The position numbers were made by a program, and so were the translations under genes. From Escherichia phage Ecwhy_1, in sequence record MH791411.1: a DNA stretch of 64,000 nucleotides, one strand, 5' to 3'. The notes beneath the pieces were generated by a model, which saw only the letters and a list, made by a program, of their open reading frames with translations, was not told where the DNA came from and did not search any database. Every line of letters begins with the position of its first letter. The stretch's first letter is position 1. This document shows positions 1 to 64,000 of the stretch, piece by piece.

Positions 1-195
1 AAAAATACAATGATAGCAATATGATAGACATACATCCACTTATTGTGTCCATGTTTATTACCATTCCTGAATTCTCGGTATAAACATTTAGTATGATTGT
101 ATAACACCACACAAATAAACACAACTATGAAACAAAAAATCCACTCGTAAACTATGTATGCCATCAGATATACTCTCTCTTTATAATTATTATTC

Positions 196-789
196 TCAGT
201 ATTTCAAAATATCAAACTCTGGACTAACACTTGTTACATTATCACTGACAATTTTGAAAATAGACTCAACACGTTCATGTAACTGAACATTGGTTTCTTC
301 TTGAACTTCAATATACGCTGACATGGATGCAATTGCATGATAAGTCCCACTTCCGACAGCAGTAATTTGTGTTTTAGGTTGCAGTACTGAAAAGTCTTCT
401 TGAACTTCATAAATCGTATGATTATGAAGAATAATGAACTGACCACCACCAACGTCTTGTGATGCATCACGAGCACCCCATTCATCTTTAAACATTTGAC
501 GAATGATAGGAATAACTTTCAGTACTAGATACTGTGAAAAGGTTTCCCCTGCAACTTGTTCTGGTAGAGTTAGGTTGTAATTCAACAACTGTCCCATGCG
601 GAACGAGGTAGTATACCCCAACGCCATTACTTCTTTAGTGCGAGAAAGACCATCCTCATTGAGTTTAATGAACTCTTTCTCAAATACTTTAGGCTCAGTT
701 TGAACTGCTTTAGTGAAACCATTGCTTCCTAATTTATCACCAGCGATGAAGGAAGATGTGCCATTTGTGTGAGCGATAATACAAGTCAT
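196..789 (-). CDS. HslV-like N-terminal-nucleophile (proteasome-type) peptidase
   Basis: Track ORF 196..858 trimmed to internal ATG at 787-789 so product begins M-T-C-I-I-A (Thr right after Met as in HslV); AVGSGT motif; revcomp upstream has AGGAG RBS. Confidence 0.7.
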   Translation of the reverse strand: MTCIIAHTNGTSSFIAGDKLGSNGFTKAVQTEPKVFEKEFIKLNEDGLSRTKEVMALGYTTSFRMGQLLNYNLTLPEQVAGETFSQYLVLKVIPIIRQMFKDEWGARDASQDVGGGQFIILHNHTIYEVQEDFSVLQPKTQITAVGSGTYHAIASMSAYIEVQEETNVQLHERVESIFKIVSDNVTSVSPEFDILKY

Positions 790-1046
790 GAAATAACTCC
801 TTGTGCAAAAAGGGCCGTATACAACCAGTATATCAACAACCCTAGTGTAAGTAAACATGCTCCATAAGAAATTGATAGAACATAGTAAATTCCTGCTTCT
901 AACTTGGATGAAAATTTGTGTGTACTGGAATCCATAAAACCACGTTTGTAGTCTTTATAGATGAAACATGTTAAAACTAATGTAATGCAATATACAATAG
1001 TTGTTGCATAAAAAACAAGAGATGTTAAGTTTTGTAAATTTGTCAT
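786..1046 (-). CDS. small hydrophobic (membrane) protein
   Basis: 86 aa ORF with two hydrophobic stretches; AGGAG 8 nt upstream of ATG; 4-nt overlap with downstream gene. Confidence 0.45.
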   Translation of the reverse strand: MTNLQNLTSLVFYATTIVYCITLVLTCFIYKDYKRGFMDSSTHKFSSKLEAGIYYVLSISYGACLLTLGLLIYWLYTALFAQGVIS

Positions 1047-1138
1047 AGTTTATACACTCCTAGTGTATGTGAACTTATAACAAAGGATGTACCACTTTAT
1101 CATCCTCTTATTATAATATTATTATTTTGTATCTAATA

Positions 1139-1747
1139 CTAATGAATGATACTACCTAATTCGAGCAACTGATCTGGTGTAAGTCTTACAACTTCATTAC
1201 CACGAACCTTACTAACCTCCACTAACAATTCTGGAGGAATACCATTCGCTGCATATAACGCAAATAGAACACCAACCTTAGTTGATAGCTGTTCAGCAAA
1301 AATAGTCATTTGGCGAACTGATATGTATGTGTCATCACTATTTCGTGCTTTACTTTCGATTGACACATTATGTAGACCTAGAATTGAGTCCTTCATCATG
1401 TATCTGTTTTCTATATTAGCACTAAAGAATGCGATAGTGCAAGAAGAATTACAATATCTTTCAACAATAATTGTTAAATTGTTATCATTGACAAAATTTC
1501 CTAGTGCCACTCCCGCATCAAAATCACCACCTGGTGACGTAATGATGATCGTGTCAAATGGGTGTGTTTCTCTAAAAACCATCAAACGGTTTACAGTATT
1601 TTCAGTTAAAGTTGAAATGAACTGAACTGTCTGTTTAGATTCATCATATCTAATGATACTTTTTCTTTCAACACCTGCACTTGCAGGAAAGTTAATTAAG
1701 AAAATAATAATAATAGATTGGATGATTTCTTTACATAATCGTACCAC
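1139..1747 (-). CDS. Clp-protease-superfamily (ClpP/SppA-like) serine peptidase with signal-peptide-like N-terminus
   Basis: 202 aa; ITSPGGDFDAG motif typical of ClpP/S49 fold; hydrophobic N-term ending ASAG; GTG start with AGAGGG RBS. Confidence 0.55.
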   Translation of the reverse strand: MVRLCKEIIQSIIIIFLINFPASAGVERKSIIRYDESKQTVQFISTLTENTVNRLMVFRETHPFDTIIITSPGGDFDAGVALGNFVNDNNLTIIVERYCNSSCTIAFFSANIENRYMMKDSILGLHNVSIESKARNSDDTYISVRQMTIFAEQLSTKVGVLFALYAANGIPPELLVEVSKVRGNEVVRLTPDQLLELGSIIH

Positions 1748-1787
1748 TGGTTAACCCTCTTAGTTGATTGTTGATTACATAAATAAT

Positions 1788-1814
1788 ATTATAGGAAGAT
1801 TTAACTTAAGTCAA
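1788..1814 (-). promoter_or_regulatory. sigma70-like promoter (TTGACT-N15-TATAAT on minus strand)
   Basis: Revcomp of 1788-1814 reads TTGACTtaagttaaatcttccTATAAT about 40 nt upstream of the 1747 start. Confidence 0.4.
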
Positions 1815-1882
1815 ATTGTTTTTTATATCACTTCACAAATTCCCTCGCAGAATCACCCCGCCTTTTTACCTTCTTTGGAATG

Positions 1883-1893
1883 ATTATATCACA
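1883..1893 (-). promoter_or_regulatory. extended -10 element TGTGATATAAT
   Basis: Revcomp of 1883-1893 is TGTGATATAAT; same 11-mer recurs upstream of clpP at 5409-5419. Confidence 0.3.
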
Positions 1894-2007
1894 CTAATGT
1901 ATAATGTCTATGCTTTTGTCAACAAATAACGTGGTAGTACTGAACTCGTTGTTGGTTCTAAGAGTTTTCCTGAAATTCAAACAAGTTGTGTACTAACAAA
2001 AGAAAAA

Positions 2008-2023
2008 GGAGCCTTATGGCTCC
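2008..2023. terminator. bidirectional intrinsic terminator hairpin
   Basis: GGAGCC-ttat-GGCTCC flanked by A-run (2002-2007) and T-run (2024-2030); immediately after stop of 2029..2295 gene. Confidence 0.55.
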
Positions 2024-2028
2024 TTTTT

Positions 2029-2295
2029 TTATTCTACCGTATTAAGTTTCTGACAAATCATGTCAGCTTCAACACGGTCTTTATAATAAATGGTAAAACC
2101 AAATTTACCAGTTACTTTATACTCTTTACAAGTTAAACAATTTACAATGTAGTACTTGTTGTTTTGTGCTGAAAATCGTACTTCATGATTACGCATCACT
2201 GGTGGAGTAGTATTATCATTTAATACCATCATCACTAAAAGTACAAGAATCACAACTGCAAATGGAATACCTAAAATCAAGAAAGTCAAAGTCAC
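2029..2295 (-). CDS. small membrane protein
   Basis: 88 aa; N-terminal 25-residue hydrophobic helix. Confidence 0.45.
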   Translation of the reverse strand: MTLTFLILGIPFAVVILVLLVMMVLNDNTTPPVMRNHEVRFSAQNNKYYIVNCLTCKEYKVTGKFGFTIYYKDRVEADMICQKLNTVE

Positions 2296-2768
2296 AACCC
2301 CTTATCATAAATGCAATTTACAATAATCCCAGCATCTTCCAGTACTTTAATAGCTTCTGGTGGAGTGCGAGGATAACTTTTGTGATAAATCACACGAGCA
2401 ATACCACTTCCCGCGATCAACTTAGAACAAGTATAGCATGGTTGTAGCGTTGTGTAAAGTGTTGCTCCCTGACGTTCAGTAGGTGAACTGTATAACAATG
2501 CATTCATTTCAGCATGGATTTCATGGATATTACTCCATTCATGGTGTTCATGCTTTGCGTCATCGCTAACCCAGTCTTGGAAACGTCCACCATTAACTAA
2601 GTGCTCATTAGCGTCACAGCAGTTAGGTTGTTTAGATGGAGTGCCATTATAACCAGTACTCAATACTCGGTTATTTTTAACAATAACACAACCAACTTTC
2701 TGTGAAATGCATTTACTCTCTTCAGCCACGACTTCGGCTATCTTCAACCACGTCAAGTGTTTCATCAT
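2292..2768 (-). CDS. dCMP deaminase (cytidine/deoxycytidylate deaminase family)
   Basis: 158 aa; zinc-binding H-A-E-x-N-A-L and P-C-x-x-C motifs. Confidence 0.85.
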   Translation of the reverse strand: MMKHLTWLKIAEVVAEESKCISQKVGCVIVKNNRVLSTGYNGTPSKQPNCCDANEHLVNGGRFQDWVSDDAKHEHHEWSNIHEIHAEMNALLYSSPTERQGATLYTTLQPCYTCSKLIAGSGIARVIYHKSYPRTPPEAIKVLEDAGIIVNCIYDKGL

Positions 2769-3249
2769 ATACTCCTAGGGATTGTAATTTGGCTTTACAG
2801 TTCGAATGTATTTTAAGAATACGAAGGTAGTTTAGCACATCTGATTCTTCAATGTCAAATGGTTTCGCTGCATAAACGTCCCATGCTCCCATTAATTCTG
2901 TACAGAACTTGATATCACCCGAACCCAGCAACTTGTCACGGAATTGTTTAAACTCGATTTCTTCATCGGATAATGAAAAACCCAAATCCATAAAGCACAT
3001 ACCACCAGCACTGAAGCATGACCCAGATGATGTACCAATTAAAATATCATCCATCCCATATAAGCCGTAAAAAATATTGGAGTACCAAGTACTAAGTTTA
3101 CTTCGGTGATGATATTTAAGAACATTCTTCTTGATATTTACATCTAATGAATTAGCTGTTGATATCACTTTTTTGGTTAAAATAATAGTTTTGTTCAAAT
3201 TACTCAACCATACTTTAGTATCAGTTGGGCTAAGAGCAGTGTATTTCAT
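2722..3249 (-). CDS. hypothetical protein
   Basis: 175 aa ORF in co-directional chain; GTSSGS motif only; 47-nt overlap with downstream gene. Confidence 0.45.
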   Translation of the reverse strand: MKYTALSPTDTKVWLSNLNKTIILTKKVISTANSLDVNIKKNVLKYHHRSKLSTWYSNIFYGLYGMDDILIGTSSGSCFSAGGMCFMDLGFSLSDEEIEFKQFRDKLLGSGDIKFCTELMGAWDVYAAKPFDIEESDVLNYLRILKIHSNCKAKLQSLGVYDETLDVVEDSRSRG

Positions 3250-3250
3250 G

Positions 3251-3775
3251 TTAATCCTCTAAATTCCATTCATCAACCATAGTTGAGCATAATTCCATGT
3301 GTCGGAAATATTTCTCATTAAGTGAATATGGACTCTTATAAAATTGTCGTACATCAGTGAATATATCATAGTTTCTATATATAAATGACATATTTTTATT
3401 CATGAATTCTATAATCTTCCATAACTTTTCTGTATCGTTTTGTATAGTTTCTGCACTCAATCCCGTCAATTTCATTAGACGCTTGATTTTGAAGCCTGAC
3501 TCTATTGACGTATTATTATGCTTAGTTAAGTAACTATAGCCGATAGAACTCTGTATTAGTTCGATACTATCAGTACTAGTTATTGTTCCTAGAAATGATT
3601 TTAAATTTCTATTCAACCAATACCATTTTTTGTTCTTGTTATAGCAAGAATACCACTTTTTAACTATAGCTATTGCCTCTGAATTTAAACTTTCGGCAAA
3701 TTCATCAATTAAAAACATGTGATTGAAAAATAAATCACTTTGATCTTCAGATAATTTATATTGCTGCATATCCAC
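3251..3775 (-). CDS. hypothetical protein
   Basis: 174 aa ORF in co-directional chain. Confidence 0.5.
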   Translation of the reverse strand: MDMQQYKLSEDQSDLFFNHMFLIDEFAESLNSEAIAIVKKWYSCYNKNKKWYWLNRNLKSFLGTITSTDSIELIQSSIGYSYLTKHNNTSIESGFKIKRLMKLTGLSAETIQNDTEKLWKIIEFMNKNMSFIYRNYDIFTDVRQFYKSPYSLNEKYFRHMELCSTMVDEWNLED

Positions 3776-3850
3776 CTACCCTATTAACAATTACACCTTG
3801 GGTATTTACCTCGTATGGATCAATTTTTGATCAATAATTTTTGATATGCA

Positions 3851-3881
3851 GCAAATAAAATGGGAATCATGAAAGATTCCC
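3851..3881 (-). terminator. intrinsic terminator
   Basis: Minus-strand hairpin GGGAATC-tttcat-GATTCCC followed by ATTTTATTTGC; directly after stop of 3889..4335. Confidence 0.45.
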
Positions 3882-3888
3882 TAAGTAA

Positions 3889-4335
3889 TTATTTCTGGAA
3901 TGGAGTGTACTGGTACTGCTCACAATCAGATACAGTTAGTACACCTTCATCATAACCGTACTGGAGAATAAGATCAAATGCTTTATCAACCATAGCTACA
4001 ACGTCTTTGTAACGAACGATGGTATGTGCCTGTTTCTCAACTGCTTTCATAATACCCATCAACATCCAGCGACCTTCATCAGTGTGAAGTTTAGCAAAAC
4101 GAGGACGTTTAGTTGCTGCCATAATGTCAGTCCATTCTGCTTTAAACACTGATGGACGTTTAGGAATATCATACAGAGTTGTTGGGAATGTTACGTTGTT
4201 TTTCTTCATAGCTTCAGCTTGTGCAGCACGATAACCTTGACGGAATAGTGGGTGCTGTGATTTTAGCTGTTCATTGTTAAAAACTACTTTGTTTTTAAAC
4301 GCGGCAGAACCTTCTTTGTATTGTGCATTAGACAT
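3889..4335 (-). CDS. hypothetical protein
   Basis: Track ORF trimmed to ATG at 4333-4335 (MSNAQYKEG) preceded by GAGGGGAAAGAATAAT. Confidence 0.5.
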   Translation of the reverse strand: MSNAQYKEGSAAFKNKVVFNNEQLKSQHPLFRQGYRAAQAEAMKKNNVTFPTTLYDIPKRPSVFKAEWTDIMAATKRPRFAKLHTDEGRWMLMGIMKAVEKQAHTIVRYKDVVAMVDKAFDLILQYGYDEGVLTVSDCEQYQYTPFQK

Positions 4336-4336
4336 A

Positions 4337-4666
4337 TTATTCTTTCCCCTCGTCAGTACTGATGAATTTTTTATCTGAGAATGTGCCATGTTCTTGACGC
4401 ATAGCTTCTGCGTGTTGAACTGCGTTAATTGGATTAATGTTCTTTTTAATAAGAACTTCTTGCATTAGTTCGAGAACAATAGAAAAACCATTGAGTACTC
4501 GTTCTGCCTCGTCAACACCTTTCAATTCAATAGCCACTGCACTAATCTGATCTAATGCGGTATTAATAAACTCTGAATCATCTAACACATCATTGACTTC
4601 AGTATTATTACGTACAAGAACTTTCATATAATCTCCAGAAATAAGATGCCCCAAATGAGGCATCAA
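4337..4666 (-). CDS. hypothetical protein
   Basis: 109 aa ORF in chain. Confidence 0.5.
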   Translation of the reverse strand: MMPHLGHLISGDYMKVLVRNNTEVNDVLDDSEFINTALDQISAVAIELKGVDEAERVLNGFSIVLELMQEVLIKKNINPINAVQHAEAMRQEHGTFSDKKFISTDEGKE

Positions 4667-4678
4667 ATGAAATTCAAA

Positions 4679-5374
4679 TTAGACCCACTCTTCCACGCCA
4701 CCGCGACGTTTGACGAGATACTTACCTTCTTCGTTGCGTGGACCAAGGATGATACCATCAATGAAACCATGTTCACCGTATTCGAGTGCTTCTTCAGCGT
4801 TCAACCACAGGTCACGATCCGCATCTTTCAGTAGTTGTTCGTGTGATACACCAACTGCTTCAGCAATTTCTTTAGTCAGTAGTGTGTTCAATGCATCAGA
4901 GTGTTTCAAGGAAATCTTCTGATCAGTAATCAGACCCTGAGTACCGGAACTTACTTGGTGACACATGAAGTAAGAACGCTTCCCGCCTAGACGGAAACCT
5001 TTAGTACCAACTACTGATTGTGTATAGCAACCCATTGATGCTGCATAACCCATTACTACTGTACGGATAGGAGATACACAAGACTTAGCAATGTCAGCGA
5101 TACCTAAACCTGCGTGTACTGAACCACCAGGAGAACTAATGTAGAAGGTAATTGGTTCAGAACCCTGAGAATCCAACCACACCAATTGTTGCTTGATGAT
5201 ATGTGCCATTTGGTCATTGAAGTCAGTATCAAGGAAAATGATACGGTCTTGCATCATACGAGATGCTAGATCATAAGTACGTTCTGCACCATTAACTTTT
5301 TCAACTACATAAGGAATAGAAATGTCGCGAACTTCACCACCAGCATAACCACCAAAATTGAATTGTTCAACCAT
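4679..5374 (-). CDS. clpP: ATP-dependent Clp protease proteolytic subunit ClpP
   Basis: 231 aa; YISSPGGSV, MGYAASMG (Ser nucleophile), downstream His and Asp; collinear with bacterial ClpP; AGAGGAAAATAACA RBS. Confidence 0.9.
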   Translation of the reverse strand: MVEQFNFGGYAGGEVRDISIPYVVEKVNGAERTYDLASRMMQDRIIFLDTDFNDQMAHIIKQQLVWLDSQGSEPITFYISSPGGSVHAGLGIADIAKSCVSPIRTVVMGYAASMGCYTQSVVGTKGFRLGGKRSYFMCHQVSSGTQGLITDQKISLKHSDALNTLLTKEIAEAVGVSHEQLLKDADRDLWLNAEEALEYGEHGFIDGIILGPRNEEGKYLVKRRGGVEEWV

Positions 5375-5408
5375 TGTTATTTTCCTCTATTGTTTCATTG
5401 ATGTGAGT

Positions 5409-5440
5409 ATTATATCACAGTGTTCGTATTTGTCTACAAG
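5409..5440 (-). promoter_or_regulatory. sigma70-like promoter with extended -10 (CTTGTAG ... TGTGATATAAT)
   Basis: Revcomp of 5409-5440 = cttgtagacaaatacgaacacTGTGATATAAT, about 35 nt upstream of clpP start. Confidence 0.4.
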
Positions 5441-5817
5441 TTTCTTAAAAAATCGAGTAAACCGCAAATTGTATGTTTATTAAACATATCGTGGTCAATC
5501 TTTAACAACTTAACCATAGCATTATCATACACCGTAGAGTCGGTAATGTCAAACAAAGAATTTGTGTAATAACGTTCATTTTCTACATAAATGTATAATT
5601 CATTTGATTTGTCAAGATCTTCATAGAAGTTAGCATCAAAGTACTCTGCATTTCCATCAATCCAAACCTCAACTGAATCATCATCTAAGCAGTAGTTTCT
5701 TGCTTCTTTTGAATATATTTCCAGCTTTCTGGCTGCACTGGAGTAATGTTTATAACCATTAATTACGTACTTTATTTCATCATTGTACTCAATTACATAC
5801 ACAACGATATTTTCCAT
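5434..5817 (-). CDS. hypothetical protein
   Basis: 127 aa ORF. Confidence 0.5.
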   Translation of the reverse strand: MENIVVYVIEYNDEIKYVINGYKHYSSAARKLEIYSKEARNYCLDDDSVEVWIDGNAEYFDANFYEDLDKSNELYIYVENERYYTNSLFDITDSTVYDNAMVKLLKIDHDMFNKHTICGLLDFLRNL

Positions 5818-6212
5818 CAGTACACCCCTATTGACGCAAGAGCATGAAGAAATTCATATCGTATACCAACTGGGATGTCATCAAAATCAATCTCAATCAT
5901 TCTTAGTGAATTTGAAAATTGTTCGTATTTAAAGAACGTATTAATTGATAAAGTACTGAATGGTAACACATCACCACGACTATCATCATGTACAAGAACA
6001 TACACCTTTCCCACAAATGAATCCAAATCGTCTGCTTGTCTTACATCACTGGTGAAGTTATACCTATCTTTCATCACAGTGCCAGTACCATCAGGATTGT
6101 AGTATTGGGTTTTATCACAAGAGTATAGTATACGCATACCCCATCGTCGATACAAATGACAGCTACCCAATATAACAAGCATTTTGTCTTTTATATGCAA
6201 TGTATATATCAT
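5817..6212 (-). CDS. hypothetical protein
   Basis: 131 aa ORF. Confidence 0.5.
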   Translation of the reverse strand: MIYTLHIKDKMLVILGSCHLYRRWGMRILYSCDKTQYYNPDGTGTVMKDRYNFTSDVRQADDLDSFVGKVYVLVHDDSRGDVLPFSTLSINTFFKYEQFSNSLRMIEIDFDDIPVGIRYEFLHALASIGVY

Positions 6213-6221
6213 AGTAATTCC

Positions 6222-7013
6222 TTAGATTTCAAATACAAATTTAGGATCGTAATCGAAGTTCTCACATGCACCACTGTAAGATTCATAACCTCTTGGATTA
6301 CAAATGATACGAGTTTTCCCAATGTTGTAGTCAAAGCTACTATGAACGTGACCATGAATCCAAACATCAGCACCCAAATCTTCGATGTACTGGTCCATAT
6401 CAGAACAATAACATCCATTCAGTGAGTCATTCTTGTATCTCGGAGATACACTCTGATAACTTGGTGCATGATGTGTTACCACCACAACCTTGAAATCATT
6501 ATCATTCATTAGACGAACTGTGTTAACTGAATTTTTGATAAATTGTTTATCCTGATGATGCATGAACTCAACATCATCAGGTTTGAGCTTACGTTTCCAC
6601 GGTTCTGATGTTGTTCCATGACGAATGTGTTTATAATCATTCATCTTTTGTTGAGCATCAAACTTAACCAGTGCGTTGCCTTTATCAAAGTCAGTCCACA
6701 GTGTACTACCAACCAGCAGTACACCATCCAGCCATACAAATTTGTTTTGCAAAAAGATGAAATTTGGAATCTCATCTTGCATATCGGACAGTACTTTATT
6801 AGTCTTGTGAATGTTTGAACCGTAGTACTCATGATTACCAGGAACCAGTACTACATTCTTGAACTGCTTGCACAGGGATTCGATGCCAGTACGATAACGA
6901 CTACGTTTAACTTCATCAAAATCCCCAGCAATAATCAGTACTGTATCACTGTAATCACCACTATGGAGGTAATCAGTGCCACCGTGTACGTCTGACGTTA
7001 CAACAAATTTCAT
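6222..7013 (-). CDS. calcineurin-like metallophosphoesterase
   Basis: 263 aa; D-V-H-G, G-D-F-D and G-N-H-E metal-binding motifs in canonical order. Confidence 0.75.
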   Translation of the reverse strand: MKFVVTSDVHGGTDYLHSGDYSDTVLIIAGDFDEVKRSRYRTGIESLCKQFKNVVLVPGNHEYYGSNIHKTNKVLSDMQDEIPNFIFLQNKFVWLDGVLLVGSTLWTDFDKGNALVKFDAQQKMNDYKHIRHGTTSEPWKRKLKPDDVEFMHHQDKQFIKNSVNTVRLMNDNDFKVVVVTHHAPSYQSVSPRYKNDSLNGCYCSDMDQYIEDLGADVWIHGHVHSSFDYNIGKTRIICNPRGYESYSGACENFDYDPKFVFEI

Positions 7014-7032
7014 AATTACCTCCTATAAATGA

Positions 7033-8451
7033 TTAACCGAGTGATTCAAGAATACTATTAGAGAACACCTCAACAGCACTATCACGAATTTCTAAGATAC
7101 GAGTATAGTCGTCACAGGTGTTTTTGTCAAATCTAAATTCAATAAACACTGGTAAAAATAGTGATGGCTCGCCAGTTCGCTTATCGAACACAATATCATT
7201 GCACTCTACTGTCACTACTTGACCAATGAGTTCTTGCATTCTTTCCCAAATGGTTTTAAACGTCCATTCTGCGTCTTTCTCTTTAATTCCAGTGCCTACA
7301 TTAACTTTCAATGTACCACAAGCACTTTCCAGTTGTAAAGAACCAAGGCTACCTTTACGCTTACCTTCACCTTCATTGAAACCAACAATACGCAAGTCCA
7401 ATTGCATTTTAAGTTTCATTTTCAACTGCTTAGGAGAAGTGTGAGATTTCCAGATACCATCTTCACATTTCAGTACTGAACCCTCTTCACCTTCGTTCAT
7501 TAGTTCACTATTGTACTCAAATGCTTCTTTGATGTTTAGAACTTTACGGAATCCAACCATACGAACAAAATCACTACCGAGTTCGTTAATTGCATCTACT
7601 AAGATCTCGCGGCGTTCTTTGCGTTTTACATTCCATACACCTTCACAAAATGCATCATATGGAACAACATCCCAGAGAACGAATACAGTACGCATTGCTT
7701 CATTCTGACTGATGCTATCTTTACCAGCTTTCTGAATGATACCGTTACCAGTAGTGCGTGGGAGAATGGTTTCTCCATCATTGTCCAGTACTACACCTTC
7801 ACCCATAAAGACTACACCACTACTAAAACGTTCATCTTTACTTTGGATAATGTGAGCAAGACCTGCCATCTCACCATCACGACAACCTAGGAAGTCGTAT
7901 AGTTTACCATTACGGGATGTAGAAGTTAATGAACCATTAATGACAACGTGGTTCAAGTACTGACCATCCATTTTAACTTCTGATATAGCATAACCATAAT
8001 CTTTGAAGTTAATGTTCTTTGCAGTCTTTTTGTCAATCAAAGAACAACGCATGTATGGTTCGTCTTTGATGAAACCTTTCCCGAACACATCATTACAGTT
8101 CTTTTCTTGGATACCACAATCAAGGTTCTTCGTGAGCATTTTACGAAGAACTTCTTGGTCATCTTCTGATACAGAACCCAGTACTGAAGCAATGAAGTCA
8201 CGTCCAGCATTTCCGGTCACACCACGTTTGTAAATGCATTCTAGCTTATCAATTGCTTCGTCTAATGTCATATGTTGGTATAGATCATCAGCTTGTGGTA
8301 GCTTTTTATATCCACTTACAATTGAAGGGTCTAGTGTATATTTCAGTACTTTTTGTAATGTTTGATTATCTTTGTTTTGTTCAAGGATAGCTTTTTTACC
8401 CAGAGTACTGCTAGTATTTTTAATGCTTTCAAGAATTGCTAAAATGCTCAT
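7033..8451 (-). CDS. ATP-dependent DNA ligase
   Basis: 472 aa; adenylation motif I K-M-D-G, later G-E-G-V-V-L motif; size matches T4-type DNA ligase. Confidence 0.8.
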   Translation of the reverse strand: MSILAILESIKNTSSTLGKKAILEQNKDNQTLQKVLKYTLDPSIVSGYKKLPQADDLYQHMTLDEAIDKLECIYKRGVTGNAGRDFIASVLGSVSEDDQEVLRKMLTKNLDCGIQEKNCNDVFGKGFIKDEPYMRCSLIDKKTAKNINFKDYGYAISEVKMDGQYLNHVVINGSLTSTSRNGKLYDFLGCRDGEMAGLAHIIQSKDERFSSGVVFMGEGVVLDNDGETILPRTTGNGIIQKAGKDSISQNEAMRTVFVLWDVVPYDAFCEGVWNVKRKERREILVDAINELGSDFVRMVGFRKVLNIKEAFEYNSELMNEGEEGSVLKCEDGIWKSHTSPKQLKMKLKMQLDLRIVGFNEGEGKRKGSLGSLQLESACGTLKVNVGTGIKEKDAEWTFKTIWERMQELIGQVVTVECNDIVFDKRTGEPSLFLPVFIEFRFDKNTCDDYTRILEIRDSAVEVFSNSILESLG

Positions 8452-8462
8452 TGTATATTCCC

Positions 8463-9665
8463 TTATAGATAATACTTTCCAATGTAAAGTTTATTACTTA
8501 GTGATAGCTGGACGTGACAAGGTTTTTCTTGGTAGTAACGAGTTGATGCTGTTTTATTTTCAGTTGGTGGGAAGAAAGGAGAACGGTATCCATTCCATGT
8601 ACCAAATGATACATGTTCGTTTAAATCCACATCCATTGTCATAATACCATTAGCATCAATTTCAACTGGATACGCACTGTATCGTTCAAATACATCAGTG
8701 TATTGAAGAATATAATCACCATTGCGACCATAATAACTTCTGGTTGTATTGTTCTTTACACCAAAGAAAACACGATATGCCTGTTCATCAACTTTACACA
8801 TGAACGGTACGTTCTCATTGAATCGTCCATTACTCATTATATCATCAGGATTGATTTCTTCGTACTTTACTTTCAAATCTTGTGCTTTAAACGACTTATC
8901 ACTTATCAGTACTGGAATATTGCTTTCACATAATGGGTTACTGCGATTTCGTTGGATATTTTGCCAAAATGCATTAGCTTTAACAATTTCATCTTGAACT
9001 GTAGTTTTTACATTCAGTGCAGCACTTGGTTCTAACGCATAAGTTTCAAGACGAGCATTAAGAGCATATGTCCCACGAGTAGTATTATATACTAAGTGAT
9101 ACTTGGAACTCTTATCAGAAAATGAAAACTCTTTAGTTTTCTTGATACAAATAGCATTTACTTTACCACAATAATAGTAATCTTCCTTATTGTGTCTAAA
9201 ACCATCACCCACTTTCAATTTAGAAACAACTTCTTTTTGATGTTCTTTCTTATTCTCCTTCTCAACCAATTTAGCAAAGGTTTTAGTTTTACCGTTAATT
9301 AGTTCTAAACTATTATTAAAGAACATAGGTTCAACAAATACACCCTTAACAATATCATTGTTGATGATAAGGTCGTTCATGTTTTTAGCACTCACCAAGA
9401 ACTCGAAACCTTCAGGGTGACGTATGGTGAAGTATGTTTCGCGAGCATGAACAGTGAGCTTATGTACCACAGAAAACCCAATTGTAGGCACATTATCAAT
9501 CCATAGTGAAGGTAGATTGTTTTTCTTAGCCCAGTACTCGGCCTTTTCTTTTTTAGTCTCAAACGCTTTTGTGTGTGATTTTGTGGCATCTATAATGTAA
9601 CCAGTAACTTGGTTATGATTTACATATGAACGAGCCACAAATAACTTCTCTGGAAAATCCATCAA
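8463..9665 (-). CDS. hypothetical protein (400 aa)
   Basis: Long uninterrupted ORF; no motif recognised. Confidence 0.55.
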   Translation of the reverse strand: MMDFPEKLFVARSYVNHNQVTGYIIDATKSHTKAFETKKEKAEYWAKKNNLPSLWIDNVPTIGFSVVHKLTVHARETYFTIRHPEGFEFLVSAKNMNDLIINNDIVKGVFVEPMFFNNSLELINGKTKTFAKLVEKENKKEHQKEVVSKLKVGDGFRHNKEDYYYCGKVNAICIKKTKEFSFSDKSSKYHLVYNTTRGTYALNARLETYALEPSAALNVKTTVQDEIVKANAFWQNIQRNRSNPLCESNIPVLISDKSFKAQDLKVKYEEINPDDIMSNGRFNENVPFMCKVDEQAYRVFFGVKNNTTRSYYGRNGDYILQYTDVFERYSAYPVEIDANGIMTMDVDLNEHVSFGTWNGYRSPFFPPTENKTASTRYYQEKPCHVQLSLSNKLYIGKYYL

Positions 9666-10081
9666 ACAGTCCTCATTGTGCTAATTGCTTTTAATGTGTT
9701 AAACAATGCACCATATTTTACTTGCATTAGTTGATCCCCAGCAGGAAGATTCATACGCATAACAGACATGTCTTCAACCATTTCAGATGTACATAGTACT
9801 GCTACACATGTAGTTGCATCATTTAATCCGGCTTCATTGAATTTAGCGAATGGCACTTTTCCCTGCTTACAAAGGTCATCATAATAAGAATTTAACTTAT
9901 CATGACCACCAGCATTTAGTACTACAATAGTTTCGTGGTCATAATACCATTCATCAATAATAGTACTGAAAGCAGTACCTTCATATTCTTTAATTAGTTT
10001 TATGCCAGCATGAAATGCTTGAATGCCAGCTTGGACACCTTGACAGTACATGTTTGTTAAGCAATATAATTTCATTTCCAT
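9662..10081 (-). CDS. hypothetical protein (weak resemblance to PTH2-type peptidyl-tRNA hydrolase)
   Basis: 139 aa; pattern K-x-hydrophobic ... Q-x-x-H-A followed by hydrophobic strand resembles PTH2, by eye only. Confidence 0.45.
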   Translation of the reverse strand: MEMKLYCLTNMYCQGVQAGIQAFHAGIKLIKEYEGTAFSTIIDEWYYDHETIVVLNAGGHDKLNSYYDDLCKQGKVPFAKFNEAGLNDATTCVAVLCTSEMVEDMSVMRMNLPAGDQLMQVKYGALFNTLKAISTMRTV

Positions 10082-10299
10082 ACCTCTTGTTTTTCTACAA
10101 ACCCTTTACCATCACAATGTGGACAAGCATAATAACTGCGATAGTCTTCAGATGGAACTTGTTGTGTACCATTACATGTAGGGCACACTTTACGTGCTCC
10201 AGAAATAATACGTTCATGGTGTTCAGCTTGTTTTGCTGAATCAAAAATACGACCATCTTCAGTTTGGTATTTTTCTACCATAACTTGAATTACTTTCAT
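10072..10299 (-). CDS. zinc-ribbon protein
   Basis: 75 aa; C-P-T-C ... C-P-H-C pair. Confidence 0.45.
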   Translation of the reverse strand: MKVIQVMVEKYQTEDGRIFDSAKQAEHHERIISGARKVCPTCNGTQQVPSEDYRSYYACPHCDGKGFVEKQEVWK

Positions 10300-10309
10300 T
10301 TCTATTTCC

Positions 10310-10615
10310 TTATAAAAATGTTAAATCTTCAGTACTTAATTGTAATAATTTACCATCATATTCAATTTCAACATATACATTTTGGTCATAAACAGCAACT
10401 ACACGACTAATAACTCCACTCTTCACCACATTCTTTTTGTAGTTGAATTCAACTGAGCAACCAATAAGTTTCTTTGATAGAATCTCACGTATTTGATTAG
10501 CATGGTCTTTTAGGATAGAATTAATAGATTTTTTCACAACATATCTATCATTTAAGTATTTTTTAACTACATCATGCATATTATTACCTTTTGAAGCGGT
10601 TAAATGAGTACTCAT
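10310..10615 (-). CDS. hypothetical protein
   Basis: 101 aa ORF. Confidence 0.45.
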   Translation of the reverse strand: MSTHLTASKGNNMHDVVKKYLNDRYVVKKSINSILKDHANQIREILSKKLIGCSVEFNYKKNVVKSGVISRVVAVYDQNVYVEIEYDGKLLQLSTEDLTFL

Positions 10616-11342
10616 CTTTTTCTTTACGTAAGTATCTCATCCCACCACTTTGGGGAGTTGCAAGAGTCAAATCACCAGTTAAGAACTGACTATCAATCCA
10701 GATACGATTACCATAAATGAGTGGGTCGGATACTGCGGTATGACCACTAAAGACGCAATGGATACCATCAAGTCTAGGGACGTAATATGTGTTATTTTTC
10801 TTGCAGTAGTCGAATGTATCACGGTCCCACAAGCACTTCTCAATTATATCAGCACTAAGTGATTTTGTCCCACTAACGAAACGTTCCCATGTGGTATATT
10901 CCAAAGGAACACCAGCATGAACCAGTCCAATCTTCAATCCTCGGTGATTGATTTGGATAATCATAGGGAGATCCTTTAAGTACTGACGGAAGAACTGTAT
11001 ACCTGTCTCACCAACTTCATCAATGAACTTATCTCCACCATTTTGTACCCAACAGTGATGCCAGTCACGGTGAGTTTCAGAATCAACGCACATGATCTCG
11101 TGGTTACCAGCAATCATAAAACGGTTTTCACCGAAAAGGAATTCAAACAGTAGTTTGGAATTCTGGTCACCACGGTCAATAACATCACCTACACAAAAAA
11201 CATAGTCATTATTGGTGATACCAAATTCTTTCTTGGTAGCATCCCACAGTTTTCCATTGCCGTGTAAATCACCAACGATATATAAATCTTTATCATCCGG
11301 TACTGTAACTTCCAAAAAATGTTTCATTATTGTTCCAACCAT
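10584..11342 (-). CDS. Ser/Thr protein phosphatase (lambda PPase / PPP family)
   Basis: 252 aa; G-D-L-H-G, G-D-V-I-D-R-G, G-N-H-E motifs. Confidence 0.8.
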   Translation of the reverse strand: MVGTIMKHFLEVTVPDDKDLYIVGDLHGNGKLWDATKKEFGITNNDYVFCVGDVIDRGDQNSKLLFEFLFGENRFMIAGNHEIMCVDSETHRDWHHCWVQNGGDKFIDEVGETGIQFFRQYLKDLPMIIQINHRGLKIGLVHAGVPLEYTTWERFVSGTKSLSADIIEKCLWDRDTFDYCKKNNTYYVPRLDGIHCVFSGHTAVSDPLIYGNRIWIDSQFLTGDLTLATPQSGGMRYLRKEKDEYSFNRFKR

Positions 11343-11581
11343 ATAATGTTAGTGTGTTTTGTAACTTGTGTACCTGCAAAAGAACCATCTTTAAGATACG
11401 TATTAACTTTGAAACGCCATTCACCACCGCTAATATACATATCAGCGATAATGTACTTCCCATAACCCCTTGAGTTTATCAAACGTACTTCTTGTCCAAT
11501 ATACTTCGGCTTCAAATCATTAATAAAATCATCAGCCAAAGACATAAGATATCGCAAATGTGAATAGTCGGTGTTGAACAT
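11327..11581 (-). CDS. hypothetical protein
   Basis: Track ORF trimmed to ATG at 11579-11581 (MFNTDY) giving TAATG overlap with upstream gene. Confidence 0.4.
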   Translation of the reverse strand: MFNTDYSHLRYLMSLADDFINDLKPKYIGQEVRLINSRGYGKYIIADMYISGGEWRFKVNTYLKDGSFAGTQVTKHTNIIWLEQ

Positions 11582-11796
11582 TATTTCTTTCTCTTGAAGT
11601 GGGATATGATATCTTTTGTTATTGAGATAAAAAGATACACCATAGTTACAGGCCAAATTATAGCCATTAGTGCTGCTGATTGTAGACTCATTGCAGTTAT
11701 GATTTCATCTTTGAAACATTTCCAATTCAGTACTAGAAAGTTACATATAAATGAGCAAAACGCAACAAATCCATATATTGCAAAAAAGGTAGTCAT
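11581..11796 (-). CDS. small membrane protein
   Basis: 71 aa, two hydrophobic segments. Confidence 0.4.
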   Translation of the reverse strand: MTTFFAIYGFVAFCSFICNFLVLNWKCFKDEIITAMSLQSAALMAIIWPVTMVYLFISITKDIISHFKRKK

Positions 11797-11798
11797 TA

Positions 11799-12131
11799 TT
11801 ATTCCTCATCAACTTGAATAAGATATTCTAAACTTATTTCATCACCAAAGGCAGCGGCATCAATTGCATCGTGATTGATGTATTCTACTTGTGCAATTAA
11901 ACGTATACCGTATTTTAGAATTTCAATAATTCTCATTCTTGTATTGGAATTTATGTACTGGTAGTATGATTCATACTCTGGATCATCGTCCATTTCCGCA
12001 TATCGGTTGATGTACTCGTCAGTAAATTTTACTATCTTACCGACGAGTTCTGTTTCTGCACTTTTATAGAAATCATCTTTCATTTGATGCAACGCAATCA
12101 AGTACTGATTATATTGTGCAAGATGTTTCAT
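11799..12131 (-). CDS. hypothetical acidic protein
   Basis: 110 aa ORF. Confidence 0.45.
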   Translation of the reverse strand: MKHLAQYNQYLIALHQMKDDFYKSAETELVGKIVKFTDEYINRYAEMDDDPEYESYYQYINSNTRMRIIEILKYGIRLIAQVEYINHDAIDAAAFGDEISLEYLIQVDEE

Positions 12132-12133
12132 TG

Positions 12134-12730
12134 TTAATCACAGCTACCGGAACTTGAACTAGAGCTTGAATCACAGCTAGAGCTATCATATGAACCAGTA
12201 TCAGCAGAAGAGATATATGGCGTTACGATTGCTGCGGTGGTGGCTGCTGTAATAATATGGGAAGTATGGTCGTGTGTACCTTGTTGTGGTTCATCTTGGA
12301 CTTTGTTTTTATTCTTCCCTTTAGTATAGCGAGCTTTCTTTGTAGTTTTGGTGTTCTTTGGTGCTTTAGTACTTTTCGGTGCTGCTTTAGGCTTTACTTC
12401 ATTAACTACAGGAACAACAGTAACATTAACTTTAGGGTCAGATTCATCAAGTGCATTGTGAACATTCACTTGCATTTGAACTTCAACTTTAAGTTCTTCT
12501 TGTTCTTCAGGAATAACTTTTTCAGGTTCTGGTGTAACCTGATCACGTTTATCATTAATCATGAAGTTGATATTACGTTCACCTAGCACTAATAAAGTAA
12601 CGATGGTGAGTACTGGGGTTAGTACTAGACTAAGTAGTACATAGCCGATAACACTACGATTGTAATTGTATGCAAGCATACCTGCAATAACTACACCAAG
12701 TACACTAATAACTGCTGCGATTGTTAACAT
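12134..12730 (-). CDS. membrane protein with Lys-rich linker and Ser/Cys-rich tail
   Basis: 198 aa; two N-terminal TM helices, KPKAAPKSTKAPKNTKTTKK segment, C-terminal SSCDSSSSSSSGSCD. Confidence 0.5.
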   Translation of the reverse strand: MLTIAAVISVLGVVIAGMLAYNYNRSVIGYVLLSLVLTPVLTIVTLLVLGERNINFMINDKRDQVTPEPEKVIPEEQEELKVEVQMQVNVHNALDESDPKVNVTVVPVVNEVKPKAAPKSTKAPKNTKTTKKARYTKGKNKNKVQDEPQQGTHDHTSHIITAATTAAIVTPYISSADTGSYDSSSCDSSSSSSSGSCD

Positions 12731-13034
12731 ATTCTACTCCTTTGTATATAAATTTACCAATATCTTCGATGTATAAACAGATTCCACCTCGATCATTTAA
12801 CACAAGCCAATCACCAAAACCACAACTGATGTTGCATATATTAAATTCTTCAATACCATCCGGTGAATACGCAATGAATGGACATATTTCATCTGATATA
12901 CCATTTACATAGTTATTACATATTAAATCAAATATATGTGAACTATAAGAATTATCAGTACTGAAAATGTGCATTAATGAACTAGATAGAATTACTATTG
13001 TTTTTTCCCACATTTTTAAAAAATCGTTATTCAC
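12705..13034 (-). CDS. hypothetical protein
   Basis: 109 aa ORF. Confidence 0.35.
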   Translation of the reverse strand: MNNDFLKMWEKTIVILSSSLMHIFSTDNSYSSHIFDLICNNYVNGISDEICPFIAYSPDGIEEFNICNISCGFGDWLVLNDRGGICLYIEDIGKFIYKGVEYVNNRSSY

Positions 13035-13091
13035 AACAACTACTCCATGTCAGTGTTGTAATGAAATTATATCACCGAATCAAGATATGTC

Positions 13092-13397
13092 TCATGAGAT
13101 TCGCATTTCATCCAGATATAAACTACATGCTTCGAAATTGTTGTCAGCACTTAAACCTAAATCAACCATCAGACCACAATGCGTTCCACAGAATTTCTTT
13201 ATGTATAGTTTCTTATTGTTTGTACCTAAGTCGTATACATATTCATTTTCGAAAATAGTTTTTAAATCATTACAAATACTTTTTACTATCTTCATTACAT
13301 CATTATGATACTCATATGGTATTCCATCTAGTTCATCAATGATAATAGCAAAACCATTGTCATAGTACTTTAGTTTATTGAATGTTTGTATATCCAT
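13092..13397 (-). CDS. hypothetical protein
   Basis: 101 aa ORF. Confidence 0.45.
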   Translation of the reverse strand: MDIQTFNKLKYYDNGFAIIIDELDGIPYEYHNDVMKIVKSICNDLKTIFENEYVYDLGTNNKKLYIKKFCGTHCGLMVDLGLSADNNFEACSLYLDEMRIS

Positions 13398-13694
13398 TTA
13401 ATATATAATCTCACTTACTTCTATGGTGTAGACACCATCATCAGTCATTAATCTAACTGCAACTTTAATATTACTAGACATTCGTGTAACTATCAATCCA
13501 ATAATTATACCATTCTTTAAAGTACCATTATGGTATCTAACTTTTACTTCAGTTTTATTATCAATTAAGTATCTTCTAATTATGTGTATTTCCGTTCTAA
13601 ACAGTTCTAAATAAACTTCACTATACTCCTTATCAGAACCATCAGCACAGCTATACAATAAATGTACCTGTTCTAACAAAAGTTTTAAATTCAT
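13398..13694 (-). CDS. hypothetical protein
   Basis: 98 aa ORF. Confidence 0.45.
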   Translation of the reverse strand: MNLKLLLEQVHLLYSCADGSDKEYSEVYLELFRTEIHIIRRYLIDNKTEVKVRYHNGTLKNGIIIGLIVTRMSSNIKVAVRLMTDDGVYTIEVSEIIY

Positions 13695-14050
13695 AAGAAC
13701 CTCACAGATTTAATATTACTTGTTACATGTTTAAACACAGTGTTATCGAACTTGTAAACAATTGTATTAAGTGATTTATGAAAATTAACCTCGCACACTA
13801 ATGCCTTGGAACCATTGATTGTACAGACCGTGGATGGTAAGTTGTTTGCTAATATCTCTTTTTCATCTAAACATAGTGAACTAATACAATCATAATAGAG
13901 AGGTTCAAGAACTTTTTCAGTACTAAGAAAATCGAAAGCAAGATCATCTATTTGTTTTATGTAATTGAATAAATTTTGATAGTACTCATTCATGGTCGAT
14001 CCTCTTGAATTTAGCATTATTCGAATAAGTATATGAATGTCCAAAATCAT
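13691..14050 (-). CDS. hypothetical protein
   Basis: 119 aa ORF, ATGA-type overlap. Confidence 0.45.
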   Translation of the reverse strand: MILDIHILIRIMLNSRGSTMNEYYQNLFNYIKQIDDLAFDFLSTEKVLEPLYYDCISSLCLDEKEILANNLPSTVCTINGSKALVCEVNFHKSLNTIVYKFDNTVFKHVTSNIKSVRFL

Positions 14051-14240
14051 TTACACCATGCACATTCAATACACCGTCAATGAAATAGATTCGGTCGATT
14101 GTTAGTTCACGTTTATAATCCGAATCATCATACCAGCACAGAACACGAATACCTTTATACTTTGTAGTTAGCTCTTTTTCTAATGTAACTAAGTACTCGA
14201 TATAACTTTTGAATAGCTCTAAGTCCTGCTCAAACATCAT
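13986..14240 (-). CDS. hypothetical protein
   Basis: 84 aa ORF. Confidence 0.4.
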   Translation of the reverse strand: MMFEQDLELFKSYIEYLVTLEKELTTKYKGIRVLCWYDDSDYKRELTIDRIYFIDGVLNVHGVNDFGHSYTYSNNAKFKRIDHE

Positions 14241-14497
14241 TGTTCCTCGTATAATTCCATGTCATCAACTCCAACTTGGCGAATTGCAGTACTTCTTTTA
14301 AATGTACCTTTTTCATATAAACATACAGTTAAACGTATTTCACACTTCAATGCACTGTAATAAATCATATCAATAACACCATATGTTTCATACATTTCTA
14401 AGTATACATTTCGTCCTAAGTACTTTTCTTCTAAATCAGTAATTAGACTATTGATAAGATTACCTATCTGTGATATATCTGTGTGAAATTTATCCAT
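14237..14497 (-). CDS. hypothetical protein
   Basis: 86 aa ORF. Confidence 0.45.
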   Translation of the reverse strand: MDKFHTDISQIGNLINSLITDLEEKYLGRNVYLEMYETYGVIDMIYYSALKCEIRLTVCLYEKGTFKRSTAIRQVGVDDMELYEEQ

Positions 14498-14742
14498 TAC
14501 AATAATCCTCTCACATAAAACATTGATGAAAATAGATAATCTTCAGTACTAGAATTTAGTAGTTTATCAAAACTATATTTTTTATGCTTATTTTTATACA
14601 AAGACATTCTATAGAATCTTTCTATATTTTCTAAGTATTCATTTCGTAATAACATCTGTGTTGTTACATTCACTATAATGTACCTTAAAAGAAAAAGGGA
14701 CCAATATATGATCCCTTTTGTATTAGAAATTACCTTCAGCAA
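14497..14742 (-). CDS. hypothetical protein (start uncertain)
   Basis: 81 aa ORF overlapping 3' end of the kinase gene. Confidence 0.3.
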   Translation of the reverse strand: MLKVISNTKGIIYWSLFLLRYIIVNVTTQMLLRNEYLENIERFYRMSLYKNKHKKYSFDKLLNSSTEDYLFSSMFYVRGLL

Positions 14743-15655
14743 CTTGCATTACTTTCAACCCAAGTAGCTTACGCCACATGAATACAACTTGTGATCTATC
14801 ATCATAAACCTTTTTAACATCGTAATGATCAACCACATTTTTCATGTACAGGTCGAATTTTACAACATCATCAGGACGTTTGTCATCGATGCCTCGCATA
14901 AACAACGCATCATAAGGAACACCCCAATTCTTAAGCCACTGTTCGGTATCAGCACGACACCCTTCAGTACGCCCACTCATGACGATAATCTTGCGTTTAT
15001 GAAAAACTGCTTCAGCGATAACAGATAAAATAACTTCTTCGTCTGGTGTATCCTGGAGTACAGTACTTTCATCGAACGGGTTACGTCCCCATTTATGAGC
15101 AAGAGTACCGTCGATATCAACGATAATAGCAGCTTCTCGTGAATTACCATAGTAACCAATGTGTAATGCCTTACTATAATAGTACGTATCTGCCATAGTG
15201 TCAATGATATTATCTTGTACTGAACGCTCACGCTGGAGGTTATATTTCTTACAAAGTTTTACGAACTCTTTAATCTTAAAGAATTCATGAACATCTGCAC
15301 CACGGTCTTCATTAGGTACAAAATCATCATAGAAGTTCTTTTCTTTGTAATCATAACCATTATCTATAGCCCATACTTTCCATAGATTACGGAAATGTTG
15401 TTTAAGGTTCGTATCGGATATGATGATGTTCCAACCATTCTCTGCTGCTGAATTTGCTGCACTGAACTGTAAATTAGTTACGTACTGCTCATTAGCATCG
15501 TTGAATTTGTAAGCATCATGTGACCCAGCCATAGATTCACGAATATCATCACGGTTGATGTTGATAGTCTTGGATTTGGCTTTTTTAATCTCTTGCACTG
15601 CCCATGTAGTTTTACCACACCCAGGCAATCCAACTGTTAGTGTGATAGTTGGCAT
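14723..15655 (-). CDS. polynucleotide 5'-kinase/3'-phosphatase (T4 Pnk-like)
   Basis: 310 aa; N-terminal Walker A G-L-P-G-C-G-K-T-T, C-terminal HAD motif V-D-I-D-G-T-L. Confidence 0.85.
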   Translation of the reverse strand: MPTITLTVGLPGCGKTTWAVQEIKKAKSKTININRDDIRESMAGSHDAYKFNDANEQYVTNLQFSAANSAAENGWNIIISDTNLKQHFRNLWKVWAIDNGYDYKEKNFYDDFVPNEDRGADVHEFFKIKEFVKLCKKYNLQRERSVQDNIIDTMADTYYYSKALHIGYYGNSREAAIIVDIDGTLAHKWGRNPFDESTVLQDTPDEEVILSVIAEAVFHKRKIIVMSGRTEGCRADTEQWLKNWGVPYDALFMRGIDDKRPDDVVKFDLYMKNVVDHYDVKKVYDDRSQVVFMWRKLLGLKVMQVAEGNF

Positions 15656-15658
15656 CCA

Positions 15659-15988
15659 TTAATCCTCTAAAAATTTAACATGCTCTATATTATGATAGGT
15701 GAGCCATTCCTGTGGTGTTCCCTTGCGTATTAAAACACCAATATACGCAATACCATTAATTAGACCATTACTATCAGTATTCACATCAACTTTCACAATC
15801 TCGGAATCGTACCAGTGTTTGAATGTGTAATCCCAACATCTGACTTTCTTTCCAATAAGATTGCTCTTGTATTTGTCAATCATTTCATCGACGATAGTTT
15901 GTACTGAATTTTTAATTTCAGCTTCTACTGACTTTATATATAGTAAATTACTTTGTGCATTGTTTATCATTGTATTTCCCAATCCCAA
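15659..15988 (-). CDS. hypothetical protein
   Basis: 109 aa ORF. Confidence 0.45.
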   Translation of the reverse strand: MGLGNTMINNAQSNLLYIKSVEAEIKNSVQTIVDEMIDKYKSNLIGKKVRCWDYTFKHWYDSEIVKVDVNTDSNGLINGIAYIGVLIRKGTPQEWLTYHNIEHVKFLED

Positions 15989-16184
15989 ATCGCTTGGAGA
16001 TTTTCACAAGTACAGATTCATCACAACGAATACTAGCAGTATCATTGGATGAACTGTACTTTAATGGGGTCCACTGTAATTGAGATTCTTCTAGGAACTT
16101 GATACATCTGAAATAATCTTTCAAGGAAAGAAATTTAACTACTGACATATCCTGAACAATACTATGCTGAACTTCAACTTTCAT
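15948..16184 (-). CDS. hypothetical protein
   Basis: 78 aa ORF. Confidence 0.4.
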   Translation of the reverse strand: MKVEVQHSIVQDMSVVKFLSLKDYFRCIKFLEESQLQWTPLKYSSSNDTASIRCDESVLVKISKRFGIGKYNDKQCTK

Positions 16185-16193
16185 ATGAACTCC

Positions 16194-16451
16194 TTATAGT
16201 GGGTCGAATTTATTTTCACGTTTTGATGTATAGCGAGTTACATCATGTATTCTCGGCTTAACACCTTTTGGTTTCCTTTTCTTCTTGTATTCAGTACTAC
16301 TACACCCGAAAGTATTCTCGATTCGTTTCTTACTAATCTTCACACCTTTCTTAGAGCGTTTGTGCTGTAATTCATCGATTTCTTCTTGTATTTTCCTGAA
16401 TTCTGTCGGAGAAAGGGAACCGTCATTTTTATACTTAGGTTTAGCCATCAC
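16194..16451 (-). CDS. small basic protein
   Basis: 85 aa, Lys/Arg-rich (KKKRKPKGVKPR). Confidence 0.45.
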   Translation of the reverse strand: MMAKPKYKNDGSLSPTEFRKIQEEIDELQHKRSKKGVKISKKRIENTFGCSSTEYKKKRKPKGVKPRIHDVTRYTSKRENKFDPL

Positions 16452-16477
16452 TTCTCCTTGTGCTAGGCTAGATAGTA

Positions 16478-17620
16478 CTAAAAATCCTTTAGTACAATTT
16501 TCATGTACTTAATAAGAGTCTCTTTGTAATCGACTTTCTTATTGTTGTACATTGCAAAGGCCAAGCCCTGACGATTCAGTTCATTAGTTAAACACTCCTG
16601 AACCTTCTTAGCGAATTCCTTTCGCTCCAAGTGCTTGTGTTCCTTGACGAAGCTTTCAACTTCATCTTGTAAAGCATTATAGCACGAAAAGACTAGTTGT
16701 TCCATTCTTAATATCTTTTGGGTAGCATATTCGTCAGTACTGAACAACTGTTTTAAATCATCACTCGAACCATTTAATACAGCTTCATATAAATGGGAAT
16801 CGAATATAATACTGTCTTTCGTTAAATGCAAAGAACAATACCAGTCGGTTTTGATTTTGCACATTGTACCATTATTTAGGATGCACACAAAACCTTCAAT
16901 GTCAAGCATTTTCTTAACTTCTTCAACACTTTCTTTGAATGTAGCACGAACAGGGAAAGTGTAATGAATATCTTTACCTGTCATGTTAGTACTGTACTGT
17001 GCAAGGCATGGAAACTTGTTACGTAATGCAGAACCACATAATAGTTCACCACTCTTGCGATGGCGAACGTTTAGTACAAATATTTGTTCAACCTGGTATG
17101 GTAATACAATACGGTACTCTGGACTTGTATACTCCAGATTAACAGTATAGCCCAAACGGTCTGCTTCGTCAATGTATTGATACAAATTTTGGTTCTCATT
17201 GAGAAGACGAGTACTGTTAATCGCATGGTCTGAATACAATGCAGTATGTGATTTACAACGAATTACACCATCATTATCACGGTAAGTACTGATTACTGAA
17301 CCATCCAACTTAGGCATCACTACTGCAATGTCATCGAATGTGGTATCAGCAGGGAACATTGTAGCAGGATTTTCGTAAGCATTGAAGAACTTTTTCATAG
17401 TACGAGCAGCACAACGAATCATATCACCGTCTTCATCAATTTCCCACATAGAACCACGGGTTTCTAATGCATTGGGTTGCATGAAATCGGTATATGATGC
17501 TAGACGATAACTGAATACACGATATGTTCCACCAGCAGGACTTTTATGATCCACATAAAAGAAAGCCTCACGAGTATTACATAAGTGCATTAAATCTTCA
17601 TATATTTGTAAAAGGGTCAT
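16478..17620 (-). CDS. rnlA: RNA ligase 1 (T4 Rnl1-like)
   Basis: 380 aa; collinear with T4 Rnl1 as I recall it: FFY-x-D, TYR-x-FSY-x-x-ASY, adenylation motif K-L-D-G-S-V-I-S-T-Y, IEGFV, K-I-K-T-D-W-Y-x-S-L-H, G-S-S-D-D-L-K. Confidence 0.88.
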   Translation of the reverse strand: MTLLQIYEDLMHLCNTREAFFYVDHKSPAGGTYRVFSYRLASYTDFMQPNALETRGSMWEIDEDGDMIRCAARTMKKFFNAYENPATMFPADTTFDDIAVVMPKLDGSVISTYRDNDGVIRCKSHTALYSDHAINSTRLLNENQNLYQYIDEADRLGYTVNLEYTSPEYRIVLPYQVEQIFVLNVRHRKSGELLCGSALRNKFPCLAQYSTNMTGKDIHYTFPVRATFKESVEEVKKMLDIEGFVCILNNGTMCKIKTDWYCSLHLTKDSIIFDSHLYEAVLNGSSDDLKQLFSTDEYATQKILRMEQLVFSCYNALQDEVESFVKEHKHLERKEFAKKVQECLTNELNRQGLAFAMYNNKKVDYKETLIKYMKIVLKDF

Positions 17621-17925
17621 TTTATTACCTCTATATCTACATCTGTGCCATAGTAGGAAACGTAACCATTATCTGAATTACATTGAATTGATAACTCTGA
17701 TTCATAGTATGTTACTTTGATCACTGTTAGAACTTTTTCATCAATTTTTCCCGTTAAATAATCCATTTCACGAACACGAACTTTGGTTCCTTTTGGGAGT
17801 TCTTGTGCAATTTTATTAACAAGTTCAAAAGCAGCTTCTTCAAGTGTGTGCAACAATTGCAATCTATCTTGGATATTCATATTATTTCCACCAAGTTGTA
17901 TCACGACCACCAGACAAAGATTCAT
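17617..17925 (-). CDS. hypothetical protein
   Basis: 102 aa ORF. Confidence 0.45.
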   Translation of the reverse strand: MNLCLVVVIQLGGNNMNIQDRLQLLHTLEEAAFELVNKIAQELPKGTKVRVREMDYLTGKIDEKVLTVIKVTYYESELSIQCNSDNGYVSYYGTDVDIEVIK

Positions 17926-18571
17926 TGTACTGATGCCTGAAATTAGTATTTGGATTATTTGTCATTGTACTAATAAAATCAAATTTAACATTCTCTTGAA
18001 TGTAATTAATAACATTATCTTTAAATTTAATAGTACTGAAATCTAAATCCAAATGTTCATACAATACCGGATGACAAAACTCATGTGTACGCAACGATGG
18101 CATGGTATCCTTAATGTATTGCACAGTGTTAATCATTGCATTGTATTCAGGCATAGCACGCATCATCATTAGCTGAAAGTGTTCTTCCTCTGACATTGAC
18201 TCATCCAAATCAATAACGACTTCATCATTTTTAGAGTCATATACTTTAATGGAACTCTTGGTTGGATCAAGCATAGCCCACTCTGGATACAGGCATGTTT
18301 TCCAAAAAGGATTATTGCACTGAAACATACTAATTAGATTTTGATTTTTATCAAAAATAGCAAACCCAAGATCCGAACTTGGCTGTACTTCACATACACA
18401 AATATCATAAGGGGAGTCTTCAGTACTGAATGAACCAACTACATTTGATATATGTGAATATGGAGTTTCTCTTGATTTTAATTCAAAGGCTCTCTCCATA
18501 CGATTAACCTGTGGTTGTAATGTAATTACACCCCTCAGTACATATAAAATTCTATCTAAATCTTTAATCAA
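17882..18571 (-). CDS. hypothetical protein with family-A-like EEEHFQLMMM segment
   Basis: 229 aa; S-E-E-E-H-F-Q-L resembles the family A core. Confidence 0.5.
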   Translation of the reverse strand: MIKDLDRILYVLRGVITLQPQVNRMERAFELKSRETPYSHISNVVGSFSTEDSPYDICVCEVQPSSDLGFAIFDKNQNLISMFQCNNPFWKTCLYPEWAMLDPTKSSIKVYDSKNDEVVIDLDESMSEEEHFQLMMMRAMPEYNAMINTVQYIKDTMPSLRTHEFCHPVLYEHLDLDFSTIKFKDNVINYIQENVKFDFISTMTNNPNTNFRHQYNESLSGGRDTTWWK

Positions 18572-18575
18572 AATT

Positions 18576-18875
18576 CTATCCTCTTAGTTTAATAGTACTG
18601 GCTGGATAATCTACCATAGTACTATCTGGTAATCCTATACAGTAATAAGGAAAATATCCCATCATATTAATACCAATTAACATTCCTGTTTTATATGAAG
18701 TATTAATTTCATAGTGGTCGTCTATATCAACCGCCAGTCCATATAAGGATATGTTACAATCCTTGATGTATCGTTCAAAGATTTTATACATTGATGGGTA
18801 TACAGTTCCATTGGATTCTCTCACTACATCAGCCAACAACTTTATAGTACTGTTAATTAAATCTATACTAATCAT
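18576..18875 (-). CDS. hypothetical protein
   Basis: 99 aa ORF. Confidence 0.45.
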   Translation of the reverse strand: MISIDLINSTIKLLADVVRESNGTVYPSMYKIFERYIKDCNISLYGLAVDIDDHYEINTSYKTGMLIGINMMGYFPYYCIGLPDSTMVDYPASTIKLRG

Positions 18876-18919
18876 CTTTGTACCTGCGAAAAAAGACCAG
18901 CAAACGCTGGCCTAAAAAT

Positions 18920-19201
18920 TTAAATTATTTCATATAGACAATATACACCATCAACGCCATCACAAGGAAAATCAACATAGAAATTCACACTAACAGTATC
19001 ATAATCAATCTCAGTGATGCGTCCGGTTTTACCTACACTCTTCACGAATAGGTCAGAGCCAAGATATACAAACTCAAACTCATCTGCATACTCTTTTATA
19101 ATATCAGCAAAATCACAACCATATCTGGGATCAGTATTAATAATCTCAAGATATAATGTAATGTATTGTTCGTATGACCATGTGTGTAGGTAAAAATCCA
19201 T
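18920..19201 (-). CDS. hypothetical acidic protein
   Basis: 93 aa ORF. Confidence 0.45.
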   Translation of the reverse strand: MDFYLHTWSYEQYITLYLEIINTDPRYGCDFADIIKEYADEFEFVYLGSDLFVKSVGKTGRITEIDYDTVSVNFYVDFPCDGVDGVYCLYEII

Positions 19202-19210
19202 AACAGTTCC

Positions 19211-19948
19211 TTAGAAATATACCATACCCATCAATTCTGAATCTTCAGGGCGAGTATAGCCTTGTTTCTTAACTTTAAAGTAGAAGGATTCATTGTCTTC
19301 TAAATTATAACGTTTCTTCAAGCAACGGGTATATGTCTGGCAATTAGGATGAACCCATTCATATATATGAACACCATCTTCATTATAACCATTTATACTA
19401 CAACGGTTGCCTTCATGTTTCTTGTAGTTCTTGCTTTTCTCGGTAAATTCTTTTACAGCAGTAGTACTTGGTGATTTATATTCAAAAGGAACTTCAGTCA
19501 TACGGAAATAATAATATTGATCGTCTTCATCATATCCCAAGAGCACTGTGTTAGTTTCACGTACATTGTAATGATTCTTACTTTTCAATTCATTTTCATA
19601 TATATCTTGAAGTACTTCTGCAAATACTGTAGTACTGTCAGCATTTGGGTTGGATACACCTGATACTCTTCGTTCAATAATAAAATCAGTATATTTGCGG
19701 TCTTCTGCAATGTCTTCATTCATATAAAGACTAACGAACTTATCCTTGTACGTCTTTACACTGTATTGTTTACTTTGAACTTCGCTATATACATCTGCTA
19801 ACATATTCTCCTGACCGCACTGCACACCACTTACAGAATAAGCACATGCATGTTCAGCCATCACTGATGTTAACATTTGAAAATTTGCCATGTTTAATTC
19901 ATTCGCCATCTCTGTAGCGAAACGGATACGGTCAAGCACTTTACACAC
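19211..19948 (-). CDS. hypothetical protein
   Basis: 245 aa ORF. Confidence 0.5.
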   Translation of the reverse strand: MCKVLDRIRFATEMANELNMANFQMLTSVMAEHACAYSVSGVQCGQENMLADVYSEVQSKQYSVKTYKDKFVSLYMNEDIAEDRKYTDFIIERRVSGVSNPNADSTTVFAEVLQDIYENELKSKNHYNVRETNTVLLGYDEDDQYYYFRMTEVPFEYKSPSTTAVKEFTEKSKNYKKHEGNRCSINGYNEDGVHIYEWVHPNCQTYTRCLKKRYNLEDNESFYFKVKKQGYTRPEDSELMGMVYF

Positions 19949-19997
19949 TCCTTGTGTTAGTTATTGTTCCTCATCCAATATTATATCACTACTTGAG

Positions 19998-20282
19998 CTA
20001 TTGTCCCGCTTTGTAACAATAAAGATTCTCAAATTTAAAGTTCTCTATATCACATTCCTCACGAACTCGGTTCTTGTTCCAGAACAGAATACGAATCCTT
20101 TCATAATCACGATAAACACTAATAATACTTTTGTGTTTAGATTTGTAGTACTGCTGTATAACCTGAAGAGTTATATCCCTCAACTTGGACTTAATTGGGT
20201 AAGACAAATCATTACTAGTTGTTATGGCATAAACCATCTTCATTGTTTCAGCAACAAGTACTTCATTCGATTTATTTGCCAT
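19998..20282 (-). CDS. hypothetical protein
   Basis: Track ORF (GTG at 20300) trimmed to ATG 20280-20282 (MANKSNEV) with AAGGA RBS. Confidence 0.45.
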   Translation of the reverse strand: MANKSNEVLVAETMKMVYAITTSNDLSYPIKSKLRDITLQVIQQYYKSKHKSIISVYRDYERIRILFWNKNRVREECDIENFKFENLYCYKAGQ

Positions 20283-20445
20283 TAAAATCCTTACAAACAC
20301 TATGTAAAGTAAATCCTAAACCAACACCTACGAATGGGAATAGTAAATTAATGTACCAGACATTCATTGTCGAAAGGAAACAAATCCCACTTACTGTCAG
20401 TACTGCTAGTGAGAAAAGACTCCAGATAAAAAATAATGCTCTCAT
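20272..20445 (-). CDS. small two-helix membrane protein (below track size cut-off)
   Basis: Hand-translated 57 aa MRALFFIWSLFSLAVLTVSG...; ATGA overlap with upstream stop; GAGGT upstream. Confidence 0.3.
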   Translation of the reverse strand: MRALFFIWSLFSLAVLTVSGICFLSTMNVWYINLLFPFVGVGLGFTLHSVCKDFNGK

Positions 20446-20732
20446 AAAAATGTTACCTCGTTAGATGGGTAGTTACGATATATTTGTGAATTATGTTCCA
20501 CACCATGAATTGTTATATGCCCGTTGTAGAAAAAAGTAATATCTACAACTTTGAGTTCTTTACGTTTTTTAGTACTGAAATATCTACCCACTAACGCAGC
20601 ATATATATAATCCCTGTACTCTTGAGTAATGAATTTATACATATTATGATTTGCACTACACTTTTCATCATAAGTATTAGTATATTCTTTCATCAGTATA
20701 GCATATGTTTTTTGTATCAATATAATATTCAT
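20442..20732 (-). CDS. hypothetical protein
   Basis: 96 aa ORF. Confidence 0.45.
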   Translation of the reverse strand: MNIILIQKTYAILMKEYTNTYDEKCSANHNMYKFITQEYRDYIYAALVGRYFSTKKRKELKVVDITFFYNGHITIHGVEHNSQIYRNYPSNEVTFL

Positions 20733-21115
20733 CTATAGTTTAATATTGAAATGGGTAGACTATATATATGTACGTAAAGTTTATCAACTCTTTCCATATT
20801 CACTTTTAAAGTACTTCCAAGACGACTGATGCTATCTATGCGATAAAGCACGTCATTCAGCATCATTACGGTATCGGTGTAATCTTCACTAAGAGATTCA
20901 ATGTAGATATCTTCAAGTTTCACATCCGTGCGTGGGATATCTAAATCCCTCAATAAACGCAGTGTTTGCACGATCAGTTCAGCTTTAGTCATGGATACGC
21001 TCACAATTAAGGCAATAAATGCACTCAATGTCAGGTCGCCATGATTTATCAAAATCTTTGTGCTGTTCTTCAGTGTATTCCGAATCATCATTGATGGGAA
21101 AGAAATCACCAGCAC
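20729..21115 (-). CDS. hypothetical protein (start uncertain, possibly ATG at 20992)
   Basis: 128 aa ORF; 5' part overlaps zinc-ribbon ORF in another frame. Confidence 0.4.
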   Translation of the reverse strand: MLVISFPSMMIRNTLKNSTKILINHGDLTLSAFIALIVSVSMTKAELIVQTLRLLRDLDIPRTDVKLEDIYIESLSEDYTDTVMMLNDVLYRIDSISRLGSTLKVNMERVDKLYVHIYSLPISILNYR

Positions 21116-21185
21116 CAGTGGCCCAGTCTGAATCTAAACGGAAACGAGCTAATTGAGTACTGTTGCAATATGGACATTTATTCAA
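20985..21185 (-). CDS. zinc-ribbon protein
   Basis: 66 aa; C-P-Y-C ... C-I-Y-C-L-N-C. Confidence 0.35.
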   Translation of the reverse strand: MNKCPYCNSTQLARFRLDSDWATGAGDFFPINDDSEYTEEQHKDFDKSWRPDIECIYCLNCERIHD

Positions 21186-21462
21186 AATTTATTCCTTCTA
21201 ACTGATATACGTTTAATGAAAATGACCCACTATTATTATCGCATCTGAAACACAGTGTTAAAGAACCATTAAAACTAACAACATCAGTACATATACATTT
21301 TTCACCATTGGATATGATAGATTTTCCTATATATAAATCTCTTACTATAGTACGGTAATGTTGCCATAAAAAATAATACACACTTTCATAGTACTCATCT
21401 TTTACATATGACAAGTATAAGAATTTATAAAATACTTGTATTTCCTTTAAGTTGTTTTTCAT
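21178..21462 (-). CDS. family C paralog
   Basis: 94 aa; N-term M-K-N-N-L-K-E-I-Q-V-F-Y-K-F-L-Y; one of five tandem paralogs. Confidence 0.5.
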   Translation of the reverse strand: MKNNLKEIQVFYKFLYLSYVKDEYYESVYYFLWQHYRTIVRDLYIGKSIISNGEKCICTDVVSFNGSLTLCFRCDNNSGSFSLNVYQLEGINFE

Positions 21463-21736
21463 TCTCCAACTCCAGTAAATTTACACCAATCCAATCAACA
21501 TCACTATCAGTACTTAATTCCAATCGTAGCTTACCGCTATGACTAACAATATCGCGGAATTTGTATATTTTATTATCACGAACTATACACAAATCATGGT
21601 AATATTCATGTAATTCATCCAAAAACTTTATCCATACCGAACGATAGATTTCACCGTAGAGATATTCTCCAGCATCAACCGTAGCGTATTGGATATACAA
21701 AAATTTGTATGTGAATTGTATATCATTAAGATTCAT
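21425..21736 (-). CDS. family C paralog
   Basis: 103 aa; N-term M-N-L-N-D-I-Q-F-T-Y-K-F-L-Y. Confidence 0.5.
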   Translation of the reverse strand: MNLNDIQFTYKFLYIQYATVDAGEYLYGEIYRSVWIKFLDELHEYYHDLCIVRDNKIYKFRDIVSHSGKLRLELSTDSDVDWIGVNLLELENEKQLKGNTSIL

Positions 21737-21746
21737 ATGTCAATCC

Positions 21747-22058
21747 TTATAGGTCCGTTAACTTCAAAACTTTGATCTCCATAAATTCCCTATCAGTTTT
21801 TTCAAGAAATTCTACATGGATAATACCTTGATAAGATTTGACACCTGAATATTCGAATATATCATCTCCATCAGTGTAAGTACTGTAATTCTTTTTTATA
21901 TATTCAGCAATAGAATCTAAGTAATCATAGTAATTATGAATAAATGGTGATTCTTTTGATTCTACATGTTCACCAATCTTCCCACTAAAAAGATACATGT
22001 CATACAAACCGTATATATTTTTATATGTGAATTGAACATCATTCAAATTTAATTTCAA
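21747..22058 (-). CDS. family C paralog
   Basis: 103 aa; N-term M-K-L-N-L-N-D-V-Q-F-T-Y-K. Confidence 0.5.
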   Translation of the reverse strand: MKLNLNDVQFTYKNIYGLYDMYLFSGKIGEHVESKESPFIHNYYDYLDSIAEYIKKNYSTYTDGDDIFEYSGVKSYQGIIHVEFLEKTDREFMEIKVLKLTDL

Positions 22059-22315
22059 GGGAATATCTCCAGAGGAACACTCGTAAATCCAAAATCTGTG
22101 AAGAACTGTACCTCAACTTTACCATCGAGCTTAATGATTATATCTGAAAATTCTGCATGATCGTTATTAATAATTACAGTACTGAATTTTTCTTTAATCC
22201 TCTCACGCACAGTATTAATCATTTCATTACATGTATCTTCTAAAAATATACTATTATTTTTATTTGCTAGGTCACGAATGCACTTGAATGTTAATTGGAA
22301 ATCTTTATAATTCAT
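22055..22315 (-). CDS. family C paralog
   Basis: 86 aa; N-term M-N-Y-K-D-F-Q-L-T-F-K. Confidence 0.5.
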   Translation of the reverse strand: MNYKDFQLTFKCIRDLANKNNSIFLEDTCNEMINTVRERIKEKFSTVIINNDHAEFSDIIIKLDGKVEVQFFTDFGFTSVPLEIFP

Positions 22316-22581
22316 ATATTCACCAAATCCACAGAGAATAGGTCGTTATCAAATTTATATGAAAGTACTAATCTACCACCGAAACTATCTACTCTAAGTA
22401 TCTTTCGTTTTTTTCCATTAATGACAATTTCAGTATTAACAAAATACTCACGTAATTCTTCTAGATAATTTGACCATATTTTATGGGTAAACGCATTTTT
22501 ATTAATTGTGTTAGTACTTCGGTGATTGTGGTGTAATTTAAATAATTCCATATAAGTGAATTGTATATGTTTGTAATTCAT
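22312..22581 (-). CDS. family C paralog
   Basis: 89 aa; N-term M-N-Y-K-H-I-Q-F-T-Y-M; AAGGGGAAAT RBS. Confidence 0.5.
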   Translation of the reverse strand: MNYKHIQFTYMELFKLHHNHRSTNTINKNAFTHKIWSNYLEELREYFVNTEIVINGKKRKILRVDSFGGRLVLSYKFDNDLFSVDLVNI

Positions 22582-22591
22582 ATTTCCCCTT

Positions 22592-22620
22592 ACAAAAATA
22601 GCCCGAACTTATGTCGGGCT
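22592..22620 (-). terminator. intrinsic terminator
   Basis: Minus-strand hairpin AGCCCGA-cataagt-TCGGGCT followed by ATTTTTGT; just after stop of 22628..23287. Confidence 0.4.
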
Positions 22621-22627
22621 ATATGTA

Positions 22628-23287
22628 TTATTCATCGTCATCATCGTCGTCGAGATCTAGGTAAATGTCACTATCACCATCATCGAAGTACTCAACCACT
22701 ACACCAGGAATGTTCAGTGCTGTGAACATCGCATCATATTTTTCATCAGATGGGATAAGAACAAACTCATCAATGCTTTGAATTTCAGGCATACGATCTT
22801 CAGGAATACCCATTTGCAATAAGGATTGGATGATTTTTTCTTTGTATTCTTGGAACTTCTCTTCTGATTCAAAATCCATAATAAGTTGTGCTACATAACC
22901 ATCTTCGTTACCAAATGCGATTGACATTTGTGCATCAGTACCGACATATGACCATGTACGCTTGCCAGTATTTTTCTCAATGAAGTTCTGAATTTCAAGA
23001 ACGATTTCATGACGAGAACTATTGGCAATGTTGTTAAGGTTAGCAACACCAGCAATAATTTCTGAACTGTCATTGGATTCTTCGAATGTGCCATAGTCAC
23101 CTAATACATATTGAACACCATCACAATGTAATGCATATGCATAATCCAAATCAGCAAGTGAATCACACTTACCACGGATTGGGCGTAGGGAAAGCCCTAG
23201 GCGAAGATAACGAAAATATGTATTAGTATTTGTATTTGTCAACGTAATGCTCCTTAACAATATAAAAGTAGTTGCTGTTGTTGTCAA
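22628..23287 (-). CDS. hypothetical protein with poly-Asp C-terminus (start uncertain)
   Basis: 219 aa ORF; N-terminal 40 aa low-complexity and probably not translated; C-term DLDDDDDDE. Confidence 0.4.
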   Translation of the reverse strand: MTTTATTFILLRSITLTNTNTNTYFRYLRLGLSLRPIRGKCDSLADLDYAYALHCDGVQYVLGDYGTFEESNDSSEIIAGVANLNNIANSSRHEIVLEIQNFIEKNTGKRTWSYVGTDAQMSIAFGNEDGYVAQLIMDFESEEKFQEYKEKIIQSLLQMGIPEDRMPEIQSIDEFVLIPSDEKYDAMFTALNIPGVVVEYFDDGDSDIYLDLDDDDDDE

Positions 23288-23531
23288 AAAAGATGACTAA
23301 TCCTTTGTAGACATTTACACCAATCTTGATTTGGCATATTTTATTCGATTTACAAGCCTCAGTCAATAACATTTTGTGCTCTTTACTGAAAGTGTGGAAG
23401 AGTGGTTTTACATGCCACATCTCCACACCATCTAGTACTGGAAAATGTTCACTGAATTTGATCATTGATTCTTGCAAAAAATAACCTGTTAGATTTGAAT
23501 CATCAGACATGTAAGTTCGCCAGGAAGTCAA
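23223..23531 (-). CDS. hypothetical protein
   Basis: 102 aa ORF. Confidence 0.4.
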   Translation of the reverse strand: MTSWRTYMSDDSNLTGYFLQESMIKFSEHFPVLDGVEMWHVKPLFHTFSKEHKMLLTEACKSNKICQIKIGVNVYKGLVIFFDNNSNYFYIVKEHYVDKYKY

Positions 23532-23796
23532 TTACTTCGTCATGTGTTAACTTATCACTACGCTCTAGAACATTGATGATGAATGGTGTTTGACTATATA
23601 ATTCAGCCAGAAACGCAACTTCATCAGATGTATAAGAATATCCCATAGGAACAACTTGTGCAGTCCAGTTTCCTAAAGTTTTGTTTGCAATGATTGCAAC
23701 CACCGTATTACCTTTGAATTCAACATGGATTGAACGGAAACCCGAATCCTCATTCTGATCCCAAAGTACTGGGTTAGTTTTAAACAGTACTGACAT
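23503..23796 (-). CDS. hypothetical protein
   Basis: 97 aa ORF. Confidence 0.45.
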   Translation of the reverse strand: MSVLFKTNPVLWDQNEDSGFRSIHVEFKGNTVVAIIANKTLGNWTAQVVPMGYSYTSDEVAFLAELYSQTPFIINVLERSDKLTHDEVIDFLANLHV

Positions 23797-23798
23797 AG

Positions 23799-24332
23799 TT
23801 ATTTCCTCATGTATTTTATTACATCTTCAAATAGTTTAGTTTTCAGTGCATCATCATTACCAGGTAGAAAAGTACTGAAGCTATTAAAATCTTCATTCTT
23901 GGCAAACTCACGCATCTGTGTGGAACTGTAGCGACTTATATTTCGGTCAATTCCAGCTTGAACTGCCTTGATTGAACAAAAATTATATAACTTCCCATTG
24001 TACGTGTCAAGTGTTTTTTGGAATGGTTCAAGTCTATCTGAACCACATATGAAAAGAACATCTAAGTACTTTCCATCCAGTTCTCTCATTATATCAAACA
24101 GATTATCTTCTGTATAGATATTTTCTTGTACAGATGGGTAAAATCCTTCTGTATAGTACATTTTCAGTTCAGGAGGTAATGGGTTTTTGATGGCATCAGT
24201 ACTGGTACTAAGGAATATTTTCAAATCAGCATTGTACTGTTCTTGTAGTGCTTGAGCTTTTTCAAACACTAAACCATGACCTCGATGTACAGGGTTAATT
24301 CTTCCGAATGTCACTACGCATGTTTCTTTCAT
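23799..24332 (-). CDS. HxGH-motif nucleotidyltransferase (cytidylyltransferase-like; possibly NMN adenylyltransferase type)
   Basis: 177 aa; N-terminal T-F-G-R-I-N-P-V-H-R-G-H. Confidence 0.65.
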   Translation of the reverse strand: MKETCVVTFGRINPVHRGHGLVFEKAQALQEQYNADLKIFLSTSTDAIKNPLPPELKMYYTEGFYPSVQENIYTEDNLFDIMRELDGKYLDVLFICGSDRLEPFQKTLDTYNGKLYNFCSIKAVQAGIDRNISRYSSTQMREFAKNEDFNSFSTFLPGNDDALKTKLFEDVIKYMRK

Positions 24333-24853
24333 ATGTTCTTCATCACCTGACCAATAGATTTAAGATGGTTGATTTTAGCTGGAGTCAAATACTTATCCAG
24401 TACTATTAAACAACTAGGGAATGGAGCACTGTCAGTCTTTTTATCTGGTTCTTCAGGGATACCGAACTTTAAGCGACCTTTTATAAAACAAATACAATCA
24501 CAAACTTTCGCAGCATAATCCTGAAAGGCTATAGTATCAGTTCTTGATGGTACGAGAATCAGTACTGTAGCACCTTTGTTATATGCATCAACTGCCTTAG
24601 ATAACCACGTTTTCAAATCACTGTACGGTGGGTTGAGCCACACGATATTGTTTCCCCAGTCCTGTTCAAGTGAATTGTCTTCTGGTGTAAAGAAATTATC
24701 ACACAATGCTGTTTCTTTAACACATGCTGCATCTAGTGTAAATCCCCAGAGTTCATCCAAATCTTCAAAGAAATCCTTTGGAGTAGTCCAGTTATCTTTC
24801 CCAGTACTGAAATGTACTGATTGTTTTTTCTTCGAAGCATCCTTCTTCGACAT
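24329..24853 (-). CDS. phage Dam-type DNA N6-adenine methyltransferase
   Basis: 174 aa; D-N-W-T-T-P-K-D-F-F and W-L-N-P-P-Y-S catalytic motif. Confidence 0.8.
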   Translation of the reverse strand: MSKKDASKKKQSVHFSTGKDNWTTPKDFFEDLDELWGFTLDAACVKETALCDNFFTPEDNSLEQDWGNNIVWLNPPYSDLKTWLSKAVDAYNKGATVLILVPSRTDTIAFQDYAAKVCDCICFIKGRLKFGIPEEPDKKTDSAPFPSCLIVLDKYLTPAKINHLKSIGQVMKNI

Positions 24854-24869
24854 ACATAATTTCCTTTGA

Positions 24870-25415
24870 TTATAGACAGTTAAGTACTATGTCATCAAAA
24901 GTACTACTGTCAATGTTGTATTCATATAAAAATTTAAAATGTGATCCATAACGCATCATCAGATTAAACTCTTCTTCAGTATTAAATTTGTAATCATGAA
25001 GAGTTTCAAGGGTACATGTTAAACCTAAAAACTCAATAATTTCTGATGTTACATCATTTCCTGAATTGAAGTATTTAACCCAAACACATTTTCCTTGTGG
25101 GTTGAATTTTCTATATTCTCCTTCTAGTTCTCCATTGACGATATGTGCTTTCGCACTGATTAGATTATTACTATAACGCTCTTCGTAGTAGTTCCCATAA
25201 CGAGCTTTAAGAATTGTAGGCTTCTTGGTTGGGAATAACTTAATGGAAGTTAATTCAAAACCGCACTGCAACTCTTTGATGTACGAAATACATCCCTTTT
25301 CTTTAATCACAACAAAACCAGTAAAATTCTCTTGGTCTTGGTTCTGATTGTCTGAATCAACAAATTCTAGTGTTTTATAAGTGACGCTTTTAGATTTTTT
25401 AATAAATGACATCAT
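24870..25415 (-). CDS. hypothetical protein (family-A-like TEEEFNLMMRYG segment)
   Basis: 181 aa ORF. Confidence 0.5.
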   Translation of the reverse strand: MMSFIKKSKSVTYKTLEFVDSDNQNQDQENFTGFVVIKEKGCISYIKELQCGFELTSIKLFPTKKPTILKARYGNYYEERYSNNLISAKAHIVNGELEGEYRKFNPQGKCVWVKYFNSGNDVTSEIIEFLGLTCTLETLHDYKFNTEEEFNLMMRYGSHFKFLYEYNIDSSTFDDIVLNCL

Positions 25416-26097
25416 TATTCCTATGGAAACATCAATGACTGTACATGGCGTTGACTACATCAACACCAGTCGAATTATACACGCTTCGCATGTCTAATTC
25501 GACGAAAGTACTATGATTTGTTTTAATTAATATTGACGGGGTTTGCTTGAGCATATTTCATCCCCCCCGCAGGGGAAAGAACAAAAAAAGTTTGACGCTG
25601 GTGGCCTTCACATAGTTCATATCACGAATTCTCTTACGAGGCGAAAGCGGGTTGCTCTGTTTCTCTCTATCGCGGTTCTTGTAGCAACGGTCGTCGGTCT
25701 TAAACATCCCGACACATAATACAAATACCATATGACCAGTACTTGTATTTGATTTCACGAATTTTGGACGCAACTATATTGTATAAATTACGACCGCAAA
25801 TTTCTCATGAAATCTCCCTTAGATAATTGGTAAGGTGCGATCCTTATATGTCTATCGAGGAACTCTCTTTATCCTATTGGAGTTCTTTATACAGCCGCAT
25901 TGCCGTGAGTGGTTCAAACTATGCCATCATCTAACGGGTTTCATTTGCTGTTCGTACTGAAAGGACTACTCATCTACCCTCTACTTTTCGAGTGGATTAG
26001 GCTTTAATCATTTCCATATGGAACCTTTCAGGATTAAAAAAAGGCGACAACATATTCTGCTGTCACCTTACATTATATCATAAACTTATGGTATGTC
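25416..26097. other. ORF-free island, apparently G+C-richer than flanks; candidate structured RNA / regulatory region
   Basis: About 680 bp with no credible ORF on either strand; 9-bp inverted repeat 25469-25477/25495-25503; direct repeat TCACGAATT at 25622 and 25755; runs such as tcccccccgcagggg. Confidence 0.4.
26034..26067 (-). terminator. intrinsic terminator
   Basis: Minus-strand hairpin GGTGACA-n11-TGTCGCC (one G-U) followed by TTTTTTTAA; directly after stop of 26098..26946. Confidence 0.5.
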
Positions 26098-26946
26098 TCA
26101 GTTGTATTCTGTTTTTTCAGTGAAATTAGTTAAGATATCTGCACTTAAGCTTCTCATAACCTCAATCTTACTTGGCATGAACCTGTGCTTGTTTTTTACA
26201 TACAACTCATCATCTTCAATGAAAGATGTGAACATGAATACCATATCTTCACGTGGAATTGAGAGAATATTACAGTTTTCATTTTCAGCAACAGGGGAAT
26301 CATTGTAGTACTTAGAGAATGCAGTACTTTGACGACCGATTATGATAGAATTTCGGATTAGAAAATTACTACAGTACTGAAAATCTTTGTAGTACTTGTC
26401 AAGGATATATGGCATTATCGCTTCTTTCACTTCTTCATATCCATTGGTACTATCAATTTCAGTACAATAATCTTCTCGGTCTTTTTTCCCTCGATGATTA
26501 TCAAACTCGTACTCAAAGAATAAATTTTTATTTAATGAATCATTTGAACCAACTGATCCACTATAGTATGATTTTCTATCATTCATTCGATCATCCGGGC
26601 ATGATGCATACATAGAAATGTCATGTGTTGACGTACCGATATAAATTTTCTTAGTAATGTGATTGTACGCGATGTAATCATAATCTTGTACTCCAGTTAG
26701 CATTAACTGGAACATCAATTCATCAGGAACATCAATTAACGGGTACTCAAACTTCGAATATCTACTACGACAGAAATTCTTTTCAAATGCTCGATATGCG
26801 ATGAAATCTTTTAGGTTTGTAATAGATTCATGCTCATGTGTACTACTGGTGCGTACATTGACATTAGTAGACGAGCAATACCCTTCAGATTCTTCTGCGT
26901 AGTCATAATAACCCTTACTGTAGTCAACGATTAGATAAAGTTTCAT
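26098..26946 (-). CDS. hypothetical protein (282 aa)
   Basis: Long ORF; no motif recognised. Confidence 0.55.
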   Translation of the reverse strand: MKLYLIVDYSKGYYDYAEESEGYCSSTNVNVRTSSTHEHESITNLKDFIAYRAFEKNFCRSRYSKFEYPLIDVPDELMFQLMLTGVQDYDYIAYNHITKKIYIGTSTHDISMYASCPDDRMNDRKSYYSGSVGSNDSLNKNLFFEYEFDNHRGKKDREDYCTEIDSTNGYEEVKEAIMPYILDKYYKDFQYCSNFLIRNSIIIGRQSTAFSKYYNDSPVAENENCNILSIPREDMVFMFTSFIEDDELYVKNKHRFMPSKIEVMRSLSADILTNFTEKTEYN

Positions 26947-26997
26947 ATATCTCCAGACAAAAAAAAGACGAGATATTATATCCCGTCCTTTGGTTTA

Positions 26998-27303
26998 TTA
27001 GTGGCTTGCCCAGCAGTAAACAGGACGTAGATTTTCCATTGGGTTTACTTCAGGCTTCAGTACTGTAACACGAACTTCATACGGAGTACCATCTGCATGA
27101 TGGAACGTTTCGTAATGAATACTCTCAATGAAGGTTTCATATTCTTCTTGAGAACGTGAACGAACTGATGGGGAATATTTCTTTTTGGTATCTGATTTTA
27201 GTGTAACACTTACTAGTTCTGATTCTTCACCATTTTCAAGTTTATTGAAATCGAACTCTGGTACACCTTCAAACATATCAAATTTCATTCCGTTGTCTTC
27301 CAT
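26998..27303 (-). CDS. hypothetical protein
   Basis: 101 aa ORF. Confidence 0.5.
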   Translation of the reverse strand: MEDNGMKFDMFEGVPEFDFNKLENGEESELVSVTLKSDTKKKYSPSVRSRSQEEYETFIESIHYETFHHADGTPYEVRVTVLKPEVNPMENLRPVYCWASH

Positions 27304-27354
27304 TTTAAATTCCTTTTTATATAATGTTAGTTAGATAGTTTTTAATAAATCAGA

Positions 27355-27741
27355 TTAGATTACGTCATACGGTAGAGTACCGTGACGGAATTTATCAAGT
27401 TGTGCTAGAACTTCTTTACGTTCGATAATCTCTGGCACATCTTCTTGCAGTTGGTCACATACTTCAACGATGAAATCCCAATCGCTCTCACAACTCACAC
27501 GTACTGCTTCAATTGTTTTCCAATCAGCACTAATTTCACCTTCAGGATTTACATACGAAGGCCATACCTTTCCATAGTCTTGTACTGATTTGTCGTTAAG
27601 AACACGAATAGCATTGAAAATCTGTCCAGTACTGAAGTGTTTAGTATTCTTCATGTCTTCTAAGCAACATAGCTTAGGTTCACCCTGGACTTCAATCAGA
27701 AGTACACCACCAATAGCTTTTAGAACAGAACTTGTATTCAT
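27355..27741 (-). CDS. hypothetical protein
   Basis: 128 aa ORF. Confidence 0.5.
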   Translation of the reverse strand: MNTSSVLKAIGGVLLIEVQGEPKLCCLEDMKNTKHFSTGQIFNAIRVLNDKSVQDYGKVWPSYVNPEGEISADWKTIEAVRVSCESDWDFIVEVCDQLQEDVPEIIERKEVLAQLDKFRHGTLPYDVI

Positions 27742-27812
27742 CTATATCTCCATTTATCAAAAAAAGATGTGAACATTATATCACAAGGAATTGTCATGTC
27801 CACAATATTTTA

Positions 27813-28106
27813 TCAAATAGTCAAACTTTCGTGCCAGTTATTGAAATCGTTAATAGCCAGCATAAACATATTCTCATCATTAAATTCTAGAATATGTTCA
27901 TTGTATAAGTAGCTAATGTACTTATTACTACAGTGTTTGCTATTCATAATTAGCATTTCAACTGCACGTTCATACGAACATGGGCTGAGATACAATTTTG
28001 TTCCATCAGGATGCTCAATCTCCACTGCACCAGGTGGAATAAAACGTTCACCAGTATAAGGGATATACGGCTCTGTTTTGAAAATAAGTTTGAATTTAGT
28101 ATCCAT
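27813..28106 (-). CDS. hypothetical protein
   Basis: 97 aa ORF. Confidence 0.5.
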   Translation of the reverse strand: MDTKFKLIFKTEPYIPYTGERFIPPGAVEIEHPDGTKLYLSPCSYERAVEMLIMNSKHCSNKYISYLYNEHILEFNDENMFMLAINDFNNWHESLTI

Positions 28107-28122
28107 ACCAAATCCTCCATAA

Positions 28123-28971
28123 TTACATTGTTTCTTTTATGTTGCGTAACATAGTATTAACTATGTTCATCTTCCCACCTAACTTGAAGTAATATTCCAA
28201 TTTATTAATAATATTACTTTTTAATATCTCAAATATTTGATATTCATTTGTTTCGAAACCAAGTTCGAATTGGAAAGTATATAAATTGTTGAATAGATGT
28301 ACCAACGATGCATCAGGTGATTCCATTGTAAATGTGTAGTTGGTACGATAACCAGTACTAATCACCACTTCCGATGATTCACCTTTCATGAATATGTCAA
28401 TATTATACATCATTGGGCGACCAGTTGCAATATCTTTCATTCGGAAGAATGCAGTACTACGATACACAACACCATCTTCGGTAACCTTTTCTTGTATAGT
28501 GATATTTGAAACTTCACTCTCTTTGAATTTGGATTCGAATGAATGAATACGATTTGATTTTTCATCATCCGTATACATAGTGCATGTATATTTTCCAAAA
28601 TCATCTCTAGATGTATATGATTTATCGCTGGCGGTTTTATAAAACGAAACCCCATTGATGTGTTCTTCTTTGTACATCATTGTGTCATTGGATTTGTAGT
28701 ATGAACAATTAGGTGTTGAAAGAGATTCAAAATTGTTCACATCATGACAGTAAGAAATAGAAGAATCGCTATACAGTACTACATCACGAATTGCAACTTC
28801 TTTTGAAGTACCTTTTTTGACAGAAATTTGAAAGTCATTGCATGGGAAGATTCTATATCCATCGTATGTATCTGATGTACTGATACCAAATGGTGTTGGG
28901 GAATTCAGAAATTCGTTGATATGTTCAAGTACTGAATACTTTTTGAAATTACGAAAATCTGTTGTATCCAT
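28123..28971 (-). CDS. hypothetical protein (282 aa)
   Basis: Long ORF. Confidence 0.55.
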   Translation of the reverse strand: MDTTDFRNFKKYSVLEHINEFLNSPTPFGISTSDTYDGYRIFPCNDFQISVKKGTSKEVAIRDVVLYSDSSISYCHDVNNFESLSTPNCSYYKSNDTMMYKEEHINGVSFYKTASDKSYTSRDDFGKYTCTMYTDDEKSNRIHSFESKFKESEVSNITIQEKVTEDGVVYRSTAFFRMKDIATGRPMMYNIDIFMKGESSEVVISTGYRTNYTFTMESPDASLVHLFNNLYTFQFELGFETNEYQIFEILKSNIINKLEYYFKLGGKMNIVNTMLRNIKETM

Positions 28972-28990
28972 AGTAATACAATCTCCTAAA

Positions 28991-29027
28991 TTTCGGACAA
29001 AAAATTAGTCGAGAATAAATCTCGACT
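28991..29027 (-). terminator. intrinsic terminator
   Basis: 8-bp stem AGTCGAGA/TCTCGACT (29007-29027) followed on minus strand by AATTTTTTGT. Confidence 0.45.
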
Positions 29028-29136
29028 TGTGTTTTACTTTACCATTCTTCATTGCTTTTTTACGGTCCACATGTGTTTGAGGTTTATTAAACTCATTCAT
29101 ATGCTTTTGTACAAAGTTGTTTACATTTTTAGCCAT
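29005..29136 (-). CDS. small basic protein (43 aa, below track cut-off)
   Basis: Hand-translated MAKNVNNFVQKHMNEFNKPQTHVDRKKAMKNGKVKHKSRFILD; GGAG RBS before ATG at 29134-29136. Confidence 0.35.
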   Translation of the reverse strand: MAKNVNNFVQKHMNEFNKPQTHVDRKKAMKNGKVKHKSRFILD

Positions 29137-29138
29137 AC

Positions 29139-29612
29139 TTACTCCAAATCGGGATCTTTAACTGTTAGGCTTTCAATATCACTTGCGTAAAGAACTACAT
29201 TAGTTTGTGTCTCTGATACTTTAAAATCATGATAACTATCTTTCACTTTAAAATTATCCAAAATAAACCCTTTACTACAACACATCATGATTTTATCATC
29301 TTTGATGGTGTATGTATTCTTTTTCTTACGTACTTCAGATTGTGGGGTAATATTATCATTGTTACGAATAACACAATCAATGTACTCGTCATTTGTACTC
29401 ATAGGCATACCCATGATAAACGAATTACTAGTACTGATTGTTAGTATGAAAACATTAGTATTTGGATTGTGAAAGAAGTCGTGCATAGTTTTACTGCATA
29501 AAAACAAGCACTGAATTATGTCCTTTACATTGAACATTATATCATGAACTTTGAATGCGTCCAACTCTAAAATGTCATCTATCTTTCCATTCTCAACAGT
29601 TTTAATCTCCAT
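29139..29612 (-). CDS. hypothetical protein
   Basis: 157 aa ORF. Confidence 0.5.
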   Translation of the reverse strand: MEIKTVENGKIDDILELDAFKVHDIMFNVKDIIQCLFLCSKTMHDFFHNPNTNVFILTISTSNSFIMGMPMSTNDEYIDCVIRNNDNITPQSEVRKKKNTYTIKDDKIMMCCSKGFILDNFKVKDSYHDFKVSETQTNVVLYASDIESLTVKDPDLE

Positions 29613-29654
29613 GATCTATCCTTGATCTTCAAAGGCACTCCATGTGCACATATA

Positions 29655-30155
29655 TTAGGTCACAGCTTTGTATTTCTCCATTGCTTCGGTGATATTCAAT
29701 ACTGCTTGCGGTACGTCACTTTTGTTGTATGCAATGGTTAGTTTTTCCATGTTATTGAGAAGACTTAGAAACAATGGAAGTACTTCTGCATTGTCACTGA
29801 AGTTACAATCATTGACAGTACTCAATTGAAATAACTCACCAGCATCAACATTGAGTGTGTTGTATTCTTTAACAATGTTTTCTTCAGTATTGAAGATGTA
29901 GAATACAGTCCCCATGTGGTGTAAGTATACACCAGTATCATTCTGAATATGACATGGGGTGATTACAATTGCTGTGTTATCAATATTATTTACTATTGTC
30001 AAACGCAGACTATGTAACCCAAAGATTACAGTACAATCCTTTGTACTGTGTTGGATCTGGTCACTAGTAAAGGAAGACCCACTATGATTTTTAGATCCAT
30101 TTAGTATTTCTTTGATAATTTTAAATGAATACTTCATCGAATTAGTTAAAAGCAT
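29655..30155 (-). CDS. hypothetical protein
   Basis: 166 aa ORF. Confidence 0.5.
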   Translation of the reverse strand: MLLTNSMKYSFKIIKEILNGSKNHSGSSFTSDQIQHSTKDCTVIFGLHSLRLTIVNNIDNTAIVITPCHIQNDTGVYLHHMGTVFYIFNTEENIVKEYNTLNVDAGELFQLSTVNDCNFSDNAEVLPLFLSLLNNMEKLTIAYNKSDVPQAVLNITEAMEKYKAVT

Positions 30156-30555
30156 GAACTTTACCTTTAAGTAAATTAATTAATGATCGCATAGATTCAG
30201 TACTGACAGTACCAAAATCAACACCTAAGCACTCGTATTGAAAGAACTCAATAGAATCAATTGAGTCCAAAGGAATCTCAACAACCTGATTCCCTATACC
30301 AGACATAGTAACATTGCTTTTATTAATCGTCAAGAAGTTTTTTGAATAAGTATTAAATTTTAGTGAAATCGCATCGGGGTGCTTTGTAACAATGCAGTAC
30401 TGGGAGCCATACACATATAGTACTTTACTTTCACTAAGATCCGTTTTAAAAAAATGAATCCCATTGAAGTATTTCTCATTGGCTCCCATCGCCGCGATTA
30501 GTTCATCTGTTGTTGTTAACCTTGTTTCGTTCTTCGTTAAACTGTTGAAAAGCAT
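30142..30555 (-). CDS. family A-like paralog
   Basis: 137 aa; S-I-E-F-F-Q-Y-E. Confidence 0.5.
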   Translation of the reverse strand: MLFNSLTKNETRLTTTDELIAAMGANEKYFNGIHFFKTDLSESKVLYVYGSQYCIVTKHPDAISLKFNTYSKNFLTINKSNVTMSGIGNQVVEIPLDSIDSIEFFQYECLGVDFGTVSTESMRSLINLLKGKVHAFN

Positions 30556-30976
30556 AGAATACTACCTTAACCATTTGTAGTGTTTCAGACATTACTTCTG
30601 ATGAAAATTCAACATCATTGAATTTCAGCATAGTGTTCTGTGTAAAGAAAGTTGCTTCTAAGTCTTCCAGATTGAAGGGTTCATCAAACAAATTAGTACT
30701 GAACATGTCAGTCTTCTTCTTGTATGTGAACAAGAATTTGGAATTATAACGAAGAACTATTTCATCTTTATTAACCAAAATACGTGCAATGTTTTGACGT
30801 GTCAATGTGGTAATGTTTAAATTGAACACGTTCTTGCGTGTTTCAGTGATATCAACAAAATACCCATCTCCCTGATGGATATTACATCGTACATCCAACC
30901 CTTTCTGTACTGTATTGAACAGTGCATCTTGAATAAAATAATTTGCTGTATCGATGTTTCCTAAAATGTCTAACAT
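30503..30976 (-). CDS. hypothetical protein
   Basis: 157 aa ORF. Confidence 0.45.
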   Translation of the reverse strand: MLDILGNIDTANYFIQDALFNTVQKGLDVRCNIHQGDGYFVDITETRKNVFNLNITTLTRQNIARILVNKDEIVLRYNSKFLFTYKKKTDMFSTNLFDEPFNLEDLEATFFTQNTMLKFNDVEFSSEVMSETLQMVKVVFYAFQQFNEERNKVNNNR

Positions 30977-31488
30977 AACTTCTCCTTGATTGCTGTCATA
31001 TTTAGAAGAAATTCTTCAAGCAATTCCTCTGTAACATACTCAACATACCAGAATATCACAATATCTTTTGAAAGTCGAGTATTCTTAAAAATATCTACTA
31101 ACTCTTTGTAGTACTCAAGATCATATACATCTTTTATAATTAGTGAGTACTGAAATAGTGATTCTTCAGTTAACTTAAATTCTGGATATAGTAAGTCATT
31201 AAATTCTAATGATTCTGATTGTACTTTTATTTTAGTGAAGTCATTTGTTAATCCACCATTACATCCATATAATGCAGCGTAATTCACGAACTTGGCTTTT
31301 GGATTAAAATCAAGAACAGTTTCACCATTATATGACAATCGGTGGAACGCCGTGAACTTTGTAATTTGCCACGGTTGCTTAATATCTAAGTCATTTATGT
31401 CTTTATTATTGTACATAAGAACAGTGAATATTTCAGCAATCTTCAATAATAATTTAGTACGTGCTAGTACTGTCATAGGTTCAATCAT
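30970..31488 (-). CDS. family A paralog
   Basis: 172 aa; T-E-E-S-L-F-Q-Y-S-L-I. Confidence 0.55.
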   Translation of the reverse strand: MIEPMTVLARTKLLLKIAEIFTVLMYNNKDINDLDIKQPWQITKFTAFHRLSYNGETVLDFNPKAKFVNYAALYGCNGGLTNDFTKIKVQSESLEFNDLLYPEFKLTEESLFQYSLIIKDVYDLEYYKELVDIFKNTRLSKDIVIFWYVEYVTEELLEEFLLNMTAIKEKLC

Positions 31489-31901
31489 TATACACCTTCA
31501 TATTCATCAAGGAAATCTTCGATGATCATTTCTGCGTCATCCATGTGCATAGCATCAACTTCGACAATGCGAACCTTAGACGTATCCCAAATCATATAGC
31601 TAGAAACTGTATCTGGTTCGTAATCGTTTTTGTACTGAACTGCATCATAGCCGTTAATTTCGCAGTACTCAATCACTCCACGCCATTCGTCATCACTGCC
31701 CATATCCGTCCACAGAAGCACGTTATCAACATCAACTTCTAAGGTATGTAAGTATACTGTATCAGCGTCAACAACGTTCAGTGGGCTTCTAAGCTTGCGT
31801 AATGCAGCTTCTAAAGCACTGTGTTTACCTCCCATATGAAGACCACCATACGGGATATAAAAGTTATCAATTTTTACAGTACTCGCATGATACAGTTTCA
31901 T
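31488..31901 (-). CDS. hypothetical protein
   Basis: 137 aa ORF, no family motif. Confidence 0.5.
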   Translation of the reverse strand: MKLYHASTVKIDNFYIPYGGLHMGGKHSALEAALRKLRSPLNVVDADTVYLHTLEVDVDNVLLWTDMGSDDEWRGVIEYCEINGYDAVQYKNDYEPDTVSSYMIWDTSKVRIVEVDAMHMDDAEMIIEDFLDEYEGV

Positions 31902-31910
31902 AATTCATTC

Positions 31911-32495
31911 CTATTTCAGTACTTTGACCAGGGCTTTAACCGCTGTTTCAAGTTGTGCAAAGTCGTTGATTGTAAGATAATGAATACCCAATGTACTCAT
32001 TTCTGAATCTATTTTACTATACAAATCGAACATGTCAAGTAGATATTGATATGTATATGACTCCGATGACACACATGATTCTTGAAATAGACGTTCTTCC
32101 ATATCATTTACTACTTCATCATTTGCGTCTCGAATCACACCATCTTTGTATGTGTAGTAAATCTCATCCCATTCATCTGATAAGCGGAATAGTAAAGGTT
32201 TACCATTAAACATCTCAAGGTCATATGCATTGACTTCACTCAATAACATATCATCAGGATCAGGTGTGAAATCGAATTGAGCGAGTGAAGAACCATCATA
32301 ATCCTTAAGGAATACACCAATAGCATTCAATTTAACTTCGCCATAATTGCCATTCTTGAACTTTACACGAATATTAATATCAATGTTTTGAACAGTATCA
32401 TCATCTTGGAATTGATAATCAATTTTATACTTTTCCCAAAGTTTTTTAATATCTTTAAAGTACTTAATTTTACTTTCTATTTCTTTAAAGTTCAT
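31911..32495 (-). CDS. family A paralog
   Basis: 194 aa; E-E-R-L-F-Q-E-S-C-V. Confidence 0.55.
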   Translation of the reverse strand: MNFKEIESKIKYFKDIKKLWEKYKIDYQFQDDDTVQNIDINIRVKFKNGNYGEVKLNAIGVFLKDYDGSSLAQFDFTPDPDDMLLSEVNAYDLEMFNGKPLLFRLSDEWDEIYYTYKDGVIRDANDEVVNDMEERLFQESCVSSESYTYQYLLDMFDLYSKIDSEMSTLGIHYLTINDFAQLETAVKALVKVLK

Positions 32496-33123
32496 CTGGA
32501 ACCGCCATCTCTTGTATGTTCTTGCATTTTATCATTGCACAATTAGTATGTAAAATGATAGCGTACTTGTGTAATGATTTAATTTTATAACACTCATTAA
32601 GTACTGAAATGATGCCCCATAACTCTTCTACATCAATAGTGATAGGTTCACTAGTACTAAGTTGCATTAGTGCTGCTTCCACATCATCTTTGTTATTGAT
32701 TTTGAACTGCATACCACGTTTCAGTATTTTGGTTTTTGGGTTATACTCTGCCATTACATCACCTTCAGGGTAACCCTCGTGTAATAATAATGTAGTCTCA
32801 TAATCTCCACAATTGAAATTAATTTCATCATAGTCAGGAACACAAATCATTCCTTCACCATATTGATTATCTACTGATTCGATTGTTAAAATACGCTGAT
32901 GTTCATTACTCAGGATAATAGAATCATGCCAGTACTGCGTAGTGAATTTACTACGTTTCTTTTGACAGCACATACTTGACATGGGACCATACTTTTTATA
33001 TAGGGACTTCTTGAATGCTATCGCATCAGGAGCCACCTTAATAACTTCTCGAATTAGGTCAATAGCTTCTTGATAACTTTTTCTCATTTGTCGTACCCAT
33101 ATAAAATATGATCTAGTGTGCAT
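32485..33123 (-). CDS. hypothetical protein
   Basis: 212 aa ORF. Confidence 0.5.
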   Translation of the reverse strand: MHTRSYFIWVRQMRKSYQEAIDLIREVIKVAPDAIAFKKSLYKKYGPMSSMCCQKKRSKFTTQYWHDSIILSNEHQRILTIESVDNQYGEGMICVPDYDEINFNCGDYETTLLLHEGYPEGDVMAEYNPKTKILKRGMQFKINNKDDVEAALMQLSTSEPITIDVEELWGIISVLNECYKIKSLHKYAIILHTNCAMIKCKNIQEMAVPDEL

Positions 33124-33635
33124 TGTACTTCTTCATGGAAGAACAGTGGGTAAATTTGTATCAATTTTTCTTTAAGTTCAAGTGAATGGCATAATTCTAA
33201 TGCTTTGATACAATCTTCATATTGAACTAAGCTATGTATTGTACTTAACTGGAAATGTTGTTCTTCAGAGTAAGCTAAATCATATACCAAATTATCATCT
33301 AAAAGGTTTGATTTCTTTGAAGGATCAAGTACTGTGTTGCTATGACCTACCCAGAAAAAAGCATTGGTGTTCATATTATTACAACCCCAACCTGCCCCCA
33401 TTTTCTGGTGAATAGCAAAGACACAACTATCATAGAGATTAATACCAAGACGTTCTTCGTTGACATAAATCGTAACACCATCGATTGTCATGGTTATTTG
33501 GAAACGCATTGAACCTTCACTTCGTGAACGTGCACAGAAGCCAAGATAACGGTTAATAATTGTATTGATTTTATCTGCCCATCCTTCCACATCTTTGGAT
33601 GCACATAATTTAAAAAGATCATGACTTTGATTCAT
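33084..33635 (-). CDS. family A paralog
   Basis: 183 aa; E-E-Q-H-F-Q-L-S-T-I-H. Confidence 0.55.
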   Translation of the reverse strand: MNQSHDLFKLCASKDVEGWADKINTIINRYLGFCARSRSEGSMRFQITMTIDGVTIYVNEERLGINLYDSCVFAIHQKMGAGWGCNNMNTNAFFWVGHSNTVLDPSKKSNLLDDNLVYDLAYSEEQHFQLSTIHSLVQYEDCIKALELCHSLELKEKLIQIYPLFFHEEVQCTLDHILYGYDK

Positions 33636-33646
33636 GTAGTTCTCCG

Positions 33647-34228
33647 TTAATCAAGCATAAGTGGCATCATCGCCCATATCTTTTTCATAATCATATCTTC
33701 AGTAAAAACAAACGTTTTAGGTGCAGTATATGATATTGACAACCCAAATGGAAGTACGATTGCATCATCAATTATATTATGAATATCAAACCATGTTTTT
33801 ACACAATCATATGGTGGAAGTTCATGTATTGTACTTAACTGAAAGTATTGTTCTTCACCAAATGTACTGCAATCAATATCACAAATTTTAGTGAATTGAT
33901 GATTCCATTTAGATATAATACTGTTTTTATTATTGAACATATTAGTTCTATGCATGAAACCATTTCTGCTAATATGATTTGATATTGCGTTTTCTTCAAT
34001 ATCATTGCTTATTTTAAAATTCATGTCAAAGTTGTAGTGCGAACTCGACGATTCTTTGAATTTTAAATGAAAATAACGATTGTTATTAATTTCCATTTCA
34101 ATACAAAACACATCCGAATCAAAACGATTAAACTTGTAATCGTTGTCTTCAGGTAGAGTCTGTAGTTTTTTCATAACACCAAGCATAGGGTGCACTAAGC
34201 TTCTAATAAAATCATTAGTTATTTTCAT
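33647..34228 (-). CDS. family A paralog
   Basis: 193 aa; E-E-Q-Y-F-Q-L-S-T-I-H. Confidence 0.55.
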   Translation of the reverse strand: MKITNDFIRSLVHPMLGVMKKLQTLPEDNDYKFNRFDSDVFCIEMEINNNRYFHLKFKESSSSHYNFDMNFKISNDIEENAISNHISRNGFMHRTNMFNNKNSIISKWNHQFTKICDIDCSTFGEEQYFQLSTIHELPPYDCVKTWFDIHNIIDDAIVLPFGLSISYTAPKTFVFTEDMIMKKIWAMMPLMLD

Positions 34229-34721
34229 AGTATTCCTTTAGAACTTTAAATGATTCAACAATACAATCTTGTGTGTAATTAGAACTATATACAATTGCAT
34301 TTGATTTGATTGACCACAGATATGACATAAAGGTTATAACACTACTACATGAACTTAATGTATTGTTTTGGAATTCATTTTCTTCAATGTTATCAGTACT
34401 GGTATTGATGAATTGGATAGTATCTTGTTTCTGATTAGACATTGAAACTAAAGTACAATCAGTATAAGGAGTGTACAAAAACGTCTCATTACTAATTGAA
34501 CTATCATTAGTATATGATGGTTTGGTAATATAAATCAAACGCATGATATCACGCTCAATACCCGATTTACGACTTTCCACTAAAGAAATCATATCTATAT
34601 TTTTCATATGATCAACATTGACATGGAACTTTTTGTTTAGAATTACATCTTTTGGGGAATTTTTATATGAAGATAAGATCTCATACATCTCAACTAATTC
34701 TCGTGCATTTAATAAACTCAT
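34215..34721 (-). CDS. family A-like paralog
   Basis: 168 aa; E-E-N-E-F-Q-N-N-T-L. Confidence 0.5.
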   Translation of the reverse strand: MSLLNARELVEMYEILSSYKNSPKDVILNKKFHVNVDHMKNIDMISLVESRKSGIERDIMRLIYITKPSYTNDSSISNETFLYTPYTDCTLVSMSNQKQDTIQFINTSTDNIEENEFQNNTLSSCSSVITFMSYLWSIKSNAIVYSSNYTQDCIVESFKVLKEYYENN

Positions 34722-35146
34722 GTTTTGTCTCTTAATGAAAGAATATCCTTAGTATAAACTGAAACTGAAATATGATTATATTTCATCATTAATTTATACA
34801 CATAAGAAGCTAGTACTAAATCGTAAATTAATTTAGTATCATACAGTACTCCGTATTGTAAAGCAAGTGAATCAATATCATCTTTACTTTCAATATCCAG
34901 AAATGTGCCGAAATATGTAGTACCGTAGAGATGAAAATTGGAATTAATGCAATCAATGCATTCATTGTCCAACAGAGTAGATGATGATGCCCTCGGTGAA
35001 TCCCAAATAGTCACTGCGTGTATGCCCTCAACGAACAAATCTATCCATATTTTGTGTCGTTGTCTTTTTTTTGTTTTATAATTTTCTGGATTTGAAAGTG
35101 TAGTTTCAATTATATCCCATATGTATAAGCATTCATCTCTTGTCAT
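34718..35146 (-). CDS. family A-like paralog (degenerate)
   Basis: 142 aa; L-A-L-Q-Y-G-V-L-Y-D. Confidence 0.45.
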   Translation of the reverse strand: MTRDECLYIWDIIETTLSNPENYKTKKRQRHKIWIDLFVEGIHAVTIWDSPRASSSTLLDNECIDCINSNFHLYGTTYFGTFLDIESKDDIDSLALQYGVLYDTKLIYDLVLASYVYKLMMKYNHISVSVYTKDILSLRDKT

Positions 35147-35724
35147 TATAGCACCTTATCCATTGCTGCATTTAATGCTTTTAAACGATCAACATTCAAA
35201 GTATTGAAGATGTACGTTCCTAAAATGTGGAAATCGAACTGGTACTTTTTGTATGTGTGATAAATTAAACTACAAAAAATAACAGTACTAAGAACCTCTT
35301 CAGGTATAACGGTGCTCATCTGAAACAGTTCTTCATCAACTGTACTTGATTCTGGATTGATAGCTTTTAACTCATACTCTTTATCACCGAATAGTACTTT
35401 AATATTATATAAAACACCAACAGTACTAATATGAAATGGATGGTGTGAAAAACTTCCATCATCATTAATTTGGATATCGGATCTAATCTCGCACTCTTCA
35501 TTACTTTTACTATTATTTTTTACAATACAAATATTCCTGGCACCAGAAATAGTAAGAATACCGTGATCGTAATATTCTTTGGACATACATTTAGATGAAA
35601 ATGACACATCACGAATGAGGTAATGTTTGTTAATTTCTTTGGCACTACCAACAATGTGTAGCATCTTTGTACTGATATCATATAGCTGTTGGTGTCGGGC
35701 TGTCATATAACTATAAGCGTTCAT
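35146..35724 (-). CDS. family A paralog
   Basis: 192 aa; D-E-E-L-F-Q-M-S-T-V. Confidence 0.55.
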   Translation of the reverse strand: MNAYSYMTARHQQLYDISTKMLHIVGSAKEINKHYLIRDVSFSSKCMSKEYYDHGILTISGARNICIVKNNSKSNEECEIRSDIQINDDGSFSHHPFHISTVGVLYNIKVLFGDKEYELKAINPESSTVDEELFQMSTVIPEEVLSTVIFCSLIYHTYKKYQFDFHILGTYIFNTLNVDRLKALNAAMDKVL

Positions 35725-36295
35725 ATGTATCCTTGATGTTTTTGATTGCCGTGTGTAGCTCTTTTAATGTATCGGATTCACAGTTAATGAACTTACTATA
35801 CATTACCAATTCACCAGTGTCAATAGCTTTTGCAGTTTCATAGCAAAGCATCATGTACTCAAACTCCTTGAAGTTGTCAAGTACTGATCTCTGGAAAATG
35901 TATGCTTCACGAATGTCTTCACTTTGATCTAGTTCTGGTGGAATTTCCAAATATGTATCATTCTCTACGTCATCAAAATTAGATTCAACAATTCGATTAA
36001 TATCTTCGTGTAAAGCATTGACAAATATCATGTTTGGAGTAATGGAACCAATTCGCTCACTATGCCTTGATGTACGGATATACATTGCCATAGTATCCCA
36101 TGAACCTTTTTTTGTCGTTCCATAATCGTAAACTTTATAAGACTCCAGTACTACTGAACCAAAACGATATGGTGATTTGCATTCAACTTTAAGACGATAA
36201 TTTCCAATAGGCTCATGTTCAGTAATGTTGTGCTTTTCAGATAGTTCTGCAATGTCATGCATCAATTTCATAATTTGAATGTGTTCAGCTTGCAT
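35711..36295 (-). CDS. family A paralog
   Basis: 194 aa; E-A-Y-I-F-Q-R-S-V-L-D. Confidence 0.55.
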   Translation of the reverse strand: MQAEHIQIMKLMHDIAELSEKHNITEHEPIGNYRLKVECKSPYRFGSVVLESYKVYDYGTTKKGSWDTMAMYIRTSRHSERIGSITPNMIFVNALHEDINRIVESNFDDVENDTYLEIPPELDQSEDIREAYIFQRSVLDNFKEFEYMMLCYETAKAIDTGELVMYSKFINCESDTLKELHTAIKNIKDTYERL

Positions 36296-36858
36296 TATAA
36301 GTCCTCTAATTTAACAGGTACATGTTCATTGATGAACGTCTTAAGAGCCAGTACTAGATCTTCTAATTCTTCTGTACTGAATTTTAATATAGTTTTAAAG
36401 ATTATCAATTCATTTCTTTCTATAATCTTTGGAATTTCATATGCTAACATAAGATTGCGAACAGTACCAGCGTTGTGTATGAGGTTCGCATTGAATAAAA
36501 GTACATCGTACTCGTCTTTTTTAATTTTATAATTGTACTCTTCAATTACTTCATGTGTGTATGTATTCTTATAAGCAATTTTATTTTTATGAAATTTATA
36601 ACCAACAGTAACACTATCATCATAAAATGTAGAACGATAATCTTGTTTTCTATCGCCGGACGAAATGATGTGTAATGCGGTGTATTTGTCCTCAACATCT
36701 AACTCAATGTTTGCATAACTGTTAACAGTTTCATTCTTTAGGACATTAATGTTATATTTCTCATTAACTTTAATGTACTGGCGTGCACCATTATCATCAA
36801 TGAACTTAAAACAATGCTTTATCAACAATGTGATTTCTTTAATTAATTCAGTGCTCAT
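36295..36858 (-). CDS. hypothetical protein
   Basis: 187 aa ORF; AGGAG RBS; first gene after internal promoter. Confidence 0.5.
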   Translation of the reverse strand: MSTELIKEITLLIKHCFKFIDDNGARQYIKVNEKYNINVLKNETVNSYANIELDVEDKYTALHIISSGDRKQDYRSTFYDDSVTVGYKFHKNKIAYKNTYTHEVIEEYNYKIKKDEYDVLLFNANLIHNAGTVRNLMLAYEIPKIIERNELIIFKTILKFSTEELEDLVLALKTFINEHVPVKLEDL

Positions 36859-36885
36859 ATCTTCTCCTGTACTCTGTTAAAAGCG

Positions 36886-36914
36886 ATTATAACACACCTG
36901 AATGCTCATGTAAA
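36886..36914 (-). promoter_or_regulatory. sigma70-like promoter TTTACA-N17-TATAAT with TG extension
   Basis: Revcomp of 36886-36914 = TTTACAtgagcattcaggtgtgtTATAAT; AGGAG RBS and ATG of 36295..36858 follow. Confidence 0.55.
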
Positions 36915-36920
36915 GCACTA

Positions 36921-36945
36921 AACACAAAAAGACCCATAAGGGTCT
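36921..36945. terminator. intrinsic terminator hairpin (usable on both strands)
   Basis: AGACCC-ataa-GGGTCT with A-run upstream and T-rich run downstream; abuts stop of 36946 gene. Confidence 0.5.
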
Positions 36946-37464
36946 TTATTTTGGTAAAACGCTGTCAATGTACGCTAGAGCCTCATCTCGGAGGTACGTT
37001 CCATCTATTGTTATGTAATAATTCTTAGGGATATCACTCCCAATCTTCTCGTAAATTTTCATACATGATATCACATCTTCATCACAAATGGTACTCAATT
37101 GAAACTGTACTTCATCAGTTAAAGGTACGATATCATGTTTAGATGGGGGGTTGGTATTTTCATTCAAAACAATATCAAACAAATTAGGAGTATTCTTTGA
37201 CGAAATGTAACGATGTTTACTACGAATTACCATTCTCGACAGAGAAATACTGGAACTCCATCTTTGGTCCACATCTTCGTATGTTAACGCAATTAACATT
37301 TCATAATAATCTTGGAATTTCATTGATGCATAATATGTTTTGTCCTCACCGTACATTCCAAATGATTTGAATTCAATGTCACCTACATTGTGTGTATCGC
37401 TATCACTATTCACGAATTTTAAAAGACTGTTGATTAGTCTGATTAGAATATCATCTTTATTCAT
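36946..37464 (-). CDS. family A paralog
   Basis: Track ORF (TTG at 37530) trimmed to ATG 37462-37464; E-V-Q-F-Q-L-S-T-I. Confidence 0.5.
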   Translation of the reverse strand: MNKDDILIRLINSLLKFVNSDSDTHNVGDIEFKSFGMYGEDKTYYASMKFQDYYEMLIALTYEDVDQRWSSSISLSRMVIRSKHRYISSKNTPNLFDIVLNENTNPPSKHDIVPLTDEVQFQLSTICDEDVISCMKIYEKIGSDIPKNYYITIDGTYLRDEALAYIDSVLPK

Positions 37465-38023
37465 TATCAGATAACTCCCTGTGCATGTTGTATAAATCTC
37501 TAAAGTCCTGATAGAAATCTTTTTCTTCAAGAATATCTTTTAAACTAGGAATCTCATCCATAATCTCATCGATATCAGTTTCAATAGTAAAACCTGATTT
37601 ATAATTTTGTAAGAGATAACTAAAAGCAACAAGATAAAGAATTTCATTTGGTTTATGAATTAACATGTGTTGGAACATAACTGATTCTAAATCAGATTCA
37701 GTACTAAGGTCAGCATAACATGTATCGTTGGTGTCAATTCGTACTGTACTTGAATTTGGATTCCATGTAAAGCAATGTGTTCCAACTGTTCCCAAACATC
37801 CTACTCTTGTACTATCATTTGTTCCCAAAAAGATATAAAAATACGTTTCATCTGTATAATCGTATTTTTGTACTTTACCTTTTTTAAGGCATAAATCATT
37901 ATCCTTTCGAAAAGTTTTAGATGATAGTGTATCAATGATGCACATTAATGTTTTTGCAAATGCAATACAATGACGTAATTCAAGTCTATGGAAATTATAA
38001 TTAGTAAAATTCATAAAATTCAT
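37457..38023 (-). CDS. family A paralog
   Basis: 188 aa; E-S-V-M-F-Q-H-M-L-I. Confidence 0.5.
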   Translation of the reverse strand: MNFMNFTNYNFHRLELRHCIAFAKTLMCIIDTLSSKTFRKDNDLCLKKGKVQKYDYTDETYFYIFLGTNDSTRVGCLGTVGTHCFTWNPNSSTVRIDTNDTCYADLSTESDLESVMFQHMLIHKPNEILYLVAFSYLLQNYKSGFTIETDIDEIMDEIPSLKDILEEKDFYQDFRDLYNMHRELSDNE

Positions 38024-38562
38024 AATTGTACCTTCAATATTTTATCAGCAATTGATATAACCTTATCACTGAATACATTACCAATCTCAATTCTTATATA
38101 CATCGCAGGTGGAATCTTTCCCTGAAGTGCATAATATGTTTGTATACCTAAGTACTCATTATTTGATAATGAAAATTTGATTCTCTCCATATCTATGTCT
38201 GATGTTGGTAAATCTAGTAGTTCATGGTTGTAGTCAACATTTTCAGTGTATATCTGTTCGACGTAATTTGAATGATCACTACTAATGTAGATACTATCAT
38301 CACGAATAATTACTTTATAATCAGAAGGTTCAAACTTATCTTTAGGAGAAAAGAAGACATCATCTATCTTCTCTTCTCGGACACCGAATAACAATTTACC
38401 ATCGTACTTTACATCAAGCATACTACCTAGAATAGTAATTACACAATGATCATCAATATTATGACGTAAAGAACGAGTCTTGTATTTTGGGTTAATGAAA
38501 ATTTTCATTAATTTTATACAAATGTCGGCAATGCATTTTACATTATCATTTTCTATGTACAT
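38020..38562 (-). CDS. hypothetical protein
   Basis: 180 aa ORF. Confidence 0.5.
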   Translation of the reverse strand: MYIENDNVKCIADICIKLMKIFINPKYKTRSLRHNIDDHCVITILGSMLDVKYDGKLLFGVREEKIDDVFFSPKDKFEPSDYKVIIRDDSIYISSDHSNYVEQIYTENVDYNHELLDLPTSDIDMERIKFSLSNNEYLGIQTYYALQGKIPPAMYIRIEIGNVFSDKVISIADKILKVQL

Positions 38563-39040
38563 CGTAAATCCTCTTTAATTCTTTTACATTTTTAATGAAT
38601 ACTTTCATTGCAGAGATCTCAAAAGCTAATGATTTAAATTTGCAGTACTTTTTAAAGTACGACATAATGAATAGCATTTTGAGTTCTTTTTCTGTGTAAA
38701 TTAAACTATTTTGAAAGTAACTTTCTTCTGATAAATCATCAAGAAAAGGATATACAACTCCATTTGGAGTCAAGAACATGACACGTTCACTCCAAGATCT
38801 AAATGAAATGTAATCAGTCTTACCACATTCATATAAGGAGTTTATCATGCCATCAATCATTAAGGAGAACTCAATACTGTATCCTAATCGTTGACACTTG
38901 TATCTCTTATCTTCTTTCTTTGTAATTACAAAGTGACGACCCAATGCGTCTTTGTTATCGAAAATGAAATCAACTGTCTCTAAACACTCCTTAGCGAACT
39001 TCATAGTTTCTCTGTACTTTCGGTTCATTAGTCTCTCCAA
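38546..39040 (-). CDS. family A paralog
   Basis: 164 aa; E-E-S-Y-F-Q-N-S-L-I-Y. Confidence 0.55.
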   Translation of the reverse strand: MERLMNRKYRETMKFAKECLETVDFIFDNKDALGRHFVITKKEDKRYKCQRLGYSIEFSLMIDGMINSLYECGKTDYISFRSWSERVMFLTPNGVVYPFLDDLSEESYFQNSLIYTEKELKMLFIMSYFKKYCKFKSLAFEISAMKVFIKNVKELKRIYDVHRK

Positions 39041-39441
39041 ACTTTACCAGGGAAGTGTTTCTCGTAGAACTCATCATCACTTAACATATAATCAGGTGTT
39101 TCTACTTCTATGGGTTTGTAGAATGTTTCTGGAATGTGTGTAATTTTATTGGGTAGTACTTTATGTTCGCGTAAAACCTTCTGTATAGCTCCTAGACGTT
39201 GTAAATCAATACAGCCCGGCAGAACTAAGCTGTACTGAAATAGCTCATCAGGGGTCATTATAGATACATCCTTGGCTTGTTTGATTTTATTGTTGGCATC
39301 AATGAATATATCAAATCCAAGTACTGCATTATAGCTTACATATGTTGTTTTGTTTTTGTCAATAGCTGCACTTAAACTATATCCATATATTCCATGTTGG
39401 TCAACAATGCATCGTTGCATAATTTTAATCATTTCGAACAT
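39028..39441 (-). CDS. family A paralog
   Basis: 137 aa; D-E-L-F-Q-Y-S-L-V. Confidence 0.55.
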   Translation of the reverse strand: MFEMIKIMQRCIVDQHGIYGYSLSAAIDKNKTTYVSYNAVLGFDIFIDANNKIKQAKDVSIMTPDELFQYSLVLPGCIDLQRLGAIQKVLREHKVLPNKITHIPETFYKPIEVETPDYMLSDDEFYEKHFPGKVWRD

Positions 39442-39784
39442 AATTTACCTCGTATGTGTTATAATTCCACGTTTTAACACTATCCATTTGTATATCCTGA
39501 ACTTCATGGAAATATTTAAGTACCTTCTGGTATTCCATTAGTTCGTACACATCTTCAGTATTGACAGTGCTCTCCTGAAACAATTCCTCTTCTGATAAAG
39601 TACTATAATCAGGGATTTTTATTTCAGAATATATCTCATTCATATATGAATCATTTTGGTAAATCTGTAGATAAAACTGATTATATTCAGGGATATAGGT
39701 TACGAAATGGTTCTTGATGAATTCATATCTTGAAGCAAAGCAATCATTGCCATCCGTCATGTACTGAATTGTTGTATTATGCAT
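39425..39784 (-). CDS. family A paralog
   Basis: 119 aa; S-E-E-E-L-F-Q-E-S-T-V. Confidence 0.55.
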   Translation of the reverse strand: MHNTTIQYMTDGNDCFASRYEFIKNHFVTYIPEYNQFYLQIYQNDSYMNEIYSEIKIPDYSTLSEEELFQESTVNTEDVYELMEYQKVLKYFHEVQDIQMDSVKTWNYNTYEVNYVRND

Positions 39785-40259
39785 TCAAATAATCCACACA
39801 TTTATAGTATACTGCTAAATCTAAAAAGAATCGTTGTTTGTATTTGTAATGATGAAGTAGTGCACCATAAAGTAATATAGCATTAAGTACTTTTGCATCA
39901 TGAATACAAGACCCTTGGAAGTACATTTCTTCTGTCATGAAAACTAACTCATTGTACGGGATAAGCACTGAATCTCTAAATGTATCAATGTTAATCTTCA
40001 AATCGGACCCTTGGCAATATGAAATATATTCACCTCGGTAATGAAAGTCATTATCGTCAAAGTACTCAGCATATACTTGATTGTCCCTATTATTTTTAAA
40101 GGCAAGTCTTCCTTTGGTTGAACTGAATTGGTCATATTGGAACATTCCACCAAAAGGCATTCCACCGAAAGGTTGGGGACTTCTGAACTCCTTTGCAATG
40201 CGATGAATGTTAGATGCAAATTCTAAAACACCATCGTAATCATATTCTGTTGTAATCAT
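39777..40259 (-). CDS. family A paralog
   Basis: 160 aa; E-E-M-Y-F-Q-G-S-C-I. Confidence 0.55.
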   Translation of the reverse strand: MITTEYDYDGVLEFASNIHRIAKEFRSPQPFGGMPFGGMFQYDQFSSTKGRLAFKNNRDNQVYAEYFDDNDFHYRGEYISYCQGSDLKINIDTFRDSVLIPYNELVFMTEEMYFQGSCIHDAKVLNAILLYGALLHHYKYKQRFFLDLAVYYKCVDYLNA

Positions 40260-40738
40260 AGACCATTTTTCTCCATGTACTCAATGATTTCATCTACGAA
40301 GTTTAAATCCATATAGAATCTATCATCTGCGTCATTGAGTTCATCTTTAAGTACTGTAAAAATTGTAGAACTAAACACGATTCTCTCATTGTACAAAGTA
40401 CTGTACTGGAAGAATTCTTCTTCTGATCTAACATTAAATGTGTCATATTCATATTCATCATCATTAAATCTAGGATGATAGTACTTAAAACTATCAGATG
40501 TATGGAAACAATATGAGATAAAATCCCCTGATGGTGCATCGTCAAGTACACGAATACCACAGAAATTCTCATCTGTAGTATGCAACAAATTGCTATTCAT
40601 TGACAAATAATTTTTGTACGCATAAAGTGTGCATCGTGGGAGAATTATATTCTCTTTAACTGTTACAAAGAACTTATGAAGTTTAATGATATTTTGTGCG
40701 ATTTTTTGTGCATTGCTAAATGATAGGTCTTTGGACAT
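40256..40738 (-). CDS. family A paralog
   Basis: 160 aa; E-E-E-F-F-Q-Y-S-T-L-Y. Confidence 0.55.
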   Translation of the reverse strand: MSKDLSFSNAQKIAQNIIKLHKFFVTVKENIILPRCTLYAYKNYLSMNSNLLHTTDENFCGIRVLDDAPSGDFISYCFHTSDSFKYYHPRFNDDEYEYDTFNVRSEEEFFQYSTLYNERIVFSSTIFTVLKDELNDADDRFYMDLNFVDEIIEYMEKNGL

Positions 40739-40797
40739 TGTGATATAACCCTTTACAATTAATATAAAGAGATTATATCACAAAGATTTGGAGGGTG

Positions 40798-41388
40798 TCA
40801 AGAGTTCTCACGAAGTTCTACCATTTCTTTCCATACTAAATGGTAATCTTCTAAGTCCAGATAGAAGTCTTCATTTAAGTGCTCATATAAGTACTTGTAC
40901 ATGAATAGTACACCTAAATTGTATTCAGTATTAAGTAATGATTGTTGGAAGTAGTTTTCTTCATTTAGTTCTATATCCATGAACTCAAATCTACCTAGAC
41001 CTTTTAATGTACGTATCTCAACATGTGAAGTATCTGTTTTACTGAAGCACATGAATCCACCTCTAAATTCGGGATCATATTCACATTCATACTGTCCACT
41101 GTTATTATAGAAATCTCTATTACCATCCTTATCTTTTGGCTTAACAACTGATACGTGAAGGTCGTCATCTTTGTACATTGTACGTTCTGGCGTTTTCACA
41201 CATTTTAACTTATTTTCTTTAATGTACTTGATAATATCAATTATATCTTGTGCAGTACTGATTGCTGCCTCGAACGTATCCAACTTAAGATGATTGTATT
41301 GTGTACCCTTGTTCTTTATTTTATCTAACATACTAACCTCATAATTCATACATCTTTGATTTGAATTGCATTGGTCCACCAACTTCAC
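40798..41388 (-). CDS. family A paralog
   Basis: 196 aa; E-E-N-Y-F-Q-Q-S-L-L. Confidence 0.55.
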   Translation of the reverse strand: MKLVDQCNSNQRCMNYEVSMLDKIKNKGTQYNHLKLDTFEAAISTAQDIIDIIKYIKENKLKCVKTPERTMYKDDDLHVSVVKPKDKDGNRDFYNNSGQYECEYDPEFRGGFMCFSKTDTSHVEIRTLKGLGRFEFMDIELNEENYFQQSLLNTEYNLGVLFMYKYLYEHLNEDFYLDLEDYHLVWKEMVELRENS

Positions 41389-41677
41389 ATGGATAATTTT
41401 CCATAATACGATTCAAAAGTATCTGGTACTGTTGTAGTACTTCAATTTCCAAATGTATACTACTATCCAGTACTAATGACTCCTGGAACAATTCACCTGT
41501 ATCTAAACATGAAAAATCATTTATAGTTAGCATTGGCTTATCATTGGTACGCAATGTAAATGATTCCTCATTTCGGATTAATGTACAGAATTCATTATGT
41601 TTTCTGTTATAATCCATTTTAACCAATAATAACTTAGTGTGAGTTGCGTACATTATTTTTACTAATTCAGTCTTCAT
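41339..41677 (-). CDS. family A paralog
   Basis: 112 aa; T-G-E-L-F-Q-E-S-L-V. Confidence 0.55.
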   Translation of the reverse strand: MKTELVKIMYATHTKLLLVKMDYNRKHNEFCTLIRNEESFTLRTNDKPMLTINDFSCLDTGELFQESLVLDSSIHLEIEVLQQYQILLNRIMENYPCEVGGPMQFKSKMYEL

Positions 41678-42026
41678 AACGGAATAAAATTCTCCTGTAC
41701 TGCTCCGGCTTAGTACTCAATCTCTTCACCGGATAATTGTCGAAGATCCTTTTCATTTCTTTCTGGATTAAACAAAGAAAATCAAAATCACAATAGTATT
41801 TTTTATCCCATACTAAACTTTCTTGAAATAACTCATCTTCTTGCATTAGCGTAGTATCAATTGTATCTTCACGTGTATTTGAGTACGCTTCATGACATTG
41901 AAAACCATCTTCTGATAATTCTAATGTATATGCCGCCATTTCAAACATATCATCATTTGTCTTTAACGAAAGTAAACAACAAACGTATTTTTTCGTTGTG
42001 TAGTACGTAATACTAATGGTATTCAT
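41667..42026 (-). CDS. family A paralog
   Basis: 119 aa; E-D-E-L-F-Q-E-S-L-V-W-D. Confidence 0.55.
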   Translation of the reverse strand: MNTISITYYTTKKYVCCLLSLKTNDDMFEMAAYTLELSEDGFQCHEAYSNTREDTIDTTLMQEDELFQESLVWDKKYYCDFDFLCLIQKEMKRIFDNYPVKRLSTKPEQYRRILFRYED

Positions 42027-42031
42027 GGCAT

Positions 42032-42634
42032 TTAAACCTCAGTATAAAGCTTACAATAGCTTTCATCGAAATCAAAAATACTTCTCAAGAACTGACAAAG
42101 GTCAGTAAAAATATTTACATTTGCTATATACACATTATCAAATTCTGTTCTTTCGAAGAATGTATGCATAGAATTTGTAATATATCTCATTGCAGATTCA
42201 CGCTGCATTGTTATATCATTTGTGAACATTGCATCTTCATCAGTACTGACTAATTCAATATCAAATGATTGCATATATGGGATACTCTTCCCTAGTGCAA
42301 AGCTATCACCGTATGATGCTTCAACTGCACCTTTAGAATACACCAATTGATATAAGTCCGAAATAGGGTTATAAAAAGTACGACATATTGATGAACATAA
42401 TTTATTATCTATCCAAAAGAAAACCCTATTTGTATTACCGTCAAATGCTATACGCAATCCATCACCATCTAACGATATATCACCATCGAGATTAAAAGAG
42501 AACTGAACTAATGCTTTTTCTAAGTCCATTCTTTTGTGATAAATGATTTCTTGCATATAGATAATATCATTTACTAATTTCTTAAAATACAAATGAACCT
42601 CAGTACTACAACATTTATTTGCATTTAATAACAT
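42032..42634 (-). CDS. family A-like paralog (degenerate)
   Basis: 200 aa; E-D-A-M-F-T-N-D-I. Confidence 0.5.
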   Translation of the reverse strand: MLLNANKCCSTEVHLYFKKLVNDIIYMQEIIYHKRMDLEKALVQFSFNLDGDISLDGDGLRIAFDGNTNRVFFWIDNKLCSSICRTFYNPISDLYQLVYSKGAVEASYGDSFALGKSIPYMQSFDIELVSTDEDAMFTNDITMQRESAMRYITNSMHTFFERTEFDNVYIANVNIFTDLCQFLRSIFDFDESYCKLYTEV

Positions 42635-43221
42635 AGTAGATCCTTATACATTGCATGTATTCTTACAATGTCTCTGTAATAACTCATATCTTCACGATTA
42701 TCATTAAAAACAGTAACACTGAATACAGCAGTACTAATTGAACTATCAACAATGTACTCTTTTAATTTATTATAAAGATATATGCACTTAGTAGATGTAT
42801 CATCCCACATAAGACTATTTTGAAAGATGTTTTCTTCTGTGTTAGGATATAAGTACTGCTCAATCTTGTACTCCAATGAACTATCACAGTTTTTATATAC
42901 AGAAATAGATGGGACATTCATATTGCACATAATACTAATAACATTATCATTGTATGTAGAAATTAAACTGGTACTGGATGCTACACTTTCATCATAATTC
43001 AGTACTGAAATTCTTGCATTATCTGTGCAGTACAGATGTTTCATTCCACCTCTCATAGCCATAGTAAGAAATTTATCAGTGAACCATATTCCTTTTGTTT
43101 TCAGTATAGTTTCATGCATAAGATAAGTTTCAATGAAGATTTTTACACGCTCAAATGCCAAGTCAAGTTCATTGTACATAACGGATATCCTTCTGTAAAG
43201 AATCAATATATTCTTTAACAA
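42625..43221 (-). CDS. family A paralog
   Basis: 198 aa; E-E-N-I-F-Q-N-S-L-M-W-D. Confidence 0.55.
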   Translation of the reverse strand: MLKNILILYRRISVMYNELDLAFERVKIFIETYLMHETILKTKGIWFTDKFLTMAMRGGMKHLYCTDNARISVLNYDESVASSTSLISTYNDNVISIMCNMNVPSISVYKNCDSSLEYKIEQYLYPNTEENIFQNSLMWDDTSTKCIYLYNKLKEYIVDSSISTAVFSVTVFNDNREDMSYYRDIVRIHAMYKDLLCY

Positions 43222-43360
43222 CTTGTTCCTGATACTGTGTGCCCAAATACATCAGTACTTTTAATTCTTTGAATTCAGTACTATATGAGTCAATTTGCAT
43301 CATTTTAGAAGAATATATATTGAATAGTTTAGCAATATCATCTTGGTCTATTATTTTCAT
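43169..43360 (-). CDS. family B paralog (interspersed copy)
   Basis: 63 aa; Y-L-G-T-Q-Y-Q-E-Q-V-V. Confidence 0.45.
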   Translation of the reverse strand: MKIIDQDDIAKLFNIYSSKMMQIDSYSTEFKELKVLMYLGTQYQEQVVKEYIDSLQKDIRYVQ

Positions 43361-43556
43361 ATATTCTCTTCTGGATTAGTTCCTGTAAGTGCTGAATATA
43401 ACCCTTCATTGCAACATCCTGTTTGTTAGAGCCAACGAAGAACAATAGCTTAAAGTCATGGTAATCCATTTTTGGTTTAGTAGTGAACCATATGTCCCAC
43501 ACTGCACTCACAGTTCTCATGTATTCAATTCGATTAAATGTTTTTGAATACTTCAT
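43338..43556 (-). CDS. family B paralog (interspersed copy)
   Basis: 72 aa; F-V-G-S-N-K-Q-D-V. Confidence 0.45.
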   Translation of the reverse strand: MKYSKTFNRIEYMRTVSAVWDIWFTTKPKMDYHDFKLLFFVGSNKQDVAMKGYIQHLQELIQKRIYENNRPR

Positions 43557-44070
43557 CGATGTTCATCGCCAATAAGTTAATATACAAATTACTGTTAAAT
43601 GCAATCTGCAATTCCATATAGAACTGAATGATAGCATAGTCAGGGTCAGTACACGATAGTTGAAAACACTGTTCGTCAAATGCATTGTAACTGTACTTAG
43701 GGATGTGAATTTCACGCTTCAAATCAGGTTGACCCCACTTCATCGCATACACACCAATGTTATTGTTCTTTTTCCTTTTCTTAAATGTTAATTGTTGAAT
43801 ATTTCCAGCGTTGTCTAGGAAAATAGTATTATTCGACACAGGTGCACCAATAGAAAACAATGATGTATCAATGACGTGTTTCTCACGTATCTCACACTTC
43901 TGGAATGCACCATTCCCTTGTAACAGTTTATGGAAATCGTACTTCTCATTAACAACAGTACTAGGATCAATTAATCCAGTACTGCATTTTTTCAGTACTG
44001 GTACGATAGTGCGAATCTTTTTTGATAAATCTTGTAATGCATCATAATCATTAATGTTAATTTTTCTCAA
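43534..44070 (-). CDS. family A paralog
   Basis: 178 aa; D-E-Q-C-F-Q-L-S-C-T. Confidence 0.55.
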   Translation of the reverse strand: MRKININDYDALQDLSKKIRTIVPVLKKCSTGLIDPSTVVNEKYDFHKLLQGNGAFQKCEIREKHVIDTSLFSIGAPVSNNTIFLDNAGNIQQLTFKKRKKNNNIGVYAMKWGQPDLKREIHIPKYSYNAFDEQCFQLSCTDPDYAIIQFYMELQIAFNSNLYINLLAMNIDEVFKNI

Positions 44071-44513
44071 AAGGATGCCTCTTCTATAGTAACGAAATCA
44101 ACTAACCTATCAAGTTTTTCAGTGTCTAGATAAAATATATCCAGTACTGACTTCTGATATAGTACACTAAATGTACATAGATTGTCAAGTGTTCCTTCAT
44201 TATAAACAGTACTTCCCTGGAAGTACCCTTCTTCTGTACTCAGAGATAAAATATCAGAAATTTTAAAAGATTCTTCATTCTCATGACGCTCTATCGTAAC
44301 TTCATCATATTTTCTGTTCAATGAAATATAATCGTATGCTAATTCAATAGTACTACAGTTGTTGTTGCTAGTGTCAAATAAAGAATCAATTGTAATCTTC
44401 GTACCATTAGAAACTTCTCTGCGTTCATCATCTACGTATTCAGGATTTTCTTTGAAGAACTTAACAACTTTTAGAATATCATTTGCTTTCTTGATTGCAC
44501 TTTCATAACTCAT
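44067..44513 (-). CDS. family A paralog
   Basis: 148 aa; E-E-G-Y-F-Q-G-S-T-V-Y. Confidence 0.6.
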   Translation of the reverse strand: MSYESAIKKANDILKVVKFFKENPEYVDDERREVSNGTKITIDSLFDTSNNNCSTIELAYDYISLNRKYDEVTIERHENEESFKISDILSLSTEEGYFQGSTVYNEGTLDNLCTFSVLYQKSVLDIFYLDTEKLDRLVDFVTIEEASF

Positions 44514-44952
44514 TTTTTCTGGACTCCATATATATCACCTGATTTAGTTCATATACATAATCTAAATCAATGAATATAGAATTATTAAAGTTCTCTTTCA
44601 GGAATGCATTAAAAACTACTAAAGCTCTTAACGCCCCATTTGGGTATATAGTACTGTACTGGAAGTAAGCATCTTCTGAATTTAAAAATAGTACTTCTTC
44701 TTCTGTGAATTCAAAATATTTGCCATCTTCCTCTATAGAATAGAAAGTTCCAGAATCCCATACGAAGTACTTGAATTCCAAATCATAATCATGGGACTCG
44801 TACTTATATTCATTACCTAATCCTAGTATATCTGTACCAACACTTATAGTACTAATATATGCCCCTTTATAGTCTAAGTACTTTACATTATTTTGAAAGA
44901 ACTTTACTATATTAACTAATTCTTCAGCGTGCTTAAGATCACTTTCGTACAT
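44503..44952 (-). CDS. family A paralog
   Basis: 149 aa; E-D-A-Y-F-Q-Y-S-T-I-Y. Confidence 0.6.
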   Translation of the reverse strand: MYESDLKHAEELVNIVKFFQNNVKYLDYKGAYISTISVGTDILGLGNEYKYESHDYDLEFKYFVWDSGTFYSIEEDGKYFEFTEEEVLFLNSEDAYFQYSTIYPNGALRALVVFNAFLKENFNNSIFIDLDYVYELNQVIYMESRKNEL

Positions 44953-45266
44953 TATATTTCAATCTCTATATATTTTTGGGTAATTAAGTAATCCCAGTAG
45001 TACTTCACTTGTTTTTGTATCTCAAGTAAAGCATAAAAATTAATTCTCTTATCCCATACAAGTGATTCCTGAAAAAGAAATGTTTCATGATCATCTCTGT
45101 AATCACATTCAAGGAAGTCAGGAATATAATCACAATCGTGAAGATATTCAATCATTAAAGATTCATTACATCTTCTAACGGCAAGGTGCTGGAAATTATC
45201 ATGATCGAAGAAATACATTAAACTAATTGTACCTGGAATGTACTGAATACTGTATAATAATTTCAT
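44952..45266 (-). CDS. family A paralog
   Basis: 104 aa; E-T-F-L-F-Q-E-S-L-V-W-D. Confidence 0.55.
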   Translation of the reverse strand: MKLLYSIQYIPGTISLMYFFDHDNFQHLAVRRCNESLMIEYLHDCDYIPDFLECDYRDDHETFLFQESLVWDKRINFYALLEIQKQVKYYWDYLITQKYIEIEI

Positions 45267-45706
45267 CGTTTACCCTTATGTGCTGCACGTACATATTCAT
45301 AATCCAAATAAAATCTTGTGCTATCAATACTTTTAAAGTACCACATAATAACTAAAGTATCTAGTACTTCATCATCATACAAAGTACTATTCTGAAAGTA
45401 ATACTCTTCACTATCCCACGGACCTTTCAGTACTTCAAAGTTCAATTTTAAAGGTCTGCTGCGATTATAAAAACGGATTTCACCACCATAAGCATAACTG
45501 ATAAATTCTGCATCTGGATTGTATTGTGAAAAATCTGCGGGACTTTTGGAATTCAGCCCAAGAATAACTGTAGTTGTGGTAAAATCACTATCCTTGTAGT
45601 AGTTACCATTCTCGGCTTTGTATACTTCTTCGAACTTCCCAGCCTTGATATCTTCAATATATACCTGTAGTTCTTTTGCTTTATCCAGAGCACTTTGTAA
45701 TGACAT
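45263..45706 (-). CDS. family A paralog (MSLxSAL subgroup)
   Basis: 147 aa; G-P-W-D-S-E-E-Y-Y-F-Q-N-S-T-L-Y-D. Confidence 0.6.
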   Translation of the reverse strand: MSLQSALDKAKELQVYIEDIKAGKFEEVYKAENGNYYKDSDFTTTTVILGLNSKSPADFSQYNPDAEFISYAYGGEIRFYNRSRPLKLNFEVLKGPWDSEEYYFQNSTLYDDEVLDTLVIMWYFKSIDSTRFYLDYEYVRAAHKGKR

Positions 45707-46172
45707 TATCTTCCCCTACAGTATTCTCTACGTATTCATAATCGAAATAGAAACTATCAGAACCAATACTTTTAAAGTACCACATAATTACAATAACATC
45801 TAATTCTTCTTCATTGTACACAGTACTGTTCTGGAAGTAATATTCTTCACTATCCCACGGACCTTCCAGTACTGAATACGGAATGATTGTGTCATAATCA
45901 TCGTAATCAGGACTGTAAATTATAATATCTTCATCTCTACAATAACTAATGTACTGATTGTACATATGATATTCACAGTCATCAGTATCACCCGTATCAG
46001 TGTGTAGTACTAACGTTTCTGCACATATCTCTGACTCATCATAATCGTCGCGGTCTTTTACAAAAAATTCAGTATCAGATGTTTTATACACACCAGGCAC
46101 TGAACCTTCTTGTACCATAATCATGTACTCATGAATCTTCTTTGCTTCTTTCAATGCACTTTCTAATGACAT
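45681..46172 (-). CDS. family A paralog (MSLxSAL subgroup)
   Basis: 163 aa; G-P-W-D-S-E-E-Y-Y-F-Q-N-S-T-V-Y. Confidence 0.6.
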   Translation of the reverse strand: MSLESALKEAKKIHEYMIMVQEGSVPGVYKTSDTEFFVKDRDDYDESEICAETLVLHTDTGDTDDCEYHMYNQYISYCRDEDIIIYSPDYDDYDTIIPYSVLEGPWDSEEYYFQNSTVYNEEELDVIVIMWYFKSIGSDSFYFDYEYVENTVGEDNVITKCSG

Positions 46173-46174
46173 TA

Positions 46175-46615
46175 CTAATCCCCTGTACTTAAATATTCAC
46201 ATGCTCCCCAGTCAAGGAAGAAGGGTTCAAAATTCAATTCCTTAAAGTACCACAAAACAACCAAGGAATCAAGCATTTCTTGGTTAAAAATAAGACTCTG
46301 TTGGAAGTAATACTCTTCAGTACCCCACGGCCCATCAAGTACCCCGAAGTCAACAGGTGTATTTGATGTGTCAAAAGTAATCTTAGTACCTGGAATATAT
46401 ACAAAAAAACTAGTATATTGACTACATGAAGAGTACTGTATAGTATTGTCTTTATCATGGCCCATAAGTAAAATATCATCAGAGTATGTCTTTATACCTG
46501 ATAGATAATACTCATTACCAAATGCACTTACTTTATCACCATAGAAACCACTTTTTATGTTATCGTGGAAGTGATGTATTTTGTGTGCCAGTTTAAGTGC
46601 ACTTGCTAAACTCAT
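46175..46615 (-). CDS. family A paralog (MSLxSAL subgroup)
   Basis: 146 aa; G-P-W-G-T-E-E-Y-Y-F-Q-Q-S-L-I. Confidence 0.6.
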   Translation of the reverse strand: MSLASALKLAHKIHHFHDNIKSGFYGDKVSAFGNEYYLSGIKTYSDDILLMGHDKDNTIQYSSCSQYTSFFVYIPGTKITFDTSNTPVDFGVLDGPWGTEEYYFQQSLIFNQEMLDSLVVLWYFKELNFEPFFLDWGACEYLSTGD

Positions 46616-47082
46616 ATATCCTCTTTAATAACTCGTAGTAGATCCAAGTCCAAATAGAAGCTAGGACAATCTGTATTATTAAAGTACCACAGAATGACAA
46701 GCTTGTCAAGCACATATTCCTCGTAGATAGTATTCTGCTGGAAGTAGAACTCTTCACTTCCCCAGTCATTATCCAGTACTGAATACGGAAGATGTTTCTC
46801 TGCTGCACCAGTTATAATGTCAGTATATTGTATTAAAATATCAGCATCACGACAGAAGTACATGTAATTATCTTCCAGATTAACATCACACCCAGTGAGT
46901 GTTGTTTCAGAAGAATCTAAGTTTTCTTCGTACATGTGAATGTACTCACTACTGTCATCGTATATCATTCGACAATAAGCTTTACCTTCCTTGAATAGAT
47001 ACCCATTGAGTTGATTGAGTACTATTTCCTTTTTACATAAATCAATTAACTTAGCAATTTCTAATGCTCTTTCTAAACTCAT
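46612..47082 (-). CDS. family A paralog (MSLxSAL subgroup)
   Basis: 156 aa; W-G-S-E-E-F-Y-F-Q-Q-N-T-I-Y. Confidence 0.6.
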   Translation of the reverse strand: MSLERALEIAKLIDLCKKEIVLNQLNGYLFKEGKAYCRMIYDDSSEYIHMYEENLDSSETTLTGCDVNLEDNYMYFCRDADILIQYTDIITGAAEKHLPYSVLDNDWGSEEFYFQQNTIYEEYVLDKLVILWYFNNTDCPSFYLDLDLLRVIKEDI

Positions 47083-47083
47083 T

Positions 47084-47575
47084 TTAACCCCTGTTAATAC
47101 CGTTATCTACAGTTTTCTTTACGTATTTGTAATCGAAATAGAAGTTCCCAGAACCAATACTTTTAAAGTACCACATAATTATAATAACATCAAGTACTTC
47201 ATCATCGTAAACAGTACTTTGTTGGAAGTAATACTCTTCACTATCCCACGGACCTTCCAGTACTTCACTCGGAATTATAATGTCATCGGAATCGCTATCA
47301 GTACTGTAGATGGTATCTGTATCATTAATATAGACCATGTACTCATTATGCATATTAATGAAGCATTCATAATCATTAGGGTCGGTATCCAGTACACACG
47401 TTTCTGTATCCAGTACGCACGTTTCTGTATCTGAGTCGTCATTATTAAGGAGGTTATCCGGTACATAATATTGAGTACTTGTGTCTTTGAAAACACCGTA
47501 AACTGAACCTTCTTTTGCCATATTCATGTACTCATGAATCTTCTTTGCTTTTTCCAATGAACTCTGTAATGTCAT
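47084..47575 (-). CDS. family A paralog (MSLxSAL subgroup)
   Basis: 163 aa; G-P-W-D-S-E-E-Y-Y-F-Q-Q-S-T-V-Y-D. Confidence 0.6.
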   Translation of the reverse strand: MTLQSSLEKAKKIHEYMNMAKEGSVYGVFKDTSTQYYVPDNLLNNDDSDTETCVLDTETCVLDTDPNDYECFINMHNEYMVYINDTDTIYSTDSDSDDIIIPSEVLEGPWDSEEYYFQQSTVYDDEVLDVIIIMWYFKSIGSGNFYFDYKYVKKTVDNGINRG

Positions 47576-47584
47576 TTTATAATC

Positions 47585-47944
47585 TCATATATTGAAATAA
47601 TAATTACTTGTTGTTGGTGTAGATGTATCAAAGGTGTTTTCTTTAACATATCTCTTCATTTCATTTTGTATAAAAATCATATCTTCTATTGTACATGAGT
47701 ACTTATTCTTGTCAAACACCAAAGAAGCTTGAAATAGTTCAACATCATCCAGTACTGTATAATCTGTAATACTTTCAGAGTTATAGTCGAAGTCATCATG
47801 CAATACATCAATGAAATTAAAACACAAATCCGAGTACTGAATATATAAACTCAACTCATGTTCCGAGTCACCCTTGACAAGATTACAGCACAAATCCCAC
47901 CCCGTTCTGGACTTGCAAACGTACATCGAATAATCAAATGTCAT
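47585..47944 (-). CDS. family A paralog (short YTVLD subgroup)
   Basis: 119 aa; Y-T-V-L-D-D-V-E-L-F-Q-A-S-L-V-F-D-K. Confidence 0.6.
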   Translation of the reverse strand: MTFDYSMYVCKSRTGWDLCCNLVKGDSEHELSLYIQYSDLCFNFIDVLHDDFDYNSESITDYTVLDDVELFQASLVFDKNKYSCTIEDMIFIQNEMKRYVKENTFDTSTPTTSNYYFNI

Positions 47945-48300
47945 TCTGGAATTCCTATATTGAATTTGTATTCTTGATTAATACTGACATTGCCTTTATT
48001 CAAAGCAGCATACTCTTTCATTTCATTTTGTATTGCAATAACTTCTTCAAATGTACACAAGTACTTCTTATCAAATACTAATGACTCCTGAAATAGTTCA
48101 GCCTCATCAAGTACTGTATAATCCGGCATATCCTGATGCGGATACTGTAATGAATTGTAATCAATGAATGTAAATTTACCCTGAGTGAAATGAATATACT
48201 CATTTGCACTGTGCATTAAATCACCTTTGTTTAAATTACAAAAGTACTGAAAACTGTTCTTAAAAGAATGTACTGATATTACAAAATCAAATTCCATCAC
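47941..48300 (-). CDS. family A paralog (short YTVLD subgroup)
   Basis: 119 aa; Y-T-V-L-D-E-A-E-L-F-Q-E-S-L-V-F-D-K-K. Confidence 0.6.
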   Translation of the reverse strand: MMEFDFVISVHSFKNSFQYFCNLNKGDLMHSANEYIHFTQGKFTFIDYNSLQYPHQDMPDYTVLDEAELFQESLVFDKKYLCTFEEVIAIQNEMKEYAALNKGNVSINQEYKFNIGIPE

Positions 48301-48710
48301 TCTTCCCCTAGATTGAAATGATTACAAAAATCAACTTCACCAGTACTGCACCAGATATCTATACATTCCCTGTGAATACATTTAATTCTACGCTGTAATT
48401 CAATCATCTCTTCTAATGTACAGATGTACTTCTTATCAAATACTAATGCCTCCTGAAACAGTGCAGCATCATCAAGTACTGTATAGTCCAACATCTCGGT
48501 TGCTTTACCCCTAAACCCAGTATTAAAATCCATCAAATAAAAGTCAGCATTTTCGTATTTTATAAGCTTGTCCCTTGTGTAGTTTAAATCACCCTTGTAT
48601 AAGTTAGAGTGCGTAACTAACTCACCAGTGTACATCCATGTCCTTGCACAAAATTCATTATATTTTATTTCCATCTTAATCTCTACTATAATTAATAAGG
48701 TAAACTCCAA
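48297..48710 (-). CDS. family A paralog (short YTVLD subgroup)
   Basis: 137 aa; Y-T-V-L-D-D-A-A-L-F-Q-E-A-L-V-F-D-K-K. Confidence 0.6.
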   Translation of the reverse strand: MEFTLLIIVEIKMEIKYNEFCARTWMYTGELVTHSNLYKGDLNYTRDKLIKYENADFYLMDFNTGFRGKATEMLDYTVLDDAALFQEALVFDKKYICTLEEMIELQRRIKCIHRECIDIWCSTGEVDFCNHFNLGEE

Positions 48711-48868
48711 TATAAGGAGAACGTTCGCGGCGGGGTATTTTTTGTTTCAGGAAACATGAACTGTACTCTGAAAACACATTTTAAAACTTTATATTAAACA
48801 TATACCTTAACATGTTTTTCAGCGAAAATTTTTTTGACCCCCCAGCGGCCTGTGAAAATGAAACGTCT

Positions 48869-49084
48869 CTATTTATTCAGCCTAGAAAGCTTGATTTCTT
48901 CAATCCTTTTCATCGCACAAAGCCTTCGACTCGTCTTCTCGTATATATTCAATACTCGTTGTACTGCATCATCTGCAACTGCAATCTGAACCAAATATGT
49001 ATCCTTCAAAATCGAATCCATCATGTATTCAAAACCTTTCACACTATAACAATATACCACTTCCGGCTCTTCAAACGTAATCAT
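48869..49084 (-). CDS. hypothetical small protein
   Basis: 71 aa ORF. Confidence 0.4.
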   Translation of the reverse strand: MITFEEPEVVYCYSVKGFEYMMDSILKDTYLVQIAVADDAVQRVLNIYEKTSRRLCAMKRIEEIKLSRLNK

Positions 49085-49274
49085 AACTCCAATCCCCTAT
49101 TCCATCTAACCTTCTAAGATATCTTGCGTAAATTATTTCGAAATATCTGTGCAACGAAATTACGGATTGCTCATAATCATCATTCCTGTACATTGTGCAT
49201 GTAAGAAAATCATTTAAACCGTAATCTAAACTGCACTTGAACTTCTCCTTTGCAACATCTCTAAAATTATCCAT
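49071..49274 (-). CDS. hypothetical small protein
   Basis: 67 aa ORF; AGAGGA RBS. Confidence 0.4.
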   Translation of the reverse strand: MDNFRDVAKEKFKCSLDYGLNDFLTCTMYRNDDYEQSVISLHRYFEIIYARYLRRLDGIGDWSYDYV

Positions 49275-49437
49275 AATATGTCCTCTGCACAGCGTAGGTG
49301 TACTGTGAACTCAGCACCGTTAATAGGTAATCTATGTTGTAAGCACGATTTCCTCGTTGACTAGCACGACTAGAATAAAGAATATTATCCACATATGTAT
49401 CGAACTGTTCTTCAAATAACTCTTTCATCAGCACCCT

Positions 49438-50064
49438 TTAGCACCCTTTAACAACTTTTGAAATGTAATCTTCTAATGCACCAATGTTCTTTGTATTCGT
49501 TCGAACTAAAAGATAACTTAAATTCTCGAACTCCTGAACATAATGCTTAACAGCGTACATGCATCGTAATTCAAAATCTGTATGAACCGTTTTGTACTGA
49601 AATAACATCTCTTCTGAAGCCTCTAAAAGCTCTGTAGCTTGTTCTGTACTGAACTTAAAGGGATTCTGTACTCCTGAACTAAAACACTTTTGTTCGTTCG
49701 TCTGGACACCCTGTGATAGATATAATCCTGTACTACCATCTTGTGTTGATATCGAATTGAAACCATTACTTGCAACCATTAAATCTGAACTCAATACAAA
49801 TAATAATTTATCTTCCTTATGAATTAATAAATCTGACTTCAGGGATTTTATTCCTGTACTGGTTATATCACCTATACTAAGATTGTCACTGAACTTCTCA
49901 GCGTTGTTCGCAATGCTCTGGACAAGATTTTTTAATCTCTTAATGGCACTTCTGTCTTTTTCTAATGTATCTAATAAACTCATTGAACTCATTGTACTTT
50001 CCTTACATATTTGTACCGAACAAAACGGAACTTTGAATGCCATTAATCGACACTTCATGTACAT
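49438..50064 (-). CDS. family A paralog
   Basis: 208 aa; E-E-M-L-F-Q-Y-K-T-V. Confidence 0.55.
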   Translation of the reverse strand: MYMKCRLMAFKVPFCSVQICKESTMSSMSLLDTLEKDRSAIKRLKNLVQSIANNAEKFSDNLSIGDITSTGIKSLKSDLLIHKEDKLLFVLSSDLMVASNGFNSISTQDGSTGLYLSQGVQTNEQKCFSSGVQNPFKFSTEQATELLEASEEMLFQYKTVHTDFELRCMYAVKHYVQEFENLSYLLVRTNTKNIGALEDYISKVVKGC

Positions 50065-50347
50065 ATATATTTTGTCTGAATACCTGAAGCAATTGAACTA
50101 AACTCTGTTGCATAATAATATGCATCGCTAAATTATCAAAGGCCGTTTCGTGTTGGAATCGTGCAGCTTCATCTTCTATGAAATTCGGAACTTGGACTGG
50201 ATTCTCAAAATTTGTCCTTGTACTGAACTGTACATCATTGTCCTGTACCTTAATACCATATGAATTATCATTGTTATCAACTACATCAAATTCAATTAAA
50301 CTACCATCTTTACTGACGTTTACTATATAAACTGAAAATCTACTCAT
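50003..50347 (-). CDS. family A paralog
   Basis: 114 aa; E-A-A-R-F-Q-H-E-T-A. Confidence 0.5.
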   Translation of the reverse strand: MSRFSVYIVNVSKDGSLIEFDVVDNNDNSYGIKVQDNDVQFSTRTNFENPVQVPNFIEDEAARFQHETAFDNLAMHIIMQQSLVQLLQVFRQNIYVHEVSINGIQSSVLFGTNM

Positions 50348-50862
50348 AATCCTATTTCCTTTAAATCTTCCAAAAATGTTTCATAATCACTTAAGGAAAA
50401 AAAGATATCCGTATCGATGTTCGCATCTAATACATTATACAAATTCTGCATCTGTAACACATCAGGAGCATCAATCAATGATTGCTGGAAATATGCAGCT
50501 TCATCTTCTAAAATATCCCTGAATGTTCTCTCTCGTACTCTGTGGTGTACTGAATTGAATATTGATTTCTCATCCTTAAGCATTGGTAGGTATCGAATGT
50601 ACATGTGTTCTCTTAGCTCAGGACTGATGGAACCCCTGAACTGTAACACGTATTCGAAGCACATAGCAACATCCTGAAGGTAATTGGCACTGTAATTATT
50701 GCTGTAAACAATCTTATGACTTCTGAACTCATCATCATTTCTGAACCAATTGTCACCTACTTTGGTGTACTTATGACTAAGCAATCCACCCTCTAACGCT
50801 TTGATGATCTTCAAAATGTTGTGTGCAAATGCATATGATGTATTGTACTTGGCCTGATACAT
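50344..50862 (-). CDS. family A paralog
   Basis: Track ORF trimmed to ATG 50860-50862 (MYQAKYN) with GAGG RBS; E-A-A-Y-F-Q-Q-S-L-I. Confidence 0.5.
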   Translation of the reverse strand: MYQAKYNTSYAFAHNILKIIKALEGGLLSHKYTKVGDNWFRNDDEFRSHKIVYSNNYSANYLQDVAMCFEYVLQFRGSISPELREHMYIRYLPMLKDEKSIFNSVHHRVRERTFRDILEDEAAYFQQSLIDAPDVLQMQNLYNVLDANIDTDIFFSLSDYETFLEDLKEIGL

Positions 50863-50875
50863 GTGTGCCTCAACC

Positions 50876-51070
50876 TTATCTTGTGTTAAAATATTCACTG
50901 AAATGATTATAACACAAAAGCACCACGATGTTAAGCACTCTGTTGTCAAAATCATCTTGTGATGTAGGATGCAATGACGCATTGATGTTAAAATTCACTA
51001 TATCATTGTGGAATTGGTATGTGAACAAATCAAACTTCGTATGCCTTTGTTTGATATCATAGGCGGTCAT
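50876..51070 (-). CDS. hypothetical small protein
   Basis: 64 aa ORF between two family A genes. Confidence 0.3.
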   Translation of the reverse strand: MTAYDIKQRHTKFDLFTYQFHNDIVNFNINASLHPTSQDDFDNRVLNIVVLLCYNHFSEYFNTR

Positions 51071-51071
51071 A

Positions 51072-51680
51072 TTATATATTCAACCCTTTAACAATGGAAA
51101 TAAATTCTTTGTAAACATTTTCAGGTAAAGCTCTACTACCATAAAGAACACTAAATTCAGGTAACATATCCGAAATCTCTTTCGCTAAATTTATTTCATC
51201 CCTGAACATTTGCACAGGCATGATATCCTGTACCAATGATAACTGAAAGAAAAATGATTCAATATCTTCATGCACCTCTGAATTTAAATAAATCTCTTCT
51301 GGAAACTGGGCTGTACTGTAATAATAAAATACGTCAATTCTTTTTTCATTATTTTGTACAAGAGGTAAATTTCTTTCGTCTCTCTTATTAATATTTGTTT
51401 TCCATGACTCAATGTTATTCGGAACCCAAAACTCATAAGGTGTCTTCTCTCCTGAAATATTATCCAGCTTCAATCCATAATATTCACTTTCGCCGTACTT
51501 TTGCTTCAAAACAATACCTGTACTACTAATGTTTACAATGTACGTATCAACAATCCCTTCTGTGGTAAAAGGAATATTTAACTCTGAACCTTCAGGGTAC
51601 TTAGCATTGAATGCATCTAATGCTTTACTTAGCACTGGAATTGCACTTGCACTGTACTTCATTAATTGGTCTATGTTCAT
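51072..51680 (-). CDS. family A paralog
   Basis: 202 aa; E-S-F-F-F-Q-L-S-L-V. Confidence 0.55.
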   Translation of the reverse strand: MNIDQLMKYSASAIPVLSKALDAFNAKYPEGSELNIPFTTEGIVDTYIVNISSTGIVLKQKYGESEYYGLKLDNISGEKTPYEFWVPNNIESWKTNINKRDERNLPLVQNNEKRIDVFYYYSTAQFPEEIYLNSEVHEDIESFFFQLSLVQDIMPVQMFRDEINLAKEISDMLPEFSVLYGSRALPENVYKEFISIVKGLNI

Positions 51681-52321
51681 TTTAATTCCCCTGTAATCAC
51701 TGCATTTACTGCACTTGATGCAAATAAACTGATATTTGAACGATACATATCGTACACTGTACTTTCTTTCTTGTGCACAATGAAATCATAAAGATCAACA
51801 AATGCAGGAATAATAATCTTGAATGATTTATTTGGGTACGTCCCAAAATCAACTGTACTCAATTTTGCAACGAGCATAACAACAAAGATTTCTTCTGGAC
51901 TATACACTGTACTGTACTGAAAATAATCCTCTGCACTCATGGCACTCATTGCATTTATATCTTGTGTTTGTAATGTAATATTAAGACAATCAAAAATATA
52001 ATAAAACTCTGATTTGTTTTGTATTTTGTATTTGTCAATTGGGGTATCTCTCATGAACCATAAACGATCTTGTCCATAAAAAGGAATGATTGAATTTGGG
52101 GAAGCCAGAAATACTTCTTCTCTATCAATATCCTTTAACTCAATTTGCATACCGGATGAATTGGCAATAATTAATTCATTAAAAATATAATGAACCTTGT
52201 GTACAATCTCTTGTACTGAATTGAAATCATCTGGTATTTTAAAATTTTCCATAGGTATCTCCTTAAAATGATTACACATTGTACCATGCATTTGTACTCG
52301 TGTCAAACAAAAAAAGCCCAT
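51677..52321 (-). CDS. family A paralog (start uncertain)
   Basis: 214 aa; A-E-D-Y-F-Q-Y-S-T-V-Y. Confidence 0.55.
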   Translation of the reverse strand: MGFFCLTRVQMHGTMCNHFKEIPMENFKIPDDFNSVQEIVHKVHYIFNELIIANSSGMQIELKDIDREEVFLASPNSIIPFYGQDRLWFMRDTPIDKYKIQNKSEFYYIFDCLNITLQTQDINAMSAMSAEDYFQYSTVYSPEEIFVVMLVAKLSTVDFGTYPNKSFKIIIPAFVDLYDFIVHKKESTVYDMYRSNISLFASSAVNAVITGELK

Positions 52322-52324
52322 ATC

Positions 52325-52822
52325 TTACGATACAGGCATGTTTATTTGAATTTCATTGTACAAATCATCAATATATAGACATGAAAACGATAAACTTTCT
52401 TTAACTATATTGTTGTGATAAAGCATTTTAAATGCAATATAGAAAAATAAATCAATATCATCATGTACTAAATTCTGCTGGAACCACCACTCTTCTGTTA
52501 AATCTTGTGCATTAAAATCATCAGGAACTACAATTGACGACATATCAGCATCTTCTTTGTACTCAAACCACATGTCGTCATTTGGATAACGTTCATGCTT
52601 CTCTGGGTAACAATTGCTGGGATTAAATGCTAAAATATAAAATGCCGTCGCAGAATGTTCTTTATTATAAAATGAATTATTCCACACCTGATACCTTTCA
52701 CCAACATCAAACTCTTTTGATACTGATGTTATTGCACATAATGTACGATATATTGTTTCTATTTTGTGAACAAATTTAAAGGCTGCATCTAAACTGAACT
52801 CTAAATCAGACATGCGGTGCAT
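52325..52822 (-). CDS. family A paralog
   Basis: 165 aa; T-E-E-W-W-F-Q-Q-N-L-V. Confidence 0.55.
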   Translation of the reverse strand: MHRMSDLEFSLDAAFKFVHKIETIYRTLCAITSVSKEFDVGERYQVWNNSFYNKEHSATAFYILAFNPSNCYPEKHERYPNDDMWFEYKEDADMSSIVVPDDFNAQDLTEEWWFQQNLVHDDIDLFFYIAFKMLYHNNIVKESLSFSCLYIDDLYNEIQINMPVS

Positions 52823-53142
52823 AAAATTACCTCAACTAAAATAAGAACGGTATTGAATTCGATGCAACCTTTGATACCTTGATTGTACATGTACTTTGCT
52901 ACTACATATTTCTGTACTAAATTATAATTATTAAATTCCTCAAAATTGTAATTTAGAATGAAATTTGTACTCAAAAATAACTTATGCATCTCTAATGCAC
53001 TCTGATAATATTTGTACAACTCTCTGATATCAATACTTTGTAAATCACTTTGTTCATATCTATGATAAGGAATGGCTTCAATTTCAATACTATAAAACCA
53101 TTCTCTTAACTTCTTAATATCAAATGTATTATTCAGCTTCAT
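52801..53142 (-). CDS. hypothetical protein
   Basis: 113 aa ORF, no family motif. Confidence 0.45.
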   Translation of the reverse strand: MKLNNTFDIKKLREWFYSIEIEAIPYHRYEQSDLQSIDIRELYKYYQSALEMHKLFLSTNFILNYNFEEFNNYNLVQKYVVAKYMYNQGIKGCIEFNTVLILVEVILCTACLI

Positions 53143-53698
53143 AACTCAATACCTCCATTAAGCACTCATAAACACCATCAATCGCATAAGCACAAAAACT
53201 GAAATTAATTTTGTTATTCTTGTGTAATGGACTATTGTATACTGTACTCAACATAACACTATAAAACAAAGAACGTTCATGTGTAAATAATGATTCCTGA
53301 AAAAATGCTTCCTCTGATTTAATTTTATTATATTCAATCGATTGATCATTAGAATAAAATGAATCTTGATTTGAATTGTACCATGTGTAATCCAAATCAT
53401 TCTTTGATATAACTGGTGTTGGATTAAACTGTAAAAGACTAATAACACTACGGGCATTTGGGGTATCAGGTGTATTGAATCGTTTGTCAAAATAACTTGT
53501 GCACGCAATATGTGAATCAAAATCAGATGGTTTAAACCCCATGAATGCGTTAATGATTCTTGTATATGGTTTTTTATTATGTGCTGCTTTCTGTACATTA
53601 TATAAGGCTGCAACAATACAAGCTAACTTTTGTCCCATTAGGATTGCATTAGCGTAGGTGTACTGAATTTCATTGCTGGTACGGTACTTCGAGATCAT
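53129..53698 (-). CDS. family A paralog
   Basis: 189 aa; S-E-E-A-F-F-Q-E-S-L-F. Confidence 0.55.
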   Translation of the reverse strand: MISKYRTSNEIQYTYANAILMGQKLACIVAALYNVQKAAHNKKPYTRIINAFMGFKPSDFDSHIACTSYFDKRFNTPDTPNARSVISLLQFNPTPVISKNDLDYTWYNSNQDSFYSNDQSIEYNKIKSEEAFFQESLFTHERSLFYSVMLSTVYNSPLHKNNKINFSFCAYAIDGVYECLMEVLSYEAE

Positions 53699-53996
53699 GG
53701 AACAGCCTCACTTTGCCTAACTCGTCATTGGATATTAATTCGTTAACAGCTTTCTGTATATTCTTTAATAATAGCACATCAAATCCTTTTGTGTCAAGCA
53801 CACATTGCATTTGGAAGAATTCTTCTTCTGATAATGTATTAAAATCCACAAAATTGTCTAATATTACGTCATTATCCAAATGTGCCATGTACCATGTATT
53901 TCTTTCGGAGCGTTTGATAAAATTCCATCCATCTGGATAATCGGGTTCTAATTCTACATATATCCCTGATAATGTATAAAGCATTTTATACTTCAT
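53670..53996 (-). CDS. family A paralog (MKYKMLYTL pair)
   Basis: Track ORF (GTG at 54020) trimmed to ATG 53994-53996 by paralog comparison; S-E-E-E-F-F-Q-M-Q-C-V. Confidence 0.5.
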   Translation of the reverse strand: MKYKMLYTLSGIYVELEPDYPDGWNFIKRSERNTWYMAHLDNDVILDNFVDFNTLSEEEFFQMQCVLDTKGFDVLLLKNIQKAVNELISNDELGKVRLFHDLEVPYQQ

Positions 53997-54016
53997 AACT
54001 ATTGTACTCATTGCTT

Positions 54017-54328
54017 TCACTGTACGTCGATGTCATAATACGCTCCTACCTCATAATCTTTCTTGCTTTGGAATTCATTAACGGCTTTCTGTATATTTCT
54101 TAATGTTACCATGTCATGTCCGTACATGTCAACCACCAATTGCATTTGGAAAAATTCTTCTTCAGATAATGTATTAAAATCTATAAAATAATCCGTAACA
54201 ACCTGTGCGTCTAAATTTGCCATGTACCATTGATTGGTATCGACCTCTTTAACCAAATTCCATGCATCTGAATCGGATTCTAATTCTACATATATTAATG
54301 TTAATGTATACAGCATTTTATACTTCAT
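54017..54328 (-). CDS. family A paralog (MKYKMLYTL pair)
   Basis: 103 aa; S-E-E-E-F-F-Q-M-Q-L-V; AAGGA RBS. Confidence 0.55.
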   Translation of the reverse strand: MKYKMLYTLTLIYVELESDSDAWNLVKEVDTNQWYMANLDAQVVTDYFIDFNTLSEEEFFQMQLVVDMYGHDMVTLRNIQKAVNEFQSKKDYEVGAYYDIDVQ

Positions 54329-54878
54329 AACTATATCCTTGCATTAAAAGATCATAAGCAATATCAACTAATTCTAAACGAATGAAAAATTTTAAATTAT
54401 CTTTCAATGGATTCAAATGCATTGTACTAAACAACATAAGATACTTCATTTGATTTGTATTGTATATTAGGGATGTCTGAAATACTTCTGCTTCATTGTA
54501 AGGATCAATGAATTTTATACCTTCTTCACTATAATCCGTTTTGGAATTCTGATATATAAAATAATCATCACCATAATTGTACCACAAATAACCTTCAAAA
54601 CTGGAATCAAATTCTGAATTTTCATTTCGCATTAAAGGTGATACTGAAATTGGATTTGAACCAACTGTTGCACAAACCTCAATGAAAGCATCTTCATTTC
54701 CCTTAACTTCTTCTTTGATTTTATCATTGTACTGTCCTGCAAAACCAGCTTTTACTTCCAAATATAAACTACTCCCAACTTTATTAATTCTTAAAAGGGA
54801 ACTCTGTACTGTATTCGCATTGTCCAGCACTAACGATATTGTGCAAATCTTATGTACCAATAACTCAATATCATTCAT
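54318..54878 (-). CDS. family A paralog
   Basis: 186 aa; E-A-E-V-F-Q-T-S-L-I-Y. Confidence 0.55.
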   Translation of the reverse strand: MNDIELLVHKICTISLVLDNANTVQSSLLRINKVGSSLYLEVKAGFAGQYNDKIKEEVKGNEDAFIEVCATVGSNPISVSPLMRNENSEFDSSFEGYLWYNYGDDYFIYQNSKTDYSEEGIKFIDPYNEAEVFQTSLIYNTNQMKYLMLFSTMHLNPLKDNLKFFIRLELVDIAYDLLMQGYSYEV

Positions 54879-54889
54879 ATTGGTATTCC

Positions 54890-55072
54890 TTAATTTGGTG
54901 GATTTGGATGTAATAACTGATCTATATAATTTAAATGTTCTATTGTAACTAATGAAAGATAATAATTGTAATTATCTATACCACCCTTTAAATGTATATT
55001 GTAATACATCTTGATACTTACTAATAAAGAATCATTTAAATCATTTATTGCTTTTGTATTAACGGTTTTCAT
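54890..55072 (-). CDS. hypothetical small protein
   Basis: 60 aa ORF. Confidence 0.35.
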   Translation of the reverse strand: MKTVNTKAINDLNDSLLVSIKMYYNIHLKGGIDNYNYYLSLVTIEHLNYIDQLLHPNPPN

Positions 55073-55211
55073 TAATGTTCTTCTCTTAAAAAACGCTTAA
55101 TGGCACAATCTAAATAAAAATCATAATACATCATATCTCTATTCTTAACCCATACACAATAATCTGCATTAATATTTCTTAATAATATATTCATATTATA
55201 ATCTTCACACC

Positions 55212-55622
55212 CTAATCGTGCCATTTAATAGGATACTCCGTTCCATTTATTGTATAAGATATAATCCATCCGTAATGAATAGGATGATTTTTGTCTGAAA
55301 CAGGAATAAAATATAAAGATGTACTGGGGTTATAACTGAATAAATCGTTGTTACCAATTGTAAAATGTGATAACTCAATCTTCCTTGTACCTGTACTTGG
55401 ACGAAGAACATTCTTAACACCGAAGACTGTACCTTGATATTTCTCGGAAAATTCAAACAATGCATCTGCAATTAAATCACGAAACTCCGCATGTATGGTT
55501 TCAAAAAAATCTATATTACACGATGTTTTAATATCCTTGAACTCCTTATATAAAGAGCTTCTTGTATTCAAAAGAAATATTACTTTTTTAAGATCCTGAA
55601 CTATTTCTGGATTCATATTCAT
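55212..55622 (-). CDS. hypothetical protein
   Basis: 136 aa ORF. Confidence 0.5.
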   Translation of the reverse strand: MNMNPEIVQDLKKVIFLLNTRSSLYKEFKDIKTSCNIDFFETIHAEFRDLIADALFEFSEKYQGTVFGVKNVLRPSTGTRKIELSHFTIGNNDLFSYNPSTSLYFIPVSDKNHPIHYGWIISYTINGTEYPIKWHD

Positions 55623-55872
55623 TTATCTCATTCTGTAACTTAAGCATCAAAATTTGCATATTAATTTTTTGTACAAGATGATTGAGAAATTTCTGTACTG
55701 TATCTTCTTGTTCTTTTGTACCAAGATAAAATAACATATTAAATTCAGATAATCTCAGAGCGAAATCTTCCTCTCCCCCTCGTAAACAAAAATCCCTGTA
55801 CTTTGAAGCATACAAATAAGCATCTATCTTTTTATACCTTTGGGTCTGCATTGTATCTCCTTTTTCATGCAC
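55588..55872 (-). CDS. family B paralog (interspersed copy)
   Basis: 94 aa; F-Y-L-G-T-K-E-Q-E-D-T-V. Confidence 0.5.
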   Translation of the reverse strand: MHEKGDTMQTQRYKKIDAYLYASKYRDFCLRGGEEDFALRLSEFNMLFYLGTKEQEDTVQKFLNHLVQKINMQILMLKLQNEINEYESRNSSGS

Positions 55873-56036
55873 CTTATTAGATTATCAACGTATTGATCCT
55901 GTACTATTGTCCCTAGATAAAATGATACTTCGAACTCTGATAATTTTATATTGAAAGGATCTACATATACATCTTTAATAAACTCTTTGTACTTCAACAT
56001 ATATGCATTAGGTATATTCTTATATATCGATTTCAA
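55824..56036 (-). CDS. family B paralog (interspersed copy)
   Basis: 70 aa; F-Y-L-G-T-I-V-Q-D-Q-Y-V. Confidence 0.5.
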   Translation of the reverse strand: MKSIYKNIPNAYMLKYKEFIKDVYVDPFNIKLSEFEVSFYLGTIVQDQYVDNLIRCMKKEIQCRPKGIKR

Positions 56037-56331
56037 TGATCCTCCCTGACATACCTTGTATTAGCTTATCATACATATCGAGCATCACTTTTTGAATACT
56101 AATTAATACTGGCATCGTGCAAATATCAATGTCGTATATTAAGCTGTACTGGAATAATTCCTCTTCCTGCATGTGTACTAAATTAGGTAAAAGATAATTG
56201 TCTGCCTCTTCATCCTGGTACTTGAAATGCATAACACCATCCTTTTTGTACAAAAGAATGTCAATATCACCTAACTCTTCTGCATAACCAAAAATACATA
56301 TACTCGATGTTTTTGCTATATTAAATTTCAT
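56020..56331 (-). CDS. family A paralog
   Basis: 103 aa; E-E-E-L-F-Q-Y-S-L-I-Y-D. Confidence 0.55.
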   Translation of the reverse strand: MKFNIAKTSSICIFGYAEELGDIDILLYKKDGVMHFKYQDEEADNYLLPNLVHMQEEELFQYSLIYDIDICTMPVLISIQKVMLDMYDKLIQGMSGRIIEIDI

Positions 56332-56340
56332 ATTCTTCTC

Positions 56341-56691
56341 TTATATGTAGAATTCACATACGCGTTGAACAAAATTCTTTGGAAGATGACAATGTGCAAT
56401 CATCTGCTTTTGTACTTCCTTCATGTCTTCGAATGTAAATCCTAAAGAATCATCATGTACTAACAAGTACTGAAACTCTTCTTCTTCAGAGATAGAACAT
56501 AAATTCGGTACTGAAATTGTTTTTGCTTTTCTTGCACCCAATTTCCAATGAAAAGAATTATTGCATTTTCTGTACTCAAATATCTTCAACCCAGAACCTG
56601 TATTAAAATCAGCTACTACAATGTAACATGAATTCTTACGTACAATACAATTGAACTTACGCATTATCTCCACCTCTCTCCGTCTGTACAA
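56341..56691 (-). CDS. family A paralog
   Basis: 116 aa; S-E-E-E-E-F-Q-Y-L-L-V-H-D. Confidence 0.55.
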   Translation of the reverse strand: MYRRREVEIMRKFNCIVRKNSCYIVVADFNTGSGLKIFEYRKCNNSFHWKLGARKAKTISVPNLCSISEEEEFQYLLVHDDSLGFTFEDMKEVQKQMIAHCHLPKNFVQRVCEFYI

Positions 56692-56909
56692 GAGTACTGG
56701 TACGTTGTCGTTAGGGTAGGGACCATGTTGGTAATGGGCATATTATTAACAATAACGGTAACAGGCATAAGTATCGTCTCTACTCTACTCTGTCCTGTCC
56801 TTGTGCAATTCATCTTTTGCATTTCATCGGACTCCATGAAATACAATACAAATGGTGCAATCCCAAGAACAATACACAAGACGATAAGGAAATTTAAAAA
56901 ATTCAACAT
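56664..56909 (-). CDS. hypothetical small membrane protein (strand ambiguous)
   Basis: 81 aa with hydrophobic N-term; a plus-strand ORF 56725..56931 with a TM helix covers the same DNA. Confidence 0.3.
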   Translation of the reverse strand: MLNFLNFLIVLCIVLGIAPFVLYFMESDEMQKMNCTRTGQSRVETILMPVTVIVNNMPITNMVPTLTTTYQYSCTDGERWR

Positions 56910-56970
56910 AATTTTCTACCCTAATGATTAACGTACAGGTACTATATCAGTAATGAAAAGTACTGTCAAG

Positions 56971-57345
56971 CTAGTATTGCACTGTTCTAATGAAAGTACC
57001 TTTACTCATGGATTTAAGCTTATGAACCTCTTCCTGTATACCCTTGATTAACCCTAAAGGTATAGGTACATCATGTACTAAGCTGTACTGAAAGTATTCT
57101 TCTTCAGATAAAGTACTAACATCTGGAATACCAATTTTAGTTATATAATCTTGATGTGTTGACCAATAAATTATATCTTCAGTACTATTGTACTCCCCAT
57201 ATACTGAACAATATTGATGAATATCTTTCATGTATCCTTGAGCAATAAAGAACTTATCTACTGCATTACCAGCATTAATAGAATTCACTTCGATTGTCAC
57301 AGTACTTGAGCTTGTTTTTCCTTTACTATGCATATTAATCCCCAA
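56971..57345 (-). CDS. family A paralog
   Basis: 124 aa; S-E-E-E-Y-F-Q-Y-S-L-V-H-D. Confidence 0.55.
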   Translation of the reverse strand: MGINMHSKGKTSSSTVTIEVNSINAGNAVDKFFIAQGYMKDIHQYCSVYGEYNSTEDIIYWSTHQDYITKIGIPDVSTLSEEEYFQYSLVHDVPIPLGLIKGIQEEVHKLKSMSKGTFIRTVQY

Positions 57346-57521
57346 ATTAGATATCGAACACTATCAGCTTGATAGTTAGTTCCTACTGTGTGTTTTAATA
57401 TTAACTCATCTTTCAGTACTGAACATTCTGCATTAGATATAGGAAGAGAATTAATTCTTTGAATTTCTGGTCGCAAAATACCGCGAAGCTTGCGGTAATC
57501 TTCGTATGATAATATTTTCAT
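57297..57521 (-). CDS. family B paralog (interspersed copy)
   Basis: 74 aa; V-G-T-N-Y-Q-A-D-S-V. Confidence 0.5.
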   Translation of the reverse strand: MKILSYEDYRKLRGILRPEIQRINSLPISNAECSVLKDELILKHTVGTNYQADSVRYLIWGLICIVKEKQAQVL

Positions 57522-57524
57522 TGT

Positions 57525-57866
57525 TTAGTACTCAACGATGTGTTCTTCATAACCATTAAACTCCGGTTTAGTTTCTTTCATTAGGACTACCATTTTATGT
57601 ACTAATGGCATAGGAAATTCTAAATCCCATACTAATGATTCTTGAAAGTATTCTTCTTCAGATAAAGTACTTAAATCTTTAATATCAACGTGCTTGTATA
57701 TTTTATTTTCGTAATTAAGAAATGATATATATAAATCATTAACATCAGAATCATAAGTAATTGTGAATGGCTTACCCTTGTAGTCCATTACATCTTTACA
57801 TAGACTGCATTTGATATATGTATGTTCTTCTGAACTGTATACATTGAGTTGTATATTAGTTTTCAT
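57525..57866 (-). CDS. family A paralog
   Basis: 113 aa; S-E-E-E-Y-F-Q-E-S-L-V-W-D. Confidence 0.55.
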   Translation of the reverse strand: MKTNIQLNVYSSEEHTYIKCSLCKDVMDYKGKPFTITYDSDVNDLYISFLNYENKIYKHVDIKDLSTLSEEEYFQESLVWDLEFPMPLVHKMVVLMKETKPEFNGYEEHIVEY

Positions 57867-58140
57867 ATTTCTCTTTATTAGCTTGTTTAGATTGTGTGGT
57901 TTTATAGTGAATTAAATCTATTAATGTAATCAAGTACAACGTCAAATAGTACTCTTGTTGATCTGTACCTAATGATACAAAGAACTTGTGCTCATAGATT
58001 AAAACCTGTTTCTCATAACAAGAACACTTAATCCTATGTATAGGTTTCAGTAAATGTGAGTACTTATTAAATCTCATACCCATTTCTATTTCAGATAGTA
58101 CTTTCATATTAAACATGTACTCCATTAGCTGTAGCATCAC
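57856..58140 (-). CDS. family B paralog
   Basis: 94 aa; S-L-G-T-D-Q-Q-E-Y-Y-L. Confidence 0.5.
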   Translation of the reverse strand: MMLQLMEYMFNMKVLSEIEMGMRFNKYSHLLKPIHRIKCSCYEKQVLIYEHKFFVSLGTDQQEYYLTLYLITLIDLIHYKTTQSKQANKEKYEN

Positions 58141-58330
58141 GTAAAGCTCTCAAATACTTCTGTACTGCTTGCTCTTGATGATCTGTACCTAAAAGTATAT
58201 ACATCCATAATTCACTGTAATGTACATCTTGTGTATAAGGGTTGTTGTAACTTTTTGATAATATAGCATCAAATTCAGATGCATGAACCCTTGCGAACTT
58301 AAGCATATCTTGTTGTGTTATGATTCTCAT
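58109..58330 (-). CDS. family B paralog
   Basis: 73 aa; L-G-T-D-H-Q-E-Q-A-V. Confidence 0.55.
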   Translation of the reverse strand: MRIITQQDMLKFARVHASEFDAILSKSYNNPYTQDVHYSELWMYILLGTDHQEQAVQKYLRALRDATANGVHV

Positions 58331-58542
58331 ATCTTTTCCTGTACTATCTGCATAAGAATCTCTATGTGTGAATTAACAGTTCTCTCTTGATGCTGTGTTC
58401 CTAAGAGTGTCAGTACTATCATATCTGAACGCAAAAGATTTTTTTCAAGTTCACTTATATCAGTTCTTGAATCAAGTGCCATATATTTGTGATTATTCTT
58501 CCTGAATAGTGCCAAGTACTCTTGATTTGATATTTCCTTCAT
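58327..58542 (-). CDS. family B paralog
   Basis: 71 aa; L-G-T-Q-H-Q-E-R-T-V. Confidence 0.55.
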   Translation of the reverse strand: MKEISNQEYLALFRKNNHKYMALDSRTDISELEKNLLRSDMIVLTLLGTQHQERTVNSHIEILMQIVQEKI

Positions 58543-58778
58543 AGTTTATCCCTGATGCCATTTAAAAGTGCTCTAATATGCTCCTGTACGAATTTGTACT
58601 GACTGTCTGTTCCTAGAGTGAGTAGTAATCTTAAATCTGAACTTTTGATATGATATTCTAAATCATTATTTGATTCTTGCATCAGTTTCTTAAAGGATGA
58701 GAAGTTTGCAGCCATTAGTTCAATGTATTCTGCTGTTCCTAGGGGTTTGTGTATTGGCTGTTTGTGCTGTCTGTGCAT
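58539..58778 (-). CDS. family B paralog
   Basis: 79 aa; L-G-T-D-S-Q-Y-K-F-V. Confidence 0.55.
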   Translation of the reverse strand: MHRQHKQPIHKPLGTAEYIELMAANFSSFKKLMQESNNDLEYHIKSSDLRLLLTLGTDSQYKFVQEHIRALLNGIRDKL

Positions 58779-58990
58779 TTTAATTTTATTACCCTTTTGA
58801 GTGTATTAATGTAATTATACACATTGGCTTCTTGATAGTTTGTTCCTAGAGTAGCTTGAACGTAGATTTCATTTAACTTAATAATTTTATCAGTATCTGG
58901 AAGTTTTGATGTGTTAATGGCAAATAACTTCGAAAACAGTCCATTTATGATTGTTAGGTATTCTTCGTCGGTAATGATTCGCATTTGCAT
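58739..58990 (-). CDS. family B paralog
   Basis: 83 aa; L-G-T-N-Y-Q-E-A-N-V. Confidence 0.55.
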   Translation of the reverse strand: MQMRIITDEEYLTIINGLFSKLFAINTSKLPDTDKIIKLNEIYVQATLGTNYQEANVYNYINTLKRVIKLKCTDSTNSQYTNP

Positions 58991-59196
58991 TGGATAAACC
59001 TTTTTAGTTCTTTGATGTAATCATTAATATTACATTCTTGATAGTTAGTCCCTAGGGTAGAATTAACATAGATTTCACTCATTAGAATATTTTTTTCTTC
59101 ATCAGGTAAATCTGTGGTCTTTGCTATATACAATTTTAGAATTAAACTACTTAATAGTTCGTGGTATTCACTTGGTGAAAGGATTTTCATTTGCAT
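58954..59196 (-). CDS. family B paralog
   Basis: 80 aa; L-G-T-N-Y-Q-E-C-N-I. Confidence 0.55.
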   Translation of the reverse strand: MQMKILSPSEYHELLSSLILKLYIAKTTDLPDEEKNILMSEIYVNSTLGTNYQECNINDYIKELKRFIQCKCESLPTKNT

Positions 59197-59402
59197 GTTC
59201 TCAGTACAGATTCTTTAAGTTCATCGATGTAGTCCTCAACGAATTGCTCTTGGAAGTTAGTTCCAACATATAAAAGAACTCTTAAATCTGCTCTAAGTAA
59301 CTCTTTTTCATCCTCATCTATATCAGACAATGTTATGTTTAAGAATTTACTTGTATTAAAGATTAACAATTCTGTTTGTTCACTGTGGCTTAAAATTTTC
59401 AT
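59187..59402 (-). CDS. family B paralog
   Basis: 71 aa; V-G-T-N-F-Q-E-Q-F-V. Confidence 0.55.
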   Translation of the reverse strand: MKILSHSEQTELLIFNTSKFLNITLSDIDEDEKELLRADLRVLLYVGTNFQEQFVEDYIDELKESVLRTCK

Positions 59403-59610
59403 AATCTCTTTTTGCTTTCCTCGACAGTAGGTACAAATACGATTCTTCGTATTGTGCTTGGAAGTTTGTGTTTAAGAGTCGAAACAACTTCTGTTCTGCT
59501 AGAACGAGTTGCTTATCTTCATAACAACGGTAGCGTATCAACTTTTTGTATTCGATGTTGATTACATCCATTACTATAAGCCCATGTTCATCATCTGTCA
59601 AGTGCTTCAT
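59380..59610 (-). CDS. family B paralog
   Basis: 76 aa; L-N-T-N-F-Q-A-Q-Y. Confidence 0.5.
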   Translation of the reverse strand: MKHLTDDEHGLIVMDVINIEYKKLIRYRCYEDKQLVLAEQKLFRLLNTNFQAQYEESYLYLLSRKAKRDYENFKPQ

Positions 59611-59848
59611 GCTTTTTTCTTTTCCTGATGTGTTTAGTTAAAAGGTATATTAGTTTTCTGATGTATTCTTCTTGATAGTTTGTTCCTAGGAGTGCCAGAA
59701 GTTTTGCTTCAACTAAAGCTAATTGACGTTCTTCAAATGTGTGTTCCAGTATGTACTTTGGGTTTGATTTTTTAGATATTGCACTATTAGTTTTCATTAC
59801 AATCTTATGATATTCATTAACTGTTAGGATTTTTAAATTCTTGAGCAT
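59591..59848 (-). CDS. family B paralog
   Basis: 85 aa; L-G-T-N-Y-Q-E-E-Y-I. Confidence 0.55.
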   Translation of the reverse strand: MLKNLKILTVNEYHKIVMKTNSAISKKSNPKYILEHTFEERQLALVEAKLLALLGTNYQEEYIRKLIYLLTKHIRKRKKHEALDR

Positions 59849-60074
59849 GTACCTTTTCCTTTATAGAGAATTTAAGATATCGAAGCATACTTTCAATGTA
59901 ATACTCTTGTCTGTCAGTGCCAAGAAAGTACATGAGTTGAATGTATAAAACTTCTGCACTCCTTTCGGCATGTGACTTGTTTGTGTCGTTTGGAAGTTGA
60001 TTTGTAAGTTTTCTGGATTTAATTAGTCGTTCTTTTAACTCATCGTCTGTTAAGTATTTCATTTCATTTTGCAT
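59817..60074 (-). CDS. family B paralog (MQNEM trio)
   Basis: 85 aa; F-L-G-T-D-R-Q-E-Y-Y-I. Confidence 0.55.
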   Translation of the reverse strand: MQNEMKYLTDDELKERLIKSRKLTNQLPNDTNKSHAERSAEVLYIQLMYFLGTDRQEYYIESMLRYLKFSIKEKVHAQEFKNPNS

Positions 60075-60294
60075 TTACTTTTTCCTTAATACTCATTACA
60101 AGATGTTCAATCATATTTTGAACCATAAATTCTTGTTTATCAGTTCCAAGAACGTATGGTAGCTTCTGAAACAATACATTCGCAGACATTTCATATATTG
60201 ATTGATTTGGAACGAACTTAAGAGTAATGTTATTGGCTTTTAACATCTTCTCTTGAAATTCTTCATTCGTTAAGTATATCATTTCACTTTGCAT
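60064..60294 (-). CDS. family B paralog (MQNEM trio)
   Basis: 76 aa; V-L-G-T-D-K-Q-E-F-M-V. Confidence 0.55.
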   Translation of the reverse strand: MQSEMIYLTNEEFQEKMLKANNITLKFVPNQSIYEMSANVLFQKLPYVLGTDKQEFMVQNMIEHLVMSIKEKVNAK

Positions 60295-60520
60295 TTACTT
60301 TTTCCATAATAGTAATTTTGAGATATTTAATTATACGTTCAATGTGATACTCTTGCCTATCAGTTCCAAGAATGTATGGTAATCTTTGGAATAAAACTTC
60401 TGCACTCCTTTCCGCTGGGGTTTGGTTTGGGTTGTGTGGAAGATATTTTGTAAGTTTTTTGGATTTATCTAGTCTTTCTGTTAACTCATCATGTGTTAAG
60501 TATATCATTTCATTTTGCAT
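60284..60520 (-). CDS. family B paralog (MQNEM trio)
   Basis: 78 aa; I-L-G-T-D-R-Q-E-Y-H-I. Confidence 0.55.
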   Translation of the reverse strand: MQNEMIYLTHDELTERLDKSKKLTKYLPHNPNQTPAERSAEVLFQRLPYILGTDRQEYHIERIIKYLKITIMEKVNAK

Positions 60521-60756
60521 TTAATGTTCCTTACGTAAATTGTCTGGATTAAACAATCAATCCAAGTTTGAATATATTGGTTTTGATACTGTGTGCCTAA
60601 GAGACTCTGCATTTTAAACTCTGCTTCAAGTTCATATCTCTTTTCTATAGAAAAGCTCAAATGACCATATTCTTTATCGTATCTTCTCAGTGCTTCCCCA
60701 ATTCTATCAAATCTTTCTGCTAATCTGATGTTATTCACAATATTCATCGCATTCAT
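60505..60756 (-). CDS. family B paralog
   Basis: 83 aa; L-G-T-Q-Y-Q-N-Q-Y-I. Confidence 0.55.
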   Translation of the reverse strand: MNAMNIVNNIRLAERFDRIGEALRRYDKEYGHLSFSIEKRYELEAEFKMQSLLGTQYQNQYIQTWIDCLIQTIYVRNIKCKMK

Positions 60757-61031
60757 CGATCAGTACACCTCAGTGGTTGGGTCATTTGATGAAAGTACAG
60801 CTTACCTCTGATTTCCAGTAGTAACTCAGCAATTAAGCGATTTACTTCTGGCTCTTGATAGTTTGTTCCTAAGAATACACCCATCTTTAACTCACGCATC
60901 ATAATCATTTTCTTACTGTGTTGAATTTCTGGGTTGTGATAGATTGTATTACGTTTGTGCGTAATTTTTGTCATACGCTCGGTATATTCATCTTTACTTA
61001 AATTGATCATTTGCATGTTCATCAACCTCAC
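60753..61031 (-). CDS. family B paralog
   Basis: 92 aa; L-G-T-N-Y-Q-E-P-E-V. Confidence 0.55.
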   Translation of the reverse strand: MRLMNMQMINLSKDEYTERMTKITHKRNTIYHNPEIQHSKKMIMMRELKMGVFLGTNYQEPEVNRLIAELLLEIRGKLYFHQMTQPLRCTDR

Positions 61032-61242
61032 ATTTATTTTCGATACAAATCATGAGTTCTCTAAGATAGTTTTTTACCTTACCTGCCTGATAGTTCGTCC
61101 CCAGGAAGTTGCATAACTCTGCTTCTATCATTTTGATTCTTCTGTTATCAGGTTTCAATTTTTTGTTATTGAAGATTTGAATCCTTATATCCCTTGATGC
61201 ATTTAAACGTTTTTGATATTCATGGAAAGATAAATTAATCAT
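60994..61242 (-). CDS. family B paralog
   Basis: 82 aa; L-G-T-N-Y-Q-A-G-K-V. Confidence 0.55.
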   Translation of the reverse strand: MINLSFHEYQKRLNASRDIRIQIFNNKKLKPDNRRIKMIEAELCNFLGTNYQAGKVKNYLRELMICIENKCEVDEHANDQFK

Positions 61243-61457
61243 TTACTTTGTATCTCTCTCTTGAGGGCATCAATTAACAACAGTACAGCATTCTCTTGAT
61301 AGTTTGTTCCTAAGACTGAAAGCATCTTAATCTCATTTACTACGATCAACTTCTTTGAGCGTTCAATAATGTTACTATTATAAACGGCGTTACGTGCTGG
61401 ATAAGTTTTTGCAAGACGTTCATAATATTCATCTTTACTTAAATTAATCATTTGCAT
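61239..61457 (-). CDS. family B paralog
   Basis: 72 aa; L-G-T-N-Y-Q-E-N-A-V. Confidence 0.55.
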   Translation of the reverse strand: MQMINLSKDEYYERLAKTYPARNAVYNSNIIERSKKLIVVNEIKMLSVLGTNYQENAVLLLIDALKREIQSK

Positions 61458-61666
61458 TTACTTTTGACCTCCTTGACTAATGCATCAACCCACATGTCTA
61501 TATACATTTGTTGATAGTTTGTCCCTATGAGTGCCCCTGCATAGAGTTCAGCTATCAATGCATGTTTTAGGTTGGCAGGGATGCTCTTATCAGATTGAAT
61601 CTTTACTCTTCTGTTGGCACATGTTTTCAGGAGTCTGATGTATTCAAAGCCTTGTAATTTTCTCAT
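61448..61666 (-). CDS. family B paralog
   Basis: 72 aa; I-G-T-N-Y-Q-Q-M-Y-I. Confidence 0.55.
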   Translation of the reverse strand: MRKLQGFEYIRLLKTCANRRVKIQSDKSIPANLKHALIAELYAGALIGTNYQQMYIDMWVDALVKEVKSKCK

Positions 61667-61878
61667 TCTTTTGATATCACCTTGTTACGTAAGGCACTTA
61701 ACAATACGTCAGTGTAGATGTTTTGATAGTTTGTTCCTACGAATACACCCAACTTCATTTCAGCTATTATAACACATTTGTCCTCTTGTGCAATAGACTT
61801 GTCTAAAGAAATACTAACAACTTTCCTTCTTATAGCTTGTAACCTCCAATGATACTGAAACTCATTTAGGGTTATCAT
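61663..61878 (-). CDS. family B paralog
   Basis: 71 aa; V-G-T-N-Y-Q-N-I-Y. Confidence 0.55.
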   Translation of the reverse strand: MITLNEFQYHWRLQAIRRKVVSISLDKSIAQEDKCVIIAEMKLGVFVGTNYQNIYTDVLLSALRNKVISKE

Positions 61879-62113
61879 TCTCTCGCCTCCATATCTCGGT
61901 TCTAATGTGTTGACATTGTGCTTCGATGAACATATCTATTGATTTGGCAATTGCTTTTTTATCAGTGCCTGTCATCAGTACAAGCATCTCGGCCTCACAG
62001 TGAAGTAAACGCATGATATCATAGGGTAATATTCCAGATACCGTGTCATAGTGTTTCTGTGCCAGTGTCTGTAATAGTTTACAATACATTTTGTGATTTA
62101 GTCTTTGTCGCAT
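61862..62113 (-). CDS. family B paralog (degenerate core)
   Basis: 83 aa; M-T-G-T-D-K-K-A-I. Confidence 0.45.
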   Translation of the reverse strand: MRQRLNHKMYCKLLQTLAQKHYDTVSGILPYDIMRLLHCEAEMLVLMTGTDKKAIAKSIDMFIEAQCQHIRTEIWRRENDNPK

Positions 62114-62370
62114 TGTCTATTCCATTCTTTTTTGGCCTTGATGGTTTTATATTGGATTTGGTTTCTTAATGCTGATAAGTATCGTTGAATGAACAGATCT
62201 TGATAGTTTGTTCCAATGAATTTCATAAGATAAAGTTCACCGTTGATAACATCCACTTCAGGTGCACCATATAAGGCATTGTTTTTTCTAAGGGCATGGA
62301 TTAAAGAGAATAGGGCAGTTTGATACTCAACTCCTGATAAAGTCTTCATGTTTTGTGAGCCAATAATCAT
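62098..62370 (-). CDS. family B paralog
   Basis: 90 aa; I-G-T-N-Y-Q-D-L-F-I. Confidence 0.55.
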   Translation of the reverse strand: MIIGSQNMKTLSGVEYQTALFSLIHALRKNNALYGAPEVDVINGELYLMKFIGTNYQDLFIQRYLSALRNQIQYKTIKAKKEWNRQCDKD

Positions 62371-62590
62371 CTAGTTTATCCTGTATAACATTCATTAATT
62401 GTTCGACATATTCTGTGCAAAACTTATCTTGATATTGAGTCCCCATAAAGTACAGCAACCATAGCTCATTAACTTTAGCTCGCATTTGGTTCCATGTAAG
62501 GCTGGGGTCATCGTAGACTATCCTTGCTATAGGGGTTAGTTTACGGACTATAGTTTCATATTCATCTAGTGTTAAGTGTTTCATTTGCAT
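62327..62590 (-). CDS. family B paralog
   Basis: 87 aa; M-G-T-Q-Y-Q-D-K-F. Confidence 0.55.
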   Translation of the reverse strand: MQMKHLTLDEYETIVRKLTPIARIVYDDPSLTWNQMRAKVNELWLLYFMGTQYQDKFCTEYVEQLMNVIQDKLDDYWLTKHEDFIRS

Positions 62591-62799
62591 TTGTCCCTTA
62601 TTAAATCAGTGAGGGCAACTATGTGTGCAACAACATACTCTTCCTGAAAGTTCGTCCCCAGTACAGCCATCATGCGTATATCGGTGGTGTTTATTCTGTG
62701 TTCCCTTACACATAAACCTTCTGTGTGAGGAAGTGTAAAATATTTGTTTATTGCAGCAACGATAATTTTATTCTTCTCGTAATTACTTAAATGTTTCAT
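62581..62799 (-). CDS. family B paralog
   Basis: 72 aa; L-G-T-N-F-Q-E-E-Y-V. Confidence 0.55.
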   Translation of the reverse strand: MKHLSNYEKNKIIVAAINKYFTLPHTEGLCVREHRINTTDIRMMAVLGTNFQEEYVVAHIVALTDLIRDKCK

Positions 62800-63008
62800 A
62801 GTTTGCTCTTAATGTATTTCTGGAGTGCAATTATATACTCATTCAAGAAGTGCTCCTGATAATCTGTGCCGAGGAATGCACCCAATAGTATATCATTTTC
62901 CAATACTAATGCTAAGTTTAAATCATCAGTCTCTTCATATACTATGAGAATTTCAAGTTGTCTGGCAGCGACGCGTTCGGTATATAGATTTGAGTTAATG
63001 CTATTCAT
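62796..63008 (-). CDS. family B paralog (near-identical pair)
   Basis: 70 aa; L-G-T-D-Y-Q-E-H-F-L; C-term Y-I-I-A-L-Q-K-Y-I-K-S-K-L. Confidence 0.55.
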   Translation of the reverse strand: MNSINSNLYTERVAARQLEILIVYEETDDLNLALVLENDILLGAFLGTDYQEHFLNEYIIALQKYIKSKL

Positions 63009-63217
63009 AGTTTACTCTTAATGTAATTCTGGAGTGCAATTAAGTATTCCCCTACATAATACACCTGAAAGTCTGTATCCAAAAATGCACCCATAAGTAA
63101 ATCTTTTTCTAATACCCTTGATAAGTTAAGGTCTGCATTTGAATTGTATATAATTAAGATTTTATTCTGGACAGAAACAAAACGTATCTTATATTCTTCT
63201 GGTGTTAAAAAAATCAT
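63005..63217 (-). CDS. family B paralog (near-identical pair)
   Basis: 70 aa; L-D-T-D-F-Q-V-Y-Y-V; C-term Y-L-I-A-L-Q-N-Y-I-K-S-K-L. Confidence 0.55.
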   Translation of the reverse strand: MIFLTPEEYKIRFVSVQNKILIIYNSNADLNLSRVLEKDLLMGAFLDTDFQVYYVGEYLIALQNYIKSKL

Positions 63218-63423
63218 AGTTTACTCTTAATATCTTCTATTAAAAAATGAATCCAATCATCAACATACTCTTCCTGATGGTTTGTGTTCAGTACAGCCAA
63301 CATGCGGATCTCTGCTCTTGCAACTTGGATTTCAGTTTTAGAAAGGTCTTTGCTGATATCAAACATTAAGTCCATGTATTTCAAGATAAGACCGAATGAT
63401 TGGGTTCGTGTTATAGTTTTCAT
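63214..63423 (-). CDS. family B paralog
   Basis: 69 aa; L-N-T-N-H-Q-E-E-Y-V. Confidence 0.55.
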   Translation of the reverse strand: MKTITRTQSFGLILKYMDLMFDISKDLSKTEIQVARAEIRMLAVLNTNHQEEYVDDWIHFLIEDIKSKL

Positions 63424-63620
63424 TGTTTCCTCGTGGACAATATTTCATTTTTCAATGCATCCATATATTGAATCACCCATCTTCCCTGATAGCTTGTACC
63501 CAATGTAATCAAAAGGTATAACTCAATTCGTTCTAAGTTTGTGTCTGTGTTATAAATCTTTACCATGTTTTTACGTAACAGTTCTTGATAATCTTCTTTA
63601 TTTAAAATACGCATTTTCAT
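63420..63620 (-). CDS. family B paralog
   Basis: 66 aa; L-G-T-S-Y-Q-G-R-W-V. Confidence 0.55.
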   Translation of the reverse strand: MKMRILNKEDYQELLRKNMVKIYNTDTNLERIELYLLITLGTSYQGRWVIQYMDALKNEILSTRKQ

Positions 63621-63814
63621 AGTCTACCTTTTATGTCCCTTCGTAATTCTTGTAAGTATAGTTCGATATACTTTTCTTGATAGTTAGTTCCTATGAAAAG
63701 TTTCATAACCAATTCACGCTTATATGCAATACCACGGATATGTGACATATGTAAGATATATGCCATGTTGGATATGAGTGTGTGGTTGTGCTCTTCTTGA
63801 GTTAAAATACGCAT
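63617..63814 (-). CDS. family B paralog (first gene of array)
   Basis: 65 aa; I-G-T-N-Y-Q-E-K-Y-I; GGAG RBS 7 nt before ATG at 63812-63814. Confidence 0.55.
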   Translation of the reverse strand: MRILTQEEHNHTLISNMAYILHMSHIRGIAYKRELVMKLFIGTNYQEKYIELYLQELRRDIKGRL

Positions 63815-63844
63815 AGGGACTCCATTAAAAATAATATCAATCCA

Positions 63845-63872
63845 ATAATATACGATTCATATAAAAAGTCAA
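63845..63872 (-). promoter_or_regulatory. sigma70-like promoter TTGACT-N16-TATTAT heading the family B array
   Basis: Revcomp of 63845-63872 = TTGACTttttatatgaatcgtaTATTAT, about 30 nt upstream of the first family B start. Confidence 0.45.
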
Positions 63873-64000
63873 TAACATTTTATAAGTAATACCCCTTTAT
63901 CGAAGTCGCTAAGGTTACCCGCCCTTTAGCCCCCTACGCATTTTGCCATAGTCCAATCCCTTTTTATTCATAAAAGTCAAGGGATTACCTATGCATTTTT

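What the first reader, a model, noticed from the sequence alone, without database searches (positions are those of the whole stretch)
58841..63695. Nucleotide-level conserved 18-20 bp core shared by family B genes
The plus strand repeatedly shows near-identical YTTGATAGTTNGTYCCTA: 58841-58858 and 59681-59698 (cttgatagtttgttccta), 60853-60872, 61304-61323, 61722-61740, 62199-62218, 61510-61529 (gttgatagtttgtccctatg), 63676-63695 and 59037-59057 (cttgatagttagt...). Its reverse complement encodes the G-T-N-Y-Q-E core. Conservation extends to synonymous positions in an otherwise diverged background. Identical short tracts spaced 200-300 bp apart are ideal substrates for homologous or template-switch recombination that could shuffle or expand the array.
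Basis: seen in the sequence. Interest (0 to 1): 0.5.

Follow-up and report, generated by a model that had tools for sequence, protein, structure and literature searches.

The report
Conserved codons in phage paralog array
The repeated 18-base tract is mostly the DNA footprint of a conserved loop (L-G-T-N-Y-Q-E) in about 30 tandem copies of a small jumbo-phage gene of unknown function, but two of its codons (AAC, TAT) are fixed beyond what codon usage explains, and the tract is only occasionally a recombination junction.

Summary
YTTGATAGTTNGTYCCTA occurs 11 times (0.03 expected). It is the reverse complement of G-T-N-Y-Q-E in at least 28 tandem minus-strand genes (57297-63814; phrog_4148, function unknown). 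The window is an Asteriusvirus (E. coli jumbo phage), and the array starts just inside the ~21 kb terminal repeat.

Twelve of the 18 bases are fixed by the amino acids. The wobble bases of the G, T, Q and E codons vary as at any other saturated site. Only Asn and Tyr are fixed: AAC 16/16 and TAT 16/16 in the window, 93% each over ten genomes. Background AAC usage is 25%, and AAC-TAT is the rarest spelling of N-Y (3/51). Codon bias therefore does not explain it.

None of these explains it either: recent ancestry, word avoidance, RNA structure, promoters, Rfam families, off-frame ORFs, or a general AAC preference at conserved Asn sites. The cause stays open.

Recombination is partly supported. 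Copy number differs between phages (20-32 copies in the stretches compared). All five whole-gene indels join at gene boundaries. Of five intragenic mosaics, one joins inside the core and one is ambiguous.

This is an ordinary paralog array carrying a small, real, unexplained codon anomaly.

The parts
57297..63814 (-). Tandem array of 28 family-B genes (65-93 aa, phrog_4148), interrupted only by one family-A gene at 57525-57866. Stop and start codons overlap or abut.
   Evidence: ORFs. PHROG matches E 1e-11 to 3e-23. HMM hits. Ortholog dN/dS about 0.35.
63674..63691 (-). Core GGA ACT AAC TAT CAA GAA (GTNYQE) in gene 63617-63814, the first gene of the array.
62197..62214 (-). Core GGA ACA AAC TAT CAA GAT (GTNYQD), gene 62098-62370.
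61720..61737 (-). Core GGA ACA AAC TAT CAA AAC (GTNYQN), gene 61663-61878.
61508..61525 (-). Core GGG ACA AAC TAT CAA CAA (GTNYQQ), gene 61448-61666.
61293..61310 (-). Core GGA ACA AAC TAT CAA GAG (GTNYQE), gene 61239-61457. This protein was modelled.
61084..61101 (-). Core GGG ACG AAC TAT CAG GCA (GTNYQA), gene 60994-61242.
60852..60869 (-). Core GGA ACA AAC TAT CAA GAG (GTNYQE), gene 60753-61022.
59669..59686 (-). Core GGA ACA AAC TAT CAA GAA (GTNYQE), gene 59591-59848.
59035..59052 (-). Core GGG ACT AAC TAT CAA GAA (GTNYQE), gene 58954-59196.
58829..58846 (-). Core GGA ACA AAC TAT CAA GAA (GTNYQE), gene 58739-58990.
57366..57383 (-). Core GGA ACT AAC TAT CAA GCT (GTNYQA), gene 57297-57521.
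57952..63500 (-). Seventeen further cores with variant residues (GTD.QE, GTQ.Q., NTN.Q., GTNFQE, GTSYQG, DTDFQV). First bases at 57952, 58172, 58384, 58596, 59247, 59455, 59904, 60130, 60350, 60580, 61952, 62426, 62641, 62853, 63062, 63271 and 63483. Asn is always AAC, Tyr always TAT and His always CAT; Asp is a GAT/GAC mix.
55588..56036 (-). Two outlying family-B genes, 55588-55872 (GTKEQE) and 55824-56036 (GTIVQD).
43169..43556 (-). Two outlying family-B genes, 43169-43360 (GTQYQE) and 43338-43556 (GSNKQD).
63845..63872 (-). Sigma-70-like promoter TTGACT-16-TATTAT about 30 nt upstream of the GGAG and ATG of the first array gene. Probable early promoter of the operon.
62579..62589 (.). Junction (GCAAATGAAA, stop/start overlap) of a one-gene copy-number difference against phage WPEC3.
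61014..61052 (.). A 38-nt junction interval at a gene boundary. It marks a 269-bp one-gene copy-number difference against SP27, PBECO4 and SD-15_S21.

Best explanation
The tract is the nucleotide shadow of a structural loop in a small protein.

The genes are about 30 tandem, co-oriented paralogs (65-93 aa) in an Asteriusvirus jumbo coliphage. They are probably early genes: they start about 100 bp inside the ~21 kb left terminal repeat and sit behind a sigma-70-like promoter.

Each protein is predicted with high confidence to be a four-helix bundle. G-T-N-Y-Q-E is the connector between helices 3 and 4:
- Gly ends helix 3.
- Thr makes a beta-bridge to the N-terminal strand.
- Asn (or Asp or Ser in other copies) caps helix 4.
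- Glu closes an N-x-x-E capping box (inferred from the model and from which residues are tolerated).

Purifying selection on these residues fixes 12 of the 18 bases. The rest of each gene has diverged to saturation.

On top of this, the third bases of the Asn and Tyr codons are held as C and T. This produces the invariant 8-mer AACTATCA. The constraint is real and specific to this motif, but its cause is not established.

The array changes by birth and death of whole genes. Illegitimate or unequal recombination acts at short homologies, mainly at gene boundaries. Occasional patch exchanges swap the C-terminal helix between paralogs, and one of these has an edge inside the core.
For: Shown:
- 11 matches against 0.03 expected.
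- The family is phrog_4148, with no Pfam match.
- It is restricted to Asteriusvirus: 35 phage records, and 96 protein clusters among which every source name is E. coli or an Escherichia phage and many lie on ~350 kb contigs.
- AF2 model: pLDDT 97.3, helices 8-17, 19-27, 33-47 and 54-71, with the motif at residues 50-55.
- Ortholog dN/dS is 0.34-0.40; paralog pS is 0.74.
- Per-column codon counts show that only N and Y are fixed.
- AAC is 25% of Asn codons in the background. Background N-Y dipeptides are AAT-TAT 22, AAT-TAC 15, AAC-TAC 11 and AAC-TAT 3.
- The N column has p = 4e-7 and is the top outlier of 72 conserved columns.
- Over ten genomes, AAC:AAT is 141:11 and TAT:TAC is 128:9.
- Copy number is 20-32 per stretch compared.
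- Five whole-gene indel junctions lie at gene boundaries.
- One patch exchange switches at AAC|T and ends at the stop codon.
- The array starts at 21,091 in fEgEco12, whose terminal repeat is 20,993 bp (PMC13070987).
- Promoter-like site upstream of the first gene.

Inferred: the helix-capping roles of the residues, early expression, and the function of the proteins.
Against: - The protein-motif explanation does not account for the AAC and TAT fixation.
- The structure is a prediction built from 26 paralogs only.
- No expression data were available.
- Only ten junctions were resolved, from ten genomes, so a moderate hotspot at the core cannot be excluded.
- Family function is unknown. There is no PDB match, and the BFVD hits are family members only.
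Confidence: 0.7

Rival explanations
1. The invariant block AACTATCA(A) is a cis-acting nucleic-acid element embedded in the coding sequence. It could be a binding or processing site on the polycistronic early mRNA or on the DNA, and selection on it holds the two wobble bases.
For: - AAC and TAT are fixed against codon and codon-pair usage.
- The two fixed wobble bases lie inside the longest invariant block. In the N-Y copies the Gln codon is also CAA 10/11 and the Gly codon is always GGR.
- The bias persists in divergent species: 121Q 12:1, Turkey5 7:1, A4 12:1.
- There is no general AAC preference at conserved Asn sites.
Against: - Half of the copies (D, Q, S and other variants) lack the block yet are maintained.
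- AAC is fixed whatever the next codon is, and TAT whatever the previous codon is. That ties each bias to its own amino acid rather than to one contiguous site.
- No conserved RNA structure (0 pairs) and no Rfam match.
- Promoter-like sites are not enriched (41 found against 49 expected).
- No antisense copy of the core in the window or in the left 50 kb of fEgEco12.
- The 17-mer is at chance level in IMG/VR.
- The 8-mer is not clearly enriched outside the family: 8 of the 19 hits lie elsewhere, against 5.6 expected for the whole window.
Confidence: 0.15
2. The identical tracts are maintained as, or behave as, recombination or template-switch anchors that shuffle and expand the array. Homogenisation of the centre of the tract is a by-product of heteroduplex repair or short-patch conversion between cores.
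For: - The core is the main reservoir of exact matches between non-adjacent paralogs (42 of 77 matches of 11 nt or more).
- One clear exchange replaced the stretch from the Asn codon to the stop codon with a paralog's sequence. It is shared by UB, SP27, ph0011, PBECO4, SD-15 and 121Q.
- One fusion of two adjacent paralogs in phage A4 has a junction interval that includes the core.
- The fixed wobble bases are the interior ones of the invariant block.
- Family A's own motif also has a fixed Tyr codon (TAC 13/14). That would fit a homology-dependent process acting in both arrays.
Against: - All five whole-gene indels join at gene boundaries.
- 1-2 of 10 junctions in about 8% of the unit length is no enrichment.
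- Wobble bases 3-6 nt away (the G and T codons) are fully randomised, and adjacent genes do not share them more often than expected (5 of 27 against about 0.28 expected, counted by hand).
- Only 4% of paralog pairs share 17 nt or more.
- No chimeras relative to the window were found in 273 genes using the half-gene test.
Confidence: 0.12
3. The bias is a translation-level effect at a critical residue. AAC would be kept because AAU is more prone to Lys misincorporation in E. coli, or because the codon pair sets the local elongation rate at the loop between two helices.
For: - The bias is tied to the amino acid. Asn is always AAC, while Asp in the same column is a GAT/GAC mix.
- New Asn codons derived from GAT are AAT.
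- Lys misincorporation at Asn in E. coli was seen only at an AAU codon (PMC6449291).
- Asn is the predicted helix N-cap.
Against: - No AAC excess at conserved Asn sites in 101 other gene pairs: 26% against 24%, OR 1.1, p = 0.62.
- The other motif codons (GGA, ACA, TAT, CAA) are not the ones E. coli prefers (GGC, ACC, TAC, CAG in the table quoted).
- The TAT fixation has no accuracy rationale.
- Recent proteome-wide data did not find Lys at AAU in wild-type ribosomes (PMC12258882).
Confidence: 0.12
4. The identity is inherited. The copies with identical cores are a recently expanded or recently gene-converted subfamily.
For: A few adjacent pairs are close paralogs: 60064/60284/59817 at about 78%, and the 3' ends of 62796 and 63005 at 88-90%.
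Against: - The eleven N-Y copies, and the six copies with the identical 15-mer, are 23-24% identical in protein outside the core.
- They share codons at identical residues no more often (0.45-0.47) than any other class of pairs (0.44-0.46).
- Paralog pS is 0.74.
- The G and T wobble bases inside the tract are randomised.
Confidence: 0.04
5. Codon-usage bias, together with the amino-acid motif, is enough to give the nucleotide identity.
For: ACA, TAT and CAA are the commonest codons for their amino acids in this genome.
Against: - AAC is the minor Asn codon (25%), GGA is 23%, and AAC-TAT is the rarest N-Y codon pair (3/51).
- About 0.1 identical 15-mers are expected among 11 copies; six are observed.
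- No word created by the alternative codons is avoided genome-wide, apart from a mild deficit of CCWGG.
Confidence: 0.01

Closest known systems
Tandem multigene families of large DNA viruses that expand, contract and diversify by unequal or illegitimate recombination (for example poxvirus 'genomic accordions' and ASFV multigene families; from my own knowledge, not tested here)
   Same: Many co-oriented short paralogs next to a genome end. Copy number differs between close relatives. Junctions lie at short homologies. The proteins are very divergent around a small conserved core.
   Different: No evidence here of rapid adaptive amplification. The paralogs are ancient (synonymous sites saturated). 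The function and any target of the family are unknown.
PHROG family phrog_4148 (unknown function)
   Same: All five family-B proteins tested match over nearly their full length, E 1e-11 to 3e-23.
   Different: The PHROG carries no functional annotation, so membership names the family without explaining it.
Helix N-capping box (S/T/N/D-x-x-E) with a Gly C-cap of the preceding helix (established protein-structure knowledge)
   Same: The motif sits exactly between two predicted helices. The residues tolerated at the third motif position are mainly N, D, Q and S. Glu follows three residues later.
   Different: This is inferred from a predicted model only. It explains the amino-acid conservation, not the codon choice.
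Synonymous-constraint elements inside viral coding sequences, i.e. overlapping cis-acting RNA or DNA signals (from my own knowledge)
   Same: Site-specific suppression of synonymous variation against the genome's own codon preference.
   Different: Only two wobble positions are affected. No structure, known RNA family, overlapping ORF or promoter was found.
AAC codons of diversity-generating retroelement target regions (from my own knowledge)
   Same: An Asn codon kept as AAC at a position that varies between copies.
   Different: The variants at that position include GAT, CAG, CAA, AAA, ATA and CGT, which adenine mutagenesis of AAC cannot produce. No template/variable repeat pair was seen. 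The variation is between ancient paralogs, not within one gene.

Membership tests
phrog_4148 | Significant full-length match to the family HMM | tested here: met
   E 1.4e-11 to 2.8e-23, covering 70-74 of 74 profile positions, for five array proteins.
Any Pfam family | Score above the gathering threshold | tested here: not met
   No family reaches threshold. The best hit is 15.4 bits against a cut-off of 27.
Tandem paralog array evolving by birth and death (accordion-like) | Tandem, co-oriented homologous genes | tested here: met
   28 consecutive minus-strand genes plus 4 outliers.
Tandem paralog array evolving by birth and death (accordion-like) | Copy-number polymorphism between close relatives, with junctions at shared sequence | tested here: met
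   20-32 copies per stretch compared. Five whole-gene indels have junctions in 10-58 nt shared tracts at gene boundaries.
Tandem paralog array evolving by birth and death (accordion-like) | Recent adaptive amplification (near-identical copies) | tested here: not met
   Paralog pS is 0.74 and mean protein identity about 20%. The only near-identical duplicate seen is a family-A gene in WPEC3.
   One junction is clearly in the core and one is ambiguous, out of ten resolved. The sample is too small to exclude a modest excess.
Structured cis-acting RNA or known RNA family | Conserved secondary structure with covariation, or an Rfam match | tested here: not met
   RNAalifold found 0 pairs on 28 copies, core plus or minus 45 nt. 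Rfam gave no match at E up to 1.
Internal or antisense sigma-70 promoter at the core (TTGATA as a -35 element) | A -35/-10 pair with correct spacing, recurring at the core | tested here: not met
   41 promoter-like sites against 49.4 expected. None is anchored on the core.
Diversity-generating retroelement target | Variants explained by adenine-specific changes of a template (NNC codons) | tested here: not met
   The variants GAT, CAG, CAA, AAA, ATA and CGT occur at the Asn position.
Diversity-generating retroelement target | A reverse transcriptase and a template repeat nearby | not tested
   No search for a reverse transcriptase was run in the window.
Trans-acting antisense RNA target | A complementary sequence encoded elsewhere in the genome | tested here: inconclusive
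   No antisense-strand copy within 3 mismatches, beyond one AT-rich chance hit, in the 64 kb window or in fEgEco12 1-50 kb. About 290 kb of the genome was not examined.

The most novel reading that the evidence does not exclude
The invariant AACTATCA(A) block is a functional nucleic-acid signal written into the loop codons of half the copies of an early-gene array. It could be a recognition site on the early polycistronic mRNA or on the DNA, or a template-switch anchor that lets the phage swap the C-terminal helix between paralogs and so diversify a host-takeover or anti-defence protein family.
Probability: 0.15. Interest if true: 0.65.

Novelty: new member of a known kind. Interest (0 to 1): 0.35.

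Why it matters
Jumbo-phage genomes are full of unannotated tandem paralog arrays, and this analysis gives one of them some anatomy:
- a confidently predicted four-helix fold with a capping-loop motif;
- a position next to the terminal repeat, behind a host-type promoter;
- a documented mode of change, namely whole-gene gain and loss at gene boundaries plus occasional swaps of the C-terminal helix.

The codon result is small but clean. Two synonymous sites are held against the genome's own codon and codon-pair preferences across species whose other synonymous sites are saturated. If a cis-acting signal or a recombination-linked process turns out to be responsible, it would be a compact example of a second code inside a phage gene family. 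If not, the tract is simply a protein motif seen at the DNA level.

Tried and rejected
- Codon-usage and codon-pair bias: rejected.
- Recent common ancestry or gene conversion of the identical copies: rejected.
- General preference for AAC at conserved Asn sites (Akashi-type test on 101 ortholog pairs against 121Q): negative.
- Avoidance of words created by the alternative codons: none, except a mild CCWGG deficit that is relevant only to TAC-CAG-G.
- Conserved RNA structure: none.
- Rfam: none.
- Antisense or internal promoters: not enriched.
- Off-frame ORFs or recoding downstream of the core: stops within 0-21 codons in all but one copy.
- tRNA genes in the window: none.
- Antisense copies of the core in the ~114 kb held: none.
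- The 17-mer in IMG/VR: 13 single hits, at chance level.
- DGR-like mutagenesis: the variants are incompatible with it.
- Local homogenisation between neighbouring genes: no adjacency effect on the G-codon wobble base (counted by hand).
- The search for related loci with the family alignment failed because no stretch was conserved enough.
- Fold searches gave no functional lead.
- The first ungapped junction routine gave meaningless results wherever flanks contained indels (rows with more than 50 mismatches). Those events were re-examined by eye.
- Phage CMSTMSU (an 'UNVERIFIED' record) carries many single-base frameshifts that mimic chimeras, so it was excluded.
- The literature on Asteriusvirus genomes does not mention this family.

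Full report
**What the window is.** Bases 57000-64000 match E. coli and Salmonella jumbo phages of the genus Asteriusvirus (PBECO4/121Q group). The best match is 97.8% to phage WPEC5, and every annotated gene under the match is 'hypothetical protein'. G+C is 29-38% and nearly all ORFs lie on the minus strand.

**The observation.** YTTGATAGTTNGTYCCTA occurs 11 times on the plus strand with up to 2 mismatches; shuffles give 0.03. Two copies were missed (57368; 61086 with 2 mismatches). The reverse complement reads (L)-G-T-N-Y-Q-E in minus-strand ORFs.

**The gene family.**
- Twenty-eight consecutive minus-strand genes of 65-93 aa between 57297 and 63814 carry the motif or a variant: GTD.QE, GTQ.Q., NTN.Q., DTDFQV, GTSYQG.
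- Four more members lie at 55588-56036 and 43169-43556.
- The proteins match phrog_4148 (unknown function; E down to 3e-23) and no Pfam family.
- tblastn finds the family in 35 phage records, all Escherichia or Salmonella Asteriusvirus.
- A profile search of 5.8 billion proteins returns 96 clusters. Every source name among them is E. coli or an Escherichia phage, and many lie on ~350 kb contigs.
- Orthologs evolve with dN/dS of 0.34-0.40, so these are real genes. Paralogs are saturated at synonymous sites (pS 0.74).

**Predicted structure.**
- AlphaFold2 run on the 26-paralog alignment gives pLDDT 97.3 and pTM 0.83, with four helices (8-17, 19-27, 33-47, 54-71).
- G50-T51-N52-Y53-Q54-E55 forms the helix 3/helix 4 connector. 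T51 makes a beta-bridge to residue 4.
- Position 3 tolerates mainly N, D, Q and S, and Glu follows three residues later. I read this as a Gly C-cap followed by an N-x-x-E capping box. That is an inference from general protein-structure knowledge.
- No solved structure resembles the model (best E 2.1). Among viral models only family members match.

**Genomic setting.**
- In fEgEco12 the array begins at 21,091. That is about 100 bp after the 20,993-bp direct terminal repeat reported for this phage (PMC13070987).
- In the window, a sigma-70-like promoter (TTGACT-16-TATTAT, 63872-63845) precedes the GGAG and ATG of the first gene.
- Stop and start codons overlap along the array.
- I infer an early, host-RNA-polymerase-transcribed operon. 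There are no expression data.

**How much of the nucleotide identity is just the protein motif?**
- Twelve of the 18 bases are first and second codon positions of conserved residues.
- Among the 32 window copies the Gly codon is GGA 13, GGG 6, GGC 6, GGT 4.
- Thr is ACA 20, ACT 9, ACG 2. Gln is CAA 21, CAG 10. Glu is GAA 9, GAG 9.
- The same-codon fractions for these columns (0.28-0.55) are like those of other columns.
- Among orthologs, the G and T wobble bases are polymorphic in 13/35 and 15/36 orthogroups, which is not conserved at all.
- The Asn codon, by contrast, is AAC in 16/16 copies and the Tyr codon is TAT in 16/16. His at that position is CAT in 3/3.
- In the eleven N-Y copies Gln is CAA 10/11 and Gly is always GGR.

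**Is that codon usage?** No.
- In 122 other minus-strand genes AAC is 25% of Asn codons and TAT is 58% of Tyr codons.
- Background N-Y dipeptides are written AAT-TAT 22, AAT-TAC 15, AAC-TAC 11 and AAC-TAT 3.
- I tested all 72 columns of two paralog families that hold at least 9 copies of one residue. The Asn column is the strongest outlier (p = 4e-7 against usage elsewhere in the same family). The Tyr column gives 1.9e-4.
- The expected number of GTNYQ copies spelling GGAACAAACTATCAA is about 0.1 of 11; six do.

**Is it shared ancestry?** No.
- Outside the core the N-Y copies, and the six copies with the identical 15-mer, are 23-24% identical in protein.
- They share codons at identical residues at 0.45-0.47, the same as all other classes of pairs.

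**Persistence in other phages.** The bias holds in 121Q (AAC 12:1), Turkey5 (7:1) and A4 (12:1). Over ten genomes the totals are AAC 141: AAT 11 and TAT 128: TAC 9. Most AAT cases sit in orthogroups that are otherwise GAT, so they look like new Asn codons derived from Asp, or they precede Lys or Arg codons. Asp copies are a GAT/GAC mix.

**Explanations tested for the two fixed wobble bases.**
- *Translational accuracy in general.* In 101 ortholog pairs between the window and 121Q, AAC is 26% at conserved Asn sites and 24% at variable ones (OR 1.1, p = 0.62). The literature does show Lys misincorporation at an AAU codon and not at AAC codons in E. coli (PMC6449291). A proteome-wide study did not see this in wild-type cells (PMC12258882).
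- *Word avoidance.* No word created by AAT or TAC is under-represented, except CCWGG (21 against 40), which matters only for TAC-CAG-G.
- *RNA structure.* RNAalifold predicts 0 pairs.
- *Known RNA families.* None.
- *Promoters.* 41 sites found against 49 expected, none anchored on the core.
- *Recoding or overlapping ORFs.* Off-frame stops follow within 0-21 codons in all but one copy.
- *Antisense partner.* None in the window or in the left 50 kb of fEgEco12.
- *A signal shared with other phages.* The 17-mer gives 13 single hits in IMG/VR, which is chance level.
- *DGR-type mutagenesis.* The variants at that position are not NNC codons.

Family A in the same window (motif EEE-Y-F-Q) has a Tyr column fixed the other way, TAC 13/14 (p = 4e-4). 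Site-specific codon fixation inside the most conserved motif may therefore be a feature of these arrays rather than of this one sequence. The cause remains open.

**Recombination: copy number and exact matches.** Family copy number in the stretches compared is 20-32, and the order of two genes (DTDFQV and GTDYQ[EK]) is swapped between phage groups. Exact matches of 11 nt or more between window paralogs fall on the core in 42 of 77 cases, the longest being 23 nt. Only 16 of 378 pairs share 17 nt or more.

**Recombination: whole-gene differences.** Five were resolved, and all have their junction at the stop/start overlap or in the first ~12 codons:
- an extra gene in WPEC3 and ph0011 at 62579-62589 (GCAAATGAAA);
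- an extra 269 bp in SP27, PBECO4 and SD-15 at 61014-61052;
- an extra gene in WPEC3 joined within the shared 5' end at 61402-61459;
- loss of gene 60064-60294 in SP27, at the ...GTAAATGCAAA boundary;
- a 206-bp loss in SP27 at 58976-58980 / 59182-59186.

**Recombination: intragenic mosaics.** A two-segment identity scan over 277 genes gave 27 discordant pairs, which I grouped by eye into five events.
1. In the first gene of the array, UB, SP27, ph0011, PBECO4, SD-15 and 121Q carry the 5' part of the 63617-type gene. It is joined at AAC|T, inside the core, to the 3' part of the NTNHQE-type gene. The patch ends at the stop codon.
2. Phage A4 has a fusion of the two adjacent paralogs 58739 and 58954. 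Its junction lies between the core and +40, so it is ambiguous.
3. and 4. Two events switch 20-35 nt downstream of the core.
5. One event switches near codon 16.

A half-gene test against the window found no chimera among 273 genes. Apparent chimeras in CMSTMSU are frameshift errors in an 'UNVERIFIED' record.

**What the recombination data mean.** The core is used at least once as an exchange edge. That exchange swaps the C-terminal helix as a module. With one or two junctions out of ten in about 8% of the unit length, there is no evidence that the core is the preferred substrate. Gene boundaries clearly are.

**Verdict.** The tract is real and non-random, and it is mainly the DNA image of a helix-capping loop in an Asteriusvirus-specific family of small, probably early, proteins. 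There it is strong, it runs against codon and codon-pair bias, and it is unexplained. The recombination interpretation is partly supported: copy-number variation and one core-junction exchange exist, but whole-gene turnover uses other homologies.

Noticed in passing
window 17882-57866 (for example 53670-54328, 56020-56691, 56971-57345, 57525-57866): A second paralog family ('family A', about 29 members, motif S-T-L-S-E-E-E-Y/F-F-Q; phrog_13866 and relatives) fills much of the window. Its motif has a Tyr column fixed as TAC (13/14, p = 4e-4) while the adjacent Phe column is TTT 14 / TTC 15.
   Followed up: partly
L001 (WPEC3) 6526-7220 against window 57525-57866: WPEC3 carries a tandem duplicate (356 bp extra) of the family-A gene that interrupts the family-B array. 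The window has one copy.
   Followed up: partly
window 62796-63217 against L003 (UB) 9575-10019, L006, L007: The order of the DTDFQV and GTDYQ[E/K] genes is swapped between the window/SP27/WPEC3 group and the UB/PBECO4/SD-15 group. The two genes share nearly identical 3' ends (88-90%) but have 5' parts only ~58% identical.
   Followed up: partly
L002 (MH494197.1, phage CMSTMSU): This 'UNVERIFIED_ORG' record has many single-base indels that break family genes (for example GTNFQE read as GRTFRK). Only 15 CDS are annotated under the 7-kb match, where related records have 26-33. It mimics chimeras and should be excluded from comparative work.
   Followed up: yes
window 63845-63872 and 63960-63990, minus strand: A strong sigma-70-like promoter (TTGACT-16-TATTAT) lies just upstream of the first array gene. 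A second TTGACT lies about 100 nt further upstream. In fEgEco12 the ~21 kb direct terminal repeat ends about 100 bp upstream of the orthologous first array gene, so the repeat boundary should lie close to this end of the window.
   Followed up: partly
window 57297-63814, gene 5' ends: Many family-B genes start with ATGCAAATGA... (MQM...) overlapping the previous stop codon. The N-terminal Leu column is TTA in 15/20 copies (p = 1.5e-4). These boundary sequences are the actual junctions of the copy-number changes.
   Followed up: partly
window, whole: CCWGG (the Dcm/EcoRII site) is at about half its expected frequency (21 against 40).
   Followed up: no
window 55841-56008 against L001 4996-5011: WPEC3 lacks about 152-166 bp here, fusing the two outlying family-B genes 55588-55872 and 55824-56036 into one 252-bp gene. 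The junction was only roughly placed (55841-55849 / 55993-56001, with 23 mismatches in 316 bp).
   Followed up: partly
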